Part shown: positions 1 to 64,000 of the stretch, piece after piece
How the letters are laid out: each line of letters begins with the position of its first letter
How positions within the stretch are numbered: position 1 is the first letter of the stretch
Assembly (NCBI GenBank): GCA_044892525.1
Contig: CM097885.1
Coordinates: forward strand, 16,308,001 to 16,372,000
Direction of reading: 5' to 3'
Origin: Schmidtea polychroa
Lineage: Eukaryota
Length of the DNA stretch: 64,000 bases
Program-made: the position numbers and the translations under genes
The notes under the pieces: generated by a model
What the model was told of the DNA's origin: nothing
What the model saw: the letters and a program-made list of their open reading frames with translations, nothing else
Database searches by the model: none

Positions 1-1
1 A

Positions 2-1273
2 AAAACAACATCTTCAATATTAAAACCTTTTACTACAGAAAAATATCCAGGTGAAAGACATTTATTTAAACACAACTATACTGGACCAGGAACACGTCTA
101 GATATTAGATTAGATGAAAATAATAATCCCAAACAAGGAGAAGAACCAATAAATAGAATTCATCAAGCAGCTTTAAAACATGATATTGCTTACAATTCAG
201 AAGATCTTAAAGATAGACATGTTGCAGATGTGAATTTAATACATGATTTAAATAGTATCCAAAATCCATCAACCCAAGAAAAGATTCAAAGAGCTCTAGT
301 TAAATTAGCAATGAAAGGTAAGATTTTCATAGGCTTAGGACACAGTCCGATCACCATGGGTGCAAGACTTCCTAGGAAAGCAAAAGATGTTGCTTATAAA
401 AAGATTATCGAACAAGCAGAGATTGAAAGATCCCTCGAGAGTACAGCCAAGACTAGTTTACAAACCCCAACAGAATCAGAAATAAAATATGCAAAGGAAT
501 TACACCATGAATTTAGAAAAAATAAAAAATATTTAAAAGTTCAAGTACATGAAAAAGATCAAACATGGTCTGCAGATTTAGTCTTTATGCCCAAATCATC
601 AGACCCTGAAAAATATAAAATAATTTTAACTGTAATAGATTTATATACGAGATTTGCTTTTGCAAGATGTTTAGAAAATAAAACAGGATATTCTATTACA
701 GAAGCATTTGAAAATATATTTGAAGAAAATCAAAGAATCCCAAAATATTTATGGTGTGATAAAGGAACAGAATTTTATAACAAAGTTTTTACAAAGTTTT
801 TAAATGAAAATGATATTAAATTATATTCAACAGAAAACGAAGGAAAAGCAGTCGTAGTTGAAAGATTAAATAGAACATTAAAAAATAAAATGTGGAAATA
901 TTTTACTGCTATTGGAAAACAAAAATGGAACAATGAATTGTTACAAAAGATTGTAAATGAATATAATAATGATGTACATAGTTCTATAAAATTAACACCT
1001 TTAAATGCTTCCATGAAGCCTGAAACCATTAAAGTGGTAAATATTGAAAATGATGTTATTGAAAAACCAAAGTTTAAAATTGGTGACCGAGTAAGAATAT
1101 TTAAATATAAAAATAAATTTGAAAAAGGATTCACAGCAAAATGGACAAATGAAATTTTTATTATAAATAAAATACATTATACAACTCCAATAACATATAG
1201 CATCTTTGATTTAAATAATGAAAAAATATTAGGTAGATTTTATAATAATGAACTACAGAAAACAGATTTTTAA
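2..1273 (+). CDS. Parvovirus-type phospholipase A2 domain fused in frame to a retroviral-like (rve) integrase; 5'-partial
   Basis: Frame open from base 2: HNYTGPGT...INRIHQAALKHDIAY...RHVAD (PLA2 Ca loop, HD dyad), then integrase D-D-E motifs WSADL, LWCDKGTEF, VVERLNRTLK. No chromodomain. Confidence 0.92.
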   Translation, partial: KTTSSILKPFTTEKYPGERHLFKHNYTGPGTRLDIRLDENNNPKQGEEPINRIHQAALKHDIAYNSEDLKDRHVADVNLIHDLNSIQNPSTQEKIQRALVKLAMKGKIFIGLGHSPITMGARLPRKAKDVAYKKIIEQAEIERSLESTAKTSLQTPTESEIKYAKELHHEFRKNKKYLKVQVHEKDQTWSADLVFMPKSSDPEKYKIILTVIDLYTRFAFARCLENKTGYSITEAFENIFEENQRIPKYLWCDKGTEFYNKVFTKFLNENDIKLYSTENEGKAVVVERLNRTLKNKMWKYFTAIGKQKWNNELLQKIVNEYNNDVHSSIKLTPLNASMKPETIKVVNIENDVIEKPKFKIGDRVRIFKYKNKFEKGFTAKWTNEIFIINKIHYTTPITYSIFDLNNEKILGRFYNNELQKTDF

Positions 1274-1284
1274 GTCGACAAGCC

Positions 1285-2076
1285 CTAAAACAAACTTTTC
1301 CATATTTCAGCTTCTTCTCTATCCAAATAAATATAATTATATTTTTCTTTCCAATGATTATCAACAAACATATCAAACATATTCTTATCAGGTTCAACAT
1401 TTGAAAATAAATCATTATAAATCATATTCTTATCACGGCGATCTAATTTAAAAAATATAAAACAATTGGAATTATTTCTTATTGAATTTTTATCTAAAGC
1501 ATAATATGTTTGAGATATATAAATAACATTACAATTATTATGTCGACCTCGTGTAAAGTAACTCTTTTGAATCTCTTGATTTTTCATATTAACAACATCA
1601 TCAAATATAACTAGATTCTTTTTATCTTTAGGAAGTAAATCACAATGTAAAACATCTTCAGGTTTGTTAGAGAATAAAACTTGAATTGCCTCCTGCCCTT
1701 CTTCACAAATATAATCATTTTTATTACTAATATCTGATTCTAAAATCTTTTCCTTATACCAATCAACCATATCACAAGGTTGAAAAACTTCTTCAGGACA
1801 CCTATGTTGATTTTTAAAAATATCAATTATTGCTTTTTTAGTTAATTTATTTTCAAATCCACATTTCAAAAGTTGTAATTCTGGTTGATTTATGGTTGTA
1901 GAATAAAAGATTAAATTATTATAATCTAAAAAATCATCTTCAAGTAACATTCTCAAAACAAGTACATTCTTTCCACATCCAGAAGAACCAACAATTAATA
2001 ATCTAAAATTATCAGGAAATACTTTATTATTAAATTTACTCTTATGTCTATTTAAAATTGGTTTCCAAATATCCAT
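1285..2076 (-). CDS. A32/FtsK-like DNA packaging ATPase
   Basis: Walker A GSSGCGKN (N replaces the usual S/T), Walker B LVIFDD, RGRHNN and ISQ motifs; likely start MDIWKP at 2076. Confidence 0.93.
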   Translation of the reverse strand: MDIWKPILNRHKSKFNNKVFPDNFRLLIVGSSGCGKNVLVLRMLLEDDFLDYNNLIFYSTTINQPELQLLKCGFENKLTKKAIIDIFKNQHRCPEEVFQPCDMVDWYKEKILESDISNKNDYICEEGQEAIQVLFSNKPEDVLHCDLLPKDKKNLVIFDDVVNMKNQEIQKSYFTRGRHNNCNVIYISQTYYALDKNSIRNNSNCFIFFKLDRRDKNMIYNDLFSNVEPDKNMFDMFVDNHWKEKYNYIYLDREEAEIWKSLF

Positions 2077-2091
2077 TTTGTTTATTATAAA

Positions 2092-2670
2092 ATGACAACT
2101 GAAGAATCTTTGCAAGAATTAATAAATTCAAATAAAAATAAATCAGTAGTAATTGATGGTAAAAAATATTTTATTGGAAAACATGTAAAAGAACAAGTTA
2201 GAGCGAAGCTCCACGAAGCTAAAGAAGGTGGCATTCTTCCATTAGCTGCTTTAATACCTGCAATCATTGCTGGTTTATCAGGTGCTGCTGGAATAGCTGG
2301 AGGAATTGCAACTACAGTTCAAAAAGCTAAAGAATCTCAAAAGACAGACCTAGAAAAAGAAAAACTACAAACTGAAATCGATTCAATGAAGAAGGTAGGG
2401 CAAGCTAAAGGGGGAGTGTCCGTTGGAAAGGGTCTCTATCTTAATCCATATGAGGGGAGTCGGCAAAAGTCTCAGGGCAAAGGTCTCTATCTTGATCCTT
2501 ATAAAGGTCGTGGTTTAAATGATTTTTTAAAAAATCAAATTTCTACATCTGAATCTTTATCTTCAAAAGATAAAGAAGATTTAAAAAAAATATGTAAATC
2601 TTTAAAGAATGGATGCCTTTGTAAAACTAAAAATGGTAAAGGATTATACTTGAAGCCCTTCGAACTATGA
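2092..2670 (+). CDS. Putative virion core/membrane-active precursor protein
   Basis: EGG followed by a hydrophobic Gly/Ala-rich helix (ILPLAALIPAIIAGLSGAAGIAGG) and three GKGLYL repeats. Confidence 0.7.
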   Translation: MTTEESLQELINSNKNKSVVIDGKKYFIGKHVKEQVRAKLHEAKEGGILPLAALIPAIIAGLSGAAGIAGGIATTVQKAKESQKTDLEKEKLQTEIDSMKKVGQAKGGVSVGKGLYLNPYEGSRQKSQGKGLYLDPYKGRGLNDFLKNQISTSESLSSKDKEDLKKICKSLKNGCLCKTKNGKGLYLKPFEL

Positions 2671-2692
2671 TACCATTTTTGATACCATTAAA

Positions 2693-3586
2693 ATGGTATA
2701 TGAAGAAAGATTAGCACTTTTAAAAAAATTACAATCAGAACAAGATAAATATAATAAAAAAGATACAACTCAACATGCTGAATCTATAATATTAAATGAG
2801 GTAATAACACAACAACAGGGGCCAACAATTAAAGCTATAAAAGAGTTGGAAGATTTCAATGAGCAAGCAAAATTTAAAGAGTTAGAAGATAAAAAACAAA
2901 AAATAAAAGAACTAGAGTGGCAGGATAAAGAAAAAGAATCCAGTGAAAACCATCCTGAAAGTCATTCTGAAAGAAATCAAAGAAAACGCAGAAGAATTTC
3001 TAATGTGGAAGAAGAAGAAATGTTTTTAAAAACAAAACCTCTTAAAGTTGATCCTAAAATTAGAGATGATTTACCTCCTTCAATTAGACCCACATTTAAT
3101 ACTAATACTGAAGGATATCAAATAATAACAATTAATAAACAAAACTTTACTTTATATTCAAATTCAGAAAATAAATCACGTATTCATTCACAAAATGTTT
3201 ATAATAATGAATATTTAGACTTTGAATTTACAGATGATTTTTATAGATTACTTTGTGGATATTCTTCAGATGATGTTGAAGAAATTAAAAAATATTTAAA
3301 TTTAATAAGATTAATAAGAGCTAGTTCTAAAGCAAAATATATTCAAGATTTAAAGAATTATTTAAATAAAAATGAAAAGGGTTATGTTGTTACAGAGGGA
3401 GAGGGATTAATTAGTGAAGGTGGTAAACCAAATCCCATCAATCTTTTTATTGAAATAAGAAAACTATTAGCTGCAAGGAAAGCAGGACATAATAATTTAG
3501 ATTCTGATATTTTAAAGATTTCTAAAGATTTGTTAAAACAAGGAATAATTTCAAAAGATAAATTTAATAAGTATACGAAGTTATAA
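2693..3586 (+). CDS. Conserved Polinton protein of unknown function
   Basis: 297-aa ORF: N-terminal coiled coil, basic RKRRR patch, C-terminal LLAARKAGHNN...LLKQGII motif that I recognise from Polinton ORFs. Confidence 0.65.
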   Translation: MVYEERLALLKKLQSEQDKYNKKDTTQHAESIILNEVITQQQGPTIKAIKELEDFNEQAKFKELEDKKQKIKELEWQDKEKESSENHPESHSERNQRKRRRISNVEEEEMFLKTKPLKVDPKIRDDLPPSIRPTFNTNTEGYQIITINKQNFTLYSNSENKSRIHSQNVYNNEYLDFEFTDDFYRLLCGYSSDDVEEIKKYLNLIRLIRASSKAKYIQDLKNYLNKNEKGYVVTEGEGLISEGGKPNPINLFIEIRKLLAARKAGHNNLDSDILKISKDLLKQGIISKDKFNKYTKL

Positions 3587-3608
3587 ATACGAAGTTTCAA
3601 AATACAAA

Positions 3609-4073
3609 ATGACTCCTTCAATATTAGATTTTTTAAAAACATTTGGAATAAATGCAAAAACAAATTTTGATTTAAAAGATTATGCAAATTATTTAAATTT
3701 AAAAATTAAAATATTAATGAATGATGAATTATCAAGTCTGGAGAGTCCCCTGAATATAATAATCAATTATCAAAATTCAAATGAAAAAGGATCTCATTGG
3801 GTTTGTATATATAAGAAATCTATCTACTTTGATTCTTTTGGGATTAAACCTACTAAAGAAGTTGAAGATTATCTCTTGAGGGGTTCTCCGATTGATTCCC
3901 CAAATGGTTATACTTTTAACTCTTTACAAGTTCAACCTTTGAATACTAAAATATGTGGTATTTTAAGTTTATATGTTTTGTATAGATTGAATAAGGGAGA
4001 GGGAAAGGGGCATACGCAGGATTTTGAATCTATAATTCAAGAAATTTATAATGATCTAGAATCTCTACTATAA
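3609..4073 (+). CDS. Adenain-like cysteine (maturation) protease
   Basis: GSHWV (His), YFDSFG (Asp), QVQ...ICG (Gln/Cys). Confidence 0.93.
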   Translation: MTPSILDFLKTFGINAKTNFDLKDYANYLNLKIKILMNDELSSLESPLNIIINYQNSNEKGSHWVCIYKKSIYFDSFGIKPTKEVEDYLLRGSPIDSPNGYTFNSLQVQPLNTKICGILSLYVLYRLNKGEGKGHTQDFESIIQEIYNDLESLL

Positions 4074-4121
4074 GGATTTTTACTATAAGGATTTTTACTA
4101 TATGAATTTACTACTAAAGAA

Positions 4122-4886
4122 ATGGAGCTTCACAGCCCTCCGGAAGATAATTTAAAAAAAATGGTAAACATAATGTCAGATAAATATTCAAGAACTTTAT
4201 CTATAAATTCAAAAGAATCAGACTTTACTATAAACTTTCAAGATTCAATTAAATTAGATCAAAATTTAAATTATGAATTGGGGCTATTATGGTTTTGTGC
4301 TTATAATACTATTTTTAATATAACTAAAGATAATAATAAATTTACTATTCAAACTCGTGATGGGCATAAACCAGAAATTATAACAATAGAACCTGGGGCA
4401 TATGAGATAAAAGATTTAAATGATATACTTTCTAAAAAAACAAATGAAGGTATTAAAATTAAAATGGATATACCAACTTCAAAATGTGTAATGACTTTGA
4501 AGAATATAAAAATTAGTTTTTTAGATAATTGTTTCTTTCACACAGTTTTAGGATTTAAACCTATGGATATAACAATAAAAGAAGATAAAATAATAACATC
4601 AGAACATATTATAAAAATAATAAATACAAACACAATAAATATTCATTGCGATTGTATAACAGGTTCTTATAATAATGGTAAACAAACAAATGTTTTATAT
4701 TCCTTTCCCTCAAACACAGTTCCTATGGGATATAAAATAGTTGAAAGAATGAATCCTCCAAATTATTTACCTTTATGTAGAAAATATATAATGGATATTA
4801 ATTTTAAAATTCTTAATCAAGAAGGAGAATTGATTGATTTTAATGGAGAAGAGATTTCAATGTATTTACATTTGAAACAGGTTTGA
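4122..4886 (+). CDS. Minor capsid protein (penton)
   Basis: INIHCDCITGSY...NVLYSF and NQEGELIDFNGEEISMYLHLK, typical of the Polinton penton C-terminus. Confidence 0.85.
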   Translation: MELHSPPEDNLKKMVNIMSDKYSRTLSINSKESDFTINFQDSIKLDQNLNYELGLLWFCAYNTIFNITKDNNKFTIQTRDGHKPEIITIEPGAYEIKDLNDILSKKTNEGIKIKMDIPTSKCVMTLKNIKISFLDNCFFHTVLGFKPMDITIKEDKIITSEHIIKIINTNTINIHCDCITGSYNNGKQTNVLYSFPSNTVPMGYKIVERMNPPNYLPLCRKYIMDINFKILNQEGELIDFNGEEISMYLHLKQV

Positions 4887-4910
4887 AGATTCATTTTAAA
4901 TTATTAATAA

Positions 4911-5920
4911 ATGAGTTCTTATATTCCTTGTAATAGAGGTGGTGGAACAATAAAAACAGGGTTTAATACAGAAGAAATATTAACTTTAACAGAAAATAAA
5001 TATATTAATGAAAGAGGTGATTCAATGAAAGGAGATTTAAATTTAAATGGACACAAGATAAAAGATTTATCTTTACCAACTGATGAAGCTGATGCAGTTA
5101 ATAAGAAATATGTTGATGGTGTTAAAAATTATACTGATTTAACAACAACAAGAATTGAAAGTTCATTAACAACAAAAATGGATTCAATGGAATCAAAGCT
5201 TAATAATATCGAACAACGATTTAATGATAAATTTGACAAGTTACAAAGTCTGTTAACTGAACAAGTTGTAAAGTTAAATACTAATATATTAAATTCTAAA
5301 GATAAACAAATTATGAATACTAAATTTAATACAATATATAAAATAATAAATGAGATGATTACATCATTTAATAAAAGAATTTCAAATTTAGAGTCTCATG
5401 GAACACACATTAACACCACACATAGTATTAGAAAAAGAGCTGCTGAATTAGAACAGAATAAAACATTATTACCCCATACATATAAACATTTTATAGAACC
5501 AAGTTTAATAACAACAAACAGTAAAGAATGGGGTGTTTTTATGGTTGTAAAAATTATTGATCCTTATTTCTTTTTGTTTGATGATGATAATGAAAGAATG
5601 AAATGGTTTGTGAAATGTGATTATAATAGTAAGCTTGAAAAGGGTGATGTTATAATGACTAGTTATGATTTACCACACGGAGATTGGTATGTTAATACTC
5701 ATTCACATGGACTACATAAAGTTAAAAGTAAGAATATTTATTTTTCTAGTTCACTTGTACAATATATAGATTTAATATTTTATGAAAAAAGGTTGATGTT
5801 GATGAAGTTCGTAAAGCATTGAGAGAATTGTATAAAGATATCCTCTCAACAAGAGTTCCTTTTGATATCCGAGTATTGGTGCCAGATGGTGCTCAGAAGA
5901 ATAAAGTCTTATTTTTTTAA
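4911..5920 (+). CDS. Fibre-like protein; probable 1-nt frameshift at A-run 5785-5790 (ORF track ends at 5822)
   Basis: GDSMKGDLNLNGHKIKDLSLPTDEADAVNKKYVD fibre-neck-like motif, coiled coil, beta-rich C-terminus. Adding one A extends the frame to TAA 5918-5920, 8 nt before the next ATG. Confidence 0.6.
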
Positions 5921-5928
5921 TTATTAAA

Positions 5929-6525
5929 ATGGAAGAAGTAAGAGAAGAAAAAATTTACCCAGAATTGAGATCATCAGGATATTATTCTTCCAAGGCCTCG
6001 GCTCCCACAGAACTTGAAATTATGAGAGTAAAAGAATTTAAATCAGAAACCTTACATTTACAAGATTTATTAAAGCATTATAAAAAAATTAAAAATAGAT
6101 GGAATAAAGGGAATACAGTTTTAAAAGTTATAGGTTATTCTTTAGGATTTGCATCTGCAATATTAACAGTTATTTTACCCATAACTTTACCAGTTGTTAC
6201 TCTTGCACCTGTAATACTTGGAAGTATTTCTGTGGCTGATGGTTTCTTAACTGAAATAGTTTCATTATCTTATACTTCTAAAAAGAAAAGTTTATATAGA
6301 GAAGTTTGTTTATCAATAGAATTAGGAATCTCTAAATTATTTTTATTTCAATTAAAAGCTTTGGAAGATGGAATCCTGACAGACGAAGAAATAATGAAAT
6401 CAAATCAAATAATACAAGATATAAAGAATGAGGTTATAAGATTAAAAAGGGAGGGCATGGTGGCTAATGTTATAAGTAATAAAAAAACATCTCGAGAAAA
6501 ATGGTTAAAGAATTCTTACTTATAA
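5929..6525 (+). CDS. Putative membrane-active hydrophobic-hairpin protein of Polintons
   Basis: Two adjacent hydrophobic helices (VIGYSLGFASAILTVILPITLPVVTLAPVILGSISV) followed by KALEDGILTDEE. Confidence 0.6.
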   Translation: MEEVREEKIYPELRSSGYYSSKASAPTELEIMRVKEFKSETLHLQDLLKHYKKIKNRWNKGNTVLKVIGYSLGFASAILTVILPITLPVVTLAPVILGSISVADGFLTEIVSLSYTSKKKSLYREVCLSIELGISKLFLFQLKALEDGILTDEEIMKSNQIIQDIKNEVIRLKREGMVANVISNKKTSREKWLKNSYL

Positions 6526-6619
6526 AATGGGTGTATTTTTAAAAAAGTAGATCAGGTTGCTATAGTTGCTTAAATTAATTGTCGACATTTTATTATTAAA
6601 AAATTAAATATCGTTGGTT

Positions 6620-7174
6620 TCAGTTATGGTTGAAAGCCAACCTATGAATCATTAATTTATGATCTTTAAATTCTTTATCACTTAGACCTTTTATATATTC
6701 AGGATCAGTATTAAAATATTTAAGTTCTAAACATATAGGATTAAAAACTTGTGAATATAAAGGTTTCTCGATTTCTCTCTCGGGATAAATAATTTCAACA
6801 TTATAAATATCAAGATCAGTAATCTTTGTATCATATAACTTATTCAACTTTTCTAGATTTTTTATTATAGGGATTAAATTATTTCCAATAGGTAGAGTTG
6901 TCTTTAAATCACTTAGTATGAATCTCTTATCATCATAATTTGATAATGATACTTTTTGAGATTCTATCAAGTGAATATCATGGTTTTCACTTTTAAGTTG
7001 ATGTATTTCATCAATTTTATCTTTATGATTTGGGTTTAATGTATCTATATAATCTTGATGAGAAAGATTCTTTGCGACCACTCTCTGTATTCCTTTACAT
7101 CTGTTATCCTTTAAATTAGTAATATTTTTTATAATTTCAAAAATGTTATTTTCTTGATTTTTAGTTTCCATCAT
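6620..7174 (-). CDS. Stand-alone paralogue of the pPolB C-terminal ~150 aa
   Basis: Aligns without gaps to the end of the adjacent pPolB (KGIQ...NYDDKRFILSDLKTTLPIGN...ELKYFNTDPEYI); about 60% identity by manual count. Confidence 0.9.
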   Translation of the reverse strand: MMETKNQENNIFEIIKNITNLKDNRCKGIQRVVAKNLSHQDYIDTLNPNHKDKIDEIHQLKSENHDIHLIESQKVSLSNYDDKRFILSDLKTTLPIGNNLIPIIKNLEKLNKLYDTKITDLDIYNVEIIYPEREIEKPLYSQVFNPICLELKYFNTDPEYIKGLSDKEFKDHKLMIHRLAFNHN

Positions 7175-7198
7175 TTTATAGTGTTAAAATTCTAATTC

Positions 7199-10100
7199 TT
7201 AGACCAGTCGTAATTGATTTATAATTATTTCTGCAGTAATGCTTTTTAACATTAATTTATGTGATTTAAAGTCTTCTGGTGTTAGTCCTTGGATATATTC
7301 AGGATCAGTATTAAAATATTTAAGTTCTATAGGTTTTATATTTTGAACTTGATTATATAAAGGTTTAGGAATTAATATTTCAGGATATTGGATTTCTACT
7401 TTAGCAAGTTGAAGGTCTGTAATCTCTAGGTTATAAATTTCATTTATTTTATCAAGATTTTTTATTATAGGGATTAAATCATTTCCAATAGGTAATGTTG
7501 TCTTCAAGTCAGAAAGTATAAATCTTTTATCATCATAATTTGTTATAGCAATCTTGTTACACTCTTCAAGATATATATTATGTTTCTCTGATTTAAGATG
7601 ATGGGTTTTAGCAATTTTATTTTTATAATTTATATTTAATGAATCTTTATACTCTTGATGTGTGAAGGTTTTCGACACTGATTTTTGAATTCCTTTACTT
7701 TTATTTTCTTTATAGCTTTTCGGGTTTTCAGGGAATGAAGGATATTCAAATGTTCGATCTACTTCAACAGATCCTTCTATTATAAATTTTATTGTATGCT
7801 CTTTCATAATTGGTTTGTCTTTCATTTCAAGAGAATATTGTTTAGGTCTAATAAACACTCCTCCAGTTATTGGAGTATTTGGTTTTTCATCTTTAAAAGT
7901 AAACAACTCTCCAGAATTGTTTATTAATTTATTTAAGGTTGGATCTTCACGTATTTCTTTTTTTAAATCTTTGCTATATCCTTTTAAAAACATACTATCA
8001 GTGTCCATTGCATGCATGGATATTCGATCTCCAAAATGTGGTACTAGAACATCATAGTAGGCTTCATACATTTGAAGCTTTGAAAGTTCTAAAATTGAAA
8101 ACCCTATAAAGATTGGTTTATTATAAGTTTTTACAGAGTTTTTAATCTCTATGGCTATAAGGTTACTAGAGAATATCTCGGCATTTTTAAATGTGGGCTT
8201 TCCAATTATCCGGTTGTACCTATTAAGGTCTTTGGATGTATTGGTCAAAAGCTCTACACGTGTGTACTTGTCTATATTCTCCATGGTCTTTCCAAAGACC
8301 GCATTGTTCAGGAGTTTGTAAATCATATCAAGAAATGCATTTCCAGCTCTCTTTGCTGCATTTCTTTTCAAAATATTTCCCTCTATGAATTTTTTCATAA
8401 AAGGGGCTTGTCGAAATTTAATAATGGAATGTACTTTTTTTAAAACCATTCCATGGGAGAGATAAAACTGAAGGAGTCTATAATGACAAAGGTAATCAGT
8501 TTTATCGGTCTGATCGCATAAAAGTTTTATACAGGGCGATCTATCCTGAGCCATCTGCCAGTCTGAAAGTTCTTCAGTCGAGATCTTTCTTCTTACTGGA
8601 GCAAATGGAAAGAATCTTGTCCTGGATTTTATTTCATTGGGATATTCAAGATCGCATTCTATGACATATCCATATTGTGAATTCTTTGGTGTTTTTAGAA
8701 TTTCTTGTATTAATTCCTCAGTGGGCTCTTCCCAGGTGAACTTGCCAATTGGAAGGTATTGAGTCATTACTCCTGCATATAAAGCTGTTGCATCTATATA
8801 CATTATTTCAGAAGGATTAGAAAGACCTTCCAGTATTTCCTCACGATCTTCTGGGTTTGTTATTTCTACATATAGAGCATCAGTATCTTTGAAAAATTTA
8901 GGATAAAGAGTTGTAAAATTATTAGCATTTATTTCTCTATTCCCTTGTACTGAAGAAATACCTCCTCTAATATTATGTTTATATACATTAAACATATCAA
9001 GGTCAACTAATAATTCAATGGTTTTATTTCTTTCTGCTATGTCTTCATCGGTCCATATGCTATATAATAATATATCCCAAGCTAGAGAGGGAGCGGTTAT
9101 ATAATTATAAGGTTTTAATTCAAAAGCTTTTGAAAATGTCTCGAAGCAATCAGCTAAGATATAAACATCTAAGGAAAGATACATGTCAGTATATTCTCCA
9201 AGGTTTCTACAGTTGAAAAGATTCCACATTTTAAGTGCACGGGAATATTCCTGATCAGAAATCCCTGATTGTGTTAAAACAGAAAAGAAATCTTCTTGAG
9301 CTGGGAGTAATTCATTATATTTTTCAAAGGAGTCTATATAATCATATGGATAGATTCCTTTTGCTAGACAGGTATTATATTCCTCTAATGGAATATTGTT
9401 TTTTAATAACACATGTTCTTTTGTATATTTAAAATCCTCAGGGTTCATAGTTTTTGCAATGCCATCCAAAGACATCCCTAAGAAATTTAAGGAGTCCAAA
9501 AACTTAAAGCATCCATATTGAATGCTTTTATATTTTTCTTTTGTAAGTCCAATAACCTTGAAAGAGTTTTTAGCATTTGCAGCTAGATGTTTAATGAACA
9601 GGTGAATATCATAGCCAAAAAGATTGTGAAATATAAATGGTATGTGTGTTGGTTTTTTACAATTGAGATTACAATTTTTATGGGCCGCTCCTCTGTAATT
9701 ATTTTCTATTTTAAAATGATCATGGTCAGGAACCTTTAGTTCACTAGTTGACTCCTCATCCTCAAACTCTTGTTTGCACATCCAGCAGTGTGTTGCATTT
9801 TTATATTCTTCCTCTTGTTCTTCTGAAAAATTCATAGGAAAGTTGGATTTTAATATTATATATAATTCATGTTCTAGATTATTTAAAGTTTCAACAAAAT
9901 GGTCTAGAGTCTCTTTGTCAGAAGTTCCCCTAAATGAATATTCTCTAGATTCTACAAGTTCTGGATAATTACTTTTGAAAAACATTTTATAAGCAGAGGG
10001 TAATTGTTTTGTTAGTTTTACAGTATTAGTTTTTGTTCGTCTTAGTTTTACATTTATAGCTTCAAAATCACAATAAACCACTCCCAATGCTTCTAATAGA

Positions 10101-11128
10101 TTGGAATAGTTTTTAAACCTCATATTAGCATTTTTCTTGTGTGGCATTTTTATTAAAGCAGGTTGATTCTTACAACAGAGTCTCTCATGTTTAATAGCAG
10201 CAAGTTTTGAACTTGAATGATATAAACATCTTTTACAACATATGCCTCCACGAATGAGTGTGTTTCCTTTCATAAAACTTTGAAAATTCTTTATTAAGAT
10301 ATAATGAAGTTTTTTATCTAACATAGTGCCTCCGGACGCAGTGCTTTCTGCTTCTGGTTCTAATGAAATGCCTTCTTCTGCTTCTCTTTTCGGGTGAACG
10401 CTTTGAACCTCTTCACCATATTCTTCTCCATCAAAGTCTTCATCTGGTTTACCTTCTTCTAATATTAAAAGATCTACTTCTCTCTTTTCATCTGAGATTT
10501 CCATATTAGAAATGTAAATAGGAATAATGTGTTTATAATTTTTATTTTTTCTAGTTTTTGTAATTTTGGTTGGAATGAATTGATAAATATTAATTTTAAG
10601 ATTATTTAATTTTTCAAATGCTGGAACATCTTCAATTTTCATTGGGTGGGAAAAATCTTTTGGATATATTAATTCAGATTCATATTCTTCATATTTTTGA
10701 ACTCTCTGTGGGTTAGTTGCTTGAGGATGTAAGTGTGCAAGTATTGACCATTGAAAACATTTATTATCTTTATTCTGTACATTTATAACATGGTTGGAGG
10801 TGAATGGTGTATGAATAAAAGATTTAGGATTTGGTGGTGCACCTCTCCAGTATTCAATCTCTATGTTTTGAAAAGAGTGGAATCTTAAATTAGATTCTCC
10901 TAGTTCTTGTTCCACCTGTTCTTGTTTTTCTTCCAATTCTTTAGCTATATCATTAACAAGTTTATTTCCTGCTTTTGTAGAAAATAAATATTTATATGAG
11001 GTTTCAATTTTTACATCTAGAGGCATTGCGATCGAATCATCTCCTCTCCAGTATTTTGCATTTCCTGTAAATTTAACTTTTATAACATTAAATCTTGATC
11101 TACCAAATTTTTTTATAGCATCATCCAT
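7199..11128 (-). CDS. Protein-primed family B DNA polymerase (pPolB)
   Basis: Exonuclease motifs YCDFE, FHNLFGYD, YLSLDV; polymerase motifs YIDATALY, KLLNNAVFGK, MDTDS; HCWMC...DHDH...HKNCN Zn insert. Confidence 0.97.
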   Translation of the reverse strand: MDDAIKKFGRSRFNVIKVKFTGNAKYWRGDDSIAMPLDVKIETSYKYLFSTKAGNKLVNDIAKELEEKQEQVEQELGESNLRFHSFQNIEIEYWRGAPPNPKSFIHTPFTSNHVINVQNKDNKCFQWSILAHLHPQATNPQRVQKYEEYESELIYPKDFSHPMKIEDVPAFEKLNNLKINIYQFIPTKITKTRKNKNYKHIIPIYISNMEISDEKREVDLLILEEGKPDEDFDGEEYGEEVQSVHPKREAEEGISLEPEAESTASGGTMLDKKLHYILIKNFQSFMKGNTLIRGGICCKRCLYHSSSKLAAIKHERLCCKNQPALIKMPHKKNANMRFKNYSNLLEALGVVYCDFEAINVKLRRTKTNTVKLTKQLPSAYKMFFKSNYPELVESREYSFRGTSDKETLDHFVETLNNLEHELYIILKSNFPMNFSEEQEEEYKNATHCWMCKQEFEDEESTSELKVPDHDHFKIENNYRGAAHKNCNLNCKKPTHIPFIFHNLFGYDIHLFIKHLAANAKNSFKVIGLTKEKYKSIQYGCFKFLDSLNFLGMSLDGIAKTMNPEDFKYTKEHVLLKNNIPLEEYNTCLAKGIYPYDYIDSFEKYNELLPAQEDFFSVLTQSGISDQEYSRALKMWNLFNCRNLGEYTDMYLSLDVYILADCFETFSKAFELKPYNYITAPSLAWDILLYSIWTDEDIAERNKTIELLVDLDMFNVYKHNIRGGISSVQGNREINANNFTTLYPKFFKDTDALYVEITNPEDREEILEGLSNPSEIMYIDATALYAGVMTQYLPIGKFTWEEPTEELIQEILKTPKNSQYGYVIECDLEYPNEIKSRTRFFPFAPVRRKISTEELSDWQMAQDRSPCIKLLCDQTDKTDYLCHYRLLQFYLSHGMVLKKVHSIIKFRQAPFMKKFIEGNILKRNAAKRAGNAFLDMIYKLLNNAVFGKTMENIDKYTRVELLTNTSKDLNRYNRIIGKPTFKNAEIFSSNLIAIEIKNSVKTYNKPIFIGFSILELSKLQMYEAYYDVLVPHFGDRISMHAMDTDSMFLKGYSKDLKKEIREDPTLNKLINNSGELFTFKDEKPNTPITGGVFIRPKQYSLEMKDKPIMKEHTIKFIIEGSVEVDRTFEYPSFPENPKSYKENKSKGIQKSVSKTFTHQEYKDSLNINYKNKIAKTHHLKSEKHNIYLEECNKIAITNYDDKRFILSDLKTTLPIGNDLIPIIKNLDKINEIYNLEITDLQLAKVEIQYPEILIPKPLYNQVQNIKPIELKYFNTDPEYIQGLTPEDFKSHKLMLKSITAEIIINQLRLV

Positions 11129-11136
11129 TGATGATA

Positions 11137-11580
11137 TTATTTTTTTTTATTTTCTCTTATATATTGCATGATTGATCTGGGTCCTCGTTTTACTTCTGCA
11201 ATTACATCGGTGTGATTGAAGTCATCCCAATTAAACTCTAGTTTTTCAGCTTTTTCAGTCATTGAGTTTGAATCAGAATCTTTTGCTTCAAGACCACAAT
11301 CTTCTATGTGTCTTAAGTAAAAAGATTTTATCCTCATCTTTTTTCCACATGCTGAACATTCGAATATTTCTCTGTTTTTAGGAACTCCAATACAATTTTT
11401 AAAATGTTTCTTATAACCTGAAAATAAATATCTATCCTTACATTTAGTACAGATTTTGGAATTAGTGTCATCTAGTGTGTTAGCTTTTATTAAATGGTCT
11501 TTTGATTTTTTATGAGATGTTAAAGCAGTTTTATTTTTAAAATATTTTTCACAAATTTCACAATTGAAAATAGCTTCCAT
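11137..11580 (-). CDS. Zn-finger protein, probably the N-terminus of pPolB split by a 1-nt frameshift
   Basis: Three CxxC...H fingers. One extra A in the A9 run (11140-11148) fuses ENKKK-IISS-MDDAIK in frame with pPolB. Confidence 0.75.
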   Translation of the reverse strand: MEAIFNCEICEKYFKNKTALTSHKKSKDHLIKANTLDDTNSKICTKCKDRYLFSGYKKHFKNCIGVPKNREIFECSACGKKMRIKSFYLRHIEDCGLEAKDSDSNSMTEKAEKLEFNWDDFNHTDVIAEVKRGPRSIMQYIRENKKK

Positions 11581-11683
11581 TTTTAAAAGAATTTTTTGGT
11601 TGGATACGATGTTTTGGTTTTGATATTAATTTTTATTAATTTTTAAATCCTTATAACGTTAAATCCTTAAATCCTTAAGACCA

Positions 11684-11929
11684 AGTAGTGAGGAATCTAT
11701 GCACCCCGTTACCTTTTCTCGGAATTACTAATCTATAAATACATCTATTCCGAACTTTTTTACTTTTAAGGGAAGAAATTAAGGGTTAATGGCAATAGGG
11801 GACAAAGTTTAAAAGTTAAAAAAAGTGGAGAATATGGGGTAAAAAAGCATATAAATGTGGAAAATATGGGTCAATAGCGCTGTTTTTTTTTAGGGTGGGG
11901 GTGCTGGGGTGCATAGATTCCTCACTACT
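11684..11929. repeat. Right terminus of Polinton A with a perfect 24-bp internal inverted repeat
   Basis: AGTAGTGAGGAATCTATGCACCCC (11684-11707) is the exact reverse complement of 11906-11929. Confidence 0.9.
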
Positions 11930-12459
11930 GACTGCCCCAACCACGACACACTTAAATACAATTTAATTCAAATTCAAATTTCATTTAATCACCAGATAGT
12001 TCAGTTTTGGAATTGAGGGGAAGATGATGATGAGAAGATGAGCGGACAATCCAAAAATGCAATTTATTTAAATGAAACTAGTTGAAAAGAAAAAAAGGGT
12101 GTATTTTTGAATATATCTTAAAACTTTACGTTAGAGACATGCATGAAATTGAGTGTAATATTGCTTGACTATTGACACCAAAATACATGAATATCCATCC
12201 ACTGGTTTTACTCCAGGTCACGCCATATTATAACAACTTCTAAATATTATGATAATCACACCAGTCTTATATGATAGAATTAAAATCGTATACTTCAACA
12301 TATGACAAGACAGCGAATAACATCAGCATTAAATGCCAAAATATAAAAACTTTCATATATTATCAAACATAGTTAATCTTATTTTATAAAAATAAAATCA
12401 TATTCTTCAACATTTGGTGGGACAAAGAACAAAAGCTTTAATAAAATAATTAGAAAATT

Positions 12460-15400
12460 TTTGAAAAAATATGTAGGTCAGAGGAGATGTCCTTCATGTT
12501 ATGTTCATTAAAGTAATTAATTCTCTCTTTATATTTGATTTCAAGTTGGTATAGGTCTTCCATAAGTACGATTTTTGCATGTATCCCATATTTCCTACGA
12601 AGCAGATCGACAGATTTCCTGAATTTCGAGAAGATGGAATGAGTTGGAAAGGATTTAGAGATGTTACCATTAATCCACTATATTGCAGCTTCGAGGTTGC
12701 CTTGGCCACGTGCTAACGCAAGTTCTGAGAGGACAAGATTACGAAAGGTGAGATCTGATGAGTTTAGAGCACGTGAGAGGTGTACTATGCTTTGTATGAT
12801 ATATTCGTCAATTGCAGCGGTAAGACCAATTCCGCCCATTTTTAAAGAGGCGTATAGGAAGTTGTTGTTAAATTGCAAGAGTTTATCCCCCAGAGAGGTT
12901 TTTATCATTTTTCTTATCTTATTGTCAAAACCTTTTTGGGGGACACGATCTTTTATGATGGTATCCTTATGAGAGTCTAGTATTTTATGGAGAATTTCAC
13001 AATTACGGAAAGGAAAGATCAATCGAGAGTGTATGAATATCTTGAAGGCATTAATCTTCTGAGATGGGTGAAGATGTGAGTTTAGGATTTTTTCGGTATC
13101 ATTAATAGCGAGTTCAAGTCTTTCATCAATGTTGTGTCTTTTCTTATAGGCAAAGTCTACTCCTAGGTATCTGTAGAAGTTTGAGTCATCTACTTTTGGA
13201 ATAATCTCATTATATAGTTTAATTGGTTGGTGGTCATTTAGGTGGAAGTAACCAGATTTCGAAGGTTTAAATTTTAGATTGGCTAGTGAGGCGAGACGAA
13301 TAGTTTCAAGGAGAGCAGAGGTGATTGATGGGTAAGAGTCTGAGATCAGTACGATGTCATCCGCGTATGCTAAAATACCAATATTCATATCACCAAACAT
13401 GAAGGGGTGAGAGAGAAGGATATTTTTAATAATATAGTCGATAGAGAGGCAGAAAAGAGTCATGGAGAGTGGGCATCCTTGTTTCACTCCTTTCAGGATG
13501 GGGACTGAGGGCGATTTTTCACCTTCGCAGTCAAAGATGGTCTTAACATTGTCGTACATATTGTTTATCAGCCTAATGGTGTTAGGGTGTAAACCTATTG
13601 TAGAGAGAGTATGCCAGATGAGGTCATGTGGTAAAGAGCCAAAGGCATCAGTGATATCCAGCCAGACAATATGAAGGTCTGATTTGTTTCGTATGGAGGC
13701 ATCCTTAATGAGTTTAAGGATAAGATTGTGTTCAGCGCATCCATCGGGAGTGCCGATTGCTTTCTGATTTTTTGAGATAAGATTACCCTCTTTGATCCAT
13801 CCAAGGAGTCTGTTATTAAGAAGTGAGGAGAAAACGCGGTATGCTGTATTCATGATGGAGATCGGTCTCCATGAGCTGGCCTCGTGGCTTATCTCATTCT
13901 TACCGGCTTTGAGGATGAGTTTTGTTCGGAAGGTTTTCCATGTAGATGGACAGAGGGAACTCCTTTGGATGTTATTACATATAGAGAGAAGAAGTTCGAA
14001 GTCTGGTGATATTTTTTTCCAATTGGCAAGTGTGATAAGATCTAAGCCTGGAGCGGTATTGTCAAGATTGGAGAAGATGTATTTGATCTCATCAGTATCA
14101 AAGGGAGTAGAGGAGTGATTTTCTGGGAAGGAGCAAAGGAGGTTAATAGAGAGCGGATTTGAGGTGACTAATTTCCCTGCAAACAGTTTGAGAATATTGG
14201 TCATAGTAGGTTTTTGAAAGTTACATTCATTATTTAGGATCTTAGAGATCTCCTCCTTGGGGTCAAATTTGTATCTGTTCCTTTTAATAACTAATAGTTC
14301 GTTGTCAAGTTTTTTCCTCTTATGAATGATGTCAGCCGGTTTTTTATTATTGTATTTTAAGGCATTAATATTTTCATTTATCTTTTCTATTTCACAGAGG
14401 ACTGTATCGCAGTCGGTCGCATCTGTATTTAAATTAATTATGGGGCTATTGATGAATGGTCGATATTTTCGAACATCATCACTAGCAATTCTATTATTTA
14501 AAATTTTATTGATGATAATTTTGATTCTATTAATCATATTCTGGATACTAGGCGAGGTAATCCTATCATTTTTCATCAGGCATTCTATCATGTGACATAC
14601 AAAAAAGGCTGATTCATTAGGAGTGCTGCATCTAGGGTATTCAAGGTATTGGAGTTGTATGTCGATAGGAGAAACAATTTTTTGTAAGTCCAAGATGGTT
14701 TCAAGAATGCTATTGGCAAGGGAATGATGAGTAGAGAGGCTTTCATCGGTTAAAGGGTCAATAAGAACTGCGAGTTGTCGATGCTTATCTAGAAAGAAGA
14801 AAAACCAGTTGTCTTTAGCATGACACATTGGCATTATGATCTCGTTCCAATCGGAGAAATCTTTGAAAGGAAAGGTTTCGAAGAAGGTTTTGAAGTTATG
14901 TTGTATTAGGGCATTACCTATATAAGGGTCTACAAAGATAGCAGTTGGTCTGATGGCAAAAGAAAAGATGAAAGCCTTAATAGTATGTTGTGACCATCAT
15001 GTGGTCTCTTTATCAATGTTATTGGAGAATAGAATATTGTCAGGTATGTCTCTCGAGACGATTTCATTATTTGGGGTTATTTTGGGGTTTTGGGTATCCA
15101 GAATATCAATAAAGAGATTATTTTTATTAGTATTATTTAATTCATTTGTATTGGTATATTGATCAATATTGTTTGGGCTGTTGGGGTGATTACCCTCGAT
15201 ATGGTTTTTGGAGTCTTGATATTTTATCCACTCTCCACAAAAGCAATAGATTTTTAAGTTAATGTCGAATTTTAAATTTTTATGGTGTTTTGACTTATGT
15301 GTGCTTATTGTATCTAAGGGGGTGTCAATGTCGAATGTTTGGAAGCACTTGTTGCAGTTTTTGTTTAGATTGTGGCATAAAAAACGGTTTGTGGAAGCAA

Positions 15401-16928
15401 TTTTCAGGGTAATAATCTTAAGGAAGTCCTTGCTGACGCTACAGTGGTGTTCAAATTGATCAATGTGATTATATAGGTTTCTAAGGGTGATGGTGTTCAG
15501 GATAGATCTGCTTCCTTCCCCTTTGGGTCTACATTGGAGGCAGTCAATCAAAGAGTCGTAGGTTATAGCGATGTTGTGAATTTCTTGGGCGTGTGACCTA
15601 ATCCTATCAATATCAGTGGCAGAAATTTGTCCACAAAAAGAAGTATGGTGGCATCCACGACACTGTACTTTGCCCCGTAGATCAAAGTAGTATAATATTT
15701 CATTATTTATGTCTTTGGACATTGTATCTTTATTTATTATAGTTTTTCTCGTCTTTATGAGATCTAAGGTGGGGGGGGGTTTAAGAGTGTACGTTTTACC
15801 TCTAACCTCTAGGCTTTTTTGGAATTTTATGTCGTTTCTGTGGTGGATGGGAGTGGATGTGGTTGCGTACTTTGGTGTCTCTTTATCAGAGGGTATAGTG
15901 TCTTTCAGGTTTATAAGGTTTGGTGATTTACGTTCAGTGTTTTCGACAGGGATAAGCCTTTTAGGAATAGGGGACGATCTATCAAGGTCAATGTTTTCGG
16001 AGGAATAAAAGTTGTAGGTTTTCTTTTCTTGCCTAACAGGGGTTATGGTTGCAGAGTCATCTAGCGGTGATGGTCTAACTGAGGGATATATTTTGGGTTC
16101 CTCAATTGAGTCGGTAGGTAGGGTAAGGTTATAAGAGTTGGATTTCTCAGGCAGAGGAGGTGAGGGGTTGTTAGTAGGAAGGGCTAAGAGAGGGGCGTTT
16201 GAGGAAGGAGGTTCATTGGTAGAGCTTTGGTCAGAGGCACTGCTAGAGAGTACGACGTCATCACAGTCGGAGTTGAATAGATCGCTTGGGTATTCTGGAG
16301 GTCTAACATCCTCTCGGTCTGATATAAGGGATTCTATTGTGTCGTCAAAGTAGCAACTATAATGTGAGGTATCTATACTAATTTTGGATTGTTTCGAGGA
16401 GGAAGTGTCTATTTCAGAGTCATTGGGGATTGATGAGCTGTAGGTTGATGAGTTGTCCCCATCTATATTGGAAGAGACAAAATCGTATTTTGTGTTGAGA
16501 ACTTTTGTTCTCTGTACTTTCTTGAGCAAGTTTTCATTAGGGCGAATTTCTTTGGGAGCAAATGGGTTTGGAATTGGTTTTGAGTAGTGTGGTCTACGCG
16601 AGGTGTTGATGTTAGTCTTTTTGCTAGTGGACTGAATGTCAGGGTTGTTGCCTAGTTTTCTCGGTTGTCTTGGAAAATTGACAGATGTCTTAGGAGGTTC
16701 ATTAATCTCATGACTATTGGTTTCAATAAGGGCAGCATATCTATTATTTATTAGTCTATTATTCAGGTTGTTATTCTTCTTATGGGGGTAGGTGCTTTCA
16801 GGAAGAGTGGATACCATATCAGTGCTCAGGATACATTCAGGGGGTTCATCTCTGACAACGTTCACATTAGTGTCATAAATAATCTTTGAATTATCAAGCT
16901 TCCTTTCAACGTTGGTATTTAGTGGCAT
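12460..16928 (-). pseudogene. Retrotransposon polyprotein (Zn fingers, degenerate Ulp1-like protease, RT) with in-frame stops
   Basis: ORFs 14997-16928 and 12678-14834 share a frame and are separated by one TGA (ETT*WSQH). The frame continues past TAG 12678 to ~12460. No CCHC knuckle or PD..D endonuclease follows. Confidence 0.85.
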
Positions 16929-17312
16929 CTTGGGTAGTTCCCCCCGATTACTGTTATAAGCTTTATTTATTATATTATTATTAGATAAAATATTAGCAAA
17001 TAAATATGGGGTAAATTGTTTGTAATTTATTGATAGAATGTAAAAAAAATTTTTAATAATATAAAAGTTATTATTTCTATTATTATTTTTTAAATGACAG
17101 TGTAAATCCTTGAATAGTTTTCTAATTAAATTTTTTAGGATGTCATATGAATTTTGATTTATTTTGGTTATCGTATTATATAGGTTTGGTATTAAGTTAA
17201 TATTGAATGGCGTAGTTTCTTTAGTATTATAGGTATTTAATATATCTATTTAAATGAGGTAATTCGTGTTGAGGTCAATAAAAATGGATCTATATATTTG
17301 CGGGAGACTTTC

Positions 17313-18560
17313 TTATATTATCTTTTTAAGGAATATGAATTGTTTAGTCAATTCTCTGAAAAAATTATCGCCTATATTTCCTAGGTATATAAAGTTGACC
17401 TGAGTCGTGGTATTTGCTGGGTTCAGAAGGGGTTTATCGATGGAATGTGAAATAGGTTTAGAGCTAAGGCTGGTATTCTTATTAAGGTTTAAAATTTTGG
17501 CATACTTCATAGTTGGGACACGGTTGGGTGTAAGTTTATATGGGTCAATAGTTGGTCTAGTACTAACATTCTCTGGGAGTCGGCCTCTGGCCGACGAGCT
17601 GCGTAGCAGTATCCTTTCGTCCTCCGTCGGAGGACGAAAAATTTTTTTGCTTTCATAATTTCTGGAATAATTTTGGTCTTTTTTAAACAAATCTTTTTTA
17701 ATTAAATTATCGCCATTTTTAAATTTATTTAATTTGGTATTAATGTTATTATTATTTAAATTACTTTTTTCATTTAAAAAATATGATTTTATGTTTACGG
17801 ATTTATTCTTTTTAAGGTTTTTCTTTACTAGGTTTTTATAATTATTATTCTTAATTTTATTTTGATTAAAGATTTTATCTTTATTAAATTTCACGTGTTT
17901 ATTTCTATTATCATTTAAATATTTATGTTTATCAAGTAGTTCGTTTTCATAAAATGGGGATTTATTTCTACTTTTATTTTTATTATTATATATATTTAAA
18001 TAATTAATTCTTTTATTGGTATTATCTTCATTAAATAAAGAGTTATAATTTTCATTTAAATTATCATTACTATATATTACATTTTCATTAATTCTTTTAT
18101 TATTATGAAGTTCATTTAAATATTTATGTTTATCAAGTAGTTCGTTTTCATAAAATGGGGATTTATTTCTACTTTTATTTTTATTATCATATACATTCAA
18201 ATAATTAATTCTTTTATTGGTATTATTTTCATTAAATAAAGAGTTATAATTTTCATTTAAATTATCATTACTATATATTACATTTTCATTGGTTCTTTTA
18301 TTATTATGAAGTTCATTTAAGTAATCATTATTATAATGCATTATATTTTCATTAATTCTATTATTAGTATGAGATTCACTTAAATAATTATTTCTATTAT
18401 ACATTACATTACTATTGAAATTAAAGTTAGAATTGTAAAGATAATTCTGATCATTAGTTACCTTCTTTTCCCATGTGTCCTTTATTCGAAATAAGGTGTT
18501 TATGAATTTATTGTGTTCATTTTGGTTGATAGGCATGCCTCTGCATTGGGGCATAACCAA
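17313..18560 (-). CDS. Asn-rich ORF upstream of the RT ORF (possible ORF1) with a 201-nt tandem duplication
   Basis: 415 open codons in very AT-rich DNA; a 67-aa unit is repeated twice (~17911-18320). Confidence 0.5.
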   Translation of the reverse strand: MVMPQCRGMPINQNEHNKFINTLFRIKDTWEKKVTNDQNYLYNSNFNFNSNVMYNRNNYLSESHTNNRINENIMHYNNDYLNELHNNKRTNENVIYSNDNLNENYNSLFNENNTNKRINYLNVYDNKNKSRNKSPFYENELLDKHKYLNELHNNKRINENVIYSNDNLNENYNSLFNEDNTNKRINYLNIYNNKNKSRNKSPFYENELLDKHKYLNDNRNKHVKFNKDKIFNQNKIKNNNYKNLVKKNLKKNKSVNIKSYFLNEKSNLNNNNINTKLNKFKNGDNLIKKDLFKKDQNYSRNYESKKIFRPPTEDERILLRSSSARGRLPENVSTRPTIDPYKLTPNRVPTMKYAKILNLNKNTSLSSKPISHSIDKPLLNPANTTTQVNFIYLGNIGDNFFRELTKQFIFLKKII

Positions 18561-18889
18561 GCAGTAGGCGTAATTGAATGCTTTCAGACGGCCTGTTGAA
18601 TCCTGTGTCCAATTCGGTTCCAGTATTCTAGTAGTGTATCGTCAGTTAGATAAATCCTTCCTGAAAGATAGTTAACGAGTTGATTAAAAATAGTGAACTC
18701 ATGGATTTCAGCCCAGTGCTGTATGAATGATATATCTGAGGATTTAAATTTTTTCACAAGCACAGATCATTACAACCATATATACATATACATCACAGGC
18801 CAAATGGCTTCAATAAATCCACACAAACACATATCATATTATATTATATATTATATATCATACCATTCTCTCCGGCAGCCCCTCATCTG

Positions 18890-21800
18890 AATTTCGCTTC
18901 GATGACAACCATTTTCTTTTTAGATCTGGACTTTCCAGATTTAGTTTTTGAATTGTTGACAGCTGGTGGTGGAGTAGGATTTGGTTTTTTCAATGTCTTA
19001 ATAATAATAATAATAATTAAAAAAAATTAATTAATTTTAATAATAAAATAATAATTAATTAAATAATAAATAAAATATAAGAAAAATAAATAATAATAAT
19101 AATAATATTTAAAATAATAAATAGTAATAATTAATAAAGTATTATTGAATAAAAATAATTATGAGCGATTATTAATTAATGTAAAATATATTAAAAATAA
19201 TTAATTAATTTTAATAAAATTATAAAAATTTAAATAATAAAATTTTAATAGTAGAGTAATAATAAAATCGAATTTTTATTATTAAAAAAAATATTAACAC
19301 AATTTAAATAATAGAATATAATTGATATTATTCAGTCTTAATAAAAATAAATAAATAATATTTAAAATAATACTTACAAAAAAATTAATATTAATAATTA
19401 ATAAAATATAATTAAAATTTTAATTTAAAAATAATATATAAAAATAATAAAAAATTAATAATAAAATAAAAAATATTAATAAAAATACATAAAAACTAAT
19501 AATATTTAAAATAATTAAAAAAAATATTAATAAAATGTGATTAAATAAAAACAATTGTTTAAGAAAATTAAATAATAGTAAGATATTGGAATTGAAAATT
19601 TTCAGTCTTAATAATAGTAATTAATTGAAAAAAAAATATATTAAAAATAATTTATTAAAAATATTACGAACAAAAATTAAATGATAATGGAATTTTTAGT
19701 CTTAATAATAATATATTTTAATAATAATTAATTAAATAATGAAATGAATAAAGTAATAATGAAATCTATTTTTTCCAGTCTTAATAATAATAATTAATAA
19801 TAAATAAAATATAATAAAAATTAAAAATAATATATAAAAATAATCAAATAATAAAAAATATTATTAAAAAATAAATATTAACAAAAATTTAATAATTAGA
19901 TGAAGTTGATAAATAAAAATACATAAAAACTAATAATATTTAAAATAATACTTACAAAAAAATTAACAAAAATAAAATAATAAAATGTCATAGAAATTAA
20001 TAATTAATAAATACAAATAATAATAAAATATATGATTAAATAATAATGATATAATAGTGAAAATCGATAGCTAACCTGCCAAGTGTCCGTTGCTTGATAG
20101 TCAGAAAGCTCCTGGCGTTTAGCGATAAATTCCAATACAAAATTGCAGGTGAACTTAGAATCGCCCAGCAACTGGATAGCCATTTCCATAACCTAGAGAA
20201 GGAAATCCAAAATCAAATCGAATCGCAACCCCTCGACACCCATTACCTCCTCATTTGGCACCTCCTTTAACAACTCGATCACAGTATTTAATTCAAACTC
20301 TTCGGAGAATTTAGCGAGCCTTTTCAAGCACCATTTAGTCAGCTGATCCACTGATCCGATTTCTTGCTTATAATTAGACGCAACTGGCGCTTGATGTTGT
20401 TGCTGCTGCTGCTGTCTATGAACCGGATTGATCGATGGCTATTTCATATTACAATTCCATTCCCCATAAATATATAACCATTTTACTTCGTTTATTTTGT
20501 GGTTCTGTGATTTAGAATTGCACTCGGCCGTCACCACCGCTGCTGGCACCACCACCTTATTATGTACAGGAACATCGCTGGGAATCATATCCCAGATCGA
20601 TTTGCCAACTGGGATCTGTGCAGGCTTGGATGTCTGCTTCAGCAATGACTCCTTGAATGACAACAAGAACAGAAATCATCATCTTCTTGTAATTTTATTC
20701 AATTTCAATTCATTACTGTCACTTTATTCGTTTCTATTTGATTAACTTTCATTGCTTTTTCTATTTCTTTAGTTTTCTTGGCTTTCAATGCTTCTTCGGC
20801 TTGGATTTCTACAAGTGATTTGGCTGCAGGAGAAACATTTTGAGACAAAGTTTGTCCTGATTTCCAAGTGGAAGGAGTTTCAGTTTTATTTTGACTGGTC
20901 TTTAAAATATTCCATTATAAACATTTGTATTATAATTACAGAGTAATTATTGGATTATTATTGAATTATTAATGAATAATTATTGGATTAATGGATAATT
21001 ATTGGATTAATGAATAATTATTGGATTAACGAATTATTATTGGATTAATGAATTATTATTGGATTAATGAATTGTTATTGGATTACAGAATTATTATTGG
21101 ATTAATGAATTAATATTGGATTATTATTGCATTAATGAATTATTAGTGTTATTATTGGATTATTGAGCTATTAATGAATTAAAGTAATTACTGTATAAAA
21201 AGTGCAAATTTAAAATCAATACAGAGAGAAAAATCCTGATATTGCCCATAATTTATTGAAACACGTGGAATTCAACATGCATTTAAATTCCCGACCAATC
21301 ACATGGAATCACGCGAGAATAACAATAATTTTTGCCCAAAATTTAAATAATATGAAAAAAATAAAATCAATTACTTCATTTGATAATTCTAATTTTTTTA
21401 AAACTTCATGTTGCTCTTTTGCTATTTTTTCTTTCAAAGTTTCTTCAGCCTGGATTTCCAGCAAAGATTTTGTTGCAATTACCGGAGGTTTAATCAAAGC
21501 TGGCATGTCATTTTTTATAGATTTTTCCTTTTCAGTAAATAACTTAATAAATATAAATTCAATTGAAATTGGTTCCTAGTTGGTAAATAACAAGATTACT
21601 GGAATTTTGTTTGATTCAGACAAATTTGTTGATTTTGATTGCTTATTTTTTCTATTACCTACTTCTACTATTTTCGGTTTTACTGTTCCATCAACTTTTA
21701 CTTTTAACTGAGATTCCTTTAGAGTTGGTAATTGTTCTTTTATTGATTTATCGGAATCTTTCATAACAACAGAACTGTCAGACAATTTATTTTCTGTGCC

Positions 21801-23385
21801 CATTTGATTGGGTGATTTTTGAGCCTGAGGAGCAGCATTCCAAATTGACTTTACCTGTTCTACTTTGCAAGTTTCTTTTGGCGAAGTATTTCGTACAACC
21901 TATTGGAGAAAATGAAAATAATTGAAGAAAAACTATAACTTAATCAATATCTGCCAGTCTATTATAATTAATATTTTACGTATTTTAACTGTTTAATCAA
22001 TATTTCAATATAACGATAATGCCGAGTAATGGATAAATATTGAAACATAAATTCCAACATAAATATCAATCTACACAATTCTAATATCAGATATTGTGCA
22101 GATCAGACTTGAATATATATATTTTGATCAGATTTGAAAGTAACTGTGATATAGGAAATAATATAAATCAATAATTACATTGGCTAAAATTTAGTTTTGA
22201 TAAATATGATAAATTCTCGACAAAGATTACATTTAAATGGGATCGGTAACTGAAGTACGAGAAAGCAAATATAGAAATTTTAATTTACTAGTCATTAACA
22301 CAACACCAAAAAAGATTTCCAAATTCAGATTAAAAATTATTGTGTTGAATAGCGAAAAATAGCGATTTAATTTTGATCAATAGCCGTGATGAAAATAAAT
22401 GAAATGTTAAAATAAAACAAAAAACATAGAATTAAGATTAAATTTAATTGTAATAGCACTTGGACACGGATTTATCTTCAAAATAAAAACGGCAACAAGG
22501 CAAAAAGTATTTGTTCCAAAGAGAAAATAGTATCCAATGCCTATTTTTGGTACAATTAATCTTTTTATGTATTTTCAATTTCAAATATTTTTAATTTCAT
22601 TTATTTTCAATAAATTTTATTTAGCAATAAATGAAATTTTGATCTATAATCGTAATCAAAATAAGTGAAATGTTAAAAAAATAAAAACAAAGAAAAGGTG
22701 AACAGAGTAAAGGATTTTATGGATAATATCAATAAAATAATATTTATTATAAGAACTTTTTTTCAAATTTCACCACTAATTTATTTTCCATTATATTTAT
22801 TAAAAAGAAGAGCTTGAAGAATATGAATCAGTAAATTTATCAAAAACATCGATATATTTTCAGGCTTTTTAATAAATATTTTATATAGGGAATGGAATAA
22901 TGGGGGCATTTCAATTGTAACAATCTATATCAACACCTGGTATTCTGAGATCATCATTGATGTATATTGTTCCTCTCCTCTTACTTGATTGGTTTCAGTG
23001 ATTACATAGAAGGGAATATGCATACTTTTTAGGATTTTAGTATATTTAGTTATTACAACAATCAAAAAGTTAATTAAATTCATTTTATGATATTGTTAGA
23101 AATTGTAATAAAGTAATAAAGTAAGGGCAAACTATGGAATATATAATATAAATCATTAATTTTATTGTGTTAGTATAATTTCTTATTGGAGTCAGTATAA
23201 AATTCCTACCGTTGGTTGAATTTCCGGCTCATTGGATTTCTTTTCTTTTTTCATTTTAATACTTTCTTCCGCCTGTATTTGGATAAATGATGTGGAAATT
23301 GCGGTTGGAGTGGTTTTCACTGGACCCCATATTGATGGTGAATCAGATTTTCGATTTTCCAATTCAATTCTTATTGGTCTAACCT
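18890..23385 (-). CDS. Host GIGYF/PERQ-family gene, multi-exon 3' portion (boundaries approximate)
   Basis: Spliced exons give repeated KSLLEIQAEE-type motifs, the C-terminal block LTKWCLKRL...TVIELLKEVPNEE|VMEMAIQLLGDSKFTCNFVLEFIAKR and then KKKMVV, matching the GIGYF1/2 C-terminus. The GYF domain itself is not seen. Confidence 0.7.
20945..21180. repeat. Intronic minisatellite, ~17-nt unit ATTATTGGATTAATGAA
   Basis: About ten degenerate tandem copies visible. Confidence 0.85.
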
Positions 23386-25049
23386 GAACAAACGTAATTT
23401 CAATAATGAAATTGAGAAAATGAATTCTGGTTTTATGTAACACCTGTGATCGATTAATTAATAGTTCTGACCCTGGAAATAATAGTCACTTTTCAATGCA
23501 ATCGATGTCCTATCTGACACTTAATTTTATAAATGATTTTTATTAAATCAATCATTATAAAAAAGTTATAAGAAAAAATAATATATTGTGATCAGTTATA
23601 ACTCCTCAAGCTCATTTAATAATCATTTAAAATTTCAGCAGTTAATGTCTTAAATTTTAGGTTTAAAATGAAATTGATACAATTAAAATTCAATTTATGC
23701 CATTAATATTATCAAAATTTATGAAATTCCTACATTATCACTCCTGTTGATAATGTGTTTTCGAGAGGGGGTTAACAAGTAAGGTCGTTAAAATCTAGTA
23801 TATTACATTAAAAAACATAAATAATAATAAATAATAATATTACAAACAGATCGTGTCCTGATTGCACGAAAAATAATATATAAGGAACGGAAAATATCTG
23901 TAGAGTACCACTTTAACAAATACTCTACAGGTAAATTTCTTTATTCGGATAAACCACTTTAACAAATACTCTACAGTCGAACTCGACAGGATCACTTTAA
24001 CGAACTATTCCAGAGAACAGTAAAGCCTACGAAACCGAATCTAGACAAGGGATATACAGTAATCAATCGTCAAATTTAATTAAGGACTAATTCCAATTTG
24101 ATCTATTTAACCTATCCGATCCAGTTTTCGAAATTTGAGGTATGTCCCAGAAGTTGATTATTTATGTTTGCTAGTTTAATATGGTTATTTTGTAAATATA
24201 ATTAAAAAGTAAAACAATTTCATATAATAAATTTTTTAAATGAAAAAAGACAGCCTTTTCTTCATGGTACCGGCGACTGTACCATCTGGGAGCTTCAGGT
24301 ATGATGTGGACGAGCTAATAAGTTTTGGTGTAATCCATGTGTGTGGTGGAAATAATATAAATTTTCTTGGCATTTGATGAGTTATTTATGAGATTGTTGT
24401 ACAAATTGTATGGCTTGATTGCTAAATCGAATGTAAGTCATCGGATGAAGGTCGTCCCCTTGGACCAGGGTCGGACCGAGTTATGTGTGAGAGTGTGGGT
24501 AAGGCCTTCTATGGCACCTTGGAACCGGAACCGAGAGGGGGTTAACAGTAGTCCTAAGGCAGGGGCTCACCTGTTAATCAACTCCAACCCATGTGAGCAT
24601 CACCAACGTGTAAGATCTCCACGAGCTCACATGAGGGAATATCAGTAAAGTCATTATGGGTATGCTGGGGAAGGGCCAGAGCCGAATGAAGCTGAGTATA
24701 TGCCTTATGATAACCCTTTCCGTTCTCCCCACATACGCCAACATAATTGTTGAATTAAATGTTTTCACCGAATTTTTGAATAATGAACTGGGGGTCCCGA
24801 TAATGAACAAGTACCACCAATTTACTTAAATCTCGTTTGACATGCGATGGAAACATAACATTCGAGAGTTCAGATAAAGAAATTGAGAACTAAAGAAAAA
24901 AATTTTTTTATATATAATTTCTACTAAATTCATTTTTTGCAAATTCATCTATTACTTTATTTGTATTAATATGATTAAGAATATCTTTCTCAACATACAA
25001 AAGCGCCATATCATTCAATCTGTCTTTTCCCCTTATGCTTCTTAAGTAA

Positions 25050-25450
25050 TTTTTCACTGAAAACGATCTTTCTCCTATGCATTAGATCATTATATGATAT
25101 AACATAAAACGTGTTTTCTATATAATTTTGTTTTCTTGAAAAATCATCGCCGACTTCTTTATTTTCATCAAAATTTATTTTCTCTTTTGTCGTCTGCATA
25201 ATTGAAAGACTGGTTAATTCATTTGCTACTTTTTCAACTTTCTCAAAGTCTTGCCTGAAGTTATTGATAAAGACTTCCAAGGATTTTCATAATGTTAATT
25301 CTTTCATTCAATCAAATTCTTTTGATTGTTGTAATTTGTTCGTAGCATTAATCCTTTGTGAAATTGCGTTCCATACTCCTGTCACTAGAACAATTTCATA
25401 CTTGTTCATTTTTTTTAAATGACTTCGCTCTAATACAGTGACTTTTTCCC
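25050..25450 (-). mobile_element. Degenerate hAT transposase fragment
   Basis: Broken frame reads VWNAISQRINATNKLQQSK...LEVFINNFRQDFEKV, resembling the hAT W..IL..IN..SK.LQS region. Confidence 0.5.
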
Positions 25451-27374
25451 TCTTTTGAATTGTAAATTTCATTTATCGCTTCTTATATGTTGCTGTAACC
25501 AAATTTCACATACAATACTACATACAATACTTTCAAATAATTATGGAATGCATTTTTGTGGCTTTCAACAATTTCAAGCTGTTTCTTAATTTTATTTCGT
25601 TTTTCTGCGCTACTTTTAAAACTTTTCTATGTGCTTACTATAGTAGATAGAAGTGTCACCGCTGAACCAACCTCTTGGTACAATCTCAAGGTCGATTAAG
25701 AATTTTAGATAAGTGTATATAAAAAATGCTTAGTTTCCATGGAAATGAGCTCAAAACTCTCTAAATTAAAATATAGGTCACGCCATAATATAACATTTTC
25801 TGTATATTATGAAACAAAGACAAACTTATATTATAGAATTGAAATCGTATTCTTTAACACATGGCAAGACAATGAACAAAAGCATAAGAAAAGTAAATTA
25901 TGCAAATTCACAAAAAATGCTTAGAAATATTTTGAAAAATATACTTTATTACAGAAAATTATTTTAATATCTGAAATCAATTGAATAGGAAATATACAGG
26001 AATATTTACCGGAAAACCCTCCAAACTCTAGAAAATTCGCAAATTAAATTAACCAACTCAAAAAAATTCTCCAAATTTTAAAAACTCCTAAAATTAATTT
26101 TCGCAAAAATAACGTAATTTTATCTATGGTAAAAATTAACTTGTAAATTTTTTTTAAAATATTACTTTATTATAGGAAATCAACTGCATAGGAAATATAC
26201 AAGATTATTACAAGAAAAATCTTCCAAACTCAAATTATTACACAAATGCACTCAGTCTGGGACACATTTCTCGCTATCCGTTCTGAGTAAGCATCCGTTT
26301 TGTACAGCTCCTTTCATGCATGCCACCCGATATGTCAGTGTAGGATCATGTCTGTGTACAAGTTTCCACACCTTCAAATTGAGGATCTAGAAAGGATAAA
26401 ATCAATTTCCCTCAACTCATCATTAATTCATATTCATACACAAGGTAACACCACAGGTAATACTTAGCTAAATATTCTATGCGAATGATTCTTCCTTTCC
26501 TAATATTGACGTTTGTAGGATACGGAATAATTGATATGCAATTATATTTGTGTCATTGTTGATATAACCTGTGCCCCCTCATTCCCTCCATTTACCATGT
26601 CAGTTACTGCCAAATACTTTATTCTTTCATGGCATAAAATCCCTCATTCAATAAACAAATATTGAAGACTAAATAAAATAAGCGTTTCCAAAGCATTTAT
26701 CACACTGGGCATGGATATAGATGAATGCTACTGACGCCCTGTGATCTATTCCATCAACTTTTACACATTCGCTATTGTAGGAAGAACTCTTGATAGAAAC
26801 CCCTAATAAGTCACGTCACAATGTATCAATGCGTTCGATGACACAACAAAGAACAATGAAAGATTTTCATTGTGTTAAATCTAATCCAATTTATCAATAT
26901 TGCTTTGTGCATCTGAAATTTTATCATTGCACCTTTGTTACAATAAAATGTGAAAATGTCAATATGGGGCTCACAGGAACCTTGTACAAATCAGAAAATG
27001 TCAGACAAATATTTGTAACCATAACGAGATCATTAGAGCAATATATTAACATTTAATGAAAAATATTTTTTTTAATATTTTGATATATTTTTAATTTGTA
27101 TTTGCCGTTAAAATGTTAAAATTTTACATTTCGTTATCAAATTGTAATTTAAATAATTTTGTAAGATTTAAAATAAATGGAAAAAATTAACATTAATAAT
27201 ATTTCGAATTGCTCTAAATACAATATTTATAAAATGTTTGTTTATCTACTTCAAAATACAAATTATAAATATTGAAATTGTCAACGTCAGCGGAAATAAT
27301 TAATATAATAAGTATGATTTATGAATGTTGTAAAATGTTGATATATTTTGATAATTTTATTAATTTTAGATAAA

Positions 27375-29069
27375 ATGTTTGCAAGCGTATGGGAATTGAT
27401 GAAGAGGAATAAATTTGAATTTGATAATGAAGTCAGCAGTGAATTGATATGCAGAATTTGCAAGTGTTTAATGATAAAAGCTTGCCATGCTCCTTGCGGT
27501 TGTCGCTTTTGTTCTGATTGCATTGAACATTATTTGGATGGAAAAGATAAATTCTGTCCAGGAGCAGCAAAACATTGTAGAAAGAAAATGATAAATTTTA
27601 TTAAGGATGTTTCGGAAGATCATGCAGCCAATTTAAGGATTTCAGAAGTGATAGTGAGATGCCCAATGCAAAATTGTCAATTCAAAGACGAATTAGAGGT
27701 GATGGAGAGCCACATGAGAACATGCAACAAGCAACCAATAAAATGTCCATTCAATAGAATCGGATGCGAAATGAATGAGGTGGATAAGGATGAAATGAAA
27801 GTCCATCTCATTGAGAACACTGAAGGCCATAGCAAATTATTGATCGATCAGATCAGTAATTTATGCAATGAAATGCAATCAATGAGAGACGAGAATGTGA
27901 CATTGCGTAATGAAATTATCAATATCAATGTAAAATTGTATTTGTAATTAATTTTATTGATATTTGTGATTGTAGGTGAAACTGGGCAATCTTGAAAAGA
28001 AAGAGAAAGAGAACAGAGATGAAATAGAAGAATTGAATGAGGAAATGGTGGCATTGAAGAATGAGAATCGCTCATTGAGAATGGAGATGGAGACAAATAT
28101 TGGATCAATCAATCAAGTTTGATTATTGATTTGATTTATTATTGATTTGTTATTGATGCAAAGCAGGTCAGACAGCAAATTGAGGCGATTGGATCAAAAT
28201 GTCAACAGCAAATTGATGATATGAAAGAGAAAGGCGAGCGGCGGCTGCAACAGGGGAATGAAAAGGTGATTTATTGATTTATTGAAATGTTTGAATTTGA
28301 GGTTCAGTTGCAGCTTGAAATGGCAAAATGCGCCAATGAAATTCGGCAGAATGAAACAAAATATCAACAGCAAATTGATGATATGAAAGAGAAATGCGAG
28401 CAGCGGCTGCAACAGGGGAATGAAAAGGTGATTTATTGATTTATTGAAATGTTTGAATTTGAGATTCAGCTGCAGATTGAAATGGCGAAATGCGCCAATG
28501 AAATTCGGCAGATTGAATCAAAATGTCAACAGCAAATTGATGAGATGAAAGAGAAATGCGAGCAGCGGCTGCAACAGGGGAATGAAAAGGTGATTTATTG
28601 ATTTATTGTAATATTTGAATTTGAGATTCAGTTGCAGATTGAAATGGCGAAATGCGCCAATGAAATACGGCAGATTGAAACAAAATTAGCAAATGAAAAA
28701 TATATAAATTATGGATTTTTTGAATGGCAAATCGATAAATTTTCGCAACAAAAGAGATATGAAAATATTTACAGCGAGGCATTTTATTCCGGGCCAATCG
28801 GTTACAAAATGTGCTTGTGGGTGAGGATTGGGGGTGATTGGGTTGATGTTGGTTTCTGTTTGATGCGTGGGGCAAATGATGAGCAATTGGATTGGCCGTT
28901 CAATCAATCCGTAACAATCGATGTGATCGATCCAGCAAATGGCAGCATTTATATGAGCAAGTCAAGGAAATATTCAGATTGGCCTGATGCAGCCAGATGG
29001 GGGAAACCTTCAGATGATAGAAATATATACCAAATCTCGTATACCAAACTTCTCGTATACCAAATATAA
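27375..29069 (+). CDS. Host TRAF-like gene (RING, TRAF Zn finger, coiled-coil exons, MATH domain truncated at the C-terminus)
   Basis: RING CRICKC...CGCRFCSDC...CP; VRCP...C...H...C finger; MATH FEWQI...YSEAFYSGPIGYKMCL...LMRG..DEQLDWPF; short GT-AG introns. Confidence 0.92.
28190..28690 (+). repeat. Tandem 162-nt exon+intron units in the TRAF coiled coil
   Basis: Donor GT at 28266, 28428 and 28590; 42-nt intron plus 120-nt exon per unit. Confidence 0.9.
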
Positions 29070-29278
29070 AAATGAAAACATTACAAGTTTTCAAAAATAA
29101 AAATTTTTACCAATAATATCCTTTCTATGCTGAAACATTTTCTATAATTTTATATGAAAATATAATGTTTAAACATAGAAAGAATTGTGAAAACTATAAC
29201 GAGTTTTCAATAAAATATATACATTATAAAGAATACAAATCATATTTTTTTTTTAAAAAGATATATTAATATATCACA

Positions 29279-32200
29279 TTAGTCCGATAAAATGACATCA
29301 TCAATGTCAGTAACATCATCATTATTTATAATTCTTGGACTGTCCTGATCATCGAAAGATGGGCTTTCTCCACCAAAAAGCGGTCCAATTTCTTCATGAG
29401 TAAATACCTGGCCAGCATCAGTTTCCTCAATTCTTGGACTGTCCTGATCATCGAAAGATGGGCTTTCTCCACCAAAAAGCGGTCCAATTTCTTCATGAGT
29501 AAATACCTGGCCAGCATCAGTTTCCTCAAATCCTAAATAATGTCCATATGCCAGACTGGTATTAGGCCCCACCCATAGTCTCTTGTCATCGTTGTTCGAC
29601 AAGGCTATCTTCCTATTCTTGAAAGTAAAGAGCTGATGGTTTCTAGTACCTATTCTCGTTTGTGGCACCGTATATACTACGCTGTTGTTGTAGCAGTCTA
29701 AATAAGACTGGTGCCCTATCTCAGTATTACCAAGCTGAACTCCCTTAGCCCTAAGTGTTGCCTTATCTCCTAACAAACTATAACACTTAGGGCGCAAGAA
29801 CACCCATTCCTTATAACCAAGCCCTTTACTTTCATCCTTAAATTTCCCTATCACAGAATCCAAACTCTTTGAATACAAAGGATGAGCAGGATCATAATTA
29901 CTAGTGTCTAGAAGATTATCACGAATCATTGCCGGCAAAAGAGTGTCAAGCTTACAGTGCTTTATCTCTAAGAAAAAGGAGTCGGTGTCGCCGGCAACGA
30001 TATTTATATCACAGTTAAATTCATTTCTATATTTTGCCAATTCTATATACTGTAACTGGTACATCCTCAGTTTAGACAGGTCTAGCACAGATTGGCCAAT
30101 GAAGCTAGGCCTGTCTAAACATATAGAATCCTTATTTAGATGAGCTGCAATCAGATCATCATCAATTCTGATAGATTTTCTGAATGTAGGTTTTGAGGCA
30201 TATACAATCATCTTTTCAGCTGAATTGCATAACCTCAAATTCATCCGTTTTTTAAGGTTTTCCACGGATTTCCCATACAGACTATTATTAAATAATTTAT
30301 ATAAATCTCTATGCAGCTCGCATGTAGAATTTGAGCGCAAATTAGTATTAGTTGATATGTAATCTTTAAAAATAGGTGCATGCTTAAATTTAATTGCCCT
30401 ATGTACATTTTTAATTAAAGCCCCCAATTCAATATACAACTTGAGAAGTCGCCAATGAAGAACATGGTTCTTCTTCGGCCAATGCGTGAGCATCAGCTTC
30501 TCAACTTTTGAATCTGGCGGGCACATTTTTTCCGGAGCAATCGGAAAATCATTCAAAAAATCATGCAAGCAATCAGGGATATCGATATCAACCTCCATAG
30601 TATAGCCATATGGAAGGTTATCAATATCAGCATTCATACATTCATACAAGACAGAATCAAGGTCATCATACACCCATTCAAAATCACCATACGGAAGATT
30701 TTGGCTTAAGGCCCAACCATACAAGTTGTTTATATCTATATACAAGAGTTCTGTGTCTTCAGAACTTACAACATAATGTTTGTTAACAAATGTTAACCCA
30801 CCCCGTATCCCTCCTTCATAGAAATTAAACATTTCCATGTCCTGTAAAAGTTCAATGGGTTCCTTTAATGTCATAAGCGCTGAGCCCCATGACATACCGG
30901 GAATACCATAAAAATTTAGAGGCTCAAGACCATTGTATGCAATGGCCTTTTCACGGAATTGTGTAAAATAATCTGCGAGGAGAAACACATCAAGTTTAAG
31001 GTATGTTAACATATAGTCTAACATATTGTTGCAATTTTGTTGAGTCCAAATAACTTGGGCTAATTCATATTCATCATTAGACACAGAATCCCAAATAGGA
31101 GGCAATTCAAGAGTTGATTCCAGGACCTCAAGAGATGTAGCGAAGTCATAAGGGAAGATACCTTTTGCTCGAACAATTGCGCCATCAAAAACAGAAGAAG
31201 TTAAAGGCAGATCGGAAAGAGTCTTAACAGCTTTTGCAAGTGATGAATTAACAAACTGCATGCTGTCAATAAAACGAACAGGCAGTTTGTTAATGTACGC
31301 GATGAGAGAGATAAATTTTTCCGTAGTGTTTGGAATAATATTCAATTCCCAAGAAGGAAAATTATTCAAACCATACTTCAAAATATGATGGAGGTCATAC
31401 CCCCTCAAATTGTGAAATACAACAGGTAACTGTCTCTGAATTCTGCGAGACACATTACATTTCCTACAGGCAGCACCAAGATACTTACCTGTGAAGGGAC
31501 AATGGTACCTAACTCTATCTCTAATAAATTTTTTACAAAGATAGCAGGTCCTGGAATTATAAAAGGCACGATCTTCAGCGAAAGACAAGGTTTGCATAGG
31601 CTTATTACCGTTAATTTCGTAATATGGTAGGACAATTGTGACAGCAATTTCCTCCACCTTATGCAAGAAAGACAACACGCAATCCTCACCAACAAACTCA
31701 TAATAAAATCTAGTTTTGTTATAATTGTTAATTAGTAACATGCCTGCTGTTATTGGCATGTGTTTTTGATGGTGGGTGATATCCTCAGGTAAAATCGACT
31801 CAAAATCGGCATATATCACGAATGGCGGGGTTACTGTTTTTGCATAGTTTGAGAATATTAAATTTTTCTCTTTCGGTAATGTATATAAAGTAGAACCTAT
31901 TTGATTCTTACGGCATAGGTCTACATGAATATCATAAGCGCTCCTATGTCTGAAGCCATTAAGGCAATGTGGGCACTATTTGACGCGAATCCAAAGGTGA
32001 CAGGAGCTATTTGGGTGTGAATTCATAAGTTTTTGAAGATCAAAAACTGCGGTGTAATGAAAATTATCACCGTCTTCTAATAATAATAAATATATGGGTT
32101 TACCACCTATAACCTTAGATCGGTGAATAATATCTAACTGGGGATGATGAGGGATATAATCTTCATTGTTGATATAATCTTCATTGTTGATAGGTTTGGC

Positions 32201-33480
32201 TGGTTTATTTCTATATATTAAAACGTTAATGGCTAAGTTCAGTTCACGGTTTTTGCGTTCGAATTTAGGTATGTTACTTAATCTCATCGGGCAATCACTA
32301 ATGGGGTCAAAATTAATTTCATCCAAATAATTTTGGTAAGCACTAACTCGATGCATATTTCTGCGTATAACATCACGCTTTAAGAGGGCTAGAACACTAT
32401 ATATAAAACACATATCATCATCTGTGTTCTGGATATTGACTATTGCGTGTTTAGACTTTAACGCTGTCGGGGTGGGAATATAACTATGTCCAGCTAACCT
32501 ATTCATAATCTTATACTTATTTATTATGAAGTCAATTTCTTTTATTTTAACAACCCGCCATCCGCTACCTAAATATGTGAATTTTTCTATCTTATTATTT
32601 AATTTAGTGACGCCATTGATTAAAAAATTTTCTGAAAAAACTTCGGCGTTATTGGAGAAAAAATTATCTCGGATTTCGCCATCTTTCTCAAATTGTATGA
32701 GAACCGTGAACTGAATTTTAACGGGCCCCATACCGTTCATTTCTGATACTAGTTTTTGAATAATTTTTGGTGTTATTGCTATCTGTACTAAGGCGTCTTT
32801 CTCCACGTCAAACCTTAGATTTTTTCTAGCCCCCTTAAAATCTATTTCTATTTCTGGCTCGTCGTCTATATCGACTGAACCGCCTATTTGATTATTTAGT
32901 ATATTATTTAGGATATTATTTAGGTTATTATCTATTTCATCACCACCATAATTAACTTTAACAATTTTAGATGGAACACAAGACCCCGGACTAACAGCAG
33001 GCCGTTTTTTATTTTTAATTAGATTATTATTCACATTATTATTTACATTATTATTTACATTTTGTGCTGTGCTATTCACATTTTTATATACAGTTTTATT
33101 TACAGTTTTGATATGTTCTGTATTATTTACATTTTGTGCTGTGCTATTCACATTTTTATTTTTATAAACAGTTTTATTTACAGTTTTGATATGTTTTGTA
33201 TTATTTACATTTTGTGCGTGCTATTCACATTTTTATTTTTATAAACAGTTTTATTTACAGTTTTGATATGTTCAGAATTATTTAACTTATTAAAAAGTTT
33301 CTTTTTATTTAAAGTAAACTGATTTAGATGTTTACTATGTATATTATAAAAATCCTTATATTTTATAGGTTGGGAAGTCTGGCATAGTGGACATAAATAA
33401 TATTTGAGTCCATAGAATTTATGCCCATAGTATTTTTTCATGTTTTTGTGACATACTTTAGTATGCCCAGTCGAAGACAT
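29279..33480 (-). pseudogene. pPolB of element B with one frameshift (~33218) and one in-frame TAG (31976-31978)
   Basis: Three ORF-track pieces join. A 1-nt deletion in one copy of an N-terminal repeat (AGCACGCAC vs AGCACAGCAC) links the Zn-finger ORF; IRVK*CPHCL reads on into YADFE, YIDINNLYG, KLFNNSLYGK and GDTDS. Confidence 0.93.
29330..29529. repeat. Perfect 99-nt tandem duplication in the pPolB tail
   Basis: EETDAGQVFTHEEIGPLFGGESPSFDDQDSPRI twice, identical at the nucleotide level. Confidence 0.95.
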
Positions 33481-33692
33481 GCAATACCGAGGATATAATC
33501 GGCCTATTAATAAATTTATTTAATAATTATCTAAATATTGTTGTAATATAGAATGTTTAATATCTTTATTAACAATTGTTAGTAGTTATTCAGTTTTTTA
33601 TTAGACAATAATTATAAAACTGAATAACTATTAACAATTATTAATAAAGGAAATATTATTAGCAGTTAGATCAAAGACATGGAAATTTAAAG

Positions 33693-33774
<82 letters not shown>

Positions 33775-33778
33775 TATT

Positions 33779-33835
<57 letters not shown>

Positions 33836-33888
33836 AGAGAGATGTAGTTGCATGCTGACTGCAAACTACTGGTAGAAATTATGGGTCA

Positions 33889-34038
<150 letters not shown>

Positions 34039-34392
34039 TCTAAACTTAAATTATAACTTTCTCAAGAATAGTTCAAAATTTTCTTCTTTTTAAATTTTCA
34101 TCATCATTTCATATAAATTTTCATCATCTGTTCATATAAATTTTCTTCATATAATTTTTCAAATAAAATTGTTCAGGATTTTTCAAATAAATTTTCATCA
34201 TCTGTTCATATAAATTTTCTTCATCTGTTCATATAAATTATCTTCATATAAATTTTCTTCATATAAATTTAAATCGTCAATTACAAATTTACAGCATTTT
34301 TTAAAATAATTTAAAGAAAGTTATAATTTAAGTTTATAAATAATTTATAAATAATTATGATTAATAAAAAATATTATTCATGAAAAAAAAAA

Positions 34393-35096
34393 CTAACATT
34401 TAGACTCTGAATCAGAGTCTGTTTCGTCCTCAGTGAGGATATTTCCAAAGATTTTATGGGCATCTCCAATAAAAGTTGAGGCATAATCTGCTTCCTCCCC
34501 AATATCTGTGGGGGCATCAATTAACATTGTTTCAATAGGTGCAGCATAAATTGGAGCATCATCCTCAGAGAGGGCATACCGAATAGGGGCATCATTCAAA
34601 ACATTTGAAGCTTCTAAATCATTTTTAAAAATTACATATAAAAATAATAAAAACTTACGAGTATTTTCTATCATCGCATGTTCGATGAAAAACTCATTGT
34701 CGATGTGGTTAGGAATCATTTGACTATGTCCTAAAAAAGGTTTTTAATTTAATACAATAATAATAATAAATTACTTGATAAATCATCATCATCCTCACTA
34801 ATGACTATTGTATCGTCATTGTCGCTAATAATTACTATTGTATCGTCATTGTCGCTAATAATTATAGGATCTTCATCATCGCTCACCATTATAACGTCTA
34901 AATAATAATAATAATATTAATAAATAAAAATAAAATTACCATATGTACAATTTAAATTAAATCCATCTTCATTTTCAGTAACTTCGTACCACAAATCATC
35001 TATAAAATAAATATATAAAAATAAATAAAATAATAATATTTTACCATTGCTGCCAGCCATCATACATCTCAGAATATTATTTTCTTGTCCTTCCAT
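34393..35096 (-). CDS. Spliced acidic protein with four tandem SUMO-interacting-motif-like repeats (at least 5 exons)
   Basis: ATG 35096; phase-1 GT-AG introns 35000-35044, 34898-34939, 34731-34774 and 34614-34658 give one frame containing VIMVSDDED, IIISDNDD, IVIISDNDD and IVISEDDDD. Confidence 0.8.
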
Positions 35097-35525
35097 TTTG
35101 TAAAAATTTTAAATTAATTGTGACGAATTTGGAAATTGCAAATGTTTATAAAGAGATTTAAATTTTCCTGTCCCAGCCAATAAGATTTCGGTATACACAC
35201 ATAGAAACTTAAATATTTTACTCTGTTAGCCAATCACATCGCATCTACATGTGCCTTGTTAATCACACTGTTTCCATGTGACTGTCTTTATTAGTCAGTT
35301 CTTTGTTAACATGCACTGTGCATGCACGGAGCATGTGATGGCTTTATGATAAGTTAATTAAAAATAATTAATAAGTTAATAATAACAATAAAATTAAAGT
35401 CTTTCTTATTAAATAATAATAAAAGTCATTCTTATTAAATAATAATAAAAGTCTTTCTTATTAAATAATAATAATAAAAGTCTTTCTTATTAAATAACAA
35501 CAACAAAGCATACACTAAACATTTA

Positions 35526-35940
35526 TTAAACATGAAACTTTTTGTACAACAACCACGCCAAACAGTGTTGACCACATGTTTGGGTCAAGGGATTTTGAAA
35601 CATAGTTTTATTATACACAATAGGTTTCCCCATTGTTTGTAGTTTTGATATCAACAAAGCCGGGTAATAAAAACCCATAGGATCGAACACGAATATATTA
35701 CCAGGTTTCATATATATAGCTATCCAATGTTCTCCACCAAGATGAGACGATTGAGTATTGACGATTATTGCTTGATTATTGCTCAAATATGGAATTTTAT
35801 CAAGAGGAAAAACTCCAACAAATTCATTTCCCAATATCTGTTTTCCAATTCTCAGTACCTGAACAGAACTACTTAAATAAATCCAGAGTATAAAAAAAAA
35901 CAACTTACTCCATGACAACTTTTTGTGTTTCAATATACAT
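35526..35940 (-). CDS. Adenain-like protease of element B, two exons
   Basis: GEHWIA, FVFDPMG, QNPLTQTCGQHC. ATG at 35940 abuts the capsid stop; the GTAAGT...TAG intron 35869-35908 joins MD|SVQVLR. Confidence 0.88.
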
Positions 35941-37154
35941 TTATACCAACACAGCTCTATTTGCAGTAATTTGAACTTCATTTTCAAATACTCCATATAT
36001 TATAACATGTACTGGTTCAGTAATAGCTTTTGCAAACTTTATATCCAGTCGTAAATTTCCATTTTGAGGTAATTGACTTTGATTTAAATCAAAATCAGGG
36101 GCTAAAACAAATGTAAAAAATGGGTATTTGCTTTTAAAATCCTCTAGAGTTATTCCGCAATTCAAATTTTTATCTAAATAACCCAGATTTCTAACAATAC
36201 TCTGCATATATGTCGCACAGTCATTCTCGAAATCTTGAATATATGTTTCTCTATAATCAGTATTTTTCGACAAAGTCAATGATGTAACACCAAAGTTTTT
36301 GAAAATTGAGCTGGACGCAGTATATGATCCATTATATTGTGCTTCACTTTGAAATGTTATCAGAATAAAATTAGGCATTCTTCTGTCACCAAATATTTGT
36401 TCTTTATAGAATGATGAAGCACCTTTAGCAATAGCAAATTGTACAATTTCCTTTGTTTTTAATGGATAAATTGCATGTTTTGAATTAAGACCCAATTGAT
36501 GACCTGCTAATACTGAGGGGTCTACTCGAACTCTTCTGACCAATAATTTTGCATCAACTAATTGACATATTGGTGTAGTAGTTGCACTAGTAAGAGATAA
36601 TGCAGAATCAGACCTTTTCAGTCTAATATGTACATTAACTCCCGGTAGTAAATATTTCGGTTGATCCATAAAATCAAGTTGTAATGATGAGCACATGGTG
36701 AAAACCTTTGAGCCTTTTACTACTTTTTTCTTTCATCATCACTGCCATAGCCCATAGGAGTAAGACATGTATTTTTAGTATCGGAATTGTAATTTAAAAT
36801 AGTTTCTATTAATGCCTTGTGAATGAATGTATTATTTCCACCCTCAATCTTGATATTATTAAATCCCAACACTGCATCTTTAAAAAGAGTATGAAACAGG
36901 AAATTGTTCGGTATTACATCTGCATTGGCATCCAAAACTTTTCTATCTTTATCTACAACCTTAATCTGAACAGTCAATAAAGTATCGTTCAAATCTAAAT
37001 ATTCGGTTTGTGAACCATTAATATAAAACTCGATATCATTTCTACTATCGGTAATTGAATTCATAGGAAAAACTTCGTCAAATGCCCCAAATTCTATTAC
37101 AGCCTGGGGCGACGGTCTATCAAATATACATAATTCAGATTTACCACAAATCAT
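35941..37154 (-). pseudogene. Major capsid protein (double jelly roll) with a 1-nt frameshift at run 36724-36729
   Basis: CGKSELCIFDRP, IEFYI...YLDLNDTLL, LQLDFMDQPKYLLPGV, GNLRLDIKFAKA. One extra A gives RKKVVKGSKVFTMC and joins the two ORFs. Confidence 0.9.
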
Positions 37155-37513
37155 TTTGCAAATATAGTTCCATGTCCTTTCATTCTTTTGTTTATACGTG
37201 ATATTCCATGTCTTTTACGTTTTGGAGCTGGAGCTGGAGCTGGAGGTTTTTGAAACATACCTGCAACCCCTGGTAAAACTTTCCCTAATTCAGCTAAAGT
37301 ATTTGTTTTTAGAGATGGTAATATTTTCTGTTCATTCATAATAACATCTTTTGCAGTCTTCATACCAAAACTACCAATACGTTTAAGAATAGGCAGGGCA
37401 AATCTACCAATTGTTCTCAACCATCCTGATCCGTACTGTTTACCAATAAATTATGGTAATTCACCGCCAGATTGGCTACCACTATACATACTAATAATAT
37501 CAGAATTAGCCAT
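37151..37513 (-). pseudogene. Conserved Polinton core protein with amphipathic helix; in-frame TAA at 37451-37453
   Basis: MANSDIISMYSGSQSGGELP*FIGKQYGSGWLRTIGRFALPILK; QxGG and QxGxG motifs; basic tail. Confidence 0.75.
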
Positions 37514-38549
37514 TTATTTTACGAAAATGTAATGTCAAATGAGTTTTTGAATCTTTTGGAAAGTTTATAAGTTTTCCACTATCATCACGAATATTTATTT
37601 CTATATTGTTTATACATGAACTTGCTATTGGTAAATACATGGGATTATCGATATTTATATTGACAACTTCATCATGTTCATATTTTCCAATCCATACCGA
37701 TTTCAAAAGAGGAACACTGGAATCACCAACAATTATGGGTTCGATAATGTTAGTATATATGAACATTTGTTGATGATGTTCTAGTATTCTTGGTTTGCGT
37801 ATACCAGTCGATTTTTCTCGATATTTTTGCCTATCTAATCCAAGTGAATTTGCCAAATTTTTATCAAATGTAACTTCGCAAATATCCTCATTCAAACTGA
37901 AGGTAAACATCAAATCTTTCACAATTTCCAAATTTTTAAATATGTGTGAACAATTGAACTTTAAATATTTAAGTAAATCATCAAGTTTATCAAAATATAA
38001 TTCATCAGCAAAGGTAAATGATTCTTCAACTTCATCATTATACGACACAGATATTTTGATTTCTTCTTTCATTACACTGTTTGCTTCAAATAGATTAAAA
38101 CGTAATAAATACTCGGTCTCCGTAACAATATTTTTCAACTTATTGCAACCCATTCGTTTGGCATCTTCAATAGTTTCGAATGTTATTGTAAACGGTTTAA
38201 AATCACAACTGATATTTAATCCATCCTTGTAAAACATATAGCAATGCGAATCTAATATTTGATTCGGAATATGATATGTTTTATCATAATTACTAATAAC
38301 AAAGATACCGCTACATGTTTTCACAATATTCCTTCTGAAATCAATCTTACAATGACTATAAAATGGGAATGTGTTGTACACAAATGTAAAATCTTGCAGT
38401 GCAACTTCCCAGTCACCATTTAAAGAAATCGGATTCTGGAGATTGACCATAAATTTACTGGCTTGATTGTCTGGATGAATTAATGGGCAAGTATTGCTCG
38501 GTAAAATAGTATAAAAATTCACTTTACTAGGTCTTTTGCTGATATCCAT
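37506..38549 (-). CDS. Minor capsid protein (penton) of element B
   Basis: FYTILPSN...NQASKFMVNL...GDWEVAL; MFIYTNIIEPIIVGD..VPLL; IEINIRDDSGKLINF...LTLHFR. Confidence 0.9.
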   Translation of the reverse strand: MDISKRPSKVNFYTILPSNTCPLIHPDNQASKFMVNLQNPISLNGDWEVALQDFTFVYNTFPFYSHCKIDFRRNIVKTCSGIFVISNYDKTYHIPNQILDSHCYMFYKDGLNISCDFKPFTITFETIEDAKRMGCNKLKNIVTETEYLLRFNLFEANSVMKEEIKISVSYNDEVEESFTFADELYFDKLDDLLKYLKFNCSHIFKNLEIVKDLMFTFSLNEDICEVTFDKNLANSLGLDRQKYREKSTGIRKPRILEHHQQMFIYTNIIEPIIVGDSSVPLLKSVWIGKYEHDEVVNINIDNPMYLPIASSCINNIEINIRDDSGKLINFPKDSKTHLTLHFRKING

Positions 38550-39151
38550 GACGGGTTTTGATAACCATGCCATTTGACATAGTATTGTTTATCCTTACCG
38601 ACCTTTTTCGTTTTCAATATCTTTTGAATTCTAAATACTTTTGGGGGAGGAATGACTTGTAATTCCTGCTCATAAAATTTCCCTTGTACAATATTATTAT
38701 CATTATCTTTGATGACATACATTACAGGATTCTGTTTAGTATTTATTTTTGAAATTACAAAGACTTCATCACTCCAATTTGTATCAAAATTTTTAATAAA
38801 TGGTGATGCACTAATTTTACTAATTCTAACATGGTCACCGACTTTATATTTAGGTTTTGCAATTTTTACAGATTTCTTAGAAGTCAATGATGTTTTTGAT
38901 GTAATATCAACAGGTCTCAATCCATTCAGTCCTCGATGTGACGAATGATTATAACTTGTTATTATTTTCGGTAAAGCATTTACCCATTTTTTATTACCTT
39001 GATGCACGAACAATTTCTTTAATCTATCTCTCAATGTTCGATTAAATCTTTCAACATGGGCAGCTTTGTATTGAGAATGTACCGAGTAGTGATTTATTTT
39101 CAGTTTATCGAGGATTTGCTTAACTTTGCTATTGTAGAATTCTTTACTTAA

Positions 39152-39246
<95 letters not shown>

Positions 39247-39634
39247 CTAAATCTGTTTGCAAGTTATTAGGATGTCCATCTTTAAATAAAATATTAATTG
39301 CCTTGGACATTTCTTCTGCAGATTTTGCCTTGACTGGTATTGCTCGTGCAAACCTGCTGTATACATTAATACATGTTAAAATATATTTATTTCCATTGTT
39401 AATTTTCGAATAAGGTATCATCTCCATCAAATCCATTTGCCATAAATCGTCAATACCAAATGTTTTATATGCTCTTGTTGGAAATCTTTTCCGCATTGGT
39501 TTGTTCAAACTGTACGCAAGCTGATCTGATAACCACTTCTGGGTTTCTTTTTTCGAATTCTGAACTCTTTTCTTTAATTTTGCCACTCCACCGAAACCGG
39601 TTTCGTCTTCTGGGTTCGTCCAAATCTTCTCCAT
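38519..39634 (-). CDS. rve integrase with C-terminal chromodomain, interrupted by an (ATT)n intron-like insert
   Basis: WQMDL, LQTDLG[insert]KEF, HVERFNRTLR; chromodomain FRIQKILKTK...YYVKWHGY...SWI; likely start MEKIW at 39634. Confidence 0.92.
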
Positions 39635-39692
39635 TACAACAAGAAGATTTAAAATTAAATTTAATGTCGGGCAATGAAGGATTAGCACCCAT
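39465..39692 (-). CDS. Small overprinted ORF with an N-myristoylation motif
   Basis: MGANPS fits MGxxxS; also contains SSCC. The ATG lies 3 nt after the upstream stop and the ORF overlaps the integrase 5' end in another frame. Confidence 0.45.
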   Translation of the reverse strand: MGANPSLPDIKFNFKSSCCNGEDLDEPRRRNRFRWSGKIKEKSSEFEKRNPEVVIRSACVQFEQTNAEKISNKSI

Positions 39693-39695
39693 TGT

Positions 39696-40223
39696 TTATG
39701 ACTGTGTAACTCCACCTAATAATGATAATGCCAGAGGTATCAAGGCACCAATAAATCCACCTTGTTGTTTATATATAATTTTCCTCATTTGCTTACGATT
39801 TTTATTATTTACTAAGGATAACAATGGTTTCCTATGTTTGCTCAATAAATGCTTTTTTCATTTACTGATTTTAATTTTGCCTTTGACTACTTTAAGTATA
39901 ATATTGAGTAAATCATCGACAACGAAATTTGGGAATGATTGCAATATATTCATTCTTTTCATACTCGGGGCCTTTAACAATGCATTAAAAAATGGAAAAC
40001 TGCGATGATTTTTAACTACTTTTTTACTGGTTTTACTGGTTTTACGGGTTTTACGTTTAGGTTTAGGATTTTTCGAAATAAGATTCATTGCAGAGAAATT
40101 TTCAGTTACAAGTTTTTTAGATGGTGTATAACTAGTTGTTGGTGGAACTTTTGGAACTTTAATACTCTTTCTAATACTTTTTCTTAATTTCCTAATATTT
40201 TTCACCCTTGCTTTTAGAAACAT
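39696..40223 (-). pseudogene. Basic Polinton core protein ending in QQGG plus hydrophobic tail; in-frame TGA at 39858-39860
   Basis: Reading through the stop gives KKHLLSKHRKPLLSLVKNKNRKQMRKIIYKQQGGFIGALIPLALSLLGGVTQS*. Confidence 0.75.
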
Positions 40224-40241
40224 TATTATTCATAGAGGTTT

Positions 40242-40868
40242 TCAACTTTGTTTATAAACCATGGCACCTTTTGGGTTGAAAATATCGGTTTTTACTCGTA
40301 AATCATCGGGACATTGTTGCGTGAAATCAAGAAATATATATCCATGAGGTATTTTTGTAGCATCTTGAAATGCACTGATAAGAAAATTACGATTGTTAGG
40401 GTATGCTTGACGTGCAAGAAAATCAATCACTGTTGCATCTCTAGGATTCTTGAAAATAACTAAATATTGTACATTTAAATTACGTGTTCGATGTGCCCCG
40501 CCTTGATGAAATAGATTTTGTGTTATGAAAATAACTGTTACACCGACATGTCTGCTGATCTTTGTAAATAAATTATTAAAATCTTTTTCTTTATTAGCTT
40601 CTTGATACAGATCATCGATAATAATGACATCACCTTTCTTTAATCGGCTGGACCAGTTTTTATCGAATCCCTTTACTATTTTCATGTTTTTTAATTTACA
40701 GAAACTTGATTGAGTTAATCCATGTTCTTCATCAGCACCCCTATGCCAATAAATCCTGTTGAATTTTTATTTGAATAAATTTGATTTTAGTAATTTACAA
40801 ACAAATAATGTTTTTCCACTACCACTCGGACCAACGATTTGGTATACTGCATCATTTCTTAATTCCAT
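40242..40868 (-). pseudogene. A32-like packaging ATPase of element B; in-frame TAA at 40767-40769
   Basis: GPSGSGKT, IIIDDL, SRH, ITQN and FKNPRD lie in one frame across the stop. Confidence 0.92.
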
Positions 40869-40971
40869 TTCAAAAATTTTATAAATATATGTGTATTTGT
40901 TTATATTCAATGATTTAATGAACTCGTGCTCAATTTGTATATAAAGACTAATTTTCATAAATGATTTAATA

Positions 40972-41409
40972 ATGTTAGCAAATATAAATTATCGAGGAAA
41001 TTTTGATGTATCGAATATGAGGTTCCCACCAGGGAAACCCCAGCAAATTATCGATAGAAGCGGGAAATATCCGATAATATTTTTCAAGACTGGTAAATGT
41101 AGAATCATGGGATGTAAGAAACCTTTGGATATTAATAAATTACAATATCGAATAAATAATATTATAATCCAATCAATTACCGTTACTATGGATATGGGAC
41201 ATAGTATCAATTTATATAACATGTCGAAAAAATGTGATTGTATGTTTGAACCGGAATTGTTTCCGGCACTAAGACTATTAAAATATAACCCTATATGTGT
41301 CAACGTGTTTGCTAGTGGAAAGGTTGTCATGCTGGGGTTGAGAAATTTGGAGTATAGAGAATTTGTTGACAATGTTCGAAATGAGATAATTTCATTGGTC
41401 GATTTCTAA
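40972..41409 (+). CDS. Divergent TATA-binding protein (TBP)-like protein
   Basis: Two TBP repeats: IIFFKTGKCRIMGCK (cf. LIFSSGKMVCTGAK) and IQSITVTMD...FEPELFPAL...VNVFASGKVVMLG (cf. YEPELFPGL...LIFVSGKVVLTG). Confidence 0.88.
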   Translation: MLANINYRGNFDVSNMRFPPGKPQQIIDRSGKYPIIFFKTGKCRIMGCKKPLDINKLQYRINNIIIQSITVTMDMGHSINLYNMSKKCDCMFEPELFPALRLLKYNPICVNVFASGKVVMLGLRNLEYREFVDNVRNEIISLVDF

Positions 41410-41483
41410 TTGGTTAATTTCTAATTGGTTATTGATTGATTTAAACAAACGGTTTTTTGTTTAGGATTCATTTATTCAACACT

Positions 41484-41850
41484 ATGTACAAATTACCAAG
41501 CTCTGCAAACCTCATGAAAGATATTGACGATTATGGTAAATTTAAAATTTTTATTTTGACATTTTTTAATATTTATTATTTTAGAAAAATATTTAGAAGT
41601 TATGCTCAATAGGATAAAATATTATTATTCTCAAATTGCGGAAATAATCAAGGACAGAGAACCAGAAATCGTTCCAGATTTGATTTTTTATTCAACCCAA
41701 ATTAGAATTATGGAGGTATTCCATCAATTCTTATGGGATATTAAGATCGACAGAACCATGAAGCAAATGGAGCCGGAGTACCAGTGCATCATCGGATGTT
41801 CATGTTGTGCCGATCGATATCGGCGATATGTCGAATGGGAGTTAGTATAA
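41484..41850 (+). CDS. Two-exon hypothetical protein with a CxxxCxCC motif
   Basis: ATG 41484; GT-AG intron 41536-41584 splices in frame to ORF 41602-41850. Confidence 0.7.
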
Positions 41851-42169
41851 ACTCTGAGAAGGTTTCACTACTCCCGGATTGTTGATTTGGGTTATGAATA
41901 AATGTATTTCGTGTTTGAATTGTGTTTTTTTTTATATTTAAAATAATAGTAATAATATAAATAGTAATAATAATAATAATAGTAATAATAATAATAATAG
42001 TAATAATAATAATAATAGTAATAATAATAATAATAGTAATAATAATAGAAATAGTAATAATAATAATAGTAATAATAATAGTAATAATAATAGAAATAGT
42101 AATAATAATAATAGTAATAATAATAAAACATTAATAATAAAACATTAATAGAACATAAATGCAGCATTA

Positions 42170-42246
42170 ATGCAAATGACATGCAAATTTAAACAAAGAC
42201 ATGCTATAATCTGATTGGTTGATAGGCATGAGTCAAAGGTATAAAA
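42170..42246 (+). promoter_or_regulatory. Pol II-type promoter: two octamers, CCAAT box, AP-1 site, TATA box
   Basis: ATGCAAAT at 42170 and 42181, ATTGG at 42214, TGAGTCA at 42229, TATAAAA at 42240, ATG at 42281. Confidence 0.65.
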
Positions 42247-42280
42247 ACCCTGTAACATTTAAATTTATTCATTATTCACT

Positions 42281-42691
42281 ATGACCAAGAAAATTTCATG
42301 CACCGAAAAACCTAAAGAAATGGTACAACCAGTTCAAATGTTCCACAACTACAAAATGTATTTTTTGAAAGAAGAAATCAATATGAAATTAGTTGCACCA
42401 GTCAAGCTGATTCCAACTAAATTTGAATTCTTATCCGGCACGCTTTCAATGATTGATGTCAAAACTATTGATGATGTTTTTAAACGGATAGATTCGAATC
42501 TATCGTGTAATCAACATGCGTGGTTCAACAATAGATATGCAAGATTTTATGATGCTTTTGATGAAATCAGTTTCAAAGAAAATGGAAATTGGTATATAAC
42601 AATTGCAATCCAGGGATATAAAGTTGATAATAATGATGTATATTCTCCTATTTGGAAAATTATGTCTGCTAGACTTTCACAAATATTTTAA
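42281..42691 (+). CDS. Hypothetical beta-rich protein, possibly OB-fold/SSB-like
   Basis: Intact 136-aa ORF with a good promoter and a downstream AATAAA; the fold guess is weak. Confidence 0.6.
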   Translation: MTKKISCTEKPKEMVQPVQMFHNYKMYFLKEEINMKLVAPVKLIPTKFEFLSGTLSMIDVKTIDDVFKRIDSNLSCNQHAWFNNRYARFYDAFDEISFKENGNWYITIAIQGYKVDNNDVYSPIWKIMSARLSQIF

Positions 42692-42817
42692 TGTTATATT
42701 TAATAAATGTATTAGTCAGATTTGTTTTTCTCTTTATTAATTGCAACATAAATGCGAATGACATGCAAATTTAACAAAGAAAATCTATAAACAAACTTAT
42801 AATATAGTTTTAAAGTG

Positions 42818-43179
42818 ATGAAAATGACTGCAGAAAAAGGTTAACATGATTAATTAATTACCGAATTATTTATTATTTAGAATTTTTAATCAACTTTTTG
42901 TTGGAAAAGTTAGCAGAAATATCTGGTGTGAAAATTGAGGACATATTATCTATTACAAATGCCTTAAATATCGGCTGGATAGTTGAGAGTCAAGATACAG
43001 GATTTGATGATGAGGAAGAAACTCAAGAAACCGATACTCAAGAAATTGATGAGGAAATCTATGAACCTATAGAGGAACCTATAGAGGAACCTAAAGATAA
43101 TATTACGAATGATTGTATTGATCATGTCGTTGAAAATATAATGAAATGTGGAGATGACGACTGCGAATGTGTTAATTAA
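42818..43179 (+). CDS. Two-exon acidic protein with a Cys-rich tail
   Basis: ATG 42818; GT-AG intron 42840-42880 in frame with ORF 42898-43179; AATAAA at the stop. Confidence 0.65.
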
Positions 43180-43248
43180 TAAATCTTAGTGTTTGTAAAT
43201 TTATTTAAAATTTTATTTAAAAATCAAACAAAATAACTATATTAATTT

Positions 43249-43764
43249 TTATTTAAAAAATCTGGATAAAACATACAAAATAGCAACACCAGTTGCAAGT
43301 TTTATATAGTTTTTAAATTTTCTTTTCTGATCATCTATTTCCTTCGCATTTCTGGCGAGTTGATTTAGTACTCCCCATCCGCCATTGGCTTCAATCCATG
43401 GTTGAAACTTTGACTTGATTATCTAGAAAATAAATATTAATAAAATATAGATTATAAAAGTATTACTTCTTGAGACCACTGATAATAGTGCTCGGAGTCC
43501 CATAGACTTTTTTCAATTATTATCTTCATATAAGCGAACCCTACTAGTATTCGGGTCCACTTCATCTCCTCGTCGCATAGGCAGTTAAAAATCCTATTAA
43601 AATAGAATTTTTTTGGTTTCGAGACAATAGGAATTGATCACATCCTCAAAATCAATGTGATTACTTTCTATAATCTTTTCAGTCCGATCGACCAGAAAAC
43701 TGAGGCTTTCCATAATATTCCTGTTGACGAGTTCTCTTAAAAGATTTTCCATAAAATGAGACAT
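43249..43764 (-). pseudogene. Bcl-2 family protein (two exons; 1-nt frameshift at run 43608-43614)
   Basis: BH1-like LCDEEMKWTRILVGFAY, BH2 FQPWIEANGGW, tail anchor YIKLATGVAILYVLSRFFK*; phase-0 intron 43423-43466. Absent from the ORF track. Confidence 0.85.
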
Positions 43765-43869
43765 TTTTACAATAATTTAAAATATGATGTTTTATTTATA
43801 CTAATACCGTATGATTTTGATTGGTTGATAAACTATAAATGTAAAAGAAAGGTTTTGATTTGATACACC

Positions 43870-44370
43870 ATGAAAACTATATTCATATTGCTAATTATTA
43901 TAACGAGTGTGTGCTCACACAATACAACAATAACAGTGGAGTCCTTTAATAAATCAATATGTGTTTGTCCGAATACAGCCAAGTTGATGAATATTTTATA
44001 TATTCTCGACAAACCAAAATGGTCAAAGCATCCAGGAAAAAGAATATCTCAAAGATTGGAGAATTTAGAAAACAGTTATGAACTATCATTTGAATATATA
44101 CAAAATATAAAAATTAAATTGATTGATCATATTGAGGTTTTCAATAACTCTATTGTTGAAAATAAAAAGAATATGAAAATTATTGATAAGAAGCATGATT
44201 ATTTATTAAAAAAGATTGAATTATTATTAAGAGAAATTCAAACAATCAAAGGATCAATTGAATATCTGAAAATCAATTCAACGTTATCAATTTCAAACAA
44301 TATTGCTGCGAATAGTAGTACATCAATATTTAGTTTACCTTTGTTAATTTTACATTATTTTATTGTTTAA
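43870..44370 (+). CDS. Putative secreted or GPI-anchored coiled-coil glycoprotein
   Basis: Signal-like MKTIFILLIIITSVCS, several NxS/T sites, heptad region, Ser/Asn-rich spacer and a terminal hydrophobic tail. Confidence 0.6.
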   Translation: MKTIFILLIIITSVCSHNTTITVESFNKSICVCPNTAKLMNILYILDKPKWSKHPGKRISQRLENLENSYELSFEYIQNIKIKLIDHIEVFNNSIVENKKNMKIIDKKHDYLLKKIELLLREIQTIKGSIEYLKINSTLSISNNIAANSSTSIFSLPLLILHYFIV

Positions 44371-44507
44371 ATAAATGTATGTTTTGTTGATTTGTGAGTT
44401 GTTGAGCGTGACCAGTACCCTTGTGAGCATTACCCATAGAGGGAGAAAATATTTTGTCGGATAAACTCGGGGCAGTACCCTTGCGTACAATACCCAACAA
44501 TAATAAT

Positions 44508-44651
<144 letters not shown>

Positions 44652-44744
44652 TTAAGTCTTACCTGATTGGGTGAATGATAAATCACCCGCAAATTTCTTC
44701 ATAAAATTTGCTATAAATTTGCTATAAATTAGTGTCTGACTAAA

Positions 44745-45334
44745 AAATTAATAACTTTTATACCACTAGTGATAAAAATTATTTCTATGGCTCAAAAGAT
44801 TTGTCTTCGTCTGGTCTTCAAAATGAACTATAAATTGTTAAAATATTTTGAGATTTAGACTAAGTTTTTGGCTCACGAAAAGTAGGACTCCGCTAGCACA
44901 GTTAATAATATTTTTGAAAAATAATAATAATTTACCTTAAAATGACTAAAATGACTCTGACCAAAACCTTAATAACTTTTTTATTATTAGTGATAAAAAT
45001 TATTTCTATGGCTCAAAGGATAGATCTCCGTCTGGTCTTCAAAATGAACTATGAAATTTTAAAAGATTTTAAGTTTCAGACTAAGTTTTGGGGTCACGAA
45101 AAGTAGGACTCCGCTAGCACAGTTAATAATATTTTTGAAAAATAATAATAATTTTTGATGAGTCATCGGATGAGTCATTGTCTTTGTTCTAGACGAGTGA
45201 TGAGTCATCGGATGACTCATTGTCTTTGTTCTAAAGTTGACCTTGAAAAAAAAATTTTTAAAAATTTTTTCCGGCCGGGGGGGGGGGTACTGTGCTAGCG
45301 GAGTCCTGTTTTAGCGGTGCCCAAACCACCTACT
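44745..45334. repeat. Right terminal region of Polinton B: 221-nt-period duplication, AP-1 repeats and tip
   Basis: Two copies containing AGTAGGACTCCGCTAGCACAGT (44881, 45102), an inverted copy at 45289-45307, and terminal CCTACT. Confidence 0.85.
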
Positions 45335-47962
45335 AATTTGCACTCACTACAAGCAATTTGAACAAACATACACTTCAGCAGTCCCAACACAGATTTTAAA
45401 TCTAACTCTGCTGTGCTTTACAAACTCTTTTACTAGAATTAACCATAGCAACATAAAAGTGGCCATCAGCTAAAGGTGAGCCTCTCACAAGGACTGATAA
45501 TGTCCGACGTGCCTCAAGATTTACATAAGTATCATTGAAGATGTAGTGTCTTATTTAATCTGTCCCTATCATCATTATGTTTACTTCACCTATCTATTTG
45601 TCGTTACTTGATACCTCAAAATTCTGAATTTGGATTTTTACTTAAATAAATGAAGATTTGAAGTATGATAGGTGATACAAAGTGGGAAAACAATCTTGTG
45701 AAAGGGAGCAGAGTAAATCCGACACATGCCTTCTATAAGCAGTTCGTGGATCCAAGTAAGTACTGGACAATTATAATATGCAGGTGCATGCTCACTTCTT
45801 GATGGTATTCAAACCCTTGATAGAGTACCAACATTGATTGCTCAATGGGTTTCAAGCGGTATGCCACTTGCTTGTATTTTGAGTTACCCTGGAAACACCT
45901 CGAAAGGTAAAATGTGTGCTAACCGACCAAAATTAAAAATCGAATTGAAATGTGAAAGACAGGGCAGATACAGATGAGATACTATGAAAGATCATGGTGA
46001 GAATGGATTGATCAGGACTATGTTATGAAAGGGTCGAAATGCGAGAAAACTTACAAAAACAGAAAATAATTAATTAATTAATTTGTTGGAACTTAGGAGT
46101 GTGTCAATTAAATGTGCTAGGGTTACTTATGGATTTTGAATCGACTCCTTCCTAAACGGCTTCATGACTATTTTACTTTATGCCATCTGCGTATCCATGG
46201 TAACAACCATGTTGGTCCTGTACACAATGTCTGGAAATCAATGACCAGGTGAGCTCTACTATTAAAACTACTCCTCATTGTATTTTCATTTTCGGGTTCT
46301 GGACTGCTGATCGAAGGTCTTATGTCATGGTTCATTAGCTATTCCTTTCTTAGATTATTGTCATTTTTCATTAACTCCCAAAACAGGTTTACTCTTAACT
46401 ATTCTGTTTAAAAGATTTTGCCACACTCGCGACACGATGATTTCGATTAGTTCCCATGGTTAAACCCTCTCCGTCTCATCGCTGCCTGATTATTCTTGGA
46501 TAAAAAAAATTTATAAAACTATATAAAATTGTAAATAGCAATTAATCATAAAATAATAATAAAAATATAATTTTATATAATAAAATCAATATATAATATT
46601 GACAATTTATCAGTAGTTTATTAATGATATATTTAAAATCGAAAATTAAGAATCTTATATATAAAACTTTTAATATAATTGTTTGTTTACCAACTTTTCT
46701 TTAAATTAATTTTAACTAGATAGCAGCACGTTTTTGTTTCTAAAACATTTACATCATGATCTCATTAATTTACTCGCTATTAACCATCTAAATAAACAAT
46801 TTATATATGATTTTTATTCTGAATAAAATGTAAAAAACATGCATTATTGATTATAACAAAATCAAAATTTAAAGTTTTCATCGATTACTGCAAGTTCTTT
46901 GGTAAAAGTTTTCATCAGTTCTTTCTTGTGCTTTTCTAAGCCAGCTTCAAGCAAGTTACTAATTTCTTTTTCTATTTCAAAAAATGCCGTATTTCCTTTC
47001 ATTAGTGATTCGCTAAAATCATGACTTTCCTGGAGGCTTTGCAGTCGAATGTCAGCACAATCTTGCTTCAAATTAATATCAACTTCATAGAATGACTTGC
47101 TTCCTCAAATCGCTTCTAAATCTCTACATCTTTAGGACTTATTGATTCTAGAACCCTACCTTTATCTCGATGAGTTTCTGATCCATGTAATCATTGACAT
47201 CGCGATTTTGACCAACTTGATCCGTTAAGTTCTGAATGTCTTAACAATGTTACGCATATTCCTCCTGCAATATCAGGCAAATTGTCTCATTTTCATTCAA
47301 ATTCTTGACAGCTATTCGATTCTCGAATTCCAACAATTTTATATCACTTTTATATCAACTTAATAACTTCGGTTTATATCAATTTACCCATACAAAAACT
47401 TCAGAGTTCCTCATTAAATCTTCGCTTTGTTTTATGTGTTCCTGTAATTTCTCTCGTCTGATTTGGGTCTTCTCTTCAATAACAGATATCAAGTTTGATA
47501 TATAAGGTCCCAAATGACCATCGTAATTCAGCAGATATTCGAAATTGAAATTCGTGATTTCTTTAGGAATTTCTTTTTTGACTAAGTCTAGAAACTGGAA
47601 TGAGGGGTCAATTAAATACGAAGTACGACAAAATTTAAGTCTATTTGAAATTATGATGTCAATTTTGTTTTTATATCCTACACAATTAATATTAGCTCCA
47701 ATAGATATTGCCAAACATTTTATATCATATAAATAATGATTATTATAATGATAATACAATAATCATTATAATATTATAATAACAAAAAAAACATGGTCAA
47801 GATGAAAGGATTTCGTTATCAAGTCAGTCCTTATTGTTGTATGAAAAATACATAAAATTATATAAAGAATAGCCAAGATTAACGAGAAAGTGATGCTAAG
47901 GAAGCAGTTAAAAATGTGCTATCGATGGAATAAAATTATTGTGGAATTTTGCCATAAAATAA

Positions 47963-47991
47963 TCTTATCGAAATCTATATAAATCTTATAT
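47963..47991 (+). other. Fragment matching the planarian spliced-leader exon
   Basis: TCTTATCGAAATCTATATAAATCTTATAT equals the 3' part of the Schmidtea SL as I recall it (lacking the final G); no GT donor follows. Confidence 0.7.
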
Positions 47992-48841
47992 AATCAATAT
48001 TGAATAATAGTAAGCTGAATTCGATCAGTTATGAATTGTGAAATTCTGCTCGGCATTCAGTTTCTATTAAAAACGATGAAATATTAAGGCCTCACCAGAA
48101 CAATTAATCATTTCACAGGCAATTGCATGTCAAATTTTAATTGGAAAATACAGATCAAAGGTTAACAAGAAAAAATTTGAACTGAAGGCGCCATTGGGTT
48201 AATTATTTTCTTTAATAAGTAATGTAAGTTTTGTAAATAAATCTTTTAAATGATTGCAAGTACATTATTATTTTTGGGTTTTTTAATTGATATCTCTAGA
48301 TAAATTTGCCATTAGCTATTTGATTTCCTTATTGTACCGTTTGTCTGTAAGTATTATAATATAGAATTTATAATATTACAATTCTTGTAGATTCTATAAA
48401 GTTTAGGCAATCCAATATAGAGTAATAGTTTTCCGAACATTTATCGCGATTGTGATTTAGATAAATGATTATTGAAATCATTTCTCAACAGGGGCCATTG
48501 TCAACTGTATGAAGAAGACGGGAGAGGAGGAGATGTCAAGGGTGTGAAAGTAATTAAATAGAATTAGTATTTAATTTCCAGTTTTAAATAAATTTAAATA
48601 ATATAATAAAAGTAAATAATGAAATTATAAATTAAAATAATACATTAAATATATTTAAGAATGATTGAAAATTAAAATATAAAAGATTTATTGAATGCTT
48701 GTGTATTCCCTATTCAATTATTAACTCATGCTTGTGAAAATATCCTCAAAGCTAAAAACAGAGATTGTTTAAATAAGAGAGATTTTGGTTTCTTTTTAAA
48801 AAATAGAGAATTTTAAATATTCAAGAAATCAAACATCTAAT

Positions 48842-51640
48842 ATGGCGACCACGATGGCCAATTTTATCAAAGCACCGGAAAATTTTGATATAGGAACCAA
48901 TTTTGAAGATTTCATCAAGGAAACCGAAAGAGTAAGATTATCGAAATAATGTCGATAGCTGAGGACTTCGAAGGTAGATTTGTCAAAGCTTTTTTATCAA
49001 CAGATGCAATTAAGAAATGTGACTCAACAGAAGAGAAACAAAATTATATGGATAGACTGAGAGAAGCCTTCAAAAAAACCAATGAATCTGATGGAAGACT
49101 TAAATGAAGCGCTAGATTATAGACACGGAGATGATTCCGTTGATGATTTCTGTGAAAAAATTGAAAAATTATCAAAACTAACTCTGAAACATGAGTTAAC
49201 TAAAGAAGAACTTCAAAAAGTCTTATATTCAATGCAGTAAGAGACTAAGATTTGAAAAAGATTTGAGATGAAATGAGTATAAACCAGTGAACAAAATGAA
49301 AAAGAGAATATAAAACACGAAAAAGTAATTAAAGAATGAAATCGAAACAGTGACTCGATAGCAGTTGTGGCAACGGAAACGAGATACGCGGATATGGTAA
49401 AAAGAGTTGTAAATATTCCACGAAGACCAATATTACACAGATATAACGATATGCCGAGCCAAGACAGAATCGTGAATATTCGAACAAAAAATCGAATTTT
49501 TATAATCAAGAATTTCAAAGAAACAATAGGCCAAAATTCAGATGCTGTGCATGTCATGAAGAAGGCCATAGAAGAGCAGAATGTCCAAATGTTAAATGTT
49601 ATCTTTTTCACAGAACAGGACATCTCAAACACCTGTGCTTCCAATTAAGAAACAATTTCAGAGATGTAAGAGAAAATGAACAAGAAAACATACGAGGAAA
49701 ATTCCAAAGAATTGGCAGAAATTTCAGAAACCGACAATATCAGAAACCAGTTGCGGCAATAGAAGAAGAATAACATGAAAATCAATACCCAAATGAGATG
49801 CGGTGATCGGAGCACTGCAGTAAGTATGAGTTATATGTTGAATGGGGAATTGTACGATGACTGTTTGTATGATAATTGTTTGCATGTATTAAATAATGAG
49901 AAATATAAATATATAAGTAATGATGATAATTGTAAATGCATCTCGATGCAGATATTTATAGTAATTGGTGTAATAATGCATCAAGATTAGATGATTTTGG
50001 AAATGTTGTAGAGCATGTAATATTAATGATATAATTAAATATAATAAATTAAATGGTAGACCAAGTGTCACATTATTGATCAATGAGAACGAAGTATGCT
50101 GTTTATTAGATACAGGAGCAAAGATCAGTGGGATTGATGAAAGCGTATTAGAAAAGATAGGAAAGTTTAATTTAGAAAAAATGTTATGTTAAATTGAGAT
50201 GTGCAAATGAGTCACCGGTATCTATAGTAGGAAAGGTAAATATTGCAGTTCAAATAGCGGGAACAAAAGAGACGAGAATAATTTAATTTATTGTGGCCAA
50301 AGAGATTTCACCAAAGGTAATTGGAGGAAGAGACTTCTTGAGAAAATTTGACATAATGTTAAAGATGAAGGATAGTTTATTAAATGACTGTTTAAATTCA
50401 AGATAACGAATAATAATTTTATTTTCATCCACAGAGCCACGGGGATCAGTTTTGAATAATAACAGTTTGTTCATTTCAATACCATAAGATAATGCCATCA
50501 TTGAACAACCTAATGGTCGCATCTCAGTTGATTGGGTAGAAAGCTGCTTAATATCCGCAATAGAACGACATATTATGTCACAAGGCATTTCATATCCATG
50601 TTTATATCTAAATCGAACTGCTTCCATTTGTGCACGACATACTTGAGATCGATAATCAGGGATCATACCAGTCATGACACCTCCAGGACTTTCAGTAATA
50701 TTAAACAACCTTGTAGCTGAACTCTTCTCAATCATTTTATCTGGAACCTTTCTTTGGGTAGCTACTACATCACAATTATTGCATCGAATACCAACGGAAA
50801 TCCATCCACCAAATAAATTTAATATTAGTTGGCCAAAAACACCATTAACGTTATCAGGATCTCTTGGGATCATAAAAAAGGAACCATCAGTTTCGTTAGT
50901 AGTATTTCCAATTTCCATTGAGTTATCAGATTCATAAATTTCTTCATTAAAAGCAGCCATATTTTATCATCATTCGACTCCAGCAAAAAACCAAAAACAA
51001 CTCATAATTCTATTCAAATCGATAACAACTCTAAAATTACAAAATCACAAAAAATCTAATCAAACATTGTCCTACCTCTTGCTCGCGTCTGTGTGCGCAC
51101 ACAATTCCAACCAACAAAGAAAAAACCCACACAGAAAAAAGAAAATAGCGCACACAGACGCGACACACCAACAACCCAACCCAAAAAATGACATTGCTCG
51201 CGTCGTGTGCGCACACAAACCCATCACACAATACAACGCGCACACAGACGCGCATTGAGCTCATAATTTACCAATGACGATGTTACTATTGCTGAAATAA
51301 AAATTGCAAAAGAATTGAGTGAATCTAACCAATGTAAAGATTGTAATGTCAGAGAGCTATGCAGAAAATTTGAGGCAATTTTTAGGAAACACAAATGGGA
51401 TGTGGGTAAGACAAATTTAATAACGCATGAAATTTTAACATCAGGAAAACCTATTGTGATAAATCCAAGACTACAGCCAGCCAATTTAATTGGAAAGATT
51501 GATGAAAATATAAAAGAGATTAAAAAATATGGAATCATTAAAGAGTGTAAATCGCCATGGAACACTGCTTTAGTGTGTGTAAAGAAAAAAGATAAAAATG
51601 ATGTACGAATTTGTCTGGATTTTATAGCACTAAACAATGA
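48842..51640 (+). mobile_element. Degenerate Ty3/Gypsy gag-pro-RT(5') remnant with internal insertions
   Basis: Zn knuckles CHEEGHRRAEC and CYLFHRTGHLKHLC (~49545-49640), protease LLDTGA (~50103), RT start GIIKECKSPWNTALVCVKKKD...RICLDF. Confidence 0.88.
50436..50810 (-). pseudogene. PSMA6: Captured proteasome subunit alpha type-6 fragment
   Basis: TQRKVPDKMI...LFNITE...VMTGMIPDYRSQV.RA..EA..FRYKHGYEMP.D..C..IADI.Q..TQ..EMRPLGC...KTDP.G; both protein ends are missing. Confidence 0.9.
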
Positions 51641-51781
51641 CCAATATTAATATTTTCATTCCATAATTCATAACATAAATCGATTGTTTCTTACAACGCG
51701 ACATTAGTAAATAAACTACATACATCAAACGAAACCATATACTCATTAACATTATTTTTATTAAACAATGTTAATGAGTAT

Positions 51782-52170
51782 ATGGTTTCGTTTGGTGTAT
51801 GTAGTTTATTTACAAATGTTCCATTGAAAAAACGATCGATTTATGTTGTGAATTATGGAATGAAAATATTAATGCGCATAATAAGTGCGATGGAAGTGCA
51901 TTTAAGGAAGCTTTTAGAGTTTGCAACTTCCGAAGTTAATTTTCTTTTTAATAATGAATGGTATGAACAAATTGATGGAGTGGCTATGGGTTCACCCTTA
52001 GCACTAACAATGACGTCAATATTTTTGGCATGTTTAGAAAAGAAAATTGCTTCTTTTCAATATGAAAAACTAATTGTGTATAAAAGGTATGTTGATGATA
52101 TTTTTTTGATATTTAAAAATAAGGAACATGTGAAACCATTTTTGCATTATATGAATAGATTGCATAAGAA
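51782..52170 (+). mobile_element. Penelope-like element RT fragment
   Basis: VSF.V.SLFTNVP, FLFNNEWYEQIDGVAMGSPL, YKRYVDDIF. Confidence 0.88.
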
Positions 52171-53126
52171 AATTTTTATTATCTTTAATTTAGGCAAGCA
52201 GCACCTAAAATAAAATAATAAAAACATTAACCTTAAGTTAATAAAATTTTAAAATAGTTACATAGAAAGGTATTGTGTTTAAATAGCTCATTTTTATGAT
52301 TTAGTCTTGAAGTAAATTCGGATTTTTAATTATTTTATAATTTATCAAAGTTTTATTTTAGTTTCCTAGATTTTTATTTTAGTTCTGAGAGATAAAACTA
52401 CCATCTGTCAATTTTAGTTATAATTTAAAGAATTTTTGTATTTTTTAAAAATGAAACATGTAAAAGTCACTGGCTATTCTGAAATAGTTATAAATTATTT
52501 CGGTCAAATAACTTTAACTGAATATGATTTCAGGTGGGATGTATTTATATTTTCAATTTAATTGTTGGAACCGGGGCGCTAACATTACCGAAAGCCTTTC
52601 AAGATGCAGGTTGGGTGTTGAGTGGAATCGTTTTATGTATCTTATGTTTAATAAGGTAACATTCACCAAACTATTTTTGATAAAGCATTATGTTCACGAA
52701 TTTAAGTTATATTACCGCAACTTATGTAATTGAAGCGATGAGCATTTCAAATGGACTGCAAAAACTGTCCAAATTAAAATACGTAATTTATTTAATTAAT
52801 TAATTTATTATCTTTATTGAAAGAAAATTTTTTATTTATAAATTATATGGAAAATTTTATACAATTTTAATTCTCAAATTGTTTCTTCTTATTATTATTA
52901 ATTAATTGTTAATTAAATTAATTAATTTATTAAAATCTGAAATTTTTTTATTTTATAATTTCATGTTTTGGATTTATAAATAATTATTTTTTGAATTTTA
53001 TTGTATCCAAAATTTGTATTTGTTATTAATTTATCCATTTGATTGGTCATGGGTGTATAAATCATTTTAAATAAATATATTTATTTTTAATATTATAAAT
53101 TTTTTCAATTTTCAATTGACATTTTA

Positions 53127-54654
53127 TTTATTAAAAAGCTTGACTATGAATCTGTAAATATATCGGTACTGCCGTTTTCAGTGATTTTGATCATTATTTG
53201 TTAATTTTGAAACTATAGGGAAAAAATTAATTTATTTTGTATTTTATATTAAATTTATTAACTAATTATAATTTTAATTTTTTAATTACATTTTAAATAA
53301 TATTATTTTTTATTTTATTTTTTATTTAAATTTTAACAATTTTTTTAAAATTTAAATAACAAAATAATATAAATTAAATTTCAATGACAATTATTAAAAA
53401 AATTTTAATTTAAATTTCAAAAAAATATAAAAATGATATAATAAATATCTAAAATCTTAATATCATTTAAAATGTAATTAAAAAATTTAAATTATAAAAT
53501 TTTTTTAGATATTTCATATATTATTTTTATTTTATTGTGTAATTTATGTTTGAACATTTTTTTTAATTTCAATTATAAAATAAATTAAAAAATAAAAATT
53601 TAAATTATAAAATAAATTAAAAAGTAATGTAAGAAATATATAAATAAATTTAATTTCAAAGACATTTATTTAAAAAAATTTTAAAAAATTTAAATAACAA
53701 AATAAAATAAAATAATATAAGAAATATCTAATATCTTAATATCATCTAAAATGTTATTAAACAATTAAAATTATAAATATTTTTTTATATATTTCTTATA
53801 TTATTTTTTATTTTATTGTGTAATTTAAATTTTAAAATAAATTAATTAAATTTCAGACATTTATTTAAAAAAATAAAAAAAAATTTTATTTTATTTTTTA
53901 ATTAAATTTTAAATGATATTTAGATTTTAGATATTTCCTATATTATTTTATTTTATTTTGTAATATAAATTTTTAAAAGTTATAAAAATTTTTTAAAATT
54001 TAAATTACAAAATAATATAAGAAATATCTAATTAAATTACAAAATAAAAAATATATATAAGAAAGAACTAAAATCTTAATATCATTTAAAATGTAATTAA
54101 AAAATTAAAATTATAAAATTATTTTTAGATATTTCTTACAATATTATTTCTTATATTATTATTTAAATTTTAACAATTTTTTTTAATTTAAAATATAAAA
54201 TAAATTAAAAAATAATATAAGACATATCTAATTAAATTAAATTTCAAGGACATTTATTTAAAAAAAAAGTTTTTAAAATTTAAATTAAAAAATAAAATAA
54301 AAAATACTATAAGAAATATCTAAAATTTTAATATCATTTAAAATGTAATTAAAGTTATAAAAATTTTTTTTAAATATTTCTCATTATTTTTTATTTTATA
54401 ATTGAAATTTTAACAATTTTTTTTAAATTTAAATTACAAAATAATATAAATATTTAATTAAAATATGTAATTTAAAAATTAAAATTATAATTAATCAGTA
54501 AATATAAAATACAAAATAAATTAAGTTTTTCCCTATAGTTCCAAATTTATAGATAATGATCAAATTCATATGAAAAAGGCGGTGCTGAAAATTCGTGAAT
54601 ATCAAAAAAACATTGATATATTTACTGATTCATAGTCAAGCCTTTCTAATAAAT
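53127..54654. repeat. Foldback-like AT-rich element with ~160-nt imperfect inverted arms
   Basis: GCTTGACTATGAATC...AACTATAGGGAAAAA...TTTATTTTGTATTTTATATT on the left is mirrored at ~54480-54654; internal AT-rich units occur in both orientations. Confidence 0.7.
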
Positions 54655-55001
54655 ACAATATTACTTTTAAAAACTTGTTTTATATAGAATTTATTTTAAT
54701 TTATTTTTAAAATATTATTTGATATAAAATAATAGTTTTTTGAATTTGCGGTGAAATATCGATTTGTCTGTAATTTTCGAAATTGCAATCGATTGTCACT
54801 AATTTTGATCAAACAGAAAAACATATTATATGCCTATACATCACATATACACAAATATAGTCAAGAAATTGAAATTTACAAGGCTTATCGTATGGTCGAA
54901 AATGTTTTCATTTGTATTAAATATATTATTCGCAGCAAAAGGCTTAAATTATCATTTATCATTAAATTATCACTTTATACTATATAGTCAAGATATGCAA
55001 G

Positions 55002-55136
<135 letters not shown>

Positions 55137-55959
55137 TCGAAGACATACGCATGTCATATTAACCAAAGAATTATGCAGAATTCCTACACAATAATCATAT
55201 ATGATGCATATAATTATGTAATATGAAGAGCAATCAAATACCCAATTATAATTATATCATGATTAACACGCAAACATTTGCACTAGCCTAAATGAACTAT
55301 TGAAATGTAATGGCTAACTCTTAATAATACATACTAAAACTTTATGCTTTTGAACATGATCCAGAGAATTTCAATAGAAATGATGTGACTATACTAAATG
55401 TCTAAAGATTTATTGTTATCATCATGATTTTTTGGACAAATTGATTATAGAATTACATTTATTTTCAATTATTTACACTTTATCGTTAATCAAGTTTGAA
55501 TTTTAGACCTTTTCTAATGATTCGCCATTCACTACTGATCGTCTCGATGATGAGGCCACTAAGACCCTTTACACTTACAATTCCAATTATGGATTGATAG
55601 AAAGTAAGCAGTATTCATATAGAATTCACCTTTGAAATGCTTACAAATTGTTCATTTTATCCACCACTTAACTATTTGTAACAGTATTATCGTCATTTTA
55701 TTATCAATTAGCTCTCTTCATTCTGATCATTTGCGTAATAATCAGATGACATAATTCAATAGATATATTTTGTACTTCTCCACTTATAAATACAATTTAG
55801 GTTTATTGATTGTCTGAGAACCATGATTTATAGATATTTATTTCATTACGTCACAATTTTACTAATGTTCCAATAATTATAATATTGTCAATATTACTGC
55901 TAATATAGTTAATATTATATTTATCATTATTTTTATTATTTTATTTATTATTATATTTA

Positions 55960-56105
<146 letters not shown>

Positions 56106-56261
56106 TTTTATTATTTTATATATTATTTTTTTTTATTATTATTATTATTTTTTTGTAATTATTATTTATTATTATTATTTTTTTTTATTATTATTTATTA
56201 TTATTATTAATTTTTATTGTTATTATTTTTTATTATTATTATTATTATTATTATTTTATTA

Positions 56262-56356
<95 letters not shown>

Positions 56357-56559
56357 CGGATTATAAGCGCAGTTCAGGATAATGTAAGTGTTACCATCGA
56401 ACTGCGGTTCAAACCACTACAAAAAAAGAGGTGAATATAAAAAATGTTTTTTGAATGATCAGCACAAAGATTTAATAATGTCCTGGTTAAGTGAAGATTG
56501 TTTTGAATGCTATTAGAACAAAGCTTCAAAATGAAAATAATATATCAGTAAGTGTTTCG

Positions 56560-57200
56560 ACGATTGATCAAGTAATTACCGAACTTAATAACAATTTGAA
56601 ACGTATTACCAAATTACCAGAAATGTGAAATACTTATGAAACCTTATGAAAACACGAAAAATATTTTTAAACTGTTCAATATGGTGAGAATATTTATTTT
56701 ATAGACGAGGTTGGATTCAATATAATTATGTGACCGGAAAGAGGTGAAAGAACTGTTCAGAGAGTCGGAAATATATGAACAAGAAATATTTCGATTTGTG
56801 CTGTAATCAGTAAAAGAGAAACATTTTATAGGCAACAAACCCATAATAATTATTATTTTACTTGCCAAGTTTGCTCAAAGAGAAATTGACAATGCAATTT
56901 CAATATGCTATAATGTTGCATTTCCCAGAAACCAAAATGTTCAACAAATAATTATAAATTCCGGACATGCTTTAAAGTTTTTACCTCCATATTCTCCACT
57001 TCTGAATCCGATTGAGAATATATTTTCTCAATGGAAGCAAGATGTAAAGGCTGCCCACCATATCAATAAACACCAATTATTAGAATGTATTGATAATGCT
57101 TATGCACACATTAAACCTGATCACAGTGCAAAATATTATCGTCACATGTTGAGAGTATTAGTTCGATGTCGCAACGGGGAAGTAATTGAAGATGAATAAA
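56560..57200 (+). mobile_element. Tc1/IS630-family transposase remnant
   Basis: ENIYFIDEVGF, NISICAV, a degenerate DN..FH, and LKFLPPYSPLLNPIENIFSQWK, with frameshifts. Confidence 0.85.
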
Positions 57201-57516
57201 TAAATTATAATTTATCCTTTTTTAATTATAATTTTTTATTGCAAATTAATTGATAAAATTTAAGATCTCGAAAATTCATTTGCAAAATAAATGAGAAACC
57301 CTGTAAAATTTTTAAATTTTAAAAAATTTTTGTTCTTTTATTTTGAGTTTTATCGTAAATTTAATTTTGAATTCTTTGAAAAAATGTCAATTATTATTAT
57401 TTATTATTAATTTTTATTTTTATTATTTTTCTTTTTATTGTTATCTATTATTATTATCATCATTATCATTATTAATATAATTTATTAATATTATTGAAAT
57501 GATGTCATCTATACAG

Positions 57517-58693
57517 ACGATGAAATCCCTATTACAATTTCACAATCAAACGAATCTAATGAAGAATCTAACCTACCATCTGAATGTAAATCATATTTTG
57601 AAATTCTGGATGTTTATGAAATGGTAATATACATCTCATTCAGATGAAATATAAATATAATGTTTATGTATGAACTATAAATAATATTCTTTCATTAATA
57701 GAGTTATTATAAAATTCTGAAATAGCAAATTTTAAATCATAAATAAATAATTACTTATGAATCTATAATGGTAATGAGGGGAACAAATTTTAGATTTTTC
57801 TATTAAAAAAAAATCAAAAATTTTTTCGATTTTTAATAAAATATATTTTATGTATCTGTCTGGCACCCTCAGTTTTAATGATACCACTTCATTATACCAT
57901 GTAAATGATATACGTGAATTTGTATTATATTATAAAGTAATTGAGAGTAATAAAAACTCTTTAGTAATAAAATTATCATTCTGTATAGTCGATTGTGAAT
58001 GGCTAATAGCTACTGTGTATATTTTGTCATGGTGAGCATCGTATCCAACTTATTCGAAAACTTCGGCAGTCAAATACTCCAAAAATAGCAACAGTTTAAA
58101 CTGGGTATTTTTCCTCAATATTTACTTTGAAATGACTCCTAATAATAATCAATATCCAAATTCTTGAAAAATTAAATTAAAATTAAATTAAAATTAAATT
58201 AAATTAAATGTAATTAAAAATTTAAATAATTAAAATTAAATTTAAATAAAATTAATCTAATAGTTGATAATGATTGATTTAAATAATTTTGTTTATATTT
58301 ATAGATTTAAAAAAAAATTAAAATAATTTAAATTAAATAAAAAAGTTATAAATTAATTAAAATAGTGTAATTTGTTTATAAAATCCATATTATATTCTAT
58401 TCTATTTGATGATTACAGGAAAACTGTAGAAAAATATAGAGAAACGTATGTATCTTTTAATAATTAAATCTTTCCCTTATTTATTTAATTAATTTCTCAT
58501 TGTTTTGCAAATTTAATTTCTTTATAATTTTATATGTTATTTAGTATATTACATTTTCGTAGGGGCAAATGGCTATAATTTATTTCAACAGAGTAGGACT
58601 TGTTTTATTCTATTTAAGCATGTGTATTTATTTGTATGGTGATTTGGCTGTCTATGCCGCAGCTGTTCCGACTTCTTTAAGAGATGTTGCATG
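57517..58693 (+). CDS. TMEM104: Two exons (57517-57623, 58563-58693) of a host TMEM104-like transporter
   Basis: Spliced ...YFEILDVYEM|GQMAIIYFNRVGLVLFYLSMCIYLYGDLAVYAAAVPTSL matches the TMEM104 EMGQMA...YLYGDLAIYAAAVP motif. Confidence 0.85.
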
Positions 58694-58726
58694 GTTAGTG
58701 TTGATATATTATTATTATTATTATTA

Positions 58727-59039
58727 TCTCTCAATATATAAAAAAAACCTAAGGGTCCCCTCCATTCGAATTTTACTTTTTTTATTTTTTTTTTATTTTT
58801 TTTTATAATTTTTTTTTTATAATTTTTTTTTAAAATTTTTTTTTATGAAGTATTTATTGTTTTGTACTTACCGTTCTATTTTTCTTAGAAAGGGTTTATG
58901 CTATTATCTTTTATCATAGTTATGTAAACAATAAACTGAATCTTACTCCTATCCAACAATACCCTGGATATTAACTTTAACATTAACCCCACGTTCTAAC
59001 GGGGTTTGTGAAGCGAAGCGAACAGGGGCAGAGCCCCTA

Positions 59040-59040
<1 letters not shown>
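58727..59040 (+). mobile_element. Non-autonomous Helitron (~314 bp)
   Basis: A|TC 5' end, CTAG|T 3' end, hairpins AACCCC...GGGGTT and AGGGGC...GCCCCT, no TSD; splits a (TTA)n tract. Confidence 0.8.
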
Positions 59041-59095
<55 letters not shown>

Positions 59096-59499
59096 ATCCT
59101 TATTATCAGAATTCTTCTCTTATGTGTAATACGAAAGTTTTTTGAATTTGCTTTATTAGAATTTTCCTCAACATTCGTTCATAGTGATTAAAGTCCAAAA
59201 ATTTATTCCAAATACCTTTCTATATTTAAAACGTACTGATTTTCAAATCTTCTTTTCATTTCTATTTTTTATCTATTTATCAAGAAATTTTGTCTTTTAG
59301 TACGTTCAGATTGAATTCAACCTCATTGCTTACTGATTCTGATCGTTGCTGGCCAAATTCCGATATTTCACGACAAAATGCATATCGGATATTTTTGGTA
59401 AAATTTATCATTTATATTCCTGCTCTCTATTATTTATATATGAAATGTGTTGAAACCTTTTCTGCTCGGGGATGTGAATGAAAAGTTATATATTAATAC

Positions 59500-60277
59500 A
59501 GAAATGCAGGATCTTTATATTCATTTACAAGAAAATGCAAAAAGATATCAGAAACAATCTAGAAAACATTAGCTCGTTTCTAAATATGTTTGAAACAGAA
59601 GAAGAGTATGAAGTTCGTTTATTAAGACGATATTTCAATCCAGAGATTTTGTTCGAGATTTAATCGATGGAAGATTTTGGAAAAGAATCAAATACATTGG
59701 AATGGTATTTGCGGAAATTAATCGAGATGTTTATAATAAAGGAATCCAAAGAAATGAATATTAAATATCTTCTAAGTACACCACACGTAGCAGGAAAAAT
59801 GTACTGAAGATTTCAATAAAAAAGTGAAACGAGCTACAAAATATTTTTTGATTTTTAGAGAAGATCTTCGAAATGATATACGAGGAGTACATTAAAAATA
59901 CTGAAACCCATAAACCATAGAATAGACCGTGAAAGATGATGACACAAAGGCATAATAGACGCATTTCGCATGTTTTTGAGTATCGAATAATGATACGACG
60001 AGTGAGTAAAGGTAAAATGGATCATTAGGGCAGACAGAAATGCAGCAAATGGAGATTCCAAGAATCAAAGAGGAGATAAGAAAATTAAAGAAGGGATAAA
60101 AATCTCAGAAAAGAACAATCAGTACCTAGAATAACAAATGGGTCAAAAAATAAGATTTGGACATCTTTAAGGATTGCCTGGATGAATTTAACACTTAGTT
60201 GTTTTAGATGCAATATGAATGGTCACATTATAAAAGATTGTTCTAAAAGAAAAAGGAGATTGAACGAATATGGAATG
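59500..60277 (+). mobile_element. Degenerate LTR-retrotransposon gag fragment (left boundary uncertain)
   Basis: CCHC knuckle CFRCNMNGHIIKDC at ~60199-60241. Confidence 0.55.
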
Positions 60278-60283
60278 GTTAGA

Positions 60284-60451
60284 AGTAGGGTGACATGTGG
60301 ACTCGGGAATGAATACATATTACGTAATCGATGATATCACAAATGAAATTACGCCATATCCCGCCACTGGGGGTGATATGACGTCATTTCCTTTATGGTG
60401 TCACTGGTTACGTAATATGTCTTTGTTCCCAGGTCCACATGTTACCCTACT
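60284..60451. mobile_element. 168-bp hairpin MITE with Polinton-type ends and a 6-bp TSD
   Basis: AGTAGGG...CCCTACT flanked by GTTAGA at 60278-60283 and 60452-60457; the whole element is an imperfect palindrome. Confidence 0.85.
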
Positions 60452-63311
60452 GTTAGACATATATAAGAAATTTCAGTGGATTCATTATTATTATATTTTT
60501 TAATTTAGCCATCATCGACTTTAAATCAACCGTTTAATAAAGTTAGCCATTATATCACATTTTAAACTTACCATTTTAACCTTTAAATTAATCTCATCTT
60601 ACCTTTTCCATCACGAACCGTATAATCTACATTACCACTAAGTTTTATCAATCCCCTTTACCCAATAAACGCACCTTGTCAACCATATAATGAGTCTACA
60701 TCGAACCCACACTTGAATATTTAGCCTTAAATCATCATTGGTACCTTGAAACCCACCCTACGATTAAAAAATGACTAAATCGATCTAATCTTTTAACTAT
60801 CGTTTTCATCTTTAAAGCCACTCTTTCATAGTATAAAAATGACTAAATCAACCTAGTTGTTAAAGTTTTACCCTTCAATCACCATTTTACACTTAATCAA
60901 TCCTTTCTATCATAAAATGACTCTAAATTAACCTATCCCATCACAGACCCTTTCAAATTTAATTTACACTTAAATTTTGACTCTTCGACCATAATTTTCA
61001 ATCCTAACGGACACATCCGACACTCAAATATCTCTAAATCGAGCTTTCCCTTAAAATTTGACCATTCAATTGACTTGCATTTAAATTATCTTAAAACGAT
61101 ATTTTTACTATAAACTGTCCTCGGTGAACTTAAAATGACCTTAAATCGACATTAAACGCTGGCTCTAAATGATCTCTGATGGCATTGTTAAGTCATTCAG
61201 TAGTTTTATATGGGATGGCAAACTCACTACATAATATTTCTGCCTTTTTAAAAAAACGTTAATGATAGCAATAGGCCAATACCCATTCAATGACATGTTA
61301 ATTTTGTTAGTCGAATTCGTGGACTCCCTTAAAATCATTCAGGAATCATAAATTTGTCGAGGACTGACGTCGAAAGACTTGTTTTGTCAAAATCCCTCAT
61401 TATAACGTCATATGACCATATTGAGTGCTTCCTAGGTGAATATTGATAAAATTATTTACTTGAAAATATTTTATGATGAAACCAAAATTTTATAACAAAA
61501 TAAATTATTAATCAAATAATACCAATTTTTATTAAAAACTTTAATTTCTAATTATTTATTTTGAAATCGATTATTAACGGATATCACCAAATAGTATTGA
61601 TTACCATTGATTAAATCATTTAAATTTGATTATATTAAAATAGCCATTTTTCTTTTATTGTGTAAACCCTTTTGAGAAAAACAGCATGGTACTTCCGTGT
61701 TATCTTACCCGCAAAAATTAAATTATAAAATACAATTAAAATAACAATATAAAAAATGAGAGAATACATTATTGATGACGTTATTGAACATTATTGAACA
61801 TGAATTTATTAAGGCTATCTGTGATTTGTGTGATTATGTGAGTTTATGTGGCGCAAACGTGTTCTAAGCAACAGTGCCGATGTGTTCGACACTATTCTCA
61901 ACGACATTGTGGTTTTCTGGCCACCTGGATGACCATTTACAAACTCTTTACAAACATTTGCTGAGTTTGTAACTGTGATTTAGAAAATAAATATAATAAT
62001 TATATGTGTTCTTTTTTAATTTAATTTTTGGGGGTAAGATAACACGGAAGTATCAATAGCATTTACTATACCATTCAAAAAAGAAATCATTGAACACATG
62101 GACCAAGAAACTCTTGTTACAAGACTAGAAAATTCTTGAGTGAACGAGGTAAATGTGATTATAGTGAATCTAAGTTCCAACAATGGTTTTTGAATAGAAA
62201 AAATATTCAAAATAGTCCTCATTGGTGATGAAAGTAGTTGGCGGTTGGAGAAAGACATCACTTGGTTCTCTTGAGGAGATTCTAGTGAATGAAATAATTG
62301 AGATGAGAATAAGAACATTTATATTTGATCGTGCTCTTTCCTTGGCTGATTTTGGGTTTTATGGCAAGAAATTACCTTTCGCTTAGAAGAAGTACGAATT
62401 TCATAACCCTATCTCATGACCAGCTGATATTTTGAGCCATCAACTACATGCGTTATCTTCAATAAGTGCTCTTTAGTATCAATTAATCTAAGACGTTGCT
62501 GGTGAATGAAATCGCCATTTACTTTGAAAACAATTGAACTTAGACGGTTGGTTTAAGGGGCCCCAAGCATGTCGTCATGAAGTTGATAAGATTTTCTTCT
62601 ATATGGATAACTGTGGCACTACTAGTTTGGTAAAATTGTAGAAAGGCAAAATTACACAAAGGCAAAGATTCACAAAATATTATAAAAAGTGGAAATGTTT
62701 TTAATCTGACACAAAGTAAGGCCTGGGTTAATGAAGAACTGGTGATCTTATGAATTGATTTGATGTTAGTCCCCGTAGATGTATCTTTTGGGATTCATGT
62801 CGAGCCCATATTGCTGAAAGGGTAAAAGAACATTGCCGAAGGAGTGAAAAAATATATAACATTGGTTATAATATCTTGTAGACTGACGCTGTATCTACAA
62901 GCAGGAGATATTGGATTTAATAAAAAATTTGGATATAAAATTTGTCATCAATCAATATTTGTTAGAACTCTGAGAGTATTTAGTTCACAAGAGCAGGTCA
63001 TCCCAAACAGCCAAACCATCTAACTGGACGCCTGGAATAGTCTTTCTGTTGAACATATACTCAATTCAATTATTTCGGCAATGTTTTCGACTAATTTTGA
63101 AGACTGGCATATTTAATGTGGCAATATTTCGTTTCAACTTTCTTAGTTTAAATCATGAACGGTTAATCAAGAAAGTGATACAGTCGAACCCCATATTCTA
63201 GATCTGGCCGATGAATAAAACATTTTCGTCTATTATTTTTTTGAACACAATAAATAGTATGACCAATAATTAATTTTTAATGGTCATAATATTTAATAAT
63301 ATAGTATAAAG

Positions 63312-63524
63312 CAGTGTTTCTCAAACTATGGGTCGCGACCCATTTTTGGGTCGCGAAAGAATTTTTGGTGGGTCGCGATGACTTATGGAAAGATCTACAA
63401 ATATAAATTTTGGAAGTTTAAGCCTTTTAAATTTATTTAATCTTTGTCATGTGGGTCGCAATAAAATTTTTGGCATGAAATGTCAAAAATTTGGGTCGTG
63501 ATCAAAAAAGTTTGAGAACCACTG
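63312..63524. mobile_element. hAT MITE (213 bp)
   Basis: TIRs CAGTGTTTCTCAAACT / AGTTTGAGAACCACTG, 8-bp TSD GTATAAAG, internal TGGGTCGCGA repeats. Confidence 0.93.
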
Positions 63525-64000
63525 GTATAAAGTGATGATTTCTTGGTAGCAGCATTTATTATTTAAAACAATAAAGTGATAATTTAAGTCTTTTTCATTA
63601 AATACATTATACGCAGCAAAAGGCTTAAATTATCACTTTATTGTTTTATTTAATAATATAATTCATACTATTGTTGAGGATACCTAAATAACAACTTATA
63701 AAGAAATAAATAAAATTACCTGGGGGAAGATCGCCATGACAAACGGGACGATCTAGAGAAACTCAGAAAAGAAAACGGAAGTGAAAAGAAATTAAAAATG
63801 AGAAAGAGAAAGGAAATAAAAGTTATCAAACAGGAAAATAAAAATCAAGGTCAGTACTAATTAATTAGTACAAAAAGGAAAAGGAATTTTGAAATTGGGG
63901 GAAAAGGAAAACAACAATATCATTATCTCGACAGCTTGCCAGTGATAATAGAATTGATGGGAGAAGGCGGTCAAACAAAAAAGGGAAAAGGGAAAACTAC

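Follow-up and report, generated by a model that had tools for sequence, protein, structure and literature searches.

A putative spliced, SIM-bearing leader on the protein-primed DNA polymerase of a planarian Polinton

Our analysis suggests that the protein-primed polymerase B (pPolB) of a Polinton in Schmidtea polychroa is preceded by a SIM-bearing leader, which would be spliced to it through a predicted fifth intron. Judged from the sequence, this is the best explanation of the whole, with a probability of roughly 0.6. The window, that is, the entire stretch of 64,000 nucleotides that was analysed, holds the leader exons on its minus strand, between the protease and pPolB frames of the element. 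RNA-type junctions, SIM-like arrays that persist even in strongly diverged alleles, a W-x-x-V motif without variation, the swapping of leaders and a donor that doubles as a stop are new here.

Results

The host element

The element is a Polinton of the pPolB type, with a protein-primed PolB, a TP-vOTU region, an integrase, a protease and inverted repeats. The upstream neighbour of the leader is its protease:

35526..35996, minus strand: adenovirus-type protease (PF00770, above cut-off)

All 150 scored copies of this protease are 98-100% identical, and it served as the anchor for collecting alleles. For the pattern at the start of exon 3, 88 matches were counted, while its reversed control had none; the element family is young and abundant. 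The integrase was recognised by an rve match (PF00665, E 1.9e-5) and a chromodomain match (PF00385, E 3e-4), both below the curated cut-off. No Pfam match was obtained for 35941-38573 or 40242-40685, which, by position, are putatively the capsid region and packaging genes; a Walker A-like motif lies in 40767-40988. With regard to the terminal inverted repeat, the sequence at 44391-45342 of the window is found again, in inverted orientation, on the far side of pPolB in L273, L275, L277 and L278, and the window copy has no left repeat.

Exon-intron structure of the leader

The leader and its putative promoter comprise the following features:

35144..35234, minus strand: putative promoter block, two CCAAT boxes and TATA-like TTTATAAAC
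35045..35096, minus strand: exon 1, 52 nt, start codon at 35096, N-x-L-R motif common to divergent alleles
35000..35044, minus strand: intron 1, 45 nt, phase 1, predicted (48-49 nt in type B alleles)
34940..34999, minus strand: exon 2, 60 nt, W-x-x-V-T motif at 34991-34977
34898..34939, minus strand: intron 2, 42 nt, phase 1, contains a stop
34775..34897, minus strand: exon 3, 123 nt, four SIM-like units
34731..34774, minus strand: intron 3, 44 nt, phase 1, removal seen in the RNA-like run X1
34659..34730, minus strand: exon 4, 72 nt
34614..34658, minus strand: intron 4, 45 nt, phase 1, removal seen in the RNA-like run X1
34398..34613, minus strand: exon 5 up to its donor, acidic repeats and terminal S-D-S-E-S-K

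Introns 1-4 are all GT..AG, all in phase 1 and 89-96% A+T, and exons 1-5 form a single open frame, of 175 aa when intron 5 is left unspliced. If the next donor is not used, exon 5 extends over 221 nt to 34393 and the frame closes with a Cys and a stop at 34395-34393. The first-pass annotation had described four phase-1 introns of 42-45 nt that splice into one frame, with CCAAT boxes and a TATA-like element upstream, and all of this was confirmed. Its five-exon gene holds with regard to the exons and the frame, but a gene ending at 34393 is most likely wrong, since the donor at 34397 has been conserved and finds its partner in the acceptor at 33504.

Four intron-like segments lie within the 704 nt of the leader, compared with 14 across the whole window on both strands. 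As four were reached in only 1 of 360 sliding windows, and even two in 0 of 2000 shuffles, the cluster is not due to chance. Introns 1 and 4 (35044-35000 and 34658-34614) are in frame and stop-free in the window allele. Retention of either would add 15 hydrophobic residues; the stop-free state is not conserved in type B alleles.

The CCAAT boxes are located at 35234-35230 and 35181-35177, and the TATA-like TTTATAAAC at 35152-35144. The TATA-like block was found in 51 of 61 sampled sequences (the window plus L111-L170, picked by hand); among those 51, the proximal CCAAT box is kept in 42 and the distal one in 48. The sole RNA-like contig across the 5' end starts at 35316, upstream of both CCAAT boxes.

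Coding and splicing evidence

The five exons are real coding exons. Among 30 close copies, GT..AG is retained in 119 of 120 introns, the frame is open in 27 copies, and exon indels are multiples of 3 except in one copy. An allele of 78% identity, L032, keeps all four introns in phase 1 despite their different lengths, and its exons 1-2 show 12 synonymous and 5 non-synonymous changes. In comparison with this allele, dN/dS is about 0.03 for exons 1 and 2; values of 0.47 and 0.53 were obtained for exons 3 and 5. The first 50 aligned codons, a stretch that takes in SIM-like unit 1, gave 0.08. The proposal of a spliced coding sequence carried by a Polinton is upheld, and the sequence is under selection.

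RNA-type evidence comes from the contigs of a single run, X1, whose RNA kind was guessed, and these contigs best match L027/L028-type copies rather than the window copy. At intron 4, an X1 joint of depth 17.2 skips exactly 45 nt, GT..AG. At intron 3, the 29 loose letters ahead of exon 4 in an X1 contig correspond to the end of exon 3, and another X1 contig retains this intron. Relative to L028, a 440-nt X1 contig lacks 45 nt in the stretch that holds introns 1-2, so that one of the two introns, probably intron 2, was removed. Three further runs (X2-X4) span intron 4, with no exon 4-5 joint listed, and runs X6-X8 gave no match to the exons. RNA junctions, which had been suggested as a check of the gene, were accordingly seen for the exact removal of introns 3 and 4 in X1.

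Junction with the polymerase polyprotein

Downstream of exon 5, the predicted gene continues as follows:

33504..34397, minus strand: predicted intron 5, 894 nt, phase 1, GTTAGT..TAG, AAT runs
33205..33503, minus strand: predicted start of exon 6, Cys/His zinc-finger-like, first Cys codon completed by the splice
31976..33220, minus strand: linker, terminal-protein domain and vOTU protease, vOTU Cys and His in place
29279..31975, minus strand: protein-primed DNA polymerase B, exonuclease and palm (PF03175, E 1.3e-27)

The donor-like GTTAGT near 34397, noted at the outset as a hint that the gene may continue, proved to be conserved and to have an acceptor at 33504. The donor motif was present in 54 of the 61 sampled sequences, with GT in all 54 (36 GTAAG, 17 GTTAG and 1 GTAAA). 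Exon 6 was found in 51 of the 61; its acceptor AG is kept in 48 of these 51 and is directly followed by GC or GT in 50, and 47 sequences have both the donor and exon 6. As T is joined to GC or GT across the junction, splicing would create a Cys codon. The AG acceptor and the Cys-making junction were first seen in 19 of 21 sequences and then in the 61-sequence sample, where the acceptor is conserved over exon-6 identities of 46-100%. Only 17 of the 51 exon-6 sequences have a Met within their first 12 residues.

The exon 6 region shows 41% identity over 68 aa to the N-terminus of an outside pPolB, P0004, which has a Cys where the unspliced frame has a Gly. By eye, a Cys also occupies the junction position in five metagenome relatives (L182, L183, L188, L189 and L190). 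Intron 5, whose counterparts in other copies measure 607-1621 nt, holds five open phase-1 acceptors, and the four besides 33504 yield microsatellite or repeat frames. A sister allele class has the same junction, T/GTAAG..AG/GT (slashes mark the splice sites), with a different leader, and in divergent alleles behind near-identical proteases the last exon ends at the same place, at T/GTAAG without a stop. The AT-rich introns of the host SUMO genes, at 40-49 nt, are of the size class of the leader introns; at one donor, GTTAG in one of these genes corresponds to GTAAA in its paralogue. The RNA-like coverage in X1 ends about 60 nt short of the intron 5 donor. Taken together, the sequence comparisons make it highly probable that exons 1-5 are the spliced leader of the Polinton polymerase. 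GTTAG donors occur in the A/B context and also within the type C context (L120, L121 and L149), where they perhaps had a second origin.

A model of 32830-31979 built from 20 sequences reached a pLDDT of 84.4, compared with 32 for single-sequence folding. In model comparisons, the terminal-protein domain showed a little-finger/PAD-like fold (Y-family little finger, Z 8.7-8.0) and the vOTU part matched OTU domains (Z 6.8-6.0). The best viral match of the TP-vOTU part was an adintovirus protein (E 3.8e-16). The polymerase of the window copy is broken, with a frame break near 33.2 kb and an in-frame stop near 31.98 kb.

SIM-like units in exon 3

The SIM-like units of the window allele are:

34895, minus strand: SIM-like unit 1, VIMVSD, exon 3
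34868, minus strand: SIM-like unit 2, PIIISD, exon 3
34838, minus strand: SIM-like unit 3, IVIISD, exon 3
34811, minus strand: SIM-like unit 4, TIVISE, exon 3

Four tandem motifs of the form [VI]-[VI]-x-[VI]-S-D/E had been reported at this place. Four units are indeed present, but that exact form is found only in units 1 and 3, since unit 2 begins with P and unit 4 with T. When the published SIM-a, SIM-b and SIM-r patterns were applied (PMC3631770), the window allele gave one strict match, unit 1 to SIM-a, and three near-misses (p 0.19 against shuffles); patterns written after the motifs had been viewed were not relied on. Units 2-4 derive from a 30-nt tandem unit, and 3 of the 30 close copies have three units, one 30-nt repeat having been lost.

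Automatic modelling gave 35 leaders, of which 33 are in frame with all introns in phase 1 and 28 are distinct; these 28 are related to each other and their counts are not independent. Every one of the 28 has one or more matches to the published patterns and 23 have two or more; 23 of the 28 exceed their own shuffles at p<0.05. There were 67 matches in 4405 leader residues, against 5 in the 8098 residues of 22 other window ORFs. The exon slot of the matches is always the same, whatever their orientation: among alleles, a forward unit may take the place of a reverse one (an acidic run followed by V-V-F-I/L) and vice versa. The number of units varies by 30-nt repeats or by duplication of a whole exon plus intron.

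The leader is acidic, with 26% D+E and 3% K+R, and from this composition it may be disordered. If exons 1-5 are indeed the pPolB leader, binding to host SUMO is predicted as the rather more probable outcome. Degenerate SIM matches are frequently false (PMC8616421). No SIM-like motif was found in the listed part of the sister-class leader, nor any SIM in the first 200 aa of the outside pPolBs P0003 and P0004, which suggests that SIMs are dispensable for some pPolB. No RING family match was obtained for exons 1-3, exons 4-5, exon 6 or the TP-vOTU part.

The W-x-x-V-T motif in exon 2

The most conserved motif of the leader is not a SIM. W-x-x-V-T occurs in 54 of the 61 sampled sequences, and its W, V and T are the only invariant columns across 12 aligned alleles. 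N-x-L-R and L-N-V/C, on either side of it, are likewise conserved, and such conserved flanks would suit a small folded module. In the window, the W of exon 2 has E at +2, V at +3 and E at +5, with two acidic residues ahead of W and four within six residues after V; a comparable acidic motif is absent from the 8098 control residues.

Binders of the p62 PH domain present an acidic string, F or W, and V at +3, and in XPC and UVSSA positions +2 and +5 are both E (PMC5727438); the motif was compared with that one paper. The host has p62 PH domains and three intronless p62 genes. A complex prediction for the host p62 PH domain with a 30-aa exon-2 stretch, one third of which is intron-coded, scored 0.06, a value that weighs neither for nor against the pairing. 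From its sequence, W-x-x-V-T is a possible TFIIH p62 PH-binding motif.

Leader alleles and leader swapping

Far more divergent leader alleles sit behind near-identical proteases, and exons 3-5 vary freely in sequence and length among alleles. Leader and exon-6 classes are reassorted in L111-L170, where the type B leader occurs with two exon-6 classes, as does the VFDWYEVTEN leader. Crossovers between leader and polymerase alleles within intron 5 are likely, to judge from these sequences. The sister class, represented by L262, L263 and L266, has a similar promoter block, a three-exon leader and the same Cys-making junction; the protease of L263 is 94% identical.

When window 34393-35840 was compared with L032, 9 of 29 third positions were changed in exons 1-2, 9 of 174 intron sites (intron 2 being identical) and 6 of 98 third positions in the protease. 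The leader exons are thus more diverged than the introns and the protease (Fisher p 1.5e-4 and 1.0e-3), which may reflect constraint on the introns, conversion confined to the exons or evasion of small RNAs.

Discussion

Small upstream exons are already known from adenovirus, where the E2B pTP and polymerase mRNAs obtain their start codon from one that adds few residues. The predicted leader is alike in that its start codon comes from an upstream exon, but here it is long and motif-rich. In its domain order, TP-vOTU-EXO-PALM, the window element agrees with the pPolB of Polintons/Mavericks (adintoviruses), to which it is predicted to add a spliced acidic leader of 100-200 aa with SIM-like units; the paper describing that order makes no mention of SUMO, zinc or splicing (10.1101/2024.03.18.585575). 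Vertebrate Maverick genes have been described as intronless (PMC8097293), whereas introns 3 and 4 of this leader are removed in X1, the link to pPolB being inferred. The leader introns reduce the likeness to the vertebrate description, not the membership in the Polintons. A nematode Polinton study contains no relevant passage on introns (10.1101/2023.08.22.554363).

As a short-linear-motif protein directly upstream of PolB, in an element that also encodes a Bcl2 homologue, the leader resembles the Oncoid genes, which are usually located upstream of PolB (PMC8502044) and are defined by LxCxE (PMC8502044; 10.1101/2024.03.25.586562). It differs in its predicted splice fusion to PolB and in that the window allele has no LxCxE, the Oncoid motif looked for together with a CK2 site. 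The motif is present in 3 of the 28 leader models, all of type C; there, the residues after L-x-C-x-E are acidic and rich in Ser, as in the Oncoid signature. The main text of PMC8502044 is silent on SUMO. With RNF4 and RNF111 (PMC3631770) and with ICP0 and K-Rta (PMC8616421), the leader shares close hydrophobic cores, acidic flanks and a Ser adjacent to the core. In contrast to RNF4 and the viral STUbLs, it has no RING, and the enzymes linked to it are an OTU-type protease and a polymerase; on its sequence, it is not a STUbL. The p62-binding strings of XPC, UVSSA and TFIIE-alpha share with it the aromatic residue, V at +3 and acidic residues at +2 and +5 (PMC5727438), but in the window the acidic run before the aromatic residue is short and the motif sits in what is probably a viral polymerase leader.

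Homologue searches with the leader, which the first-pass annotation had also proposed, gave no genuine relative; the one match, in a clam, was rejected as a repeat artefact. The leader matched no PDB sequence and no Pfam family. Scans of viral contigs with single proteins returned no relatives, and an alignment query returned two distant ones. No SIM array was found upstream of pPolB in 82 outside loci; among the close ones, L182 alone has over 1 kb of sequence ahead of its zinc finger. No literature report of a SIM leader on pPolB was found, repeat databases and paper supplements (the genome maps of PMC8502044) being outside the scope of that search.

How might such a leader act? In the reading that we prefer, the host spliceosome would assemble a single mRNA that runs from the leader through the zinc finger, terminal protein and vOTU to the polymerase. 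Both the start codon and the Cys that is the first zinc ligand would come from the splice, which would make the polymerase dependent on the host spliceosome. Cleavage by the vOTU behind the terminal protein is a published hypothesis (10.1101/2024.03.18.585575); if the vOTU cuts there, the 5' ends of new genomes would keep the terminal protein together with the leader and the zinc finger. The SIM array could then bind, in cis, nuclear proteins that carry SUMO at the DNA end, in competition with factors that depend on SUMO for silencing or for the removal of adducts. This in-cis action is put forward tentatively, at somewhat less than even odds. Copies with a GTTAG donor, including the window copy, could release a leader-only form of 175 aa upon retention of intron 5. 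Given the Cys-stop of these copies and the 6 of 30 close copies without exon 6, the free leader may be a second product. We regard as speculative, and rather doubtful, the wider notion of a swappable cassette capping the DNA ends, with a SUMO array and a TFIIH motif that would shield and switch on every new genome in cis, a free decoy released through the donor that doubles as a stop, and alleles reshuffled through intron 5 in an arms race over piRNA and SUMO.

The initial interpretation was of a different kind: the product, of 175 aa, would be a protein of its own that works in trans, either as a SUMO sponge or against silencing. We judge this unlikely. Such a protein would be consistent with the Cys-stop that all 17 GTTAG donors give when unspliced, with the place upstream of PolB, typical of Oncoid genes (PMC8502044), and with the lack of exon 6 within 1.5 kb in the 6 copies just mentioned, one of which, L028, matches an RNA-like contig with 1 difference. 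Nevertheless, L027, which is near-identical to L028 across the part covered in X1, does possess exon 6. Moreover, the TGT-TAG stop is absent from 36 of the 54 donors (those with GTAAG), whose unspliced ends are variable tails of 3-50 aa, while donor, acceptor and splice-made Cys are conserved. A stand-alone sponge is therefore unsupported: as the only product it is unlikely, and as a second isoform, or from deleted copies without pPolB, it is plausible.

An equally unlikely reading places the weight on exon 2 and sees the leader as an acidic transcription or repair adaptor, whose W-x-E-V would bind the PH domain of TFIIH p62, the SIM-like units being secondary; together with the TBP-like protein of the element, it would switch on incoming genomes. 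The pattern of W, E at +2, V at +3 and E at +5, the frequency of W-x-x-V-T in the sample, the TBP-like ORF and the p62 PH domains of the host all fit this reading, which is compatible with the best explanation. The conserved flanks fit less well, as does the acidic distribution, with just two acidic residues before W and the acidic run after it. Least probable of all is a leader that merely gives the start codon and the Cys, in which case acidic repeats and SIM-like units would have arisen incidentally, as repeats expanded in a spacer that tolerates change. The SIM-less leader of the sister class, the freedom of exons 3-5 to vary, the single strict SIM of the window allele and the frequent falsity of degenerate matches (PMC8616421) agree with it, but at least one strict SIM is found in all 28 alleles, in the same exon slot and in either orientation, and dN/dS is 0.03 in exons 1-2 and 0.08 in the first 50 aligned codons. 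The SIM-centred reading has its own counterpoint in the dN/dS values, as the strongest selection falls on exons 1-2 (0.03), with exon 3 at 0.47.

In planarians, nuclear PIWI and H3K9me3 keep Polintons repressed (PMC8532177), and piRNA-guided silencing in flies requires SUMO (10.1101/533091). If the spliced SIM-bearing leader is real, an array at the terminal-protein end would be a counter-measure to host silencing on the element's own DNA. Calls of an intronless pPolB ORF in such hosts would then miss the start and a regulatory region of 100-200 aa.

Other features of the window and of related copies

At window 29050 the element borders on a TRAF-like gene (27375-29069), with the boundary falling within the MATH domain of that gene. 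The integrase frame of the element (38519-39634, minus strand) contains a long run of Ile residues encoded by repeated ATT. A TBP-like ORF (PF00352) was identified at 40972-41409 on the plus strand, as was an ORF at 43870-44370 on the same strand with hydrophobic ends and a coiled-coil-like middle. A Bcl-2-like gene at 43249-43776 on the minus strand has a predicted 44-nt intron at 43466-43423; all 46 of its PDB sequence matches are Bcl-xL/Bcl-2 (best E 0.068), and it has no Pfam match.

Internally deleted copies with the leader and without pPolB are L002, L005, L006, L018, L023 and L028; an inversion in L002-type copies was considered and dropped in favour of internal deletions. L270-L271 is a deleted copy that still holds the integrase, the capsid region and both ends. 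Elsewhere in the window, 311-11580 is another Polinton, of a different kind, whose scanned ORFs contain no SIM-like array, and 12678-18554 is a non-LTR retrotransposon (RVT_1). The host has two SUMO genes, each split by three tiny introns, and at least 150 ubiquitin-like domains, many of them in long ORFs.

Follow-up and report, generated by a model that had tools for sequence, protein, structure and literature searches.

Element B, a decayed Polinton/Maverick copy of the adintovirus type in the AT-rich eukaryote genome of Schmidtea polychroa, probably belongs to a family whose lineage acquired true spliceosomal introns that were inherited through element copying. The eight frame-consistent GT-AG introns of 40–49 nt listed in the first-pass annotation are all present and in frame, although the frame would stay open with poly-SIM introns 1 and 4 retained. 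The claim that core genes are affected holds for the protease and integrase genes, but these are only two core genes, and no intron was seen in the polymerase, ATPase, major capsid and probable minor capsid genes of the element. Comparison between loci divides the introns into at least two age classes, with an old intron in the protease that is common to a broad element group and a recent one in the integrase. Of the lineage-specific gain proposed earlier, gain within the Polinton lineage stands, but at two or more times and with accessory introns that may have been captured.

Organization and decay of element B

All coordinates (Table 1) refer to the window, i.e. the whole 64-kb stretch of DNA that was analysed. 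Element B was assigned to the Polintons/Mavericks by its protein-primed PolB, integrase, A32-like ATPase, adenain-like protease and double jelly-roll capsid. The capsid type was assigned via the intact homologue at the related locus L007, whose predicted model (mean pLDDT 62) matched the PBCV-1, iridovirus and Sputnik capsids in Foldseek with E-values of 1.8e-13 to 5e-13; by this model the element B protein is of the double jelly-roll type. The polymerase is 53% identical to the intact L007 polymerase. The motif near the right end is one that we take to be Polinton-like, and a matching left end was not found within the window.

Decay is evident from several AAT runs and from stops or frame breaks in the polymerase (stop near 31976, frame break near 33210), major capsid (frame break near 36725), ATPase (in-frame stop near 40768) and Bcl-2-like (frame break near 43610) genes. 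Searches of viral contigs gave no relative of the protease or capsid and a single weak match of 39 residues for the integrase, and none of the 10 viral stretches matching a donor-plus-protease DNA pattern was related to element B. Among prokaryote genomes two weak matches were obtained, and among phage records none.

Table 1. Features of element B and its neighbourhood in the 64-kb window
Feature	Position	Strand	Remarks
TRAF-like gene	27375..29069	+	host intron reference, neighbour of element B
Polinton/Maverick element B	29279..45291		right end near 45291
Protein-primed DNA polymerase B	29279..33481	-	PF03175, E 1.6e-27
Poly-SIM acidic accessory gene (putative label)	34393..35096	-	five exons, 175 codons
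Poly-SIM intron 4	34614..34658	-	45 nt, phase 1, donor GTAAGT; multiple of three, stop-free
Poly-SIM intron 3	34731..34774	-	44 nt, 11% GC, phase 1; frame requires removal
Poly-SIM intron 2	34898..34939	-	42 nt, 5% GC, phase 1; frame requires removal
Poly-SIM intron 1	35000..35044	-	45 nt, 4% GC, phase 1; multiple of three, stop-free
Protease exon 2	35526..35868	-	adenain-like, His and Cys motifs; PF00770, 28.4 bits (cut-off 21.3)
Protease intron	35869..35908	-	40 nt, phase 2, GT-AG
Protease exon 1, coding part	35909..35913	-	start codon and two bases
TATA-like box ATAAA(C/T)	35939..35944	-	31 nt before protease ATG; putative promoter
Major capsid protein gene	35941..37166	-	54% identity to L007 protein
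Probable minor capsid gene	37506..38572	-	by position and homology to L007 genes; uninterrupted; no match in Pfam search
Retroviral-type integrase with chromodomain	38519..39634	-	rve, E 2.2e-5, under the cut-off while the insert is left in place
Integrase insert	about 39246-39147	-	ATT run behind GT
A32-like packaging ATPase	40242..40869	-	Pox_A32 weak (E 0.008, C-terminal piece); P-loop in N-terminal piece; 76% to L007
TBP-like gene	40972..41409	+	PF00352, E 6.4e-15; uninterrupted in element B
Orphan gene 41484	41484..41850	+	intron 41536-41584, 49 nt, phase 1
Acidic orphan gene 42818	42818..43179	+	intron 42840-42880, 41 nt, phase 1
Bcl-2-like gene	43249..43764	-	intron 43466-43423, 44 nt, phase 0

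The protease intron is old and conserved

The protease profile also retrieves adenovirus proteases. Of 37 related loci fetched, six reach the protease gene, and all six contain the intron; they represent four lineages with 48–58% protein identity. The same pattern was found each time: ATG and two bases, followed by GTAAGT, an AT-rich stretch and AG. In the alignment the ATG, donor and acceptor columns are invariant, while the interiors have drifted, their similarity not exceeding that of shuffled sequences in 9 of 10 pairs. The lengths (39, 39, 40, 47 and 40 nt) fall into all three modulo-three classes, yet phase 2 is constant, and removal gives a frame collinear with uninterrupted homologues. 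The motif ATGnnGTAAGT occurs 8 times on both strands of 138,657 bases, 6 times at the protease site. The TATA-like box lies 31–37 nt before the ATG in all seven sequences. At L007, L008 and L014 (three of the four lineages) the first Met of exon 2 lies behind the catalytic His, so that no ATG precedes this residue unless the intron is spliced. Distant proteases called as ORFs start with Met-x-Ser/Thr in the same register as the spliced product. Sister copies carry the intron with a 3-nt deletion inside.

Because the intron is present in 6/6 loci, its phase is kept despite the modulo-three change in length, and three of four lineages lack an ATG before the His, sequence comparison marks it as old and inherited and as very probably needed by the gene. 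A quick version of the protease tree resolved little (5 of 54 branches starred) and does not carry a single origin of the intron. As the first-pass annotation anticipated, such introns hide genes from ORF callers: the starts annotated for the protease in database entries fall within the capsid tail, within the intron or at internal Met codons.

Younger introns in the integrase and TBP-like genes

The integrase insert, noted earlier alongside the introns, is real, but neither of the GT-AG pairs found excises it without loss of the frame or of the conserved motif. This copy has no clean acceptor; a sister contig has a canonical one at the end of the insert. Homologues of the integrase numbered 920 at E<=1e-20, and the 120 listed all contain PF00665 and are uninterrupted at the site, as are 30/30 loci spanning it. 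Within the 96%-supported set of 16 rows that includes the element B integrase, the other 15 are likewise uninterrupted. Since it is absent from these loci and listed homologues, the insert is interpreted as a young intron with a damaged acceptor in this copy. A comparable case is the 40-nt intron in the TBP-like gene of the relative L004, found in this one of four loci. Both introns sit behind an exon AG.

Contigs from four sequencing runs (three presumed to be RNA, one DNA) were inspected over 34380-39130; in the part listed (15 of the 143 joints, 12 of the 25 gap rows) there was no skip of 37–49 nt, which carries no weight either way, and the contigs from a presumed RNA run include intron sequence and may derive from DNA. 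Summed contig depth, which is not readable as copy number, was far lower for the poly-SIM gene than for the core genes.

Accessory genes and the possibility of capture

All eight introns have GT-AG ends, a T-rich body and a GC content of 4–23%, against 32–36% in the exons, which are free of internal stops. A motif filter was a blunt tool here, missing two of the eight and letting through two doubtful extras. The poly-SIM frame does not need the removal of introns 1 and 4 because both have lengths divisible by three and contain no stop, and a sister contig spans intron 4 unspliced. All 30 open-frame chains listed (of 44) excise intron 3 and use the intron 2 acceptor. Homologues supporting the exon joins were not found for the poly-SIM gene, 41484 and 42818; for 41484 both the homologue search and the Atlas search were empty, and for gene 42281 the Atlas search gave low scores only. 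Exon 2 of the Bcl-2-like gene matched Bcl-2-family chains in 46/46 rows, weakly (best E 0.068); the pieces of this gene gave no Pfam match, and its middle piece no PDB match. On composition and frame, the accessory-gene introns of element B are probably real, whether gained in place or captured.

They may have arrived with captured genes rather than by gain in place. Capture of host genes as DNA together with their introns, by which six of the eight introns would not have been gained by the element, is a tenable though less favoured origin for the accessory genes and is compatible with the preferred explanation. Intron-bearing cargo is described in the available text on nematode Mavericks (10.1101/2022.07.12.499685), the Bcl-2-like gene is a cell-type gene, and L004 has different intron-bearing genes at the same place. 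However, the accessory genes are short, orphan and similar to the element in GC, the homologue searches yielded no host counterpart, and capture leaves the introns of the protease, the integrase and the L004 TBP-like gene unexplained.

The reported size match to host introns holds for length, the introns of the TRAF-like gene measuring 46, 47 or 50 nt, plus three of 42 or 48 nt (42–50 nt overall), but this is a single gene, and the latter three are copies of a single 162-nt repeat. Another candidate reference, the proteasome gene at 50283-50963, was discarded, as it reads without introns. Element A, described earlier as intron-free, indeed has no intron in those genes that can be seen, but the window edge truncates it, and its protease is <=30% identical to any row compared; it was rejected as a polarity control as too distant.

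Alternatives to splicing and to inherited introns

Expression of the protease without splicing is improbable. The conserved ATG-NAG-TAA would then act as a stop-start signal or a minimal upstream ORF, with the protease made by re-initiation, from a non-AUG start or from an upstream ATG. The ATG frame does end after two codons in 7/7 unspliced sequences, and the protease gene lies tightly behind the capsid gene. In the element B copy the exon-2 frame is open upstream, with ATGs 38 and 43 codons up, within the capsid gene tail, so that an N-terminally extended protease could be made in this family without splicing; at L009 a nearly whole protease could start from unspliced RNA at the Met of exon-2 codon 7. 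Furthermore, an unbroken Met-x-Ser start is present in P0004, which falls within the 98%-supported protease group of element B, and in P0274 from the same cluster as P0004; these two represent intron-free copies or else contigs derived from RNA, and they count against the preferred explanation. Against this, an upstream ATG in the exon-2 frame is absent from 6/6 related loci, and the full GTAAGT consensus and an invariant AG-T at a modulo-three-variable spacing that always restores the frame would be left unexplained.

Introner insertion is still less probable. Introners have a precedent in dinoflagellate Polinton-like elements, as far as PMC11957031 is available, but the 11 introns compared did not form a set of similar sequences flanked by terminal or target repeats: of their 55 pairs one beat all 200 shuffles and two more reached p 0.04, in low-complexity DNA, and junction repeats measured 0–3 nt. 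Scarcely credible is decay, by which AT-rich or microsatellite insertions in a dead copy would have GT and AG ends by chance: the broken genes, the AAT runs and the integrase insert as an expanded ATT run fit it, but it is refuted for the protease by an intron common to distant intact relatives, the protease intron, the integrase insert and poly-SIM intron 4 recur in sister copies, and decay accounts for no more than how long the integrase insert is and why its end is damaged.

Proposed mechanism

In the preferred explanation, inherited spliceosomal introns, an old intron splits the second codon of the protease gene in every relative with readable DNA. Host RNA polymerase II would start just behind the TATA-like box, and the host major spliceosome would excise the ~40-nt intron and fuse the start codon to the remainder of the enzyme (Met-X-Ser/Thr). 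From that ATG unspliced RNA would give only a two-codon peptide, so that particle maturation would depend on splicing; this dependence, suggested at the outset, is supported by the comparison between loci. Splicing of the element B introns as a whole is what we infer from their sequence. Younger introns are seen in single lineages, as in the integrase of the element B family and the TBP-like gene of L004. Replication of the element as DNA would include no reverse-transcription step erasing introns, so that well-spliced introns could accumulate as a ratchet. A position near start codons may aid export and protect against the silencing of intronless transcripts.

It is doubtful whether the protease intron is, beyond this, under selection as a control point and not simply tolerated, its start codon in a tiny exon 1 making maturation conditional on host splicing in a lineage that keeps gaining host-type introns. 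If so, the intron could time particle maturation, the group could be confined to hosts whose spliceosome removes introns of ~40 nt, and a DNA virus lineage continually gaining host-type introns would be a small model of intron origin.

Comparison with known systems

In adenoviruses, a related virus group, the polymerase and terminal protein are spliced from a tiny first coding exon, the host spliceosome linking the start codon with the body of the enzyme. Element B differs in that adenovirus introns are long and lie in complex transcription units, and the protease frame of adenoviruses is not known to be split. A conserved protease intron argues for nuclear transcription and host splicing while the elements spread.

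Animal Polintons/Mavericks (adintoviruses) have the same PolB, rve integrase, A32-like ATPase, adenain-like protease and double jelly-roll capsid as element B, and their accessory genes include Bcl-2 homologues, according to the available text of PMC8097293 and PMC8502044. The earlier statement that Polinton core genes are generally intronless agrees with the accessible parts of two accounts: introns were not seen in the genes of intact vertebrate Polintons (PMC8097293), and the core genes of nematode Mavericks, including the protease, are called intronless (10.1101/2022.07.12.499685). Unlike the vertebrate elements, the element B group has a conserved protease intron plus a young integrase intron. 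Nematode Mavericks share with element B intron-bearing accessory genes inside the element, but their cargo forms one GC-rich block in that account, whereas in element B core genes are affected and introns lie on both sides of the module. Dinoflagellate Polinton-like elements also have intron-type inserts inside; these introners are described in the available part of PMC11957031 as copies of host transposons, mostly younger than integration, whereas the element B introns share no sequence and one is conserved across diverged elements.

Polinton surveys, as set out in the accessible sections of PMC8097293, filter for intact, intronless ORFs and take breaks as decay. A group with an obligatory protease intron would score as broken or mis-started, as the database entries already do. 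Sister elements differing by single introns, as in the integrase and TBP-like genes, provide datable gains with empty sites, which are rare material on the origin of spliceosomal introns. At the level of sequence, core-gene introns, including a conserved protease intron, are present in elements whose core genes have been described as intron-free.

Element B and its short introns

Element B is a Polinton/Maverick with genes for a protein-primed polymerase, an adenain-like protease, an integrase, an A32-like ATPase and a TBP-like protein. The gene upstream of its protease shows 54% identity to a protein of the related metagenome locus L007, whose structure model matches double jelly-roll capsids (E about 1e-13). 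Two tandem minor-capsid-like genes were also seen in L007. Within the window the right end of element B was located, while the left end was not found, and the copy is decayed, with stops or frame breaks in the polymerase, capsid, ATPase, a basic protein and the Bcl-2-like gene. The stretch was present, whole or in part, in 20 of 23 listed sequencing runs from 7 studies, showing that the family occurs widely in this organism. The Bcl-2-like and TRAF-like genes suggest that the host is an animal.

Features of the window and of two related metagenome loci (L004, L007); positions are those of the window unless a locus is named
Feature	Position (strand)	Remarks
Element A	1-11625	distant second Polinton; polymerase of 1315 codons, its end partly duplicated at 6620-7183
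Reverse-transcriptase-bearing element	12678-18641	interrupted by a stop near 14997
TRAF-like gene, enlarged by three tandem 162-nt units	28177-28686	each unit exon plus intron
MATH domain of TRAF-like gene	near 29030	seems shortened here, close to element B
Element B	29279 to about 45291	about 16 kb
poly-SIM gene	34393-35096 (-)	acidic accessory gene
Protease exon 2	35868-35526 (-)
Protease intron	35908-35869 (-)	40 nt
ATAAA(C/T) box	35939-35944	31-37 nt before protease ATG, here and in six loci; at capsid stop codon here, within capsid gene in relatives
Integrase insert	about 39246-39147
Weak extra GT-AG candidate	40937-40978	overlaps TBP-like gene start; that frame is intact without it
TBP-like gene	40945-41409	head to head with ATPase
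Orphan gene	42281-42691	also L007:1253-1822 (30% over 113 residues); neither could be assigned to a family
Gene inside right end of element B	43864-44370	putative secreted/membrane protein (by eye, from hydrophobic termini with a coiled coil between them)
Proteasome alpha-6-like frame	50283-50963	no introns, diverged end; probably a decayed retrocopy
Reverse-transcriptase-bearing element	51674-52213
L004 TBP-like gene	L004:243-726	40-nt GT-AG intron at 376-415
Two L004 accessory genes behind TBP-like gene	L004:806-1560	each with a 40-nt candidate intron near its start (830-869, 1303-1342); neither resembles an accessory gene of the window
Two L007 genes	L007:222-719, 9591-10055	one putative ubiquitin-conjugating enzyme, one putative exonuclease, the latter at the position of the poly-SIM gene (by eye)

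The feature reported in element B is real. All eight GT-AG segments of 40-49 nt noted by the first-pass annotation were present in the genes it had named; their GC content is 4-23% compared with 32-36% in exons, and every gene model continues in frame with no internal stops in exons. They do not all count equally as evidence. Of 2,098 possible exon chains for the poly-SIM gene, 44 gave an open frame, and all 30 listed among these 44 used intron 3 and the intron 2 acceptor; introns 1 and 4 are stop-free multiples of three, and what speaks for them is composition and donor quality. In the Bcl-2-like gene, removal of the intron puts the Bcl-2 motif in frame.

In a blind scan with a motif-plus-frame filter, 6 candidates out of 16 survived in element B, namely five of the claimed introns and a weak additional one. 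In element A the filter kept 1 of 22, which lies within an intact ORF. The scan is blunt and did not pick up poly-SIM introns 3 and 4. No intron was seen in the visible genes of element A, where polymerase, ATPase and protease are uninterrupted. The proposed size match to host introns agrees with the 42-50 nt introns of the TRAF-like gene, but this comparison covers a single gene in which three introns are repeat copies.

Conservation of the protease intron

Thirty-seven metagenome loci were fetched via an integrase alignment. Six extend to the protease and represent four lineages (L007, L008/L035, L009, L014/L016), with exon 2 48-58% identical to that of the window. All six carry the intron in the same architecture (ATG, two bases, GTAAGT, an AT-rich body and AG; phase 2). 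Its length is 39, 39, 40 and 47 nt in the lineages, so that with the window all three classes modulo three occur and the spliced frame is always preserved. The alignment shows no variation in the ATG, the donor or the acceptor, while the interiors are no more similar than shuffles in nine of ten pairs. ATGnnGTAAGT occurs eight times in 138,657 bases (both strands), six of them at the protease site. Sister copies of element B from three runs have a 3-nt deletion within this intron. The protease gene has this structure, and the structure is inherited.

In the integrase tree, lineages that carry the intron occur to either side of the midpoint, which fits an origin before the split of the sampled group; the protease tree gave no resolved order of lineages. 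The intron is not universal, since distant ORF-called proteases mostly begin Met-x-Ser/Thr without a break (five close ones and 47 of 146 new representatives inspected), as does the element A protease on the DNA. Clean Met-x-Ser starts were also found in the database protein P0004, which falls inside the window's protease group, and its cluster member P0274; these are either intron losses or transcripts. Judged from the sequences compared, the protease intron is old.

Probable need for splicing

The unspliced ATG frame stops after two codons in all seven sequences, and no upstream ATG in the exon 2 frame was found in the six loci. The first exon 2 Met in L007, L008 and L014 is codon 63, 78 and 55, respectively, behind the catalytic His (codon 46). 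Against a strict need for splicing count a Met at exon 2 codon 7 in L009 and in-frame ATGs within the capsid tail in the window's family. The intron is very probably needed.

A TATA-like box stands before the protease ATG in all seven sequences (spacing in the table) and would mark a putative promoter of this gene. The first exon would comprise just a few bases, and its start codon would be joined to the enzyme by the host spliceosome as Met-X-Ser/Thr. Adenain-type proteases mature the particle; if such elements form particles, maturation would therefore depend on splicing. This earlier proposal is favored by the early end of the unspliced frame and the conserved intron, and weakened by the alternative starts. 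In a DNA-only life cycle, well-spliced introns would rarely be lost. Retention may also benefit the element, because in human cells the silencing that strikes intronless invaders is counteracted by introns (PMC8770142, accessible part).

Integrase insert and other core genes

The motif at the integrase insert site is unbroken in all 120 homologues listed out of 920 found, including proteins 70-76% identical, and in each of the 30 loci that cover this position. Unbroken genes are favored in the protein set, whereas the loci, found via motifs downstream of the site, do not have this bias. In the integrase tree the window's sequence falls within a 96%-supported set, and the 15 other members all lack an interruption. 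The insert, an ATT run about 100 nt long, leaves the frame open and adds 33 hydrophobic residues relative to L007. No clean acceptor was found in the window copy; in a sister contig from run X14, a canonical acceptor ends the insert. We interpret the insert as an intron that was gained recently and is damaged in the window copy. The TBP-like intron of L004, absent from the TBP-like genes of the window, L006, L007 and L020, is a parallel case, and an exon AG precedes both young introns.

No intron-sized breaks were seen in the ATPase (in 19 loci), the major capsid gene (in 13) or the polymerase (in 2), and the start of the element B polymerase likewise has no introns. The statement that introns occur even in core genes thus holds for protease and integrase, but not for these three. 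Intron gain within a Polinton lineage is supported, the integrase insert being recent and the protease intron older and common to related lineages. The first-pass inference was largely right, with the corrections that the introns differ in age and that most core genes have none.

Accessory genes

No homologues of the poly-SIM, 41484 and 42818 genes were found. Exon 2 of the Bcl-2-like gene matched Bcl-2-family chains alone (all 46 rows, E 0.068 at best), which tentatively suggests the Bcl-2 label. These four genes may be host genes captured together with their introns. Introners occur in dinoflagellate elements (PMC11957031, accessible part), but the 11 introns compared here have no sequence family in common, which speaks against an introner.

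Comparison with known elements

For intact vertebrate Mavericks, the accessible text of PMC8097293 describes ORFs free of introns and refers to Kapitonov and Jurka (2006), who reportedly noted the same. The accessible parts of PMC8502044, PMC10748475, PMC11296320, PMC12220804, PMC11244446, 10.1101/2024.03.25.586562 and 10.64898/2026.10.13.758929 do not mention spliceosomal introns in Polinton core genes. No literature on a conserved Polinton protease intron was found, with supplements, most subscription papers and Repbase reports outside the scope. The conserved protease intron isolating the start codon is the new part of the finding, and it is solid. In nematode Mavericks, cargo genes carry introns while core genes are called intronless (10.1101/2022.07.12.499685, accessible part); in contrast, element B has introns in its core protease and integrase genes.

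Follow-up and report, generated by a model that had tools for sequence, protein, structure and literature searches.

The window analysed in this study is a 64-kb stretch of Schmidtea polychroa DNA that contains a virus-like element of ~16 kb, and the homology of this element to its other copies spans ~29,050 to ~45,336. The ends of the element were set by comparing copies; the search for inverted repeats was swamped by microsatellites. A protein-primed DNA polymerase B (pPolB), an rve integrase, an A32/FtsK-type ATPase and an adenain-like protease, which are hallmarks of Polinton/adintovirus-like elements, are all encoded (Table 1). The element also encodes a protein with the predicted fold of the TATA-binding protein (TBP), referred to here as the short TBP, and its gene lies well inside the homology span, as was stated in the first-pass annotation of this DNA.

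Table 1. Features of the element and their positions in the 64-kb window.
Feature	Position	Strand	Remarks
pPolB	29279..32740	-	DNA_pol_B_2 (PF03175), 97.2 bits
Adenain-like cysteine protease	35526..35996	-	Peptidase_C5 in Pfam at 27.3 bits (cut-off 21.3)
Candidate double-jelly-roll capsid gene	35941..37154	-	Split into orf144 (36720-37154) and orf251 (35941-36696)
Small Gly/Pro-rich gene	37151..37513	-	Interrupted by an in-frame stop in the window copy
orf355, virion-module protein	37506..38573	-	Syntenic in 14 loci
Integrase (rve) with C-terminal chromodomain	38519..39634	-	rve 25.1 bits, E = 2.2e-5, under the cut-off of 32.6
orf121, basic protein	39858..40223	-	Homologues in 9 of 80 metagenome loci
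Packaging ATPase (A32/FtsK-like)	40242..40868	-	Weak Pfam Pox_A32 and P-loop matches, below cut-off in the window copy
ATPase/TBP divergent promoter region	40869..40971	.	103 nt
Short TBP gene	40972..41409	+	145 aa; N-lobe without helices and complete C-lobe
Right arm, same orientation as the TBP gene: orf82 (41602-41850), orf93 (42898-43179), orf166 (43870-44370)	within 41602..44370	+	
orf136, OB-fold neighbour of the TBP gene	42281..42691	+	AlphaFold pLDDT 91.6
Right terminal region, terminal-inverted-repeat candidate	44496..45336	.	Inverted at the opposite end of another copy (L113, L114)

Several of the genes on the left are more readily recognized in other copies or relatives of the element. 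The ATPase frame of the window copy is broken by an in-frame TAA at 40767-40769; 26 of 30 sampled copies have it uninterrupted, with a length of 208 aa, and ATPase orthologues pass the cut-off of 22.8 bits with 28.0 and 26.7. When the ATPase is started at the ATG at 40868 (MELRND...), where the uninterrupted frame of the other copies begins, the gap to the TBP gene has the 103 nt originally reported; the alternative start at 40958 given by the ORF finder would shrink this gap to 13 nt. The pPolB of the window copy is found in two ORFs (31976-32740 and 29279-31759) and is one 1089-aa ORF in the relative L037; tblastn matches to pPolB were obtained in L037 and in further loci. Integrase orthologues with 34-58% identity reach 48-57 bits for rve, and the Chromo domain is present in them as well. 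An (ATT)n microsatellite lies inside the integrase gene at about 39150-39245.

Pfam gave no match to a double-jelly-roll capsid or penton protein, and the candidate capsid gene itself has none at E <= 0.001. It is a single ORF in relatives (L037:7249-8472, 408 aa; L042:7980-9188, 403 aa), and for an intact orthologue the Atlas leads, at 0.98, to a cluster that bears the name 'Double jelly roll-like domain-containing protein' and in which 65% of the members carry PF21738. No Pfam match was found for orf355, for which the Atlas leads, at 0.97, to Preplasmiviricota virus proteins annotated as hypothetical. On reading its sequence, the Gly/Pro-rich gene gives the impression of a resemblance to adenovirus protein VI. 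With its ATPase interrupted and both the capsid candidate and the polymerase split, the copy in the window has decayed, and therefore this particular locus may do nothing.

The TBP gene belongs to the right arm. Between copies whose left parts share 96-99% identity, this arm has ~85% identity or does not align. The TBP-bearing arm is exchanged by recombination between elements that otherwise share 97-99% identity, possibly as a result of conflict with host silencing or of competition among co-resident elements. The predicted structure of orf136 gives VIA Z scores of 7.5 with ASFV CP312R, 7.2 with phage DUF2815, 6.9 with T7 gp2.5 and 6.7 with the Enc34 SSB, and a best Foldseek E of 0.019; the protein is probably a ssDNA-binding protein of the gp2.5 type. 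It was also considered as a transcription partner of the short TBP and was rejected on account of its OB fold and of its top matches, which are these viral ssDNA-binding proteins at moderate Z (6.7-7.5). No left counterpart of the terminal region was found within the window. A second Polinton in the window, element A, carries at the equivalent position (2092-2670) a gene without similarity to the short TBP, and the family HMM detected no other TBP-like ORF in the 64 kb.

The short TBP ORF has an ATG start and zero internal stops, and no intron is needed to read it. Both FEPELFPAL and VFASGKVV are present, in agreement with its initial description as an intact, intronless, minimal TBP core. Pfam PF00352 (TBP) matches the protein in two stretches, the strongest at residues 64-125, and its score of 55.1 bits (E = 6.8e-15) is well above the cut-off of 22.9. 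A phmmer search of the PDB listed 36 sequences at E <= 10, of which 35 were TBPs or TBP fusions, and the top match was the archaeal 2z8u (1.1e-9). The AlphaFold2 model has a pLDDT of 95.8 and a pTM of 0.84, and all 44 of its Foldseek matches in the PDB at E <= 0.001 are TBPs, with TM values of 0.67-0.78 across ~164-177 columns. The profile score, the model and the structural matches thus agree in predicting a TBP fold, and the first-pass identification of a TBP homologue is confirmed.

In the model, two pseudo-symmetric lobes are predicted to form the single curved beta-sheet saddle of TBP. The N-lobe strands are at residues 2-10, 25-28, 35-38 and 42-48, the C-lobe strands at 62-74, 90-92, 99-102, 109-113 and 117-123, and the only helices are at 81-85 and 129-142. 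The modelled N-lobe therefore consists of four strands with no helix of four or more residues, and the first repeat was correctly described as shortened. Alignment with canonical TBPs places the deletions at H1/S2 and H2 of the N-lobe, so the canonical lobe order S1-H1-S2-S3-S4-S5-H2 is absent from it; the basic regulatory patch of TBP sits on the N-lobe H2. The C-lobe appears complete in the model (S1'-H1'-S2'..S5'-H2'). As compared with the cellular TBPs (eukaryotic TBP/TRF and archaeal), the short TBP is predicted to share the two-lobe saddle, the complete C-lobe, the L5.1 phenylalanines of both lobes and the EPELFP stirrup. It differs from them in its length (145 aa as opposed to ~180 for the cellular core), in the missing H1, S2 and H2 of the N-lobe, in the Ser/Thr residues of S1', in the motifs NINY and CR(I/L)MGC, which are specific to the short TBPs, and in being encoded by a mobile, virus-like element.

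All 150 scored genomic copies of the gene are 99-100% identical. This near-identity reflects a recent burst and is no evidence for selection within this genome. At least 260 distinct sequences of the short-TBP family were found in public assemblies, and 170 metagenome relatives were confirmed by tblastn; among IMG/VR viral contigs, 39 pattern matches yielded zero confirmed members. In the 80 metagenome loci that were kept, the TBP gene adjoins the ATPase in 25 and has the integrase as a neighbour in 19, the protease in 12 and pPolB in 8, and these counts are minima because most of the loci are short. The synteny with the ATPase, integrase, protease and pPolB persists where pPolB is only ~35% identical. 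The gene is present in five of five long contigs scanned, with PF00352 scores of 56.7-65.2 bits. Identity is 37-63% within the family and 21-31% to canonical TBPs and to TBP-type ORFs of the host, and the family HMM scores host TBPs at 21-47 bits as opposed to > 200 bits for members of the family. In a tree, 53 short-TBP rows were split from 11 canonical rows (a small sample, taken from the matches to the short TBP query, that includes two host ORFs) on a branch with 100/100 support. The dN/dS ratio was 0.05-0.24 in the 15 non-saturated pairs among 20 independent pairs, which argues that the short TBP is under purifying selection. On its sequence, distribution and neighbours, we take the short TBP to be of a virus type and its gene to be a core gene that is conserved in one clade of Polinton/adintovirus-like elements.

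These results bear on the possibility that the gene is a recent retrocopy of a host TBP or a functionless, decaying passenger. The gene is intronless, and intronless TBP-type ORFs also occur in the host genome, both of which would fit such an origin. A retrocopy specific to one copy, the outcome by which the first-pass annotation would have had to be withdrawn, is ruled out by the presence of the gene in 150 of 150 copies, in sister elements and in syntenic distant relatives. The separate clade, the low dN/dS, the 260 distinct relatives and the retention of synteny down to 35% pPolB identity likewise argue against a passenger; as far as sequence analysis tells, this explanation is refuted, and we regard it as scarcely credible.

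Residues expected of a protein that kinks DNA and docks on TFIIB are conserved in the family. The putative TFIIB-contact glutamates E93 and E95, which align with the EPE of canonical TBPs, are found in 250 and 258 of the 260 distinct sequences (96% and 99%). In human TBP, E284 and E286, the equivalent of the C.L3.2 and C.L3.4 glutamates, mediate TFIIB binding (Ravarani et al. 2020, PMC7221094). The L5.1 phenylalanines, which serve DNA kinking in the TBP lobes (Ravarani et al. 2020, PMC7221094), are F38 (259/260) and F113 (260/260) in the short TBP and are both invariant in the alignment with canonical TBPs; F97 is also nearly invariant among the 260 distinct sequences. At two positions of S1' where the canonical C-lobe has a central Asn and Val, the short TBPs have S68 (246/260) and T70 (233/260). 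These positions presumably contact DNA, and the change to Ser/Thr hints at an altered DNA specificity. A complex predicted between the short TBP and the cyclin-repeat exon of host TFIIB received a score of 0.00 and a mark of 0.34, which weighs neither way.

The first-pass annotation had remarked that no RNA polymerase gene was visible. It was determined that neither an RNA polymerase gene nor a TFIIB gene (PF00382 or other) is present among the scanned ORFs of the window or among 86 ORFs of five long relatives, and the short TBP is thus encoded by an element that carries neither. Arrays of intronless TFIIB-like ORFs in the host genome were considered as a source of a viral TFIIB and rejected; the one locus examined has no Polinton genes within 6 kb.

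Large dsDNA viruses that encode TBP-like proteins mostly carry their own RNA polymerase. These proteins are the top matches of the short TBP in a viral structure library (BFVD), with 26 at E <= 0.001. The TBP-like proteins of Nucleocytoviricota and poxviruses share with the short TBP the retention of the DNA-contact phenylalanines and the loss of the N-lobe regulatory signature (PMC7221094). As described by Ravarani et al. (2020, PMC7221094), large dsDNA viruses mostly encode their own TFIIB as well, forming an 'orthogonal' TBP-TFIIB system, and only ~40% of their TBPs have a Glu at C.L3.2, which co-evolves with the viral TFIIB. The short-TBP system differs in being carried by a ~16-kb element without TFIIB or RNA polymerase genes and in keeping the glutamates in 96% and 99% of its members, and this combination points to the use of the host adaptor.

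The Glu at C.L3.2 is also the contact of an Arg in Brf1 and Brf2 (Ravarani et al. 2020, PMC7221094), and the short TBP together with host Brf1/Brf2 might drive small viral RNAs through Pol III. We consider this very improbable, as Brf1 relies in addition on the positive patch of the N-lobe (Ravarani et al. 2020, PMC7221094), which is gone in the short TBP, and the promoter box described below precedes protein-coding genes.

In the divergent region between the ATPase and TBP genes, the two promoters have different boxes. On the minus strand, TATAAAC occupies 40899-40905, starting 37 nt ahead of the ATPase ATG; on the plus strand, the canonical TATATAAAG occupies 40938-40946, starting 34 nt ahead of the TBP ATG. 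The TATAAAC box recurs in front of other left-arm genes: for orf121 it begins 33 nt upstream, within the end of the ATPase gene (40250-40256), for the capsid candidate it begins 42 nt upstream (37190-37196), and two boxes lie upstream of the Gly/Pro-rich gene (37563-37569 and 37608-37614). On the right arm, orf136 is preceded by GATTGGTTGA, a CCAAT-type box, and by GTATAAAAAC, and in relatives a CCAAT box is often added at the promoter of the TBP gene. Among the TATAAA hexamers located 32-45 nt upstream of ORFs, the next base is C in 54 of 66 (background C 17%). In relatives, with starts called at the first ATG, TATAAAC is present 25-55 nt upstream in 13/23 ATPase genes, 8/11 PLA2 genes, 3/10 orf251 genes and 2/10 orf355 genes, that is, in about half of the ATPase and a minority of the orf251 and orf355 genes. 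It was found upstream of none of 67 TBP genes, 13 integrase genes, 6 pPolB genes and 9 orf136 genes. The gene-class pattern is repeated in the 64-kb window and in two other subfamilies of the same genome, and in the TBP-less Polinton A, a comparison with a single element, TATAAAC precedes none of 11 genes. TATAAAC as such is not enriched in the window (33 found, 25.65 expected, with 33 reached in 9 of 100 shuffles), and the signal is positional only. The element thus has two promoter classes, with TATAAAC on the packaging and virion genes as opposed to host-style promoters on the TBP arm; the terms 'late' and 'early' are used below for labels assigned from gene function.

The position of the boxes also bears on a possible architectural role, in which the saddle bends AT-rich origins, termini or packaging sites during replication or packaging. 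Such a role would fit the position of the gene between the packaging ATPase and the SSB-like gene, both of which it adjoins in most relatives, and the loss of the N-lobe surface for transcription cofactors. It offers no obvious reason for near-invariant TFIIB-contact glutamates, the box is at a fixed distance from start codons, and the terminal region contains no TATAAAC, the nearest matches being at 42786 and 47372. We therefore consider this role improbable.

The reading that we tentatively prefer, at somewhat short of an even chance, is that an early viral TBP drives late viral promoters through host TFIIB and Pol II, much as a viral TBP does in herpesviruses. The short TBP gene would be transcribed early from its host-style promoter, which has a canonical TATA in the window copy. 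The protein would bind DNA through the intact beta-sheet saddle and would recognize the TATAAAC(A)(A/T) that begins ~33-45 nt ahead of the start codon in the packaging ATPase gene, the PLA2 gene and several virion genes, with a preference, relative to host TBP, for TATAAACAA over TATAAAAG. The unaltered stirrup of the C-lobe (EPELF) would recruit host TFIIB to the late promoters and, through it, host RNA polymerase II. The missing N-lobe helices would correspond to the surface of cellular TBP that is used by TFIIA, TAF1, NC2 and the evicting ATPase Mot1/BTAF1; with this regulatory surface lost, the short TBP should escape the host control of TBP. We infer the reader of the box, the recruitment of TFIIB and the timing. 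Of the sequencing runs, none recorded as RNA contains the element, and four are RNA by guess only. The earlier proposal that the protein redirects host Pol II to viral promoters thus receives indirect support from the near-invariant TFIIB-contact glutamates and kinking phenylalanines and from the variant box on packaging and virion genes.

The short TBP is tied to the TATAAAC box by co-occurrence only. TATAAAC is close to an ordinary TATA box, departing from it only at the 3' end, and therefore host TBP might read it. The short TBP could then be a general TBP substitute or decoy with no dedicated late box, competing with host TBP over TATA boxes, over TFIIB/Brf or over both while host TFIID reads TATAAAC; viral transcription would be maintained while host TBP is regulated, or host transcription would be damped. 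The retention of the TFIIB-contact and DNA-kinking residues with loss of the regulatory N-lobe surface also agrees with this explanation, and evasion of Mot1 has been proposed for viral TBPs generally (Ravarani et al. 2020, PMC7221094). Yet the strict C after TATAAA (54/66) and the restriction of the box to one gene class, with 0/67 at TBP, 0/13 at integrase and 0/6 at pPolB, call for a class-specific reader, and S68 and T70 (246/260 and 233/260) hint at altered specificity. We judge the substitute or decoy explanation to be unlikely. If the preferred reading of an early TBP acting on late promoters is joined with the promoter classes, a self-contained two-stage programme with one viral factor is obtained: host TFIID and CCAAT factors would fire the early arm (TBP, the SSB-like gene and others), and the mini-TBP would then read TATAAAC and plug into host TFIIB while remaining invisible to Mot1, NC2, TAF1 and TFIIA. 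This full programme is possible but doubtful.

The beta- and gamma-herpesviruses have viral TBPs (EBV BcRF1, KSHV ORF24, HCMV UL87) that act on a TATT box of late genes in a viral pre-initiation complex. These proteins are several times larger than the short TBP, contact Pol II themselves and depend on five additional viral factors. The likeness is one of working only, and on paper: in both cases a DNA virus of the nucleus that lacks an RNA polymerase combines a protein of TBP type with a variant TATA box confined to its late genes. The short-TBP system has the box TATAAAC and host TFIIB as the likely bridge, in contrast to TATT and direct Pol II binding. No sequence relationship of the short TBP to BcRF1, ORF24 or UL87 was found, and its structural matches in BFVD are weak (BcRF1, E = 1.9e-2; U58, 6.7e-3; ORF75, 2.2e-3).

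The legend of Fig. 5 in Starrett et al. (2021, PMC8502044; preprint 10.1101/697771) has an entry for a gene 'similar to TATA binding proteins', drawn in MELD viruses or elements whose PolB is adintovirus-like. This 'TBP' probably belongs to the same family as the short TBP; it is an entry in that legend, and the text of section 3.4 is silent on the gene. The papers searched on TBPs of Polintons, Mavericks, Preplasmiviricota, Polintoviricetes and virophages, judged largely by title and abstract, gave no on-topic description beyond this label. The suggestion that the system is undescribed therefore holds in part. A label for the gene exists, and the logic of a viral TBP with a late variant TATA box is known from beta- and gamma-herpesviruses; the fold, conservation, promoters and partners are absent from the Starrett legend.

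The host-adaptor strategy proposed here would sit between the 'orthogonal' systems of giant viruses and the viral pre-initiation complex of herpesviruses. To our knowledge, almost nothing is known of the transcription of Polintons, Mavericks and adintoviruses, or of the switch that takes them from silent integration to the making of virions, and a conserved viral TBP together with a gene-class-specific TATA variant provides a concrete, testable switch for Polinton expression. There are very many near-identical copies of the element in an animal genome, and therefore a family-wide knock-down with a transcript readout should be feasible. The short TBP may also be viewed as a natural experiment in which both N-lobe helices are dispensable and the DNA- and TFIIB-contact residues are strongly constrained. 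If the two-stage reading is true, no virus smaller than these ~16-kb elements would be known to have a basal transcription factor of its own, and the short TBP would be a natural minimal TBP.

The product of the short TBP gene, which belongs to the Polinton/adintovirus-like element B, matches the Pfam TBP family (PF00352) with 55.1 bits (E = 6.8e-15; curated cut-off 22.9). TBPs or TBP fusions make up 35 of the 36 PDB sequences listed by phmmer at E <= 10, the best being an archaeal TBP (E 1.1e-9). An AlphaFold2 model with 36 family sequences as input (pLDDT 95.8, pTM 0.84) gave 44 Foldseek matches in the PDB at E <= 0.001, all of them TBPs with both saddle lobes covered (TM 0.67-0.78), and the next match was a rolling-circle Rep protein at E = 0.04; the TBP fold proposed in the first-pass annotation is thus borne out by structure prediction. 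In the model all elements of the C-terminal lobe are present, in the order S1'-H1'-S2'-S3'-S4'-S5'-H2', and the N-terminal lobe has four strands (2-10, 25-28, 35-38, 42-48) and no helices, and alignment with canonical TBPs places deletions at H1/S2 and H2. Because the C-lobe is complete and the N-lobe is reduced to four strands without a helix, the earlier description of an intact, intronless minimal TBP with a shortened first repeat was correct. The architecture, as modelled, is unusually minimal. The N-lobe lacks the helices that make up most of its upper (convex) face, and we take these helices to be the carriers of the regulatory patch.

The short-TBP family was represented by 260 distinct near-full-length members, pooled from search matches and locus ORFs. 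F97 and F113 are kept in all 260, F38 in 259, E95 in 258 and E93 in 250. In the S1' strand of the C-lobe, the Asn and Val of canonical TBPs are replaced by Ser (246/260) and Thr (233/260), at positions that presumably contact the TATA-box centre. Three cysteines absent from canonical TBPs are also well kept (C43 210/260, C48 200/260, C109 232/260) and could form a metal site or disulfide compensating for the lost helices. Ravarani et al. (2020, PMC7221094) report that the L5.1 Phe of each lobe is universally conserved and contacts DNA, that TFIIB binding is mediated by E284 and E286 of human TBP (C.L3.2 and C.L3.4), and that TFIIA, TAF1, Brf1/2, NC2 and BTAF1/Mot1, which evicts TBP, all dock on the N-lobe. 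That the short TBP, with its reduced N-lobe, is a Pol III adaptor appears very improbable.

Element B is one of two Polinton-like gene sets in the window; the features are collected in the table. Leftward from the spacer lie the genes for the ATPase, orf121, an integrase with a chromodomain, orf355, a small Gly/Pro-rich protein, the capsid candidate, an adenain-like protease and a protein-primed PolB (pPolB), and rightward the short TBP, orf82, orf136, orf93, orf166 and a terminal region that another copy carries at its far end in inverted orientation. The 103-nt gap between the ATPase and TBP genes holds if the ATPase ATG is placed at 40868, the start of the uninterrupted frame in other copies. 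The window copy is decayed: there are in-frame stops in the ATPase and the small Gly/Pro-rich gene, the capsid candidate and polymerase are two ORFs each (single ORFs in relatives), an (ATT)n expansion lies within the integrase, and 2.8 kb of microsatellite-rich DNA separates polymerase and protease. The TBP gene is whole in this otherwise decayed copy. As leads only, an orthologue of the capsid candidate that is not split points to a double-jelly-roll-like cluster (Atlas 0.98) and orf355 to hypothetical proteins of Preplasmiviricota viruses (Atlas 0.97).

Coordinates of the features (window positions unless a contig or locus is named)
Feature	Position	Description
Element B	~29,050-45,336	carries the short TBP gene
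Spacer	40869-40971	between divergent ATPase and TBP genes
Short TBP	40972-41409 (+)	145-aa ORF, ATG to stop, no interruption
orf136	42281-42691	OB fold, AlphaFold pLDDT 91.6
Trinucleotide microsatellites	33676-34050; 39150-39245; 41892-42182; 44454-44692	long, in and between genes; yield poly-Ile, poly-Tyr, poly-Asn and poly-Leu pseudo-ORFs and dominate repeat searches of the region
Small acidic right-arm ORFs	42898-43179; L129:3311-3679; L129:4548-4916 (minus strand)	common Cys-rich C-terminal motif, CGDD.C.C type, spanning subfamilies with otherwise unalignable DNA
Element A	1-11600	different Polinton
Element A integrase	2-1273	fused to N-terminal parvovirus-type PLA2 domain
Element A ATPase	1285-2076 (minus strand)	A32-like
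Element A pPolB	7199-11128 (minus strand)	1309 aa
Element A zinc-finger gene		C2H2
Retroelements	12678-18554; 51782-52213	unrelated to short TBP; RVT_1 100.9 bits at 12678-14834 (minus strand), two large unannotated ORFs adjoining; second RT fragment at 51782-52213
L129	G000:C1:149212728-149218727	own-genome relative of element B
Intronless two-lobe TBP-type ORFs	L126:1219-1863 (minus); L128:1462-1959 (plus); G000:C1:195751380-195751880	own genome; open frames 215, 166, 212 aa
TFIIB-like ORF arrays	G000:C3:38.2-39.1 Mb; C1:23.8-24.2 Mb	intronless, full-length, 301-310 aa; zinc ribbon and two cyclin repeats
TFIIB-like locus	L135:2072-2977 (minus strand)	the one examined; hAT-like ORF nearby, zero Polinton genes
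Regulatory-type genes of distant relatives	L094:7142-7999; L094:11529-11939; L085:6198-6626; L101:4094-4492; L042:225-719; L085:13315-13893	KilA-N DNA-binding protein; zinc-finger proteins (C2H2) encoded between the ATPase and integrase genes; E2 ubiquitin-conjugating enzyme; RING protein

The heptamer TATAAAC (the box) is not enriched window-wide (33 found, 25.65 expected). Its enrichment is positional: across 397 regions upstream of ORFs, taken from element B and from 36 metagenome loci 3 kb or longer, 77 occurrences cluster 32-45 nt before the ATG. Within this zone C follows 54 of 66 TATAAA hexamers against 17% background C, and in 89 distinct boxes the next base is A (81%), followed by A or T (61% and 29%). 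In the window the box starts 37 nt upstream of the ATPase, 33 of orf121, 42 of the capsid candidate and 57 of the small Gly/Pro-rich gene, and the ATPase box is present in the related loci L129 and L130 too. The box was also counted by gene in 80 metagenome loci, using ORFs with at least 60 nt upstream and an aligned N-terminus and a box 25-55 nt upstream; first-ATG start calls and spurious ORFs are a source of noise in every count. It precedes 13 of 23 ATPase, 8 of 11 PLA2, 3 of 10 orf251 (part of the split capsid candidate) and 2 of 10 orf355 genes, 60 of 423 unlabelled ORFs, and none of the TBP (0/67), integrase (0/13), pPolB (0/6) or orf136 (0/9) genes; orf121 and the protease gave zero countable cases. 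None of the 11 genes of element A, which has zero TBP-like ORFs, has the box. A canonical TATAWAW box lies upstream of 25 of the 67 TBP genes, and many of these genes show, by eye and uncounted, CCAAT boxes and a TCA-type initiator-like motif. The window TBP gene promoter has TATATAAAG, and orf136 and orf166 each have GATTGGTTGA and a canonical TATA.

With 'early' and 'late' assigned to the two promoter classes from gene function, the best-supported reading, to which we give somewhat less than an even chance, is as follows: the viral TBP would be expressed early, would recognise TATAAAC as a late box, would bring host TFIIB and Pol II to it and would evade host control directed at the N-lobe. 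The same box could be read by host TFIID, with the short TBP acting as a general TBP substitute or decoy, which we consider rather unlikely.

Of the genes that neighbour TBP, orf136 is the most constant. Its best structural matches are viral ssDNA-binding proteins, namely ASFV CP312R (Z 7.5), phage DUF2815 (Z 7.2) and T7 gp2.5 (Z 6.9), followed by Enc34 SSB (Z 6.7) and baculovirus LEF-3 (Z 5.7), and the best Foldseek E is 0.019. Because these scores are moderate, orf136 is only probably a replication SSB, a candidate to serve the protein-primed replication of this Polinton clade; such a role fits an early, replication-type right arm. An architectural role of the short TBP itself, in replication or packaging, is improbable in our estimation.

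The short TBP is far from confined to the window. In the own genome (781 Mb), 4,165 candidates were found at first look and all 150 that were scored are 99-100% identical to the short TBP protein (85 at 100%, the window's own included, and 65 at 99%), on all four large contigs; the gene is therefore not the copy-specific retrocopy that the first-pass annotation had kept in view. A Pfam-based search of this genome returned canonical intron-bearing TBP genes at 124, 105 and 92 bits, the three intronless TBP-type ORFs in the table and over 130 additional short-TBP ORFs whose open frames differ in length. Two of the three intronless ORFs were examined, and both fall among the canonical TBPs in the phylogeny. 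The TFIIB-like arrays occur besides an ordinary TFIIB locus.

Among related elements, the sister subfamily L130 is 60% identical in TBP, 69% in integrase and ~86-91% in ATPase. The flanks of L129 are 93-98% identical to element B, its TBP only 54%. A sliding comparison of L129 with window 38175-42600 found a sharp breakpoint within the 5' portion of the ATPase gene: the two are 97-99% identical up to ~40,475, ~85% through the 5' ATPase part and ~55% across the TBP gene and its promoter, beyond which they are unalignable. The copies thus form a recombination mosaic, in which the TBP gene belongs to a right-arm module that recombination swaps between elements.

A word-indexed search recovered 108 proteins (37-98% identity, nearly all 144-170 aa), each with a Pfam TBP match, and an exhaustive search of 50%-identity representatives gave 683 matches at E <= 0.001 and 111 at E <= 1e-10. 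Family members numbered zero in IMG/VR, and the JGI metagenome collection yielded 170 confirmed relatives; the 80 loci retained from these are mostly short. By tblastn with element B proteins, these 80 loci match the ATPase in 25, orf136 in 20, the integrase in 19, the protease and orf251 in 12 each and pPolB in 8. Gene order is kept, including in a deep lineage (L075, L081, L085, L094, L101) whose pPolB is only ~35% identical and in which a PLA2 gene precedes the TBP gene. Nei-Gojobori dN/dS is 0.05-0.24 in the 15 of 20 independent pairs with dN < 0.2; the other five are saturated (0.35-0.90). A maximum-likelihood tree with 64 rows places a 100/100 branch between 53 short-family rows and 11 canonical ones; the latter are a small sample, taken from matches to the query, and include two host ORFs. 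The family HMM scores host TBP-type ORFs at 21-47 bits and family members at >200 bits. The conserved synteny, the dN/dS of 0.05-0.24 and the separate clade contradict a functionless retrocopy, which is scarcely credible.

A TBP gene label already stands in the Fig. 5 legend of Starrett et al. (2021) and in a similar preprint legend line, where the surrounding section is silent on TBP. The first-pass phrase 'possibly undescribed' thus holds only in part; we found no further description of a Polinton TBP in the literature searched. In the viral structure library the short TBP matches nothing but herpesvirus proteins and giant-virus, asco-, irido- and asfar-like TBPs. Functionally its closest precedent is the beta-/gamma-herpesvirus viral TBP, which is reported to act on TATT late promoters (PMC4922670, PMC4893493, PMC7498053); in structure those proteins match only weakly. 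A virus-encoded TBP with a class-specific TATA variant is of a known kind, and what is new is a virus group without prior analysis of such a pairing.

For 38 large dsDNA viruses, Ravarani et al. (PMC7221094) report TBPs in which C.L3.2 is kept in only ~40% of sequences and which are nearly always accompanied by a viral TFIIB, forming 'orthogonal' systems. Unlike these giant-virus TBPs, the short TBP keeps the host-TFIIB docking site. TFIIB, RNA polymerase and VLTF-type genes number zero among the window ORFs and 86 ORFs of five long relatives. With the TFIIB-contact Glu kept, the N-lobe helices lost and viral TFIIB and RNA polymerase genes absent, the short TBP looks designed to work through the host adaptor and to have discarded the surface on which host regulation acts.

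Follow-up and report, generated by a model that had tools for sequence, protein, structure and literature searches.

Results

A two-exon Bcl-2-like gene at the right end of a decayed Polinton/Maverick element

The window, meaning the whole 64-kb stretch of DNA analysed, contains a two-exon gene on the minus strand at 43764-43249. Three-frame translation placed its ATG at 43764 and its TAA stop at the end of the gene, at 43249. The gene sits near the right end of a Polinton/Maverick element, and the features relevant to it are as follows.

29050..45335, no strand assigned: decayed Polinton/Maverick (adintovirus-like) element with pPolB, adenain-like protease, integrase, A32 ATPase, TBP-like gene and probable capsid genes
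42818..43179, plus strand: convergent acidic gene, for which a separate GT-AG intron of 41 nt is predicted (42840-42880), found in 26 of 30 loci
43467..43764, minus strand: exon 1, with the helices up to alpha6 and the BH1-like motif; frame broken in the window copy
43608..43614, no strand assigned: T run, site of the frame shift in the window copy
43545..43562, minus strand: BH1-like KWTRIL, in another frame than the N-terminal part (frame 1), beyond the T-run shift
43423..43466, minus strand: intron of 44 nt, phase 0, GT-AG (GTAATA...TCTAG), 16 codons upstream of where Bcl-2 genes canonically have theirs (after GGW)
43249..43422, minus strand: exon 2, 57 codons, with BH2, linker, tail anchor and stop
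43375..43398, minus strand: BH2 motif WIEANGGW, in exon 2
43255..43305, minus strand: predicted C-terminal membrane anchor with basic flanks, from hydropathy; aligns with the tail of the host protein
44392..45335, no strand assigned: region of the right terminal repeat; the element ends at 45335, with AGTAG on the minus strand

The first-pass annotation had described a gene hidden from the open reading frame track by a 44-nt intron and a homopolymer frameshift, and both were found. Its estimate of about 155 residues agrees with the product of the open copies, which have 99 + 57 = 156 codons, and KWTRIL, WIEANGGW and the tail anchor were all located in the translated pieces, the anchor as a prediction. 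The hydrophobic tail of exon 2 had a mean Kyte-Doolittle value of 1.55 over 17 residues; a hydrophobic 17-mer with basic flanks (1.44-1.66) was present in all four copies scored, predicting a tail anchor.

Pfam searches of the element returned DNA_pol_B_2 (E 1e-27) and Peptidase_C5 (E 4e-6), both above their cut-offs, and rve (E 2e-5) and Pox_A32 (E 0.01), both under theirs. The viral context proposed earlier was thereby borne out, since the gene lies inside a Polinton/Maverick with PolB, protease, integrase and ATPase. The probable capsid ORFs gave no informative Pfam match, and their presumed assignment to a major and a minor capsid protein comes from their place in the gene order and from what they resemble. 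A stop codon in the ATPase and a split in the probable capsid frame indicate that the element is decayed. No left terminal repeat was found within the 64-kb window; in a close relative the match to the window extends as far down as 29050, past which that copy enters a left repeat. The convergent acidic neighbour also has a predicted intron, and the accessory end of the element would therefore hold more than one spliced gene.

Several other features of the region were recorded. The TBP-like gene (145 aa, 40972-41409, plus strand) matched PF00352 with E 7e-15 and is also present in a sister Maverick family (54%), and the integrase ORF (38519-39634, minus strand) contains an in-frame ATT microsatellite that encodes a long poly-Ile run. 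An intron-containing TRAF-like gene with RING, zf-TRAF and MATH domains (27375-29069, plus strand) has a last exon that extends, near 29050, into the element's truncated left end. A second, different Polinton lies at 311-11128 (integrase, ATPase and a 1309-aa PolB) and is followed by a pair of ORFs like those of non-LTR retrotransposons (12678-16928), all labelled by resemblance.

The gene is, by sequence, a Bcl-2 family member

Homology to Bcl-2 was assessed against the Pfam profile PF00452, which has a curated cut-off of 31.4 bits. Taken singly, the three pieces of the window copy matched no Pfam family. Exon 1 alone of the nearest open copy scored below the cut-off (16.4 bits, E 0.014), and exon 1 of diverged subfamilies gave E values of 2-4e-4. 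The profile reads through introns whose length is divisible by three, and subfamilies 70-77% identical scored 32.6-34.5 bits in this way, against the cut-off of 31.4; the intronless gene of the sister Maverick family, at 32.7 bits, also lay above it. Matches to PDB sequences, though weak, were all to the Bcl-2 family (7/7 and 46/46), and a profile of the family that included the host row matched BAK best (E 1e-4). Comparison with the Atlas gave 0.92 to Bcl-2 clusters, with a recognition value of 2091, below the 2300 needed for a strong score.

On the Schmidtea 'Bcl2-like protein' C9WPR4, residues 37-126 were covered by exon 1 and residues 127-180 by exon 2, in a gap-free alignment. The BH2 sequence WIEANGGW aligned with WIQENGGW of Bcl-xL and has the W-x3/4-GGW pattern. 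At the turn between alpha4 and alpha5, the Trp and Arg of BH1 were present and aligned; the glycine is replaced by Thr in this gene and by Ser in the host relative. The canonical BH1 is given as NWGR in a passage of PMC8998228, which also describes mouse Boo, where a Ser at the glycine position alters BH3 selectivity. The first-pass annotation had suggested that the Gly to Thr change may alter BH3 binding. The change says less than that reading assumed and is not special to this gene, because the host relative (RWSRVI, WSR) and the sister Maverick gene (WSK) also lack the glycine, which had therefore already gone in the lineage; the glycine-less BH1, as read from the alignment, is inherited and is no viral novelty.

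AlphaFold models were made of exon 1 (9-row alignment) and of the intronless sister gene (7 rows). Both models were all-helical and poor (pLDDT 60 and 58). With these low-confidence models, Foldseek placed Bcl-2 proteins on top with no E value below 0.14, and in VIA-align unrelated helical folds came out ahead (best Z 6.5) of Bcl-2 folds, which reached Z 4.7-5.2. Of the profile and structure checks proposed in the first-pass annotation, the profile thus stood for related copies and failed for single window pieces, and the models remained of low confidence. The homology itself holds through the alignment to the Schmidtea protein and the related copies that pass the cut-off, and on its sequence we assign the gene to the Bcl-2 family.

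The LxxxGD motif in helix 2 is the BH3 motif of the pro-apoptotic Bak/Bax class. A Gly-Asp pair was not found at this place in any of the eight aligned rows.

Transcripts of the family are spliced at the predicted site in probable RNA runs

The intron was 44 nt long in all 30 close copies fetched. Homologues 37-44% identical in exon 1 had a GT-AG intron of 41-46 nt at the same codon, and across subfamilies its length varied from 41 to 51 nt without regard to frame. On C9WPR4 the two exons abut, exon 1 ending opposite residue 126 and exon 2 beginning opposite residue 127. Retention of the intron would bring a stop after 4-16 codons, with loss of BH2 and the anchor.

Contigs from sequencing runs were searched for the joined exons. 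A contig of run X1 leaves exon 2 at 43422 and continues exactly with the end of exon 1 (10 letters), and one of run X3 leaves at the same position and goes on into the exon 1 end of a diverged subfamily (57 letters). X1 and X3, from one study, are taken as RNA by guess; each gave one junction contig, and the letters fit the family and not the window copy specifically. Run X2 gave two edge pieces only, and a fourth run, whose kind is not on record, had no such junction end among the matches listed. A search of the assembly for the intronless junction of the family gave 0 matches, ruling out genomic intronless copies as the source of the junctions. That the 44 nt are an insertion and not an intron was likewise excluded by the junction contigs, the free length and the presence of the same site in distant families. 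Family transcripts are therefore spliced at the predicted site in probable RNA runs, as the earlier reading of the 44-nt intron had anticipated; the intron is real at the level of the family.

Two AATAAA sequences lie on the plus strand within the intron (43429 and 43439), and one X3 contig ends in poly(A) at 43445. Across the 30 copies the intron varied little, with pi at 0.0125; third codon positions gave 0.033 and 0.072. The intron may double as the 3' end of a convergent plus-strand transcript, for which the one contig could also reflect internal priming.

The family is abundant and under purifying selection

The assembly searched comprises 781 Mb and is AT-rich. An exact pattern search across the intron found at least 1,115 intron-bearing junctions, which is a lower bound on copy number. 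Forty of 1,592 candidates from a DNA search were scored, all 96-100% identical, and 30 were fetched for comparison; exon 1 was open from the ATG in 27 of these, the exceptions being the window copy and two others. A protein search with exon 1 yielded 2,416 candidates, and all 150 that were scored were 92-100% identical, 147 of them without a stop. Among nine pairs chosen across subfamilies, dN/dS was 0.03-0.15 in every case and low on both exons, with dS saturated in the distant pairs. The family is alive, with purifying selection on both exons. A chance open reading frame is ruled out by this selection together with the conserved intron, and an ordinary host locus by the element context and the copy number.

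In four of four inverted pairs picked from the protein search (L031/L032, L033/L034, L036/L037 and L038/L039), the element end that bears the Bcl-2 gene was duplicated, as inverted repeats of 1.8-3.7 kb or longer at 98.0-99.96% identity; much of PolB was lost in three. This form is in the minority, with 3 pairs counted by eye among the first 100 of the 1,115 junction matches. Inverted ends double the gene, by analogy with poxvirus terminal repeats.

The window copy differs from the working members of its family. The break at the T run is private to it and absent from the other loci among the 30 compared, and four of its substitutions occur in none of 29 other copies, three of them changing a residue. 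Because the break falls in a homopolymer and nowhere else in the 30-locus set, an assembly error in an otherwise intact gene has to be weighed for this copy. We regard such an error as possible though doubtful, since the four unique substitutions are also present and the element lacks a left terminal repeat, has a stop in its ATPase and shows a split in the capsid frame; contigs of the runs cannot tell one copy among more than 1,000. The window copy is most likely a dead pseudogene in a decayed element and non-functional, and a reading of it as a cryptic working gene is not supported.

A host bcl2-like gene is the nearest cellular relative

The nearest cellular relative is the single-copy host bcl2-like gene L051, followed by the sister Maverick family at 48%. 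L051 is 89% identical to C9WPR4, which together with Burro-like polyproteins bearing a Bcl-2 domain points to a planarian host, and its best match was Bcl-xL (E 4e-6). No Maverick genes were found around it within the 20 kb fetched. The sister family has a 144-aa intronless Bcl-2 gene adjoining the same TBP-like neighbour. A homologue search with the sister gene returned nothing at E 0.01, and among 1.84 billion representatives a profile search turned up 17 matches, two of them under 1e-10, with no close relatives outside planarians.

An intron boundary after GGW is conserved in cellular Bcl-2 genes, according to a section of PMC8998228. L051 has a GTGAGT donor directly after GGW, as have four other host paralogues (5 of the 8 host loci checked). 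The intron after the GGW of BH2, present in L051, is absent from the viral gene and from the sister Maverick gene; judged by gene structure, the missing canonical intron marks the viral gene as no ordinary host locus. A separate group of seven near-identical host-type Bcl-2 genes, with a canonical NWGR, lies within 0.9 Mb (L040-L046; G000:C4, about 89.9-90.8 Mb), and the one gene checked has no donor after GGW.

In a tree of 28 rows, a clade (100/99) united five metagenomic proteins with the Maverick genes and the bcl2-like genes of planarians. Rows with the upstream intron site, seven in all, made up one clade (99/95), and the two intronless rows another (96/90); the intron has decayed in two of the seven, with the donor lost in one and exon 2 not found in the other. 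The order among the Maverick, host and metagenomic groups was not settled by the tree; in an earlier tree Maverick monophyly was neither recovered nor rejected (AU p 0.21). AT-rich composition could pull rows together, and the root between host and Maverick was unsettled in both trees. The earlier tree was built without Burro, two partial host rows and three near-duplicates, and the 28-row tree additionally without the long-branch row L053 and without P0010, P0013 and P0019. The five metagenomic sequences (P0012, P0016, P0020, P0023 and P0024) are small Bcl-2 proteins that group with the planarian bcl2-like genes (81/90, not starred); four of the five, all that were looked up, lie on short metagenomic contigs, and the P0016 cluster, on contigs up to 13.7 kb, could be viral.

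The simplest reading of these relationships is that the gene was likely captured from the host lineage, with a single later intron gain. An ancestral Maverick would have taken up a host bcl2-like gene without its canonical intron, via mRNA or by later loss of the intron, and one Maverick lineage would then have gained a new short intron 16 codons upstream. We also considered transfer in the opposite direction, by which the host bcl2-like gene would come from a Maverick or a related virus. The host genes do lie inside the clade that holds the Maverick genes, beside the five small metagenomic proteins, and Maverick monophyly was not recovered in the earlier tree. Yet monophyly was not rejected either (AU p 0.21), and the canonical donor after GGW is kept by L051 and the four other host paralogues, so that we consider this direction very unlikely.

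Discussion

We propose that working copies of the gene encode a tail-anchored anti-apoptotic accessory protein of about 156 residues, a reading drawn from sequence comparison to which we give a probability of about 0.7. Such a protein would sit in the mitochondrial outer membrane or the ER membrane and would hold Bak/Bax-like or BH3-only proteins of the host, as its host relative is thought to do; it would thus block mitochondrial apoptosis while the element replicates. We take C9WPR4 to be the Smed-bcl2 examined by RNAi. A passage of PMC7586133 describes Smed-bcl2 as pro-survival, and part of PMC3566077 presents it as required for cell survival.

The anti-apoptotic role has to be weighed against two others for the same protein. 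It might keep the Bcl-2 fold without binding BH3 in its groove, and act as a decoy of host Bcl2, through its membrane anchor, or in autophagy or innate signalling like some poxvirus and herpesvirus folds. The Thr in the glycine position of BH1 and the identity of only 23% between exon 1 and the host protein would fit such a role, and viral Bcl-2 folds acting on NF-kappaB or Beclin-1 are known from sections of PMC7022251. We consider it rather unlikely, since the glycine is likewise missing from the host relative, and purifying selection has preserved Trp and Arg of BH1 along with BH2 and the anchor. A pro-apoptotic, Bak-like protein that aids particle release by killing the cell late is highly improbable. 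Helix 2 without an LxxxGD BH3 argues against a killer protein, and the host relative is named Bcl2-like and matches Bcl-xL best (E 4e-6), despite a predicted tail anchor in our gene and a family profile whose best match is BAK (E 1e-4).

The anti-apoptotic reading may be carried a step further. The more than 1,100 spliced copies would constitute a dispersed, PIWI-gated reserve of a survival protein derived from the planarian's own Bcl2, a proposal that we hold to be unlikely. Polintons are de-repressed in normal differentiation, according to part of PMC8532177, and a reserve released at that time would therefore add to cell survival in turnover and regeneration. If so, studies of the host gene would be buffered or confounded by the viral copies, and the intron that these copies share would put a date on one capture and a single gain of an intron within an endogenous virus lineage.

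Bcl2 homologues in adintoviruses have already been reported (Starrett et al. 2021, in parts of PMC8502044), and a lancelet adintovirus Bcl2 (UniProt A0A5H3CWZ2) is present in the viral structure library. As in those viruses, the planarian gene is a Bcl-2-family accessory gene beside pPolB, integrase, protease and packaging ATPase; unlike them, it is spliced at a non-canonical site, can be traced to one host gene and is present in more than 1,100 copies. The searched portions of the text and supplement of PMC8502044 contain no planarian entry and no remark on introns for the Bcl2 genes. The searched parts of PMC6431247, PMC8502044 and PMC8532177 hold no description of a spliced Maverick Bcl-2 gene; planarian genome papers, repeat libraries and supplements may annotate it. 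Anti-apoptotic homologues are mentioned in general terms only in the relevant part of PMC11071296. The present analysis adds to the known adintovirus cargo the splicing and copy number of this gene, a donor that can be traced, and the history of the intron.

The closest resemblance is to the host proteins C9WPR4/ACW83059.1 (P0005) and L051, with which the alignment is gap-free across both exons (23% and 30% identity), tail included, and which share a BH1 without glycine and the BH2 pattern PW..NGGW. The host gene differs in being single-copy, with 184 aa, a longer N-terminus and its intron after GGW, whereas the viral gene encodes about 156 aa and has its intron 16 codons earlier. Another planarian mobile element with a Bcl2-like domain is the Burro LTR retrotransposon, described in a section of PMC6431247, and Burro-like long-ORF copies with a Bcl-2 domain are present in the same genome. 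There, in contrast, the domain lies within a retroelement polyprotein, and its very long branch leaves its kinship to the viral gene unsettled. Adenovirus E1B-19K and other viral Bcl-2 proteins, as covered in part by PMC7022251, resemble the planarian protein in the proposed block of apoptosis from a membrane anchor. Pfam Adeno_E1B_19K gave no sequence match for the window pieces, exon 1 of the open copy or the sister gene, and the only link was an Atlas cluster with mixed labels (0.86 for exon 1, 0.93 for the sister gene). The comparison with E1B-19K in the first-pass annotation is an analogy only; the nearest relatives found are the bcl2-like gene of the planarian host and further Maverick genes from planarians.

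In itself the window copy is unremarkable, a single decayed member of its family. Annotation based on open reading frames misses spliced accessory genes in such elements. Anti-apoptotic cargo of Polintons has been known mostly as an orphan label on maps; here a single genome would allow one to trace the lineage of the donor, how the host intron was lost and how a new one was gained, for a gene that is expressed (in probable RNA) and selected in an abundant family. The idea can be tested by RNAi in a tractable animal, and the gene supports the view that these elements face the cell-death defence of their host as viruses do.

Follow-up and report, generated by a model that had tools for sequence, protein, structure and literature searches.

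The palindrome and its insertion site

The stretch of Schmidtea polychroa DNA that we analysed (64,000 nucleotides, hereafter the window) contains near its right end a short, non-coding element of 168 bp with TIRs and a TSD. Read directly, the sequence runs from GTTAGA (60278 to 60283) through the element (60284 to 60451, AGTAGGG...CCCTACT) to a second, exact GTTAGA (60452 to 60457), both hexamers on the plus strand. Among the repeat lengths of 2 to 12 tried on the element, an exact flanking direct repeat was found at length 6 only. The element matched its own reverse complement in 134 of 169 columns, and its DNA fold was a single hairpin with a loop of 1-3 nt (-48.2 kcal/mol, z -10.4), a stability equalled by 0 of 200 shuffles. 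The palindrome with a perfect 6-bp TSD described in an earlier note on this DNA is therefore real, and the motifs listed there are present too: TTACGTAA twice (60320 and 60408) and TGACGTCA once (60379).

The element consists of TIR sequence throughout and encodes neither pPolB nor integrase. Its left arm (60284 to 60366, plus strand) corresponds to the outer tip of a Polinton family TIR (~79 nt plus a C-run), with 80-86% identity to family tips and 11 mismatches in 76 nt relative to the nearest natural copy. The right arm (60368 to 60451, minus strand) is a second outer tip of the same TIR (80-87% identity; 10 mismatches in 76 nt), and the two meet in a junction at 60360 to 60374, whose centre of symmetry is base 60367.

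Host sequence to the left (59951 to 60283, plus strand) is an old dispersed repeat, 70-90% identical to its other copies (38 matches, with 29 of 29 candidates scored). Beyond the right end of the element the repeat picks up again and continues for about 28 bases (60452 to 60479, plus strand; 24 of 28 identical to the paralogue L083), after which the match stops. Six distinct paralogous loci of the host repeat reach the site, and five run straight into sequence like the right flank with one hexamer at the spot equivalent to the left TSD copy (GTTAGA itself in L083, variant forms at the other four); the sixth, L082, lacks this continuation. Since insert-free copies of the host repeat have the hexamer once, the 168 bp plus 6 bp constitute an insertion, and the search for empty sites proposed in the earlier note thus had a positive outcome.

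The Polinton family behind the arms

A genome search with the 168-bp element returned 71 matches, nearly all to a single arm (~79 nt, 77-87% identity; 40 of 570 candidates scored). An 18-mer tip pattern had 447 exact matches genome-wide, compared with 0 for its reversed control. Pairing of tips among 100 of these 447 matches yielded at least six long pairs of 11.3-15.5 kb, five of six with an exact 6-bp TSD. In all five TSD-flanked copies of 11.9-15.5 kb, we matched an integrase (rve), pPolB, an A32-like ATPase and a protease, many of the ORFs being split. The unassigned ORFs of the long copies, which include products of 360 aa and 326-345 aa, had no Pfam, PDB-sequence or tblastn match to capsid proteins.

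Over 17 tip-bounded copies, the 6-bp TSD was exact in 12, had one mismatch in two, two mismatches in one and five mismatches in two, and flanks paired across copies as a control matched in 2 of 272 cases. Two of the 12 exact repeats are ATAATA within AAT runs and count as weak. The 17 copies leave aside L024 (flanks as in L023), L128 (nested in another TIR, with a decayed right tip), L002/L131 (flanked by element rather than host DNA), the non-family matches L148-L150, L071 and L072, and all outer-inner and inner-inner pairs.

Two papers, in the text available, list TIRs and 6-bp TSDs among Polinton features (PMC8097293; PMC3014272). Because the long copies that share the tip have integrase, pPolB and 6-bp TSDs, the arms of the 168-bp element are tips of a Polinton TIR. 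The Polinton origin and Polinton-type TSD put forward in the earlier note thus hold, the arms being 80-87% identical to the tips that bound the coding 11.9-15.5-kb copies, and its suggested comparison of the arms with TIRs of autonomous Polintons found the matching TIRs (447 exact tip matches, five coding TSD-flanked copies). By extension, a Polinton integrase would have made the GTTAGA duplication. In the parts of the Polinton/Maverick literature available (PMC8097293, PMC10748475, PMC3014272), these elements resemble ours in AG...CT-type tips, TIRs and 6-bp TSDs, and the parent family also shares pPolB, rve integrase, A32-like ATPase and protease with them; they span 12-25 kb, whereas our element has 168 bp and no genes. 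The tip AGTAGG is not among the three vertebrate end motifs in the available text of PMC8097293, though it is close to (AGT)2.

As an alternative identity we considered a MITE of hAT or another cut-and-paste type, with no relation to Polintons, on the strength of the TAGGG close to the tip, a motif that resembles some hAT ends. No pair scanned at lengths of 2-12 or 4-11 had an 8-bp repeat, and an 8-bp TSD with TAGGG ends fails at the element itself (GTTAGAAG versus CTGTTAGA). Long copies with the same tips encode rve integrase and pPolB, and hAT transposase matches numbered 0 among 48 ORFs. We reject a hAT identity as scarcely credible, and the earlier preference for a 6-bp Polinton signature over the 8 bp of hAT was borne out in the other copies checked, none of which had an 8-bp TSD.

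The window holds a larger Polinton, Polinton B (29279 to 45334), whose integrase shares 91% identity with the one in a family copy. At the DNA level its integrase-protease block is 87-91% identical to the family and its pPolB region ~65%; at the amino acid level it has the integrase (91%), ATPase and protease block in common with the family, with pPolB at 57-68%. The earlier note had pointed out that the first six bases of the 168-bp element equal the tip of Polinton B; this is true of AGTAGG at the candidate right tip at 45334, and past base 6 the tips diverge. Polinton B was rejected as the parent and is a relative only, since its tip is a different one beyond those six bases and its pPolB is less closely related. 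Nor is it the partner: the arms belong with a sister family, and a search of Polinton B for that family's tips found none. Apart from those of the 168-mer, no family tips turned up in the window, and a search for the left end and TSD of Polinton B found neither. If 45334 is the end of Polinton B and its TIR differs, TIR type may track the polymerase rather than the integrase.

Several features accompany these Polintons. An ORF with a TATA-binding-protein domain (PF00352, E 6e-15) adjoins the ATPase gene both in the window (40945 to 41409) and in a second locus (L045, 3532 to 4020). An (ATT)n run, read as poly-isoleucine and possibly an intron or a microsatellite insertion, breaks the integrase ORF at the equal place in both (window 38519 to 39715; L045 1159 to 2307). 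Beside the pPolB of Polinton B lies a TRAF-like gene (27342 to 29069; RING, TRAF zinc finger, MATH) that has three repeats of 162 bp. Weak matches to endonuclease VII (PF02945) occur within pPolB ORFs of the family (L043, L044, L052, L050, L039, L057). Some family tips also sit inside, or directly against, another TIR of their own family, tip-to-tip or in tandem (L107 1264-1519, L118 1262-1560, L119 1433-1600, L128 1440-1925), and the end of L029 is 7 bp from a tip of Polinton-B type.

Relative to the family, the two arms appear to have decayed freely. Over their first 76 positions they show 15 differences (12 transitions, 3 transversions), with eight minority letters on the left arm and seven on the right when compared with 54 of 72 natural family tips (the other 18, which had indels or were strongly decayed, were set aside). 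On the plus strand, a G-U pair would remain at eight of the 12 transitions (p = 0.19), so the compensatory changes that the earlier note proposed to look for were not in excess. Six further minority letters common to both arms occur in 9-18 of the 54 natural copies and for this reason look inherited rather than compensatory. We read the arm differences as the neutral decay pattern of an old insertion, and the remnant is predicted to be inert.

These data also bear on whether the hairpin has been kept by the host as a small-RNA precursor or a CRE/bZIP-like motif cassette. The strong fold (z -10.4) and the presence of TGACGTCA and TTACGTAA, which presumably resemble bZIP sites, would fit such a role. 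In Rfam, no family scored above its gathering threshold; there were five sub-threshold hairpin matches to miRNA hairpin models, the best at 49 bits against a gathering score of 110. However, TIR symmetry explains the fold, both motifs occur family-wide, and neither the pair-keeping transitions nor the shared minority letters show a sign of compensation. Host function is thus very improbable.

One-off, tip-only remnants

The earlier note had regarded the element as a MITE-sized satellite mobilised by Polinton pPolB and integrase, and proposed a genome-wide search for copies with distinct TSDs. A query spanning the 168-bp junction matched only itself (one of one candidate). A junction-spanning pattern matched in 15 places, among which the window and L002 alone share this design. 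Tip-to-tip patterns matched 6 times at 26-105 bp, 37 times at 106-276 bp and 16 times at about 280-450 bp; among the 37, the outer-outer pairs were the window element, L012 and L002 only, and the junction differs in each. Reversed controls for two of these patterns were not clean (31 versus 37 at 106-276 bp, 6 versus 6 at 26-105 bp), and their matches were judged by sequence and flanks rather than by number. Thus the searches run recovered no second copy with the same junction, and they lent no support to the idea of a mobilised satellite family.

Besides the window element (168 bp, exact 6-bp TSD), four host-flanked units composed of two outer tips were identified: L146 (91 bp) and L145 (92 bp), each with an exact 6-bp TSD, L012 (249 bp, TSD 5/6) and L147 (100 bp, no TSD). 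No two of these five units share a junction. The short copies other than the one in the window lie at C1:187625643, C1:5922536 and C1:246193941. Larger deleted family copies of 1090, 1422, 2099 and 4765 bp have exact TSDs and likewise differ in their junctions. The arms of L146 are 98% identical (young) compared with 79% for the 168-bp element (old). The latter is best described as a member of a series of one-off tip-only remnants (91, 92, 168 and 249 bp); the 168-bp copy itself is old, was found once and is probably inert.

A true MITE family, moved repeatedly in trans by Polinton integrase and pPolB and now mostly too decayed or too rare to recognise, would fit the intact ends, the presence of helper elements and a design like that described for Made1, in which two TIRs stand almost without a spacer (PMC1784062, in the part available). 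Moreover, the pattern searches require exact 8-10-mers, so decayed copies may be missed, and in the genome search with the whole element 40 of 570 candidates were scored. Against this stand the junction query that finds itself alone, the design shared by the window and L002 alone of the 15 junction-spanning matches, and the three outer-outer pairs with separate junctions among the 37 tip-to-tip matches of 106-276 bp. Dispersed copies uniform in size and junction define a MITE, and here the junction was found once, in searches that are not exhaustive for decayed copies. We judge a true MITE family improbable.

Internal-deletion derivatives of TIR elements are an already known kind, and non-autonomous Polintons are probably present in Repbase. 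We found no description of a tip-only, MITE-sized Polinton in the largely open-access literature searched. Palindromic elements containing AGTAGGGT also occur outside the family (L071 1462-1701; L150 1501-1551); L150, of 51 bp with a 5-bp direct repeat as delimited, is probably another MITE type.

Junctions, fold-backs and the possible origin of the element

The junctions of the remnants tend to fall on short palindromes. The centre of the 168-bp element (60367) lies at the position where family TIRs bear a CCCGGG palindrome (positions 69-110 in 58 of 99 outer tips), and, judging by its sequence, 60360 to 60374 probably derives through decay from the CCCCGGGG-type palindrome located after the tip in the family. 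L146 is centred on ATCGAT, which is present in 75 of 99 tips, L012 is joined at TTACGTAA, and L002 and L147 are joined at CCCGGG sites. The junction of L145 has a short, locally templated inversion instead of a palindrome. Three of the four short remnants (91, 92, 168 and 249 bp) are thus joined at short palindromes within the TIR. By a rough hand estimate, uniform breakpoints in a 13-kb element would both fall within ~125 bp of the tips about twice per 10,000 events; to meet three or four of them in a set of a few hundred exceeds this, which suggests an end-directed process.

Our favoured explanation, in which we place about as much belief as doubt, is that the 168-bp element is the remnant of a full-size Polinton whose interior was lost in place, by microhomology joining of the ends during aborted gap repair. 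A full-size Polinton would have inserted at the GTTAGA site and then excised; repair of the donor gap would have copied both ends inward and stopped early, and the two ends would have been closed by microhomology at a short palindrome within each TIR. The new strands would be identical in sequence, so annealing between them would be confined to motifs that are self-complementary, and remnant junctions would accordingly lie on TIR palindromes. Abortive gap repair with microhomology joining has been proposed for the birth of MITEs, including Made1 (PMC3814204, in the portion available). Excision of a Polinton leaving a double-strand gap is a step that we borrow by analogy from cut-and-paste transposons. 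The even decay of the arms (eight versus seven minority letters) was counted in favour of collapse in place, and the asymmetry of the L012 and L147 junctions, together with the unlike arms (C-runs) just before the join in L002, favours the joining of two separate ends over fold-back of one strand.

Any palindrome within the TIR necessarily recurs as a direct repeat at the opposite end, and can therefore serve microhomology joining and fold-back alike. The element could instead have arisen as a defective mini-genome of the copy-back (snap-back) type, made extrachromosomally and inserted once by a helper integrase: pPolB would have folded back or switched template at a CCCGGG-type palindrome ~84 nt in, and the resulting molecule of 168 bp would have had two origins. 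Symmetry extends right to the centre in both the window element and L146 (to a 1-nt centre in the former), which snap-back would equally yield, and this symmetry was counted against collapse in place; the templated inversion of L145 fits either process.

A fold-back habit of the family is also apparent. Among 101 outer tips sampled, 39 are followed by an inner tip in inverted orientation at a distance of 142-414 nt, and for 23 of the 39 the outer flank is complementary to the sequence past the inner copy; the sample was enriched for fold-back ends by the search patterns, which tempers its value for copy-back and makes it no genome-wide rate. No inner tip was seen in the five long TSD-flanked copies. 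In the assembly, multi-kb palindromes with arms 99.3-99.7% identical are centred on a family tip (L057 with L143 and L144; L102; L104; L065; L086/L087), with several of the fold-back ends at their centres, and in L057 and L102 each arm contains pPolB. The giant palindrome L143/L057/L144 carries another kind of tip at its outer ends and is flanked by an exact 6-bp TSD; the matches inside it are to pPolB only, with none to integrase. At the centre of that palindrome lies L002, a 179-bp outer-outer tip-to-tip unit that is the closest structural twin of the 168-bp element. Because giant pPolB-only palindromes have exact 6-bp TSDs with no integrase match, integration of defective molecules in trans likely occurs in this genome, and these palindromes too were counted against collapse.

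The fold-backs do not, however, support the suggestion in the earlier note that the 168-mer was born as a cut-out fold-back TIR loop. Family loops pair an outer with a different inner tip, and a 6-bp direct repeat surrounded 0 of the 39 outer-inner units; both arms of the 168-mer are of the outer type.

Snap-back defective genomes are known for AAV (PMC8235507, in the part available); like the 168-bp element they are self-complementary, end-derived and subgenomic forms of a linear replicon, whereas our element is chromosomal, has an integrase-type TSD and is known as an integrated form. Against copy-back, no mini-element recurs, though a tiny replicon should out-replicate its helper, and simple fold-back does not account for the asymmetric joins in L012 and L147. 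We therefore regard a copy-back origin of the 168-bp element as possible but rather doubtful. The broader proposition, that the family sheds tip-to-tip copy-back mini-genomes of 91-249 bp at TIR palindromes, which integrate as such with ~45 bp per end being enough for integration, we consider somewhat unlikely. A single locus cannot separate collapse in place from a copy-back mini-genome.

Collapse in place has its closest parallels among cut-and-paste transposons, as far as the available portions of the sources describe them. Made1, the MITE from Hsmar1 (PMC1784062, PMC3814204), likewise consists of two nearly spacerless TIRs forming a near-perfect palindrome, and is an internal-deletion derivative with microhomology at its junction; its parent is a mariner rather than a Polinton, and it is a family with miRNA-producing members, whereas our element was found once. 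Derivatives of Ac, P, Tc1 and Mutator ascribed to abortive gap repair (PMC3814204) also keep their ends and TSD without the interior, with heterogeneous sizes and microhomology junctions as here; excision with a donor-site gap applies to those transposons and for Polintons would be assumed by analogy. We met no experiments on Polinton excision, replication or integration in the literature examined.

Tip-only remnants with clean 6-bp TSDs would record one of two Polinton steps: either excision followed by abortive repair of the resulting gap, as in cut-and-paste transposons, or the uptake by Polinton integrase of molecules down to 91 bp. Either would bear on the movement of virus-like elements, and the mini-elements offer ready-made minimal substrates. 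If copy-back were true, they would amount to a natural deletion scan and to fossil evidence that a virus-like transposon makes defective-interfering DNA.

Inverted tip copies are also found elsewhere in the window. The right end of Polinton A has a perfect 24-nt inverted copy of a tip 246 bp inside (11684 to 11929), and this 246-bp end unit recurs in the 8 kb to the left of the window (L056, 4786 to 5031); inner inverted tip copies were seen in three tip families here. Further self-palindromic stretches lie at 51646 to 51873, 33558 to 33658, 63556 to 63656 and 53121 to 54659, and a line-type retrotransposon occupies 12678 to 18641.
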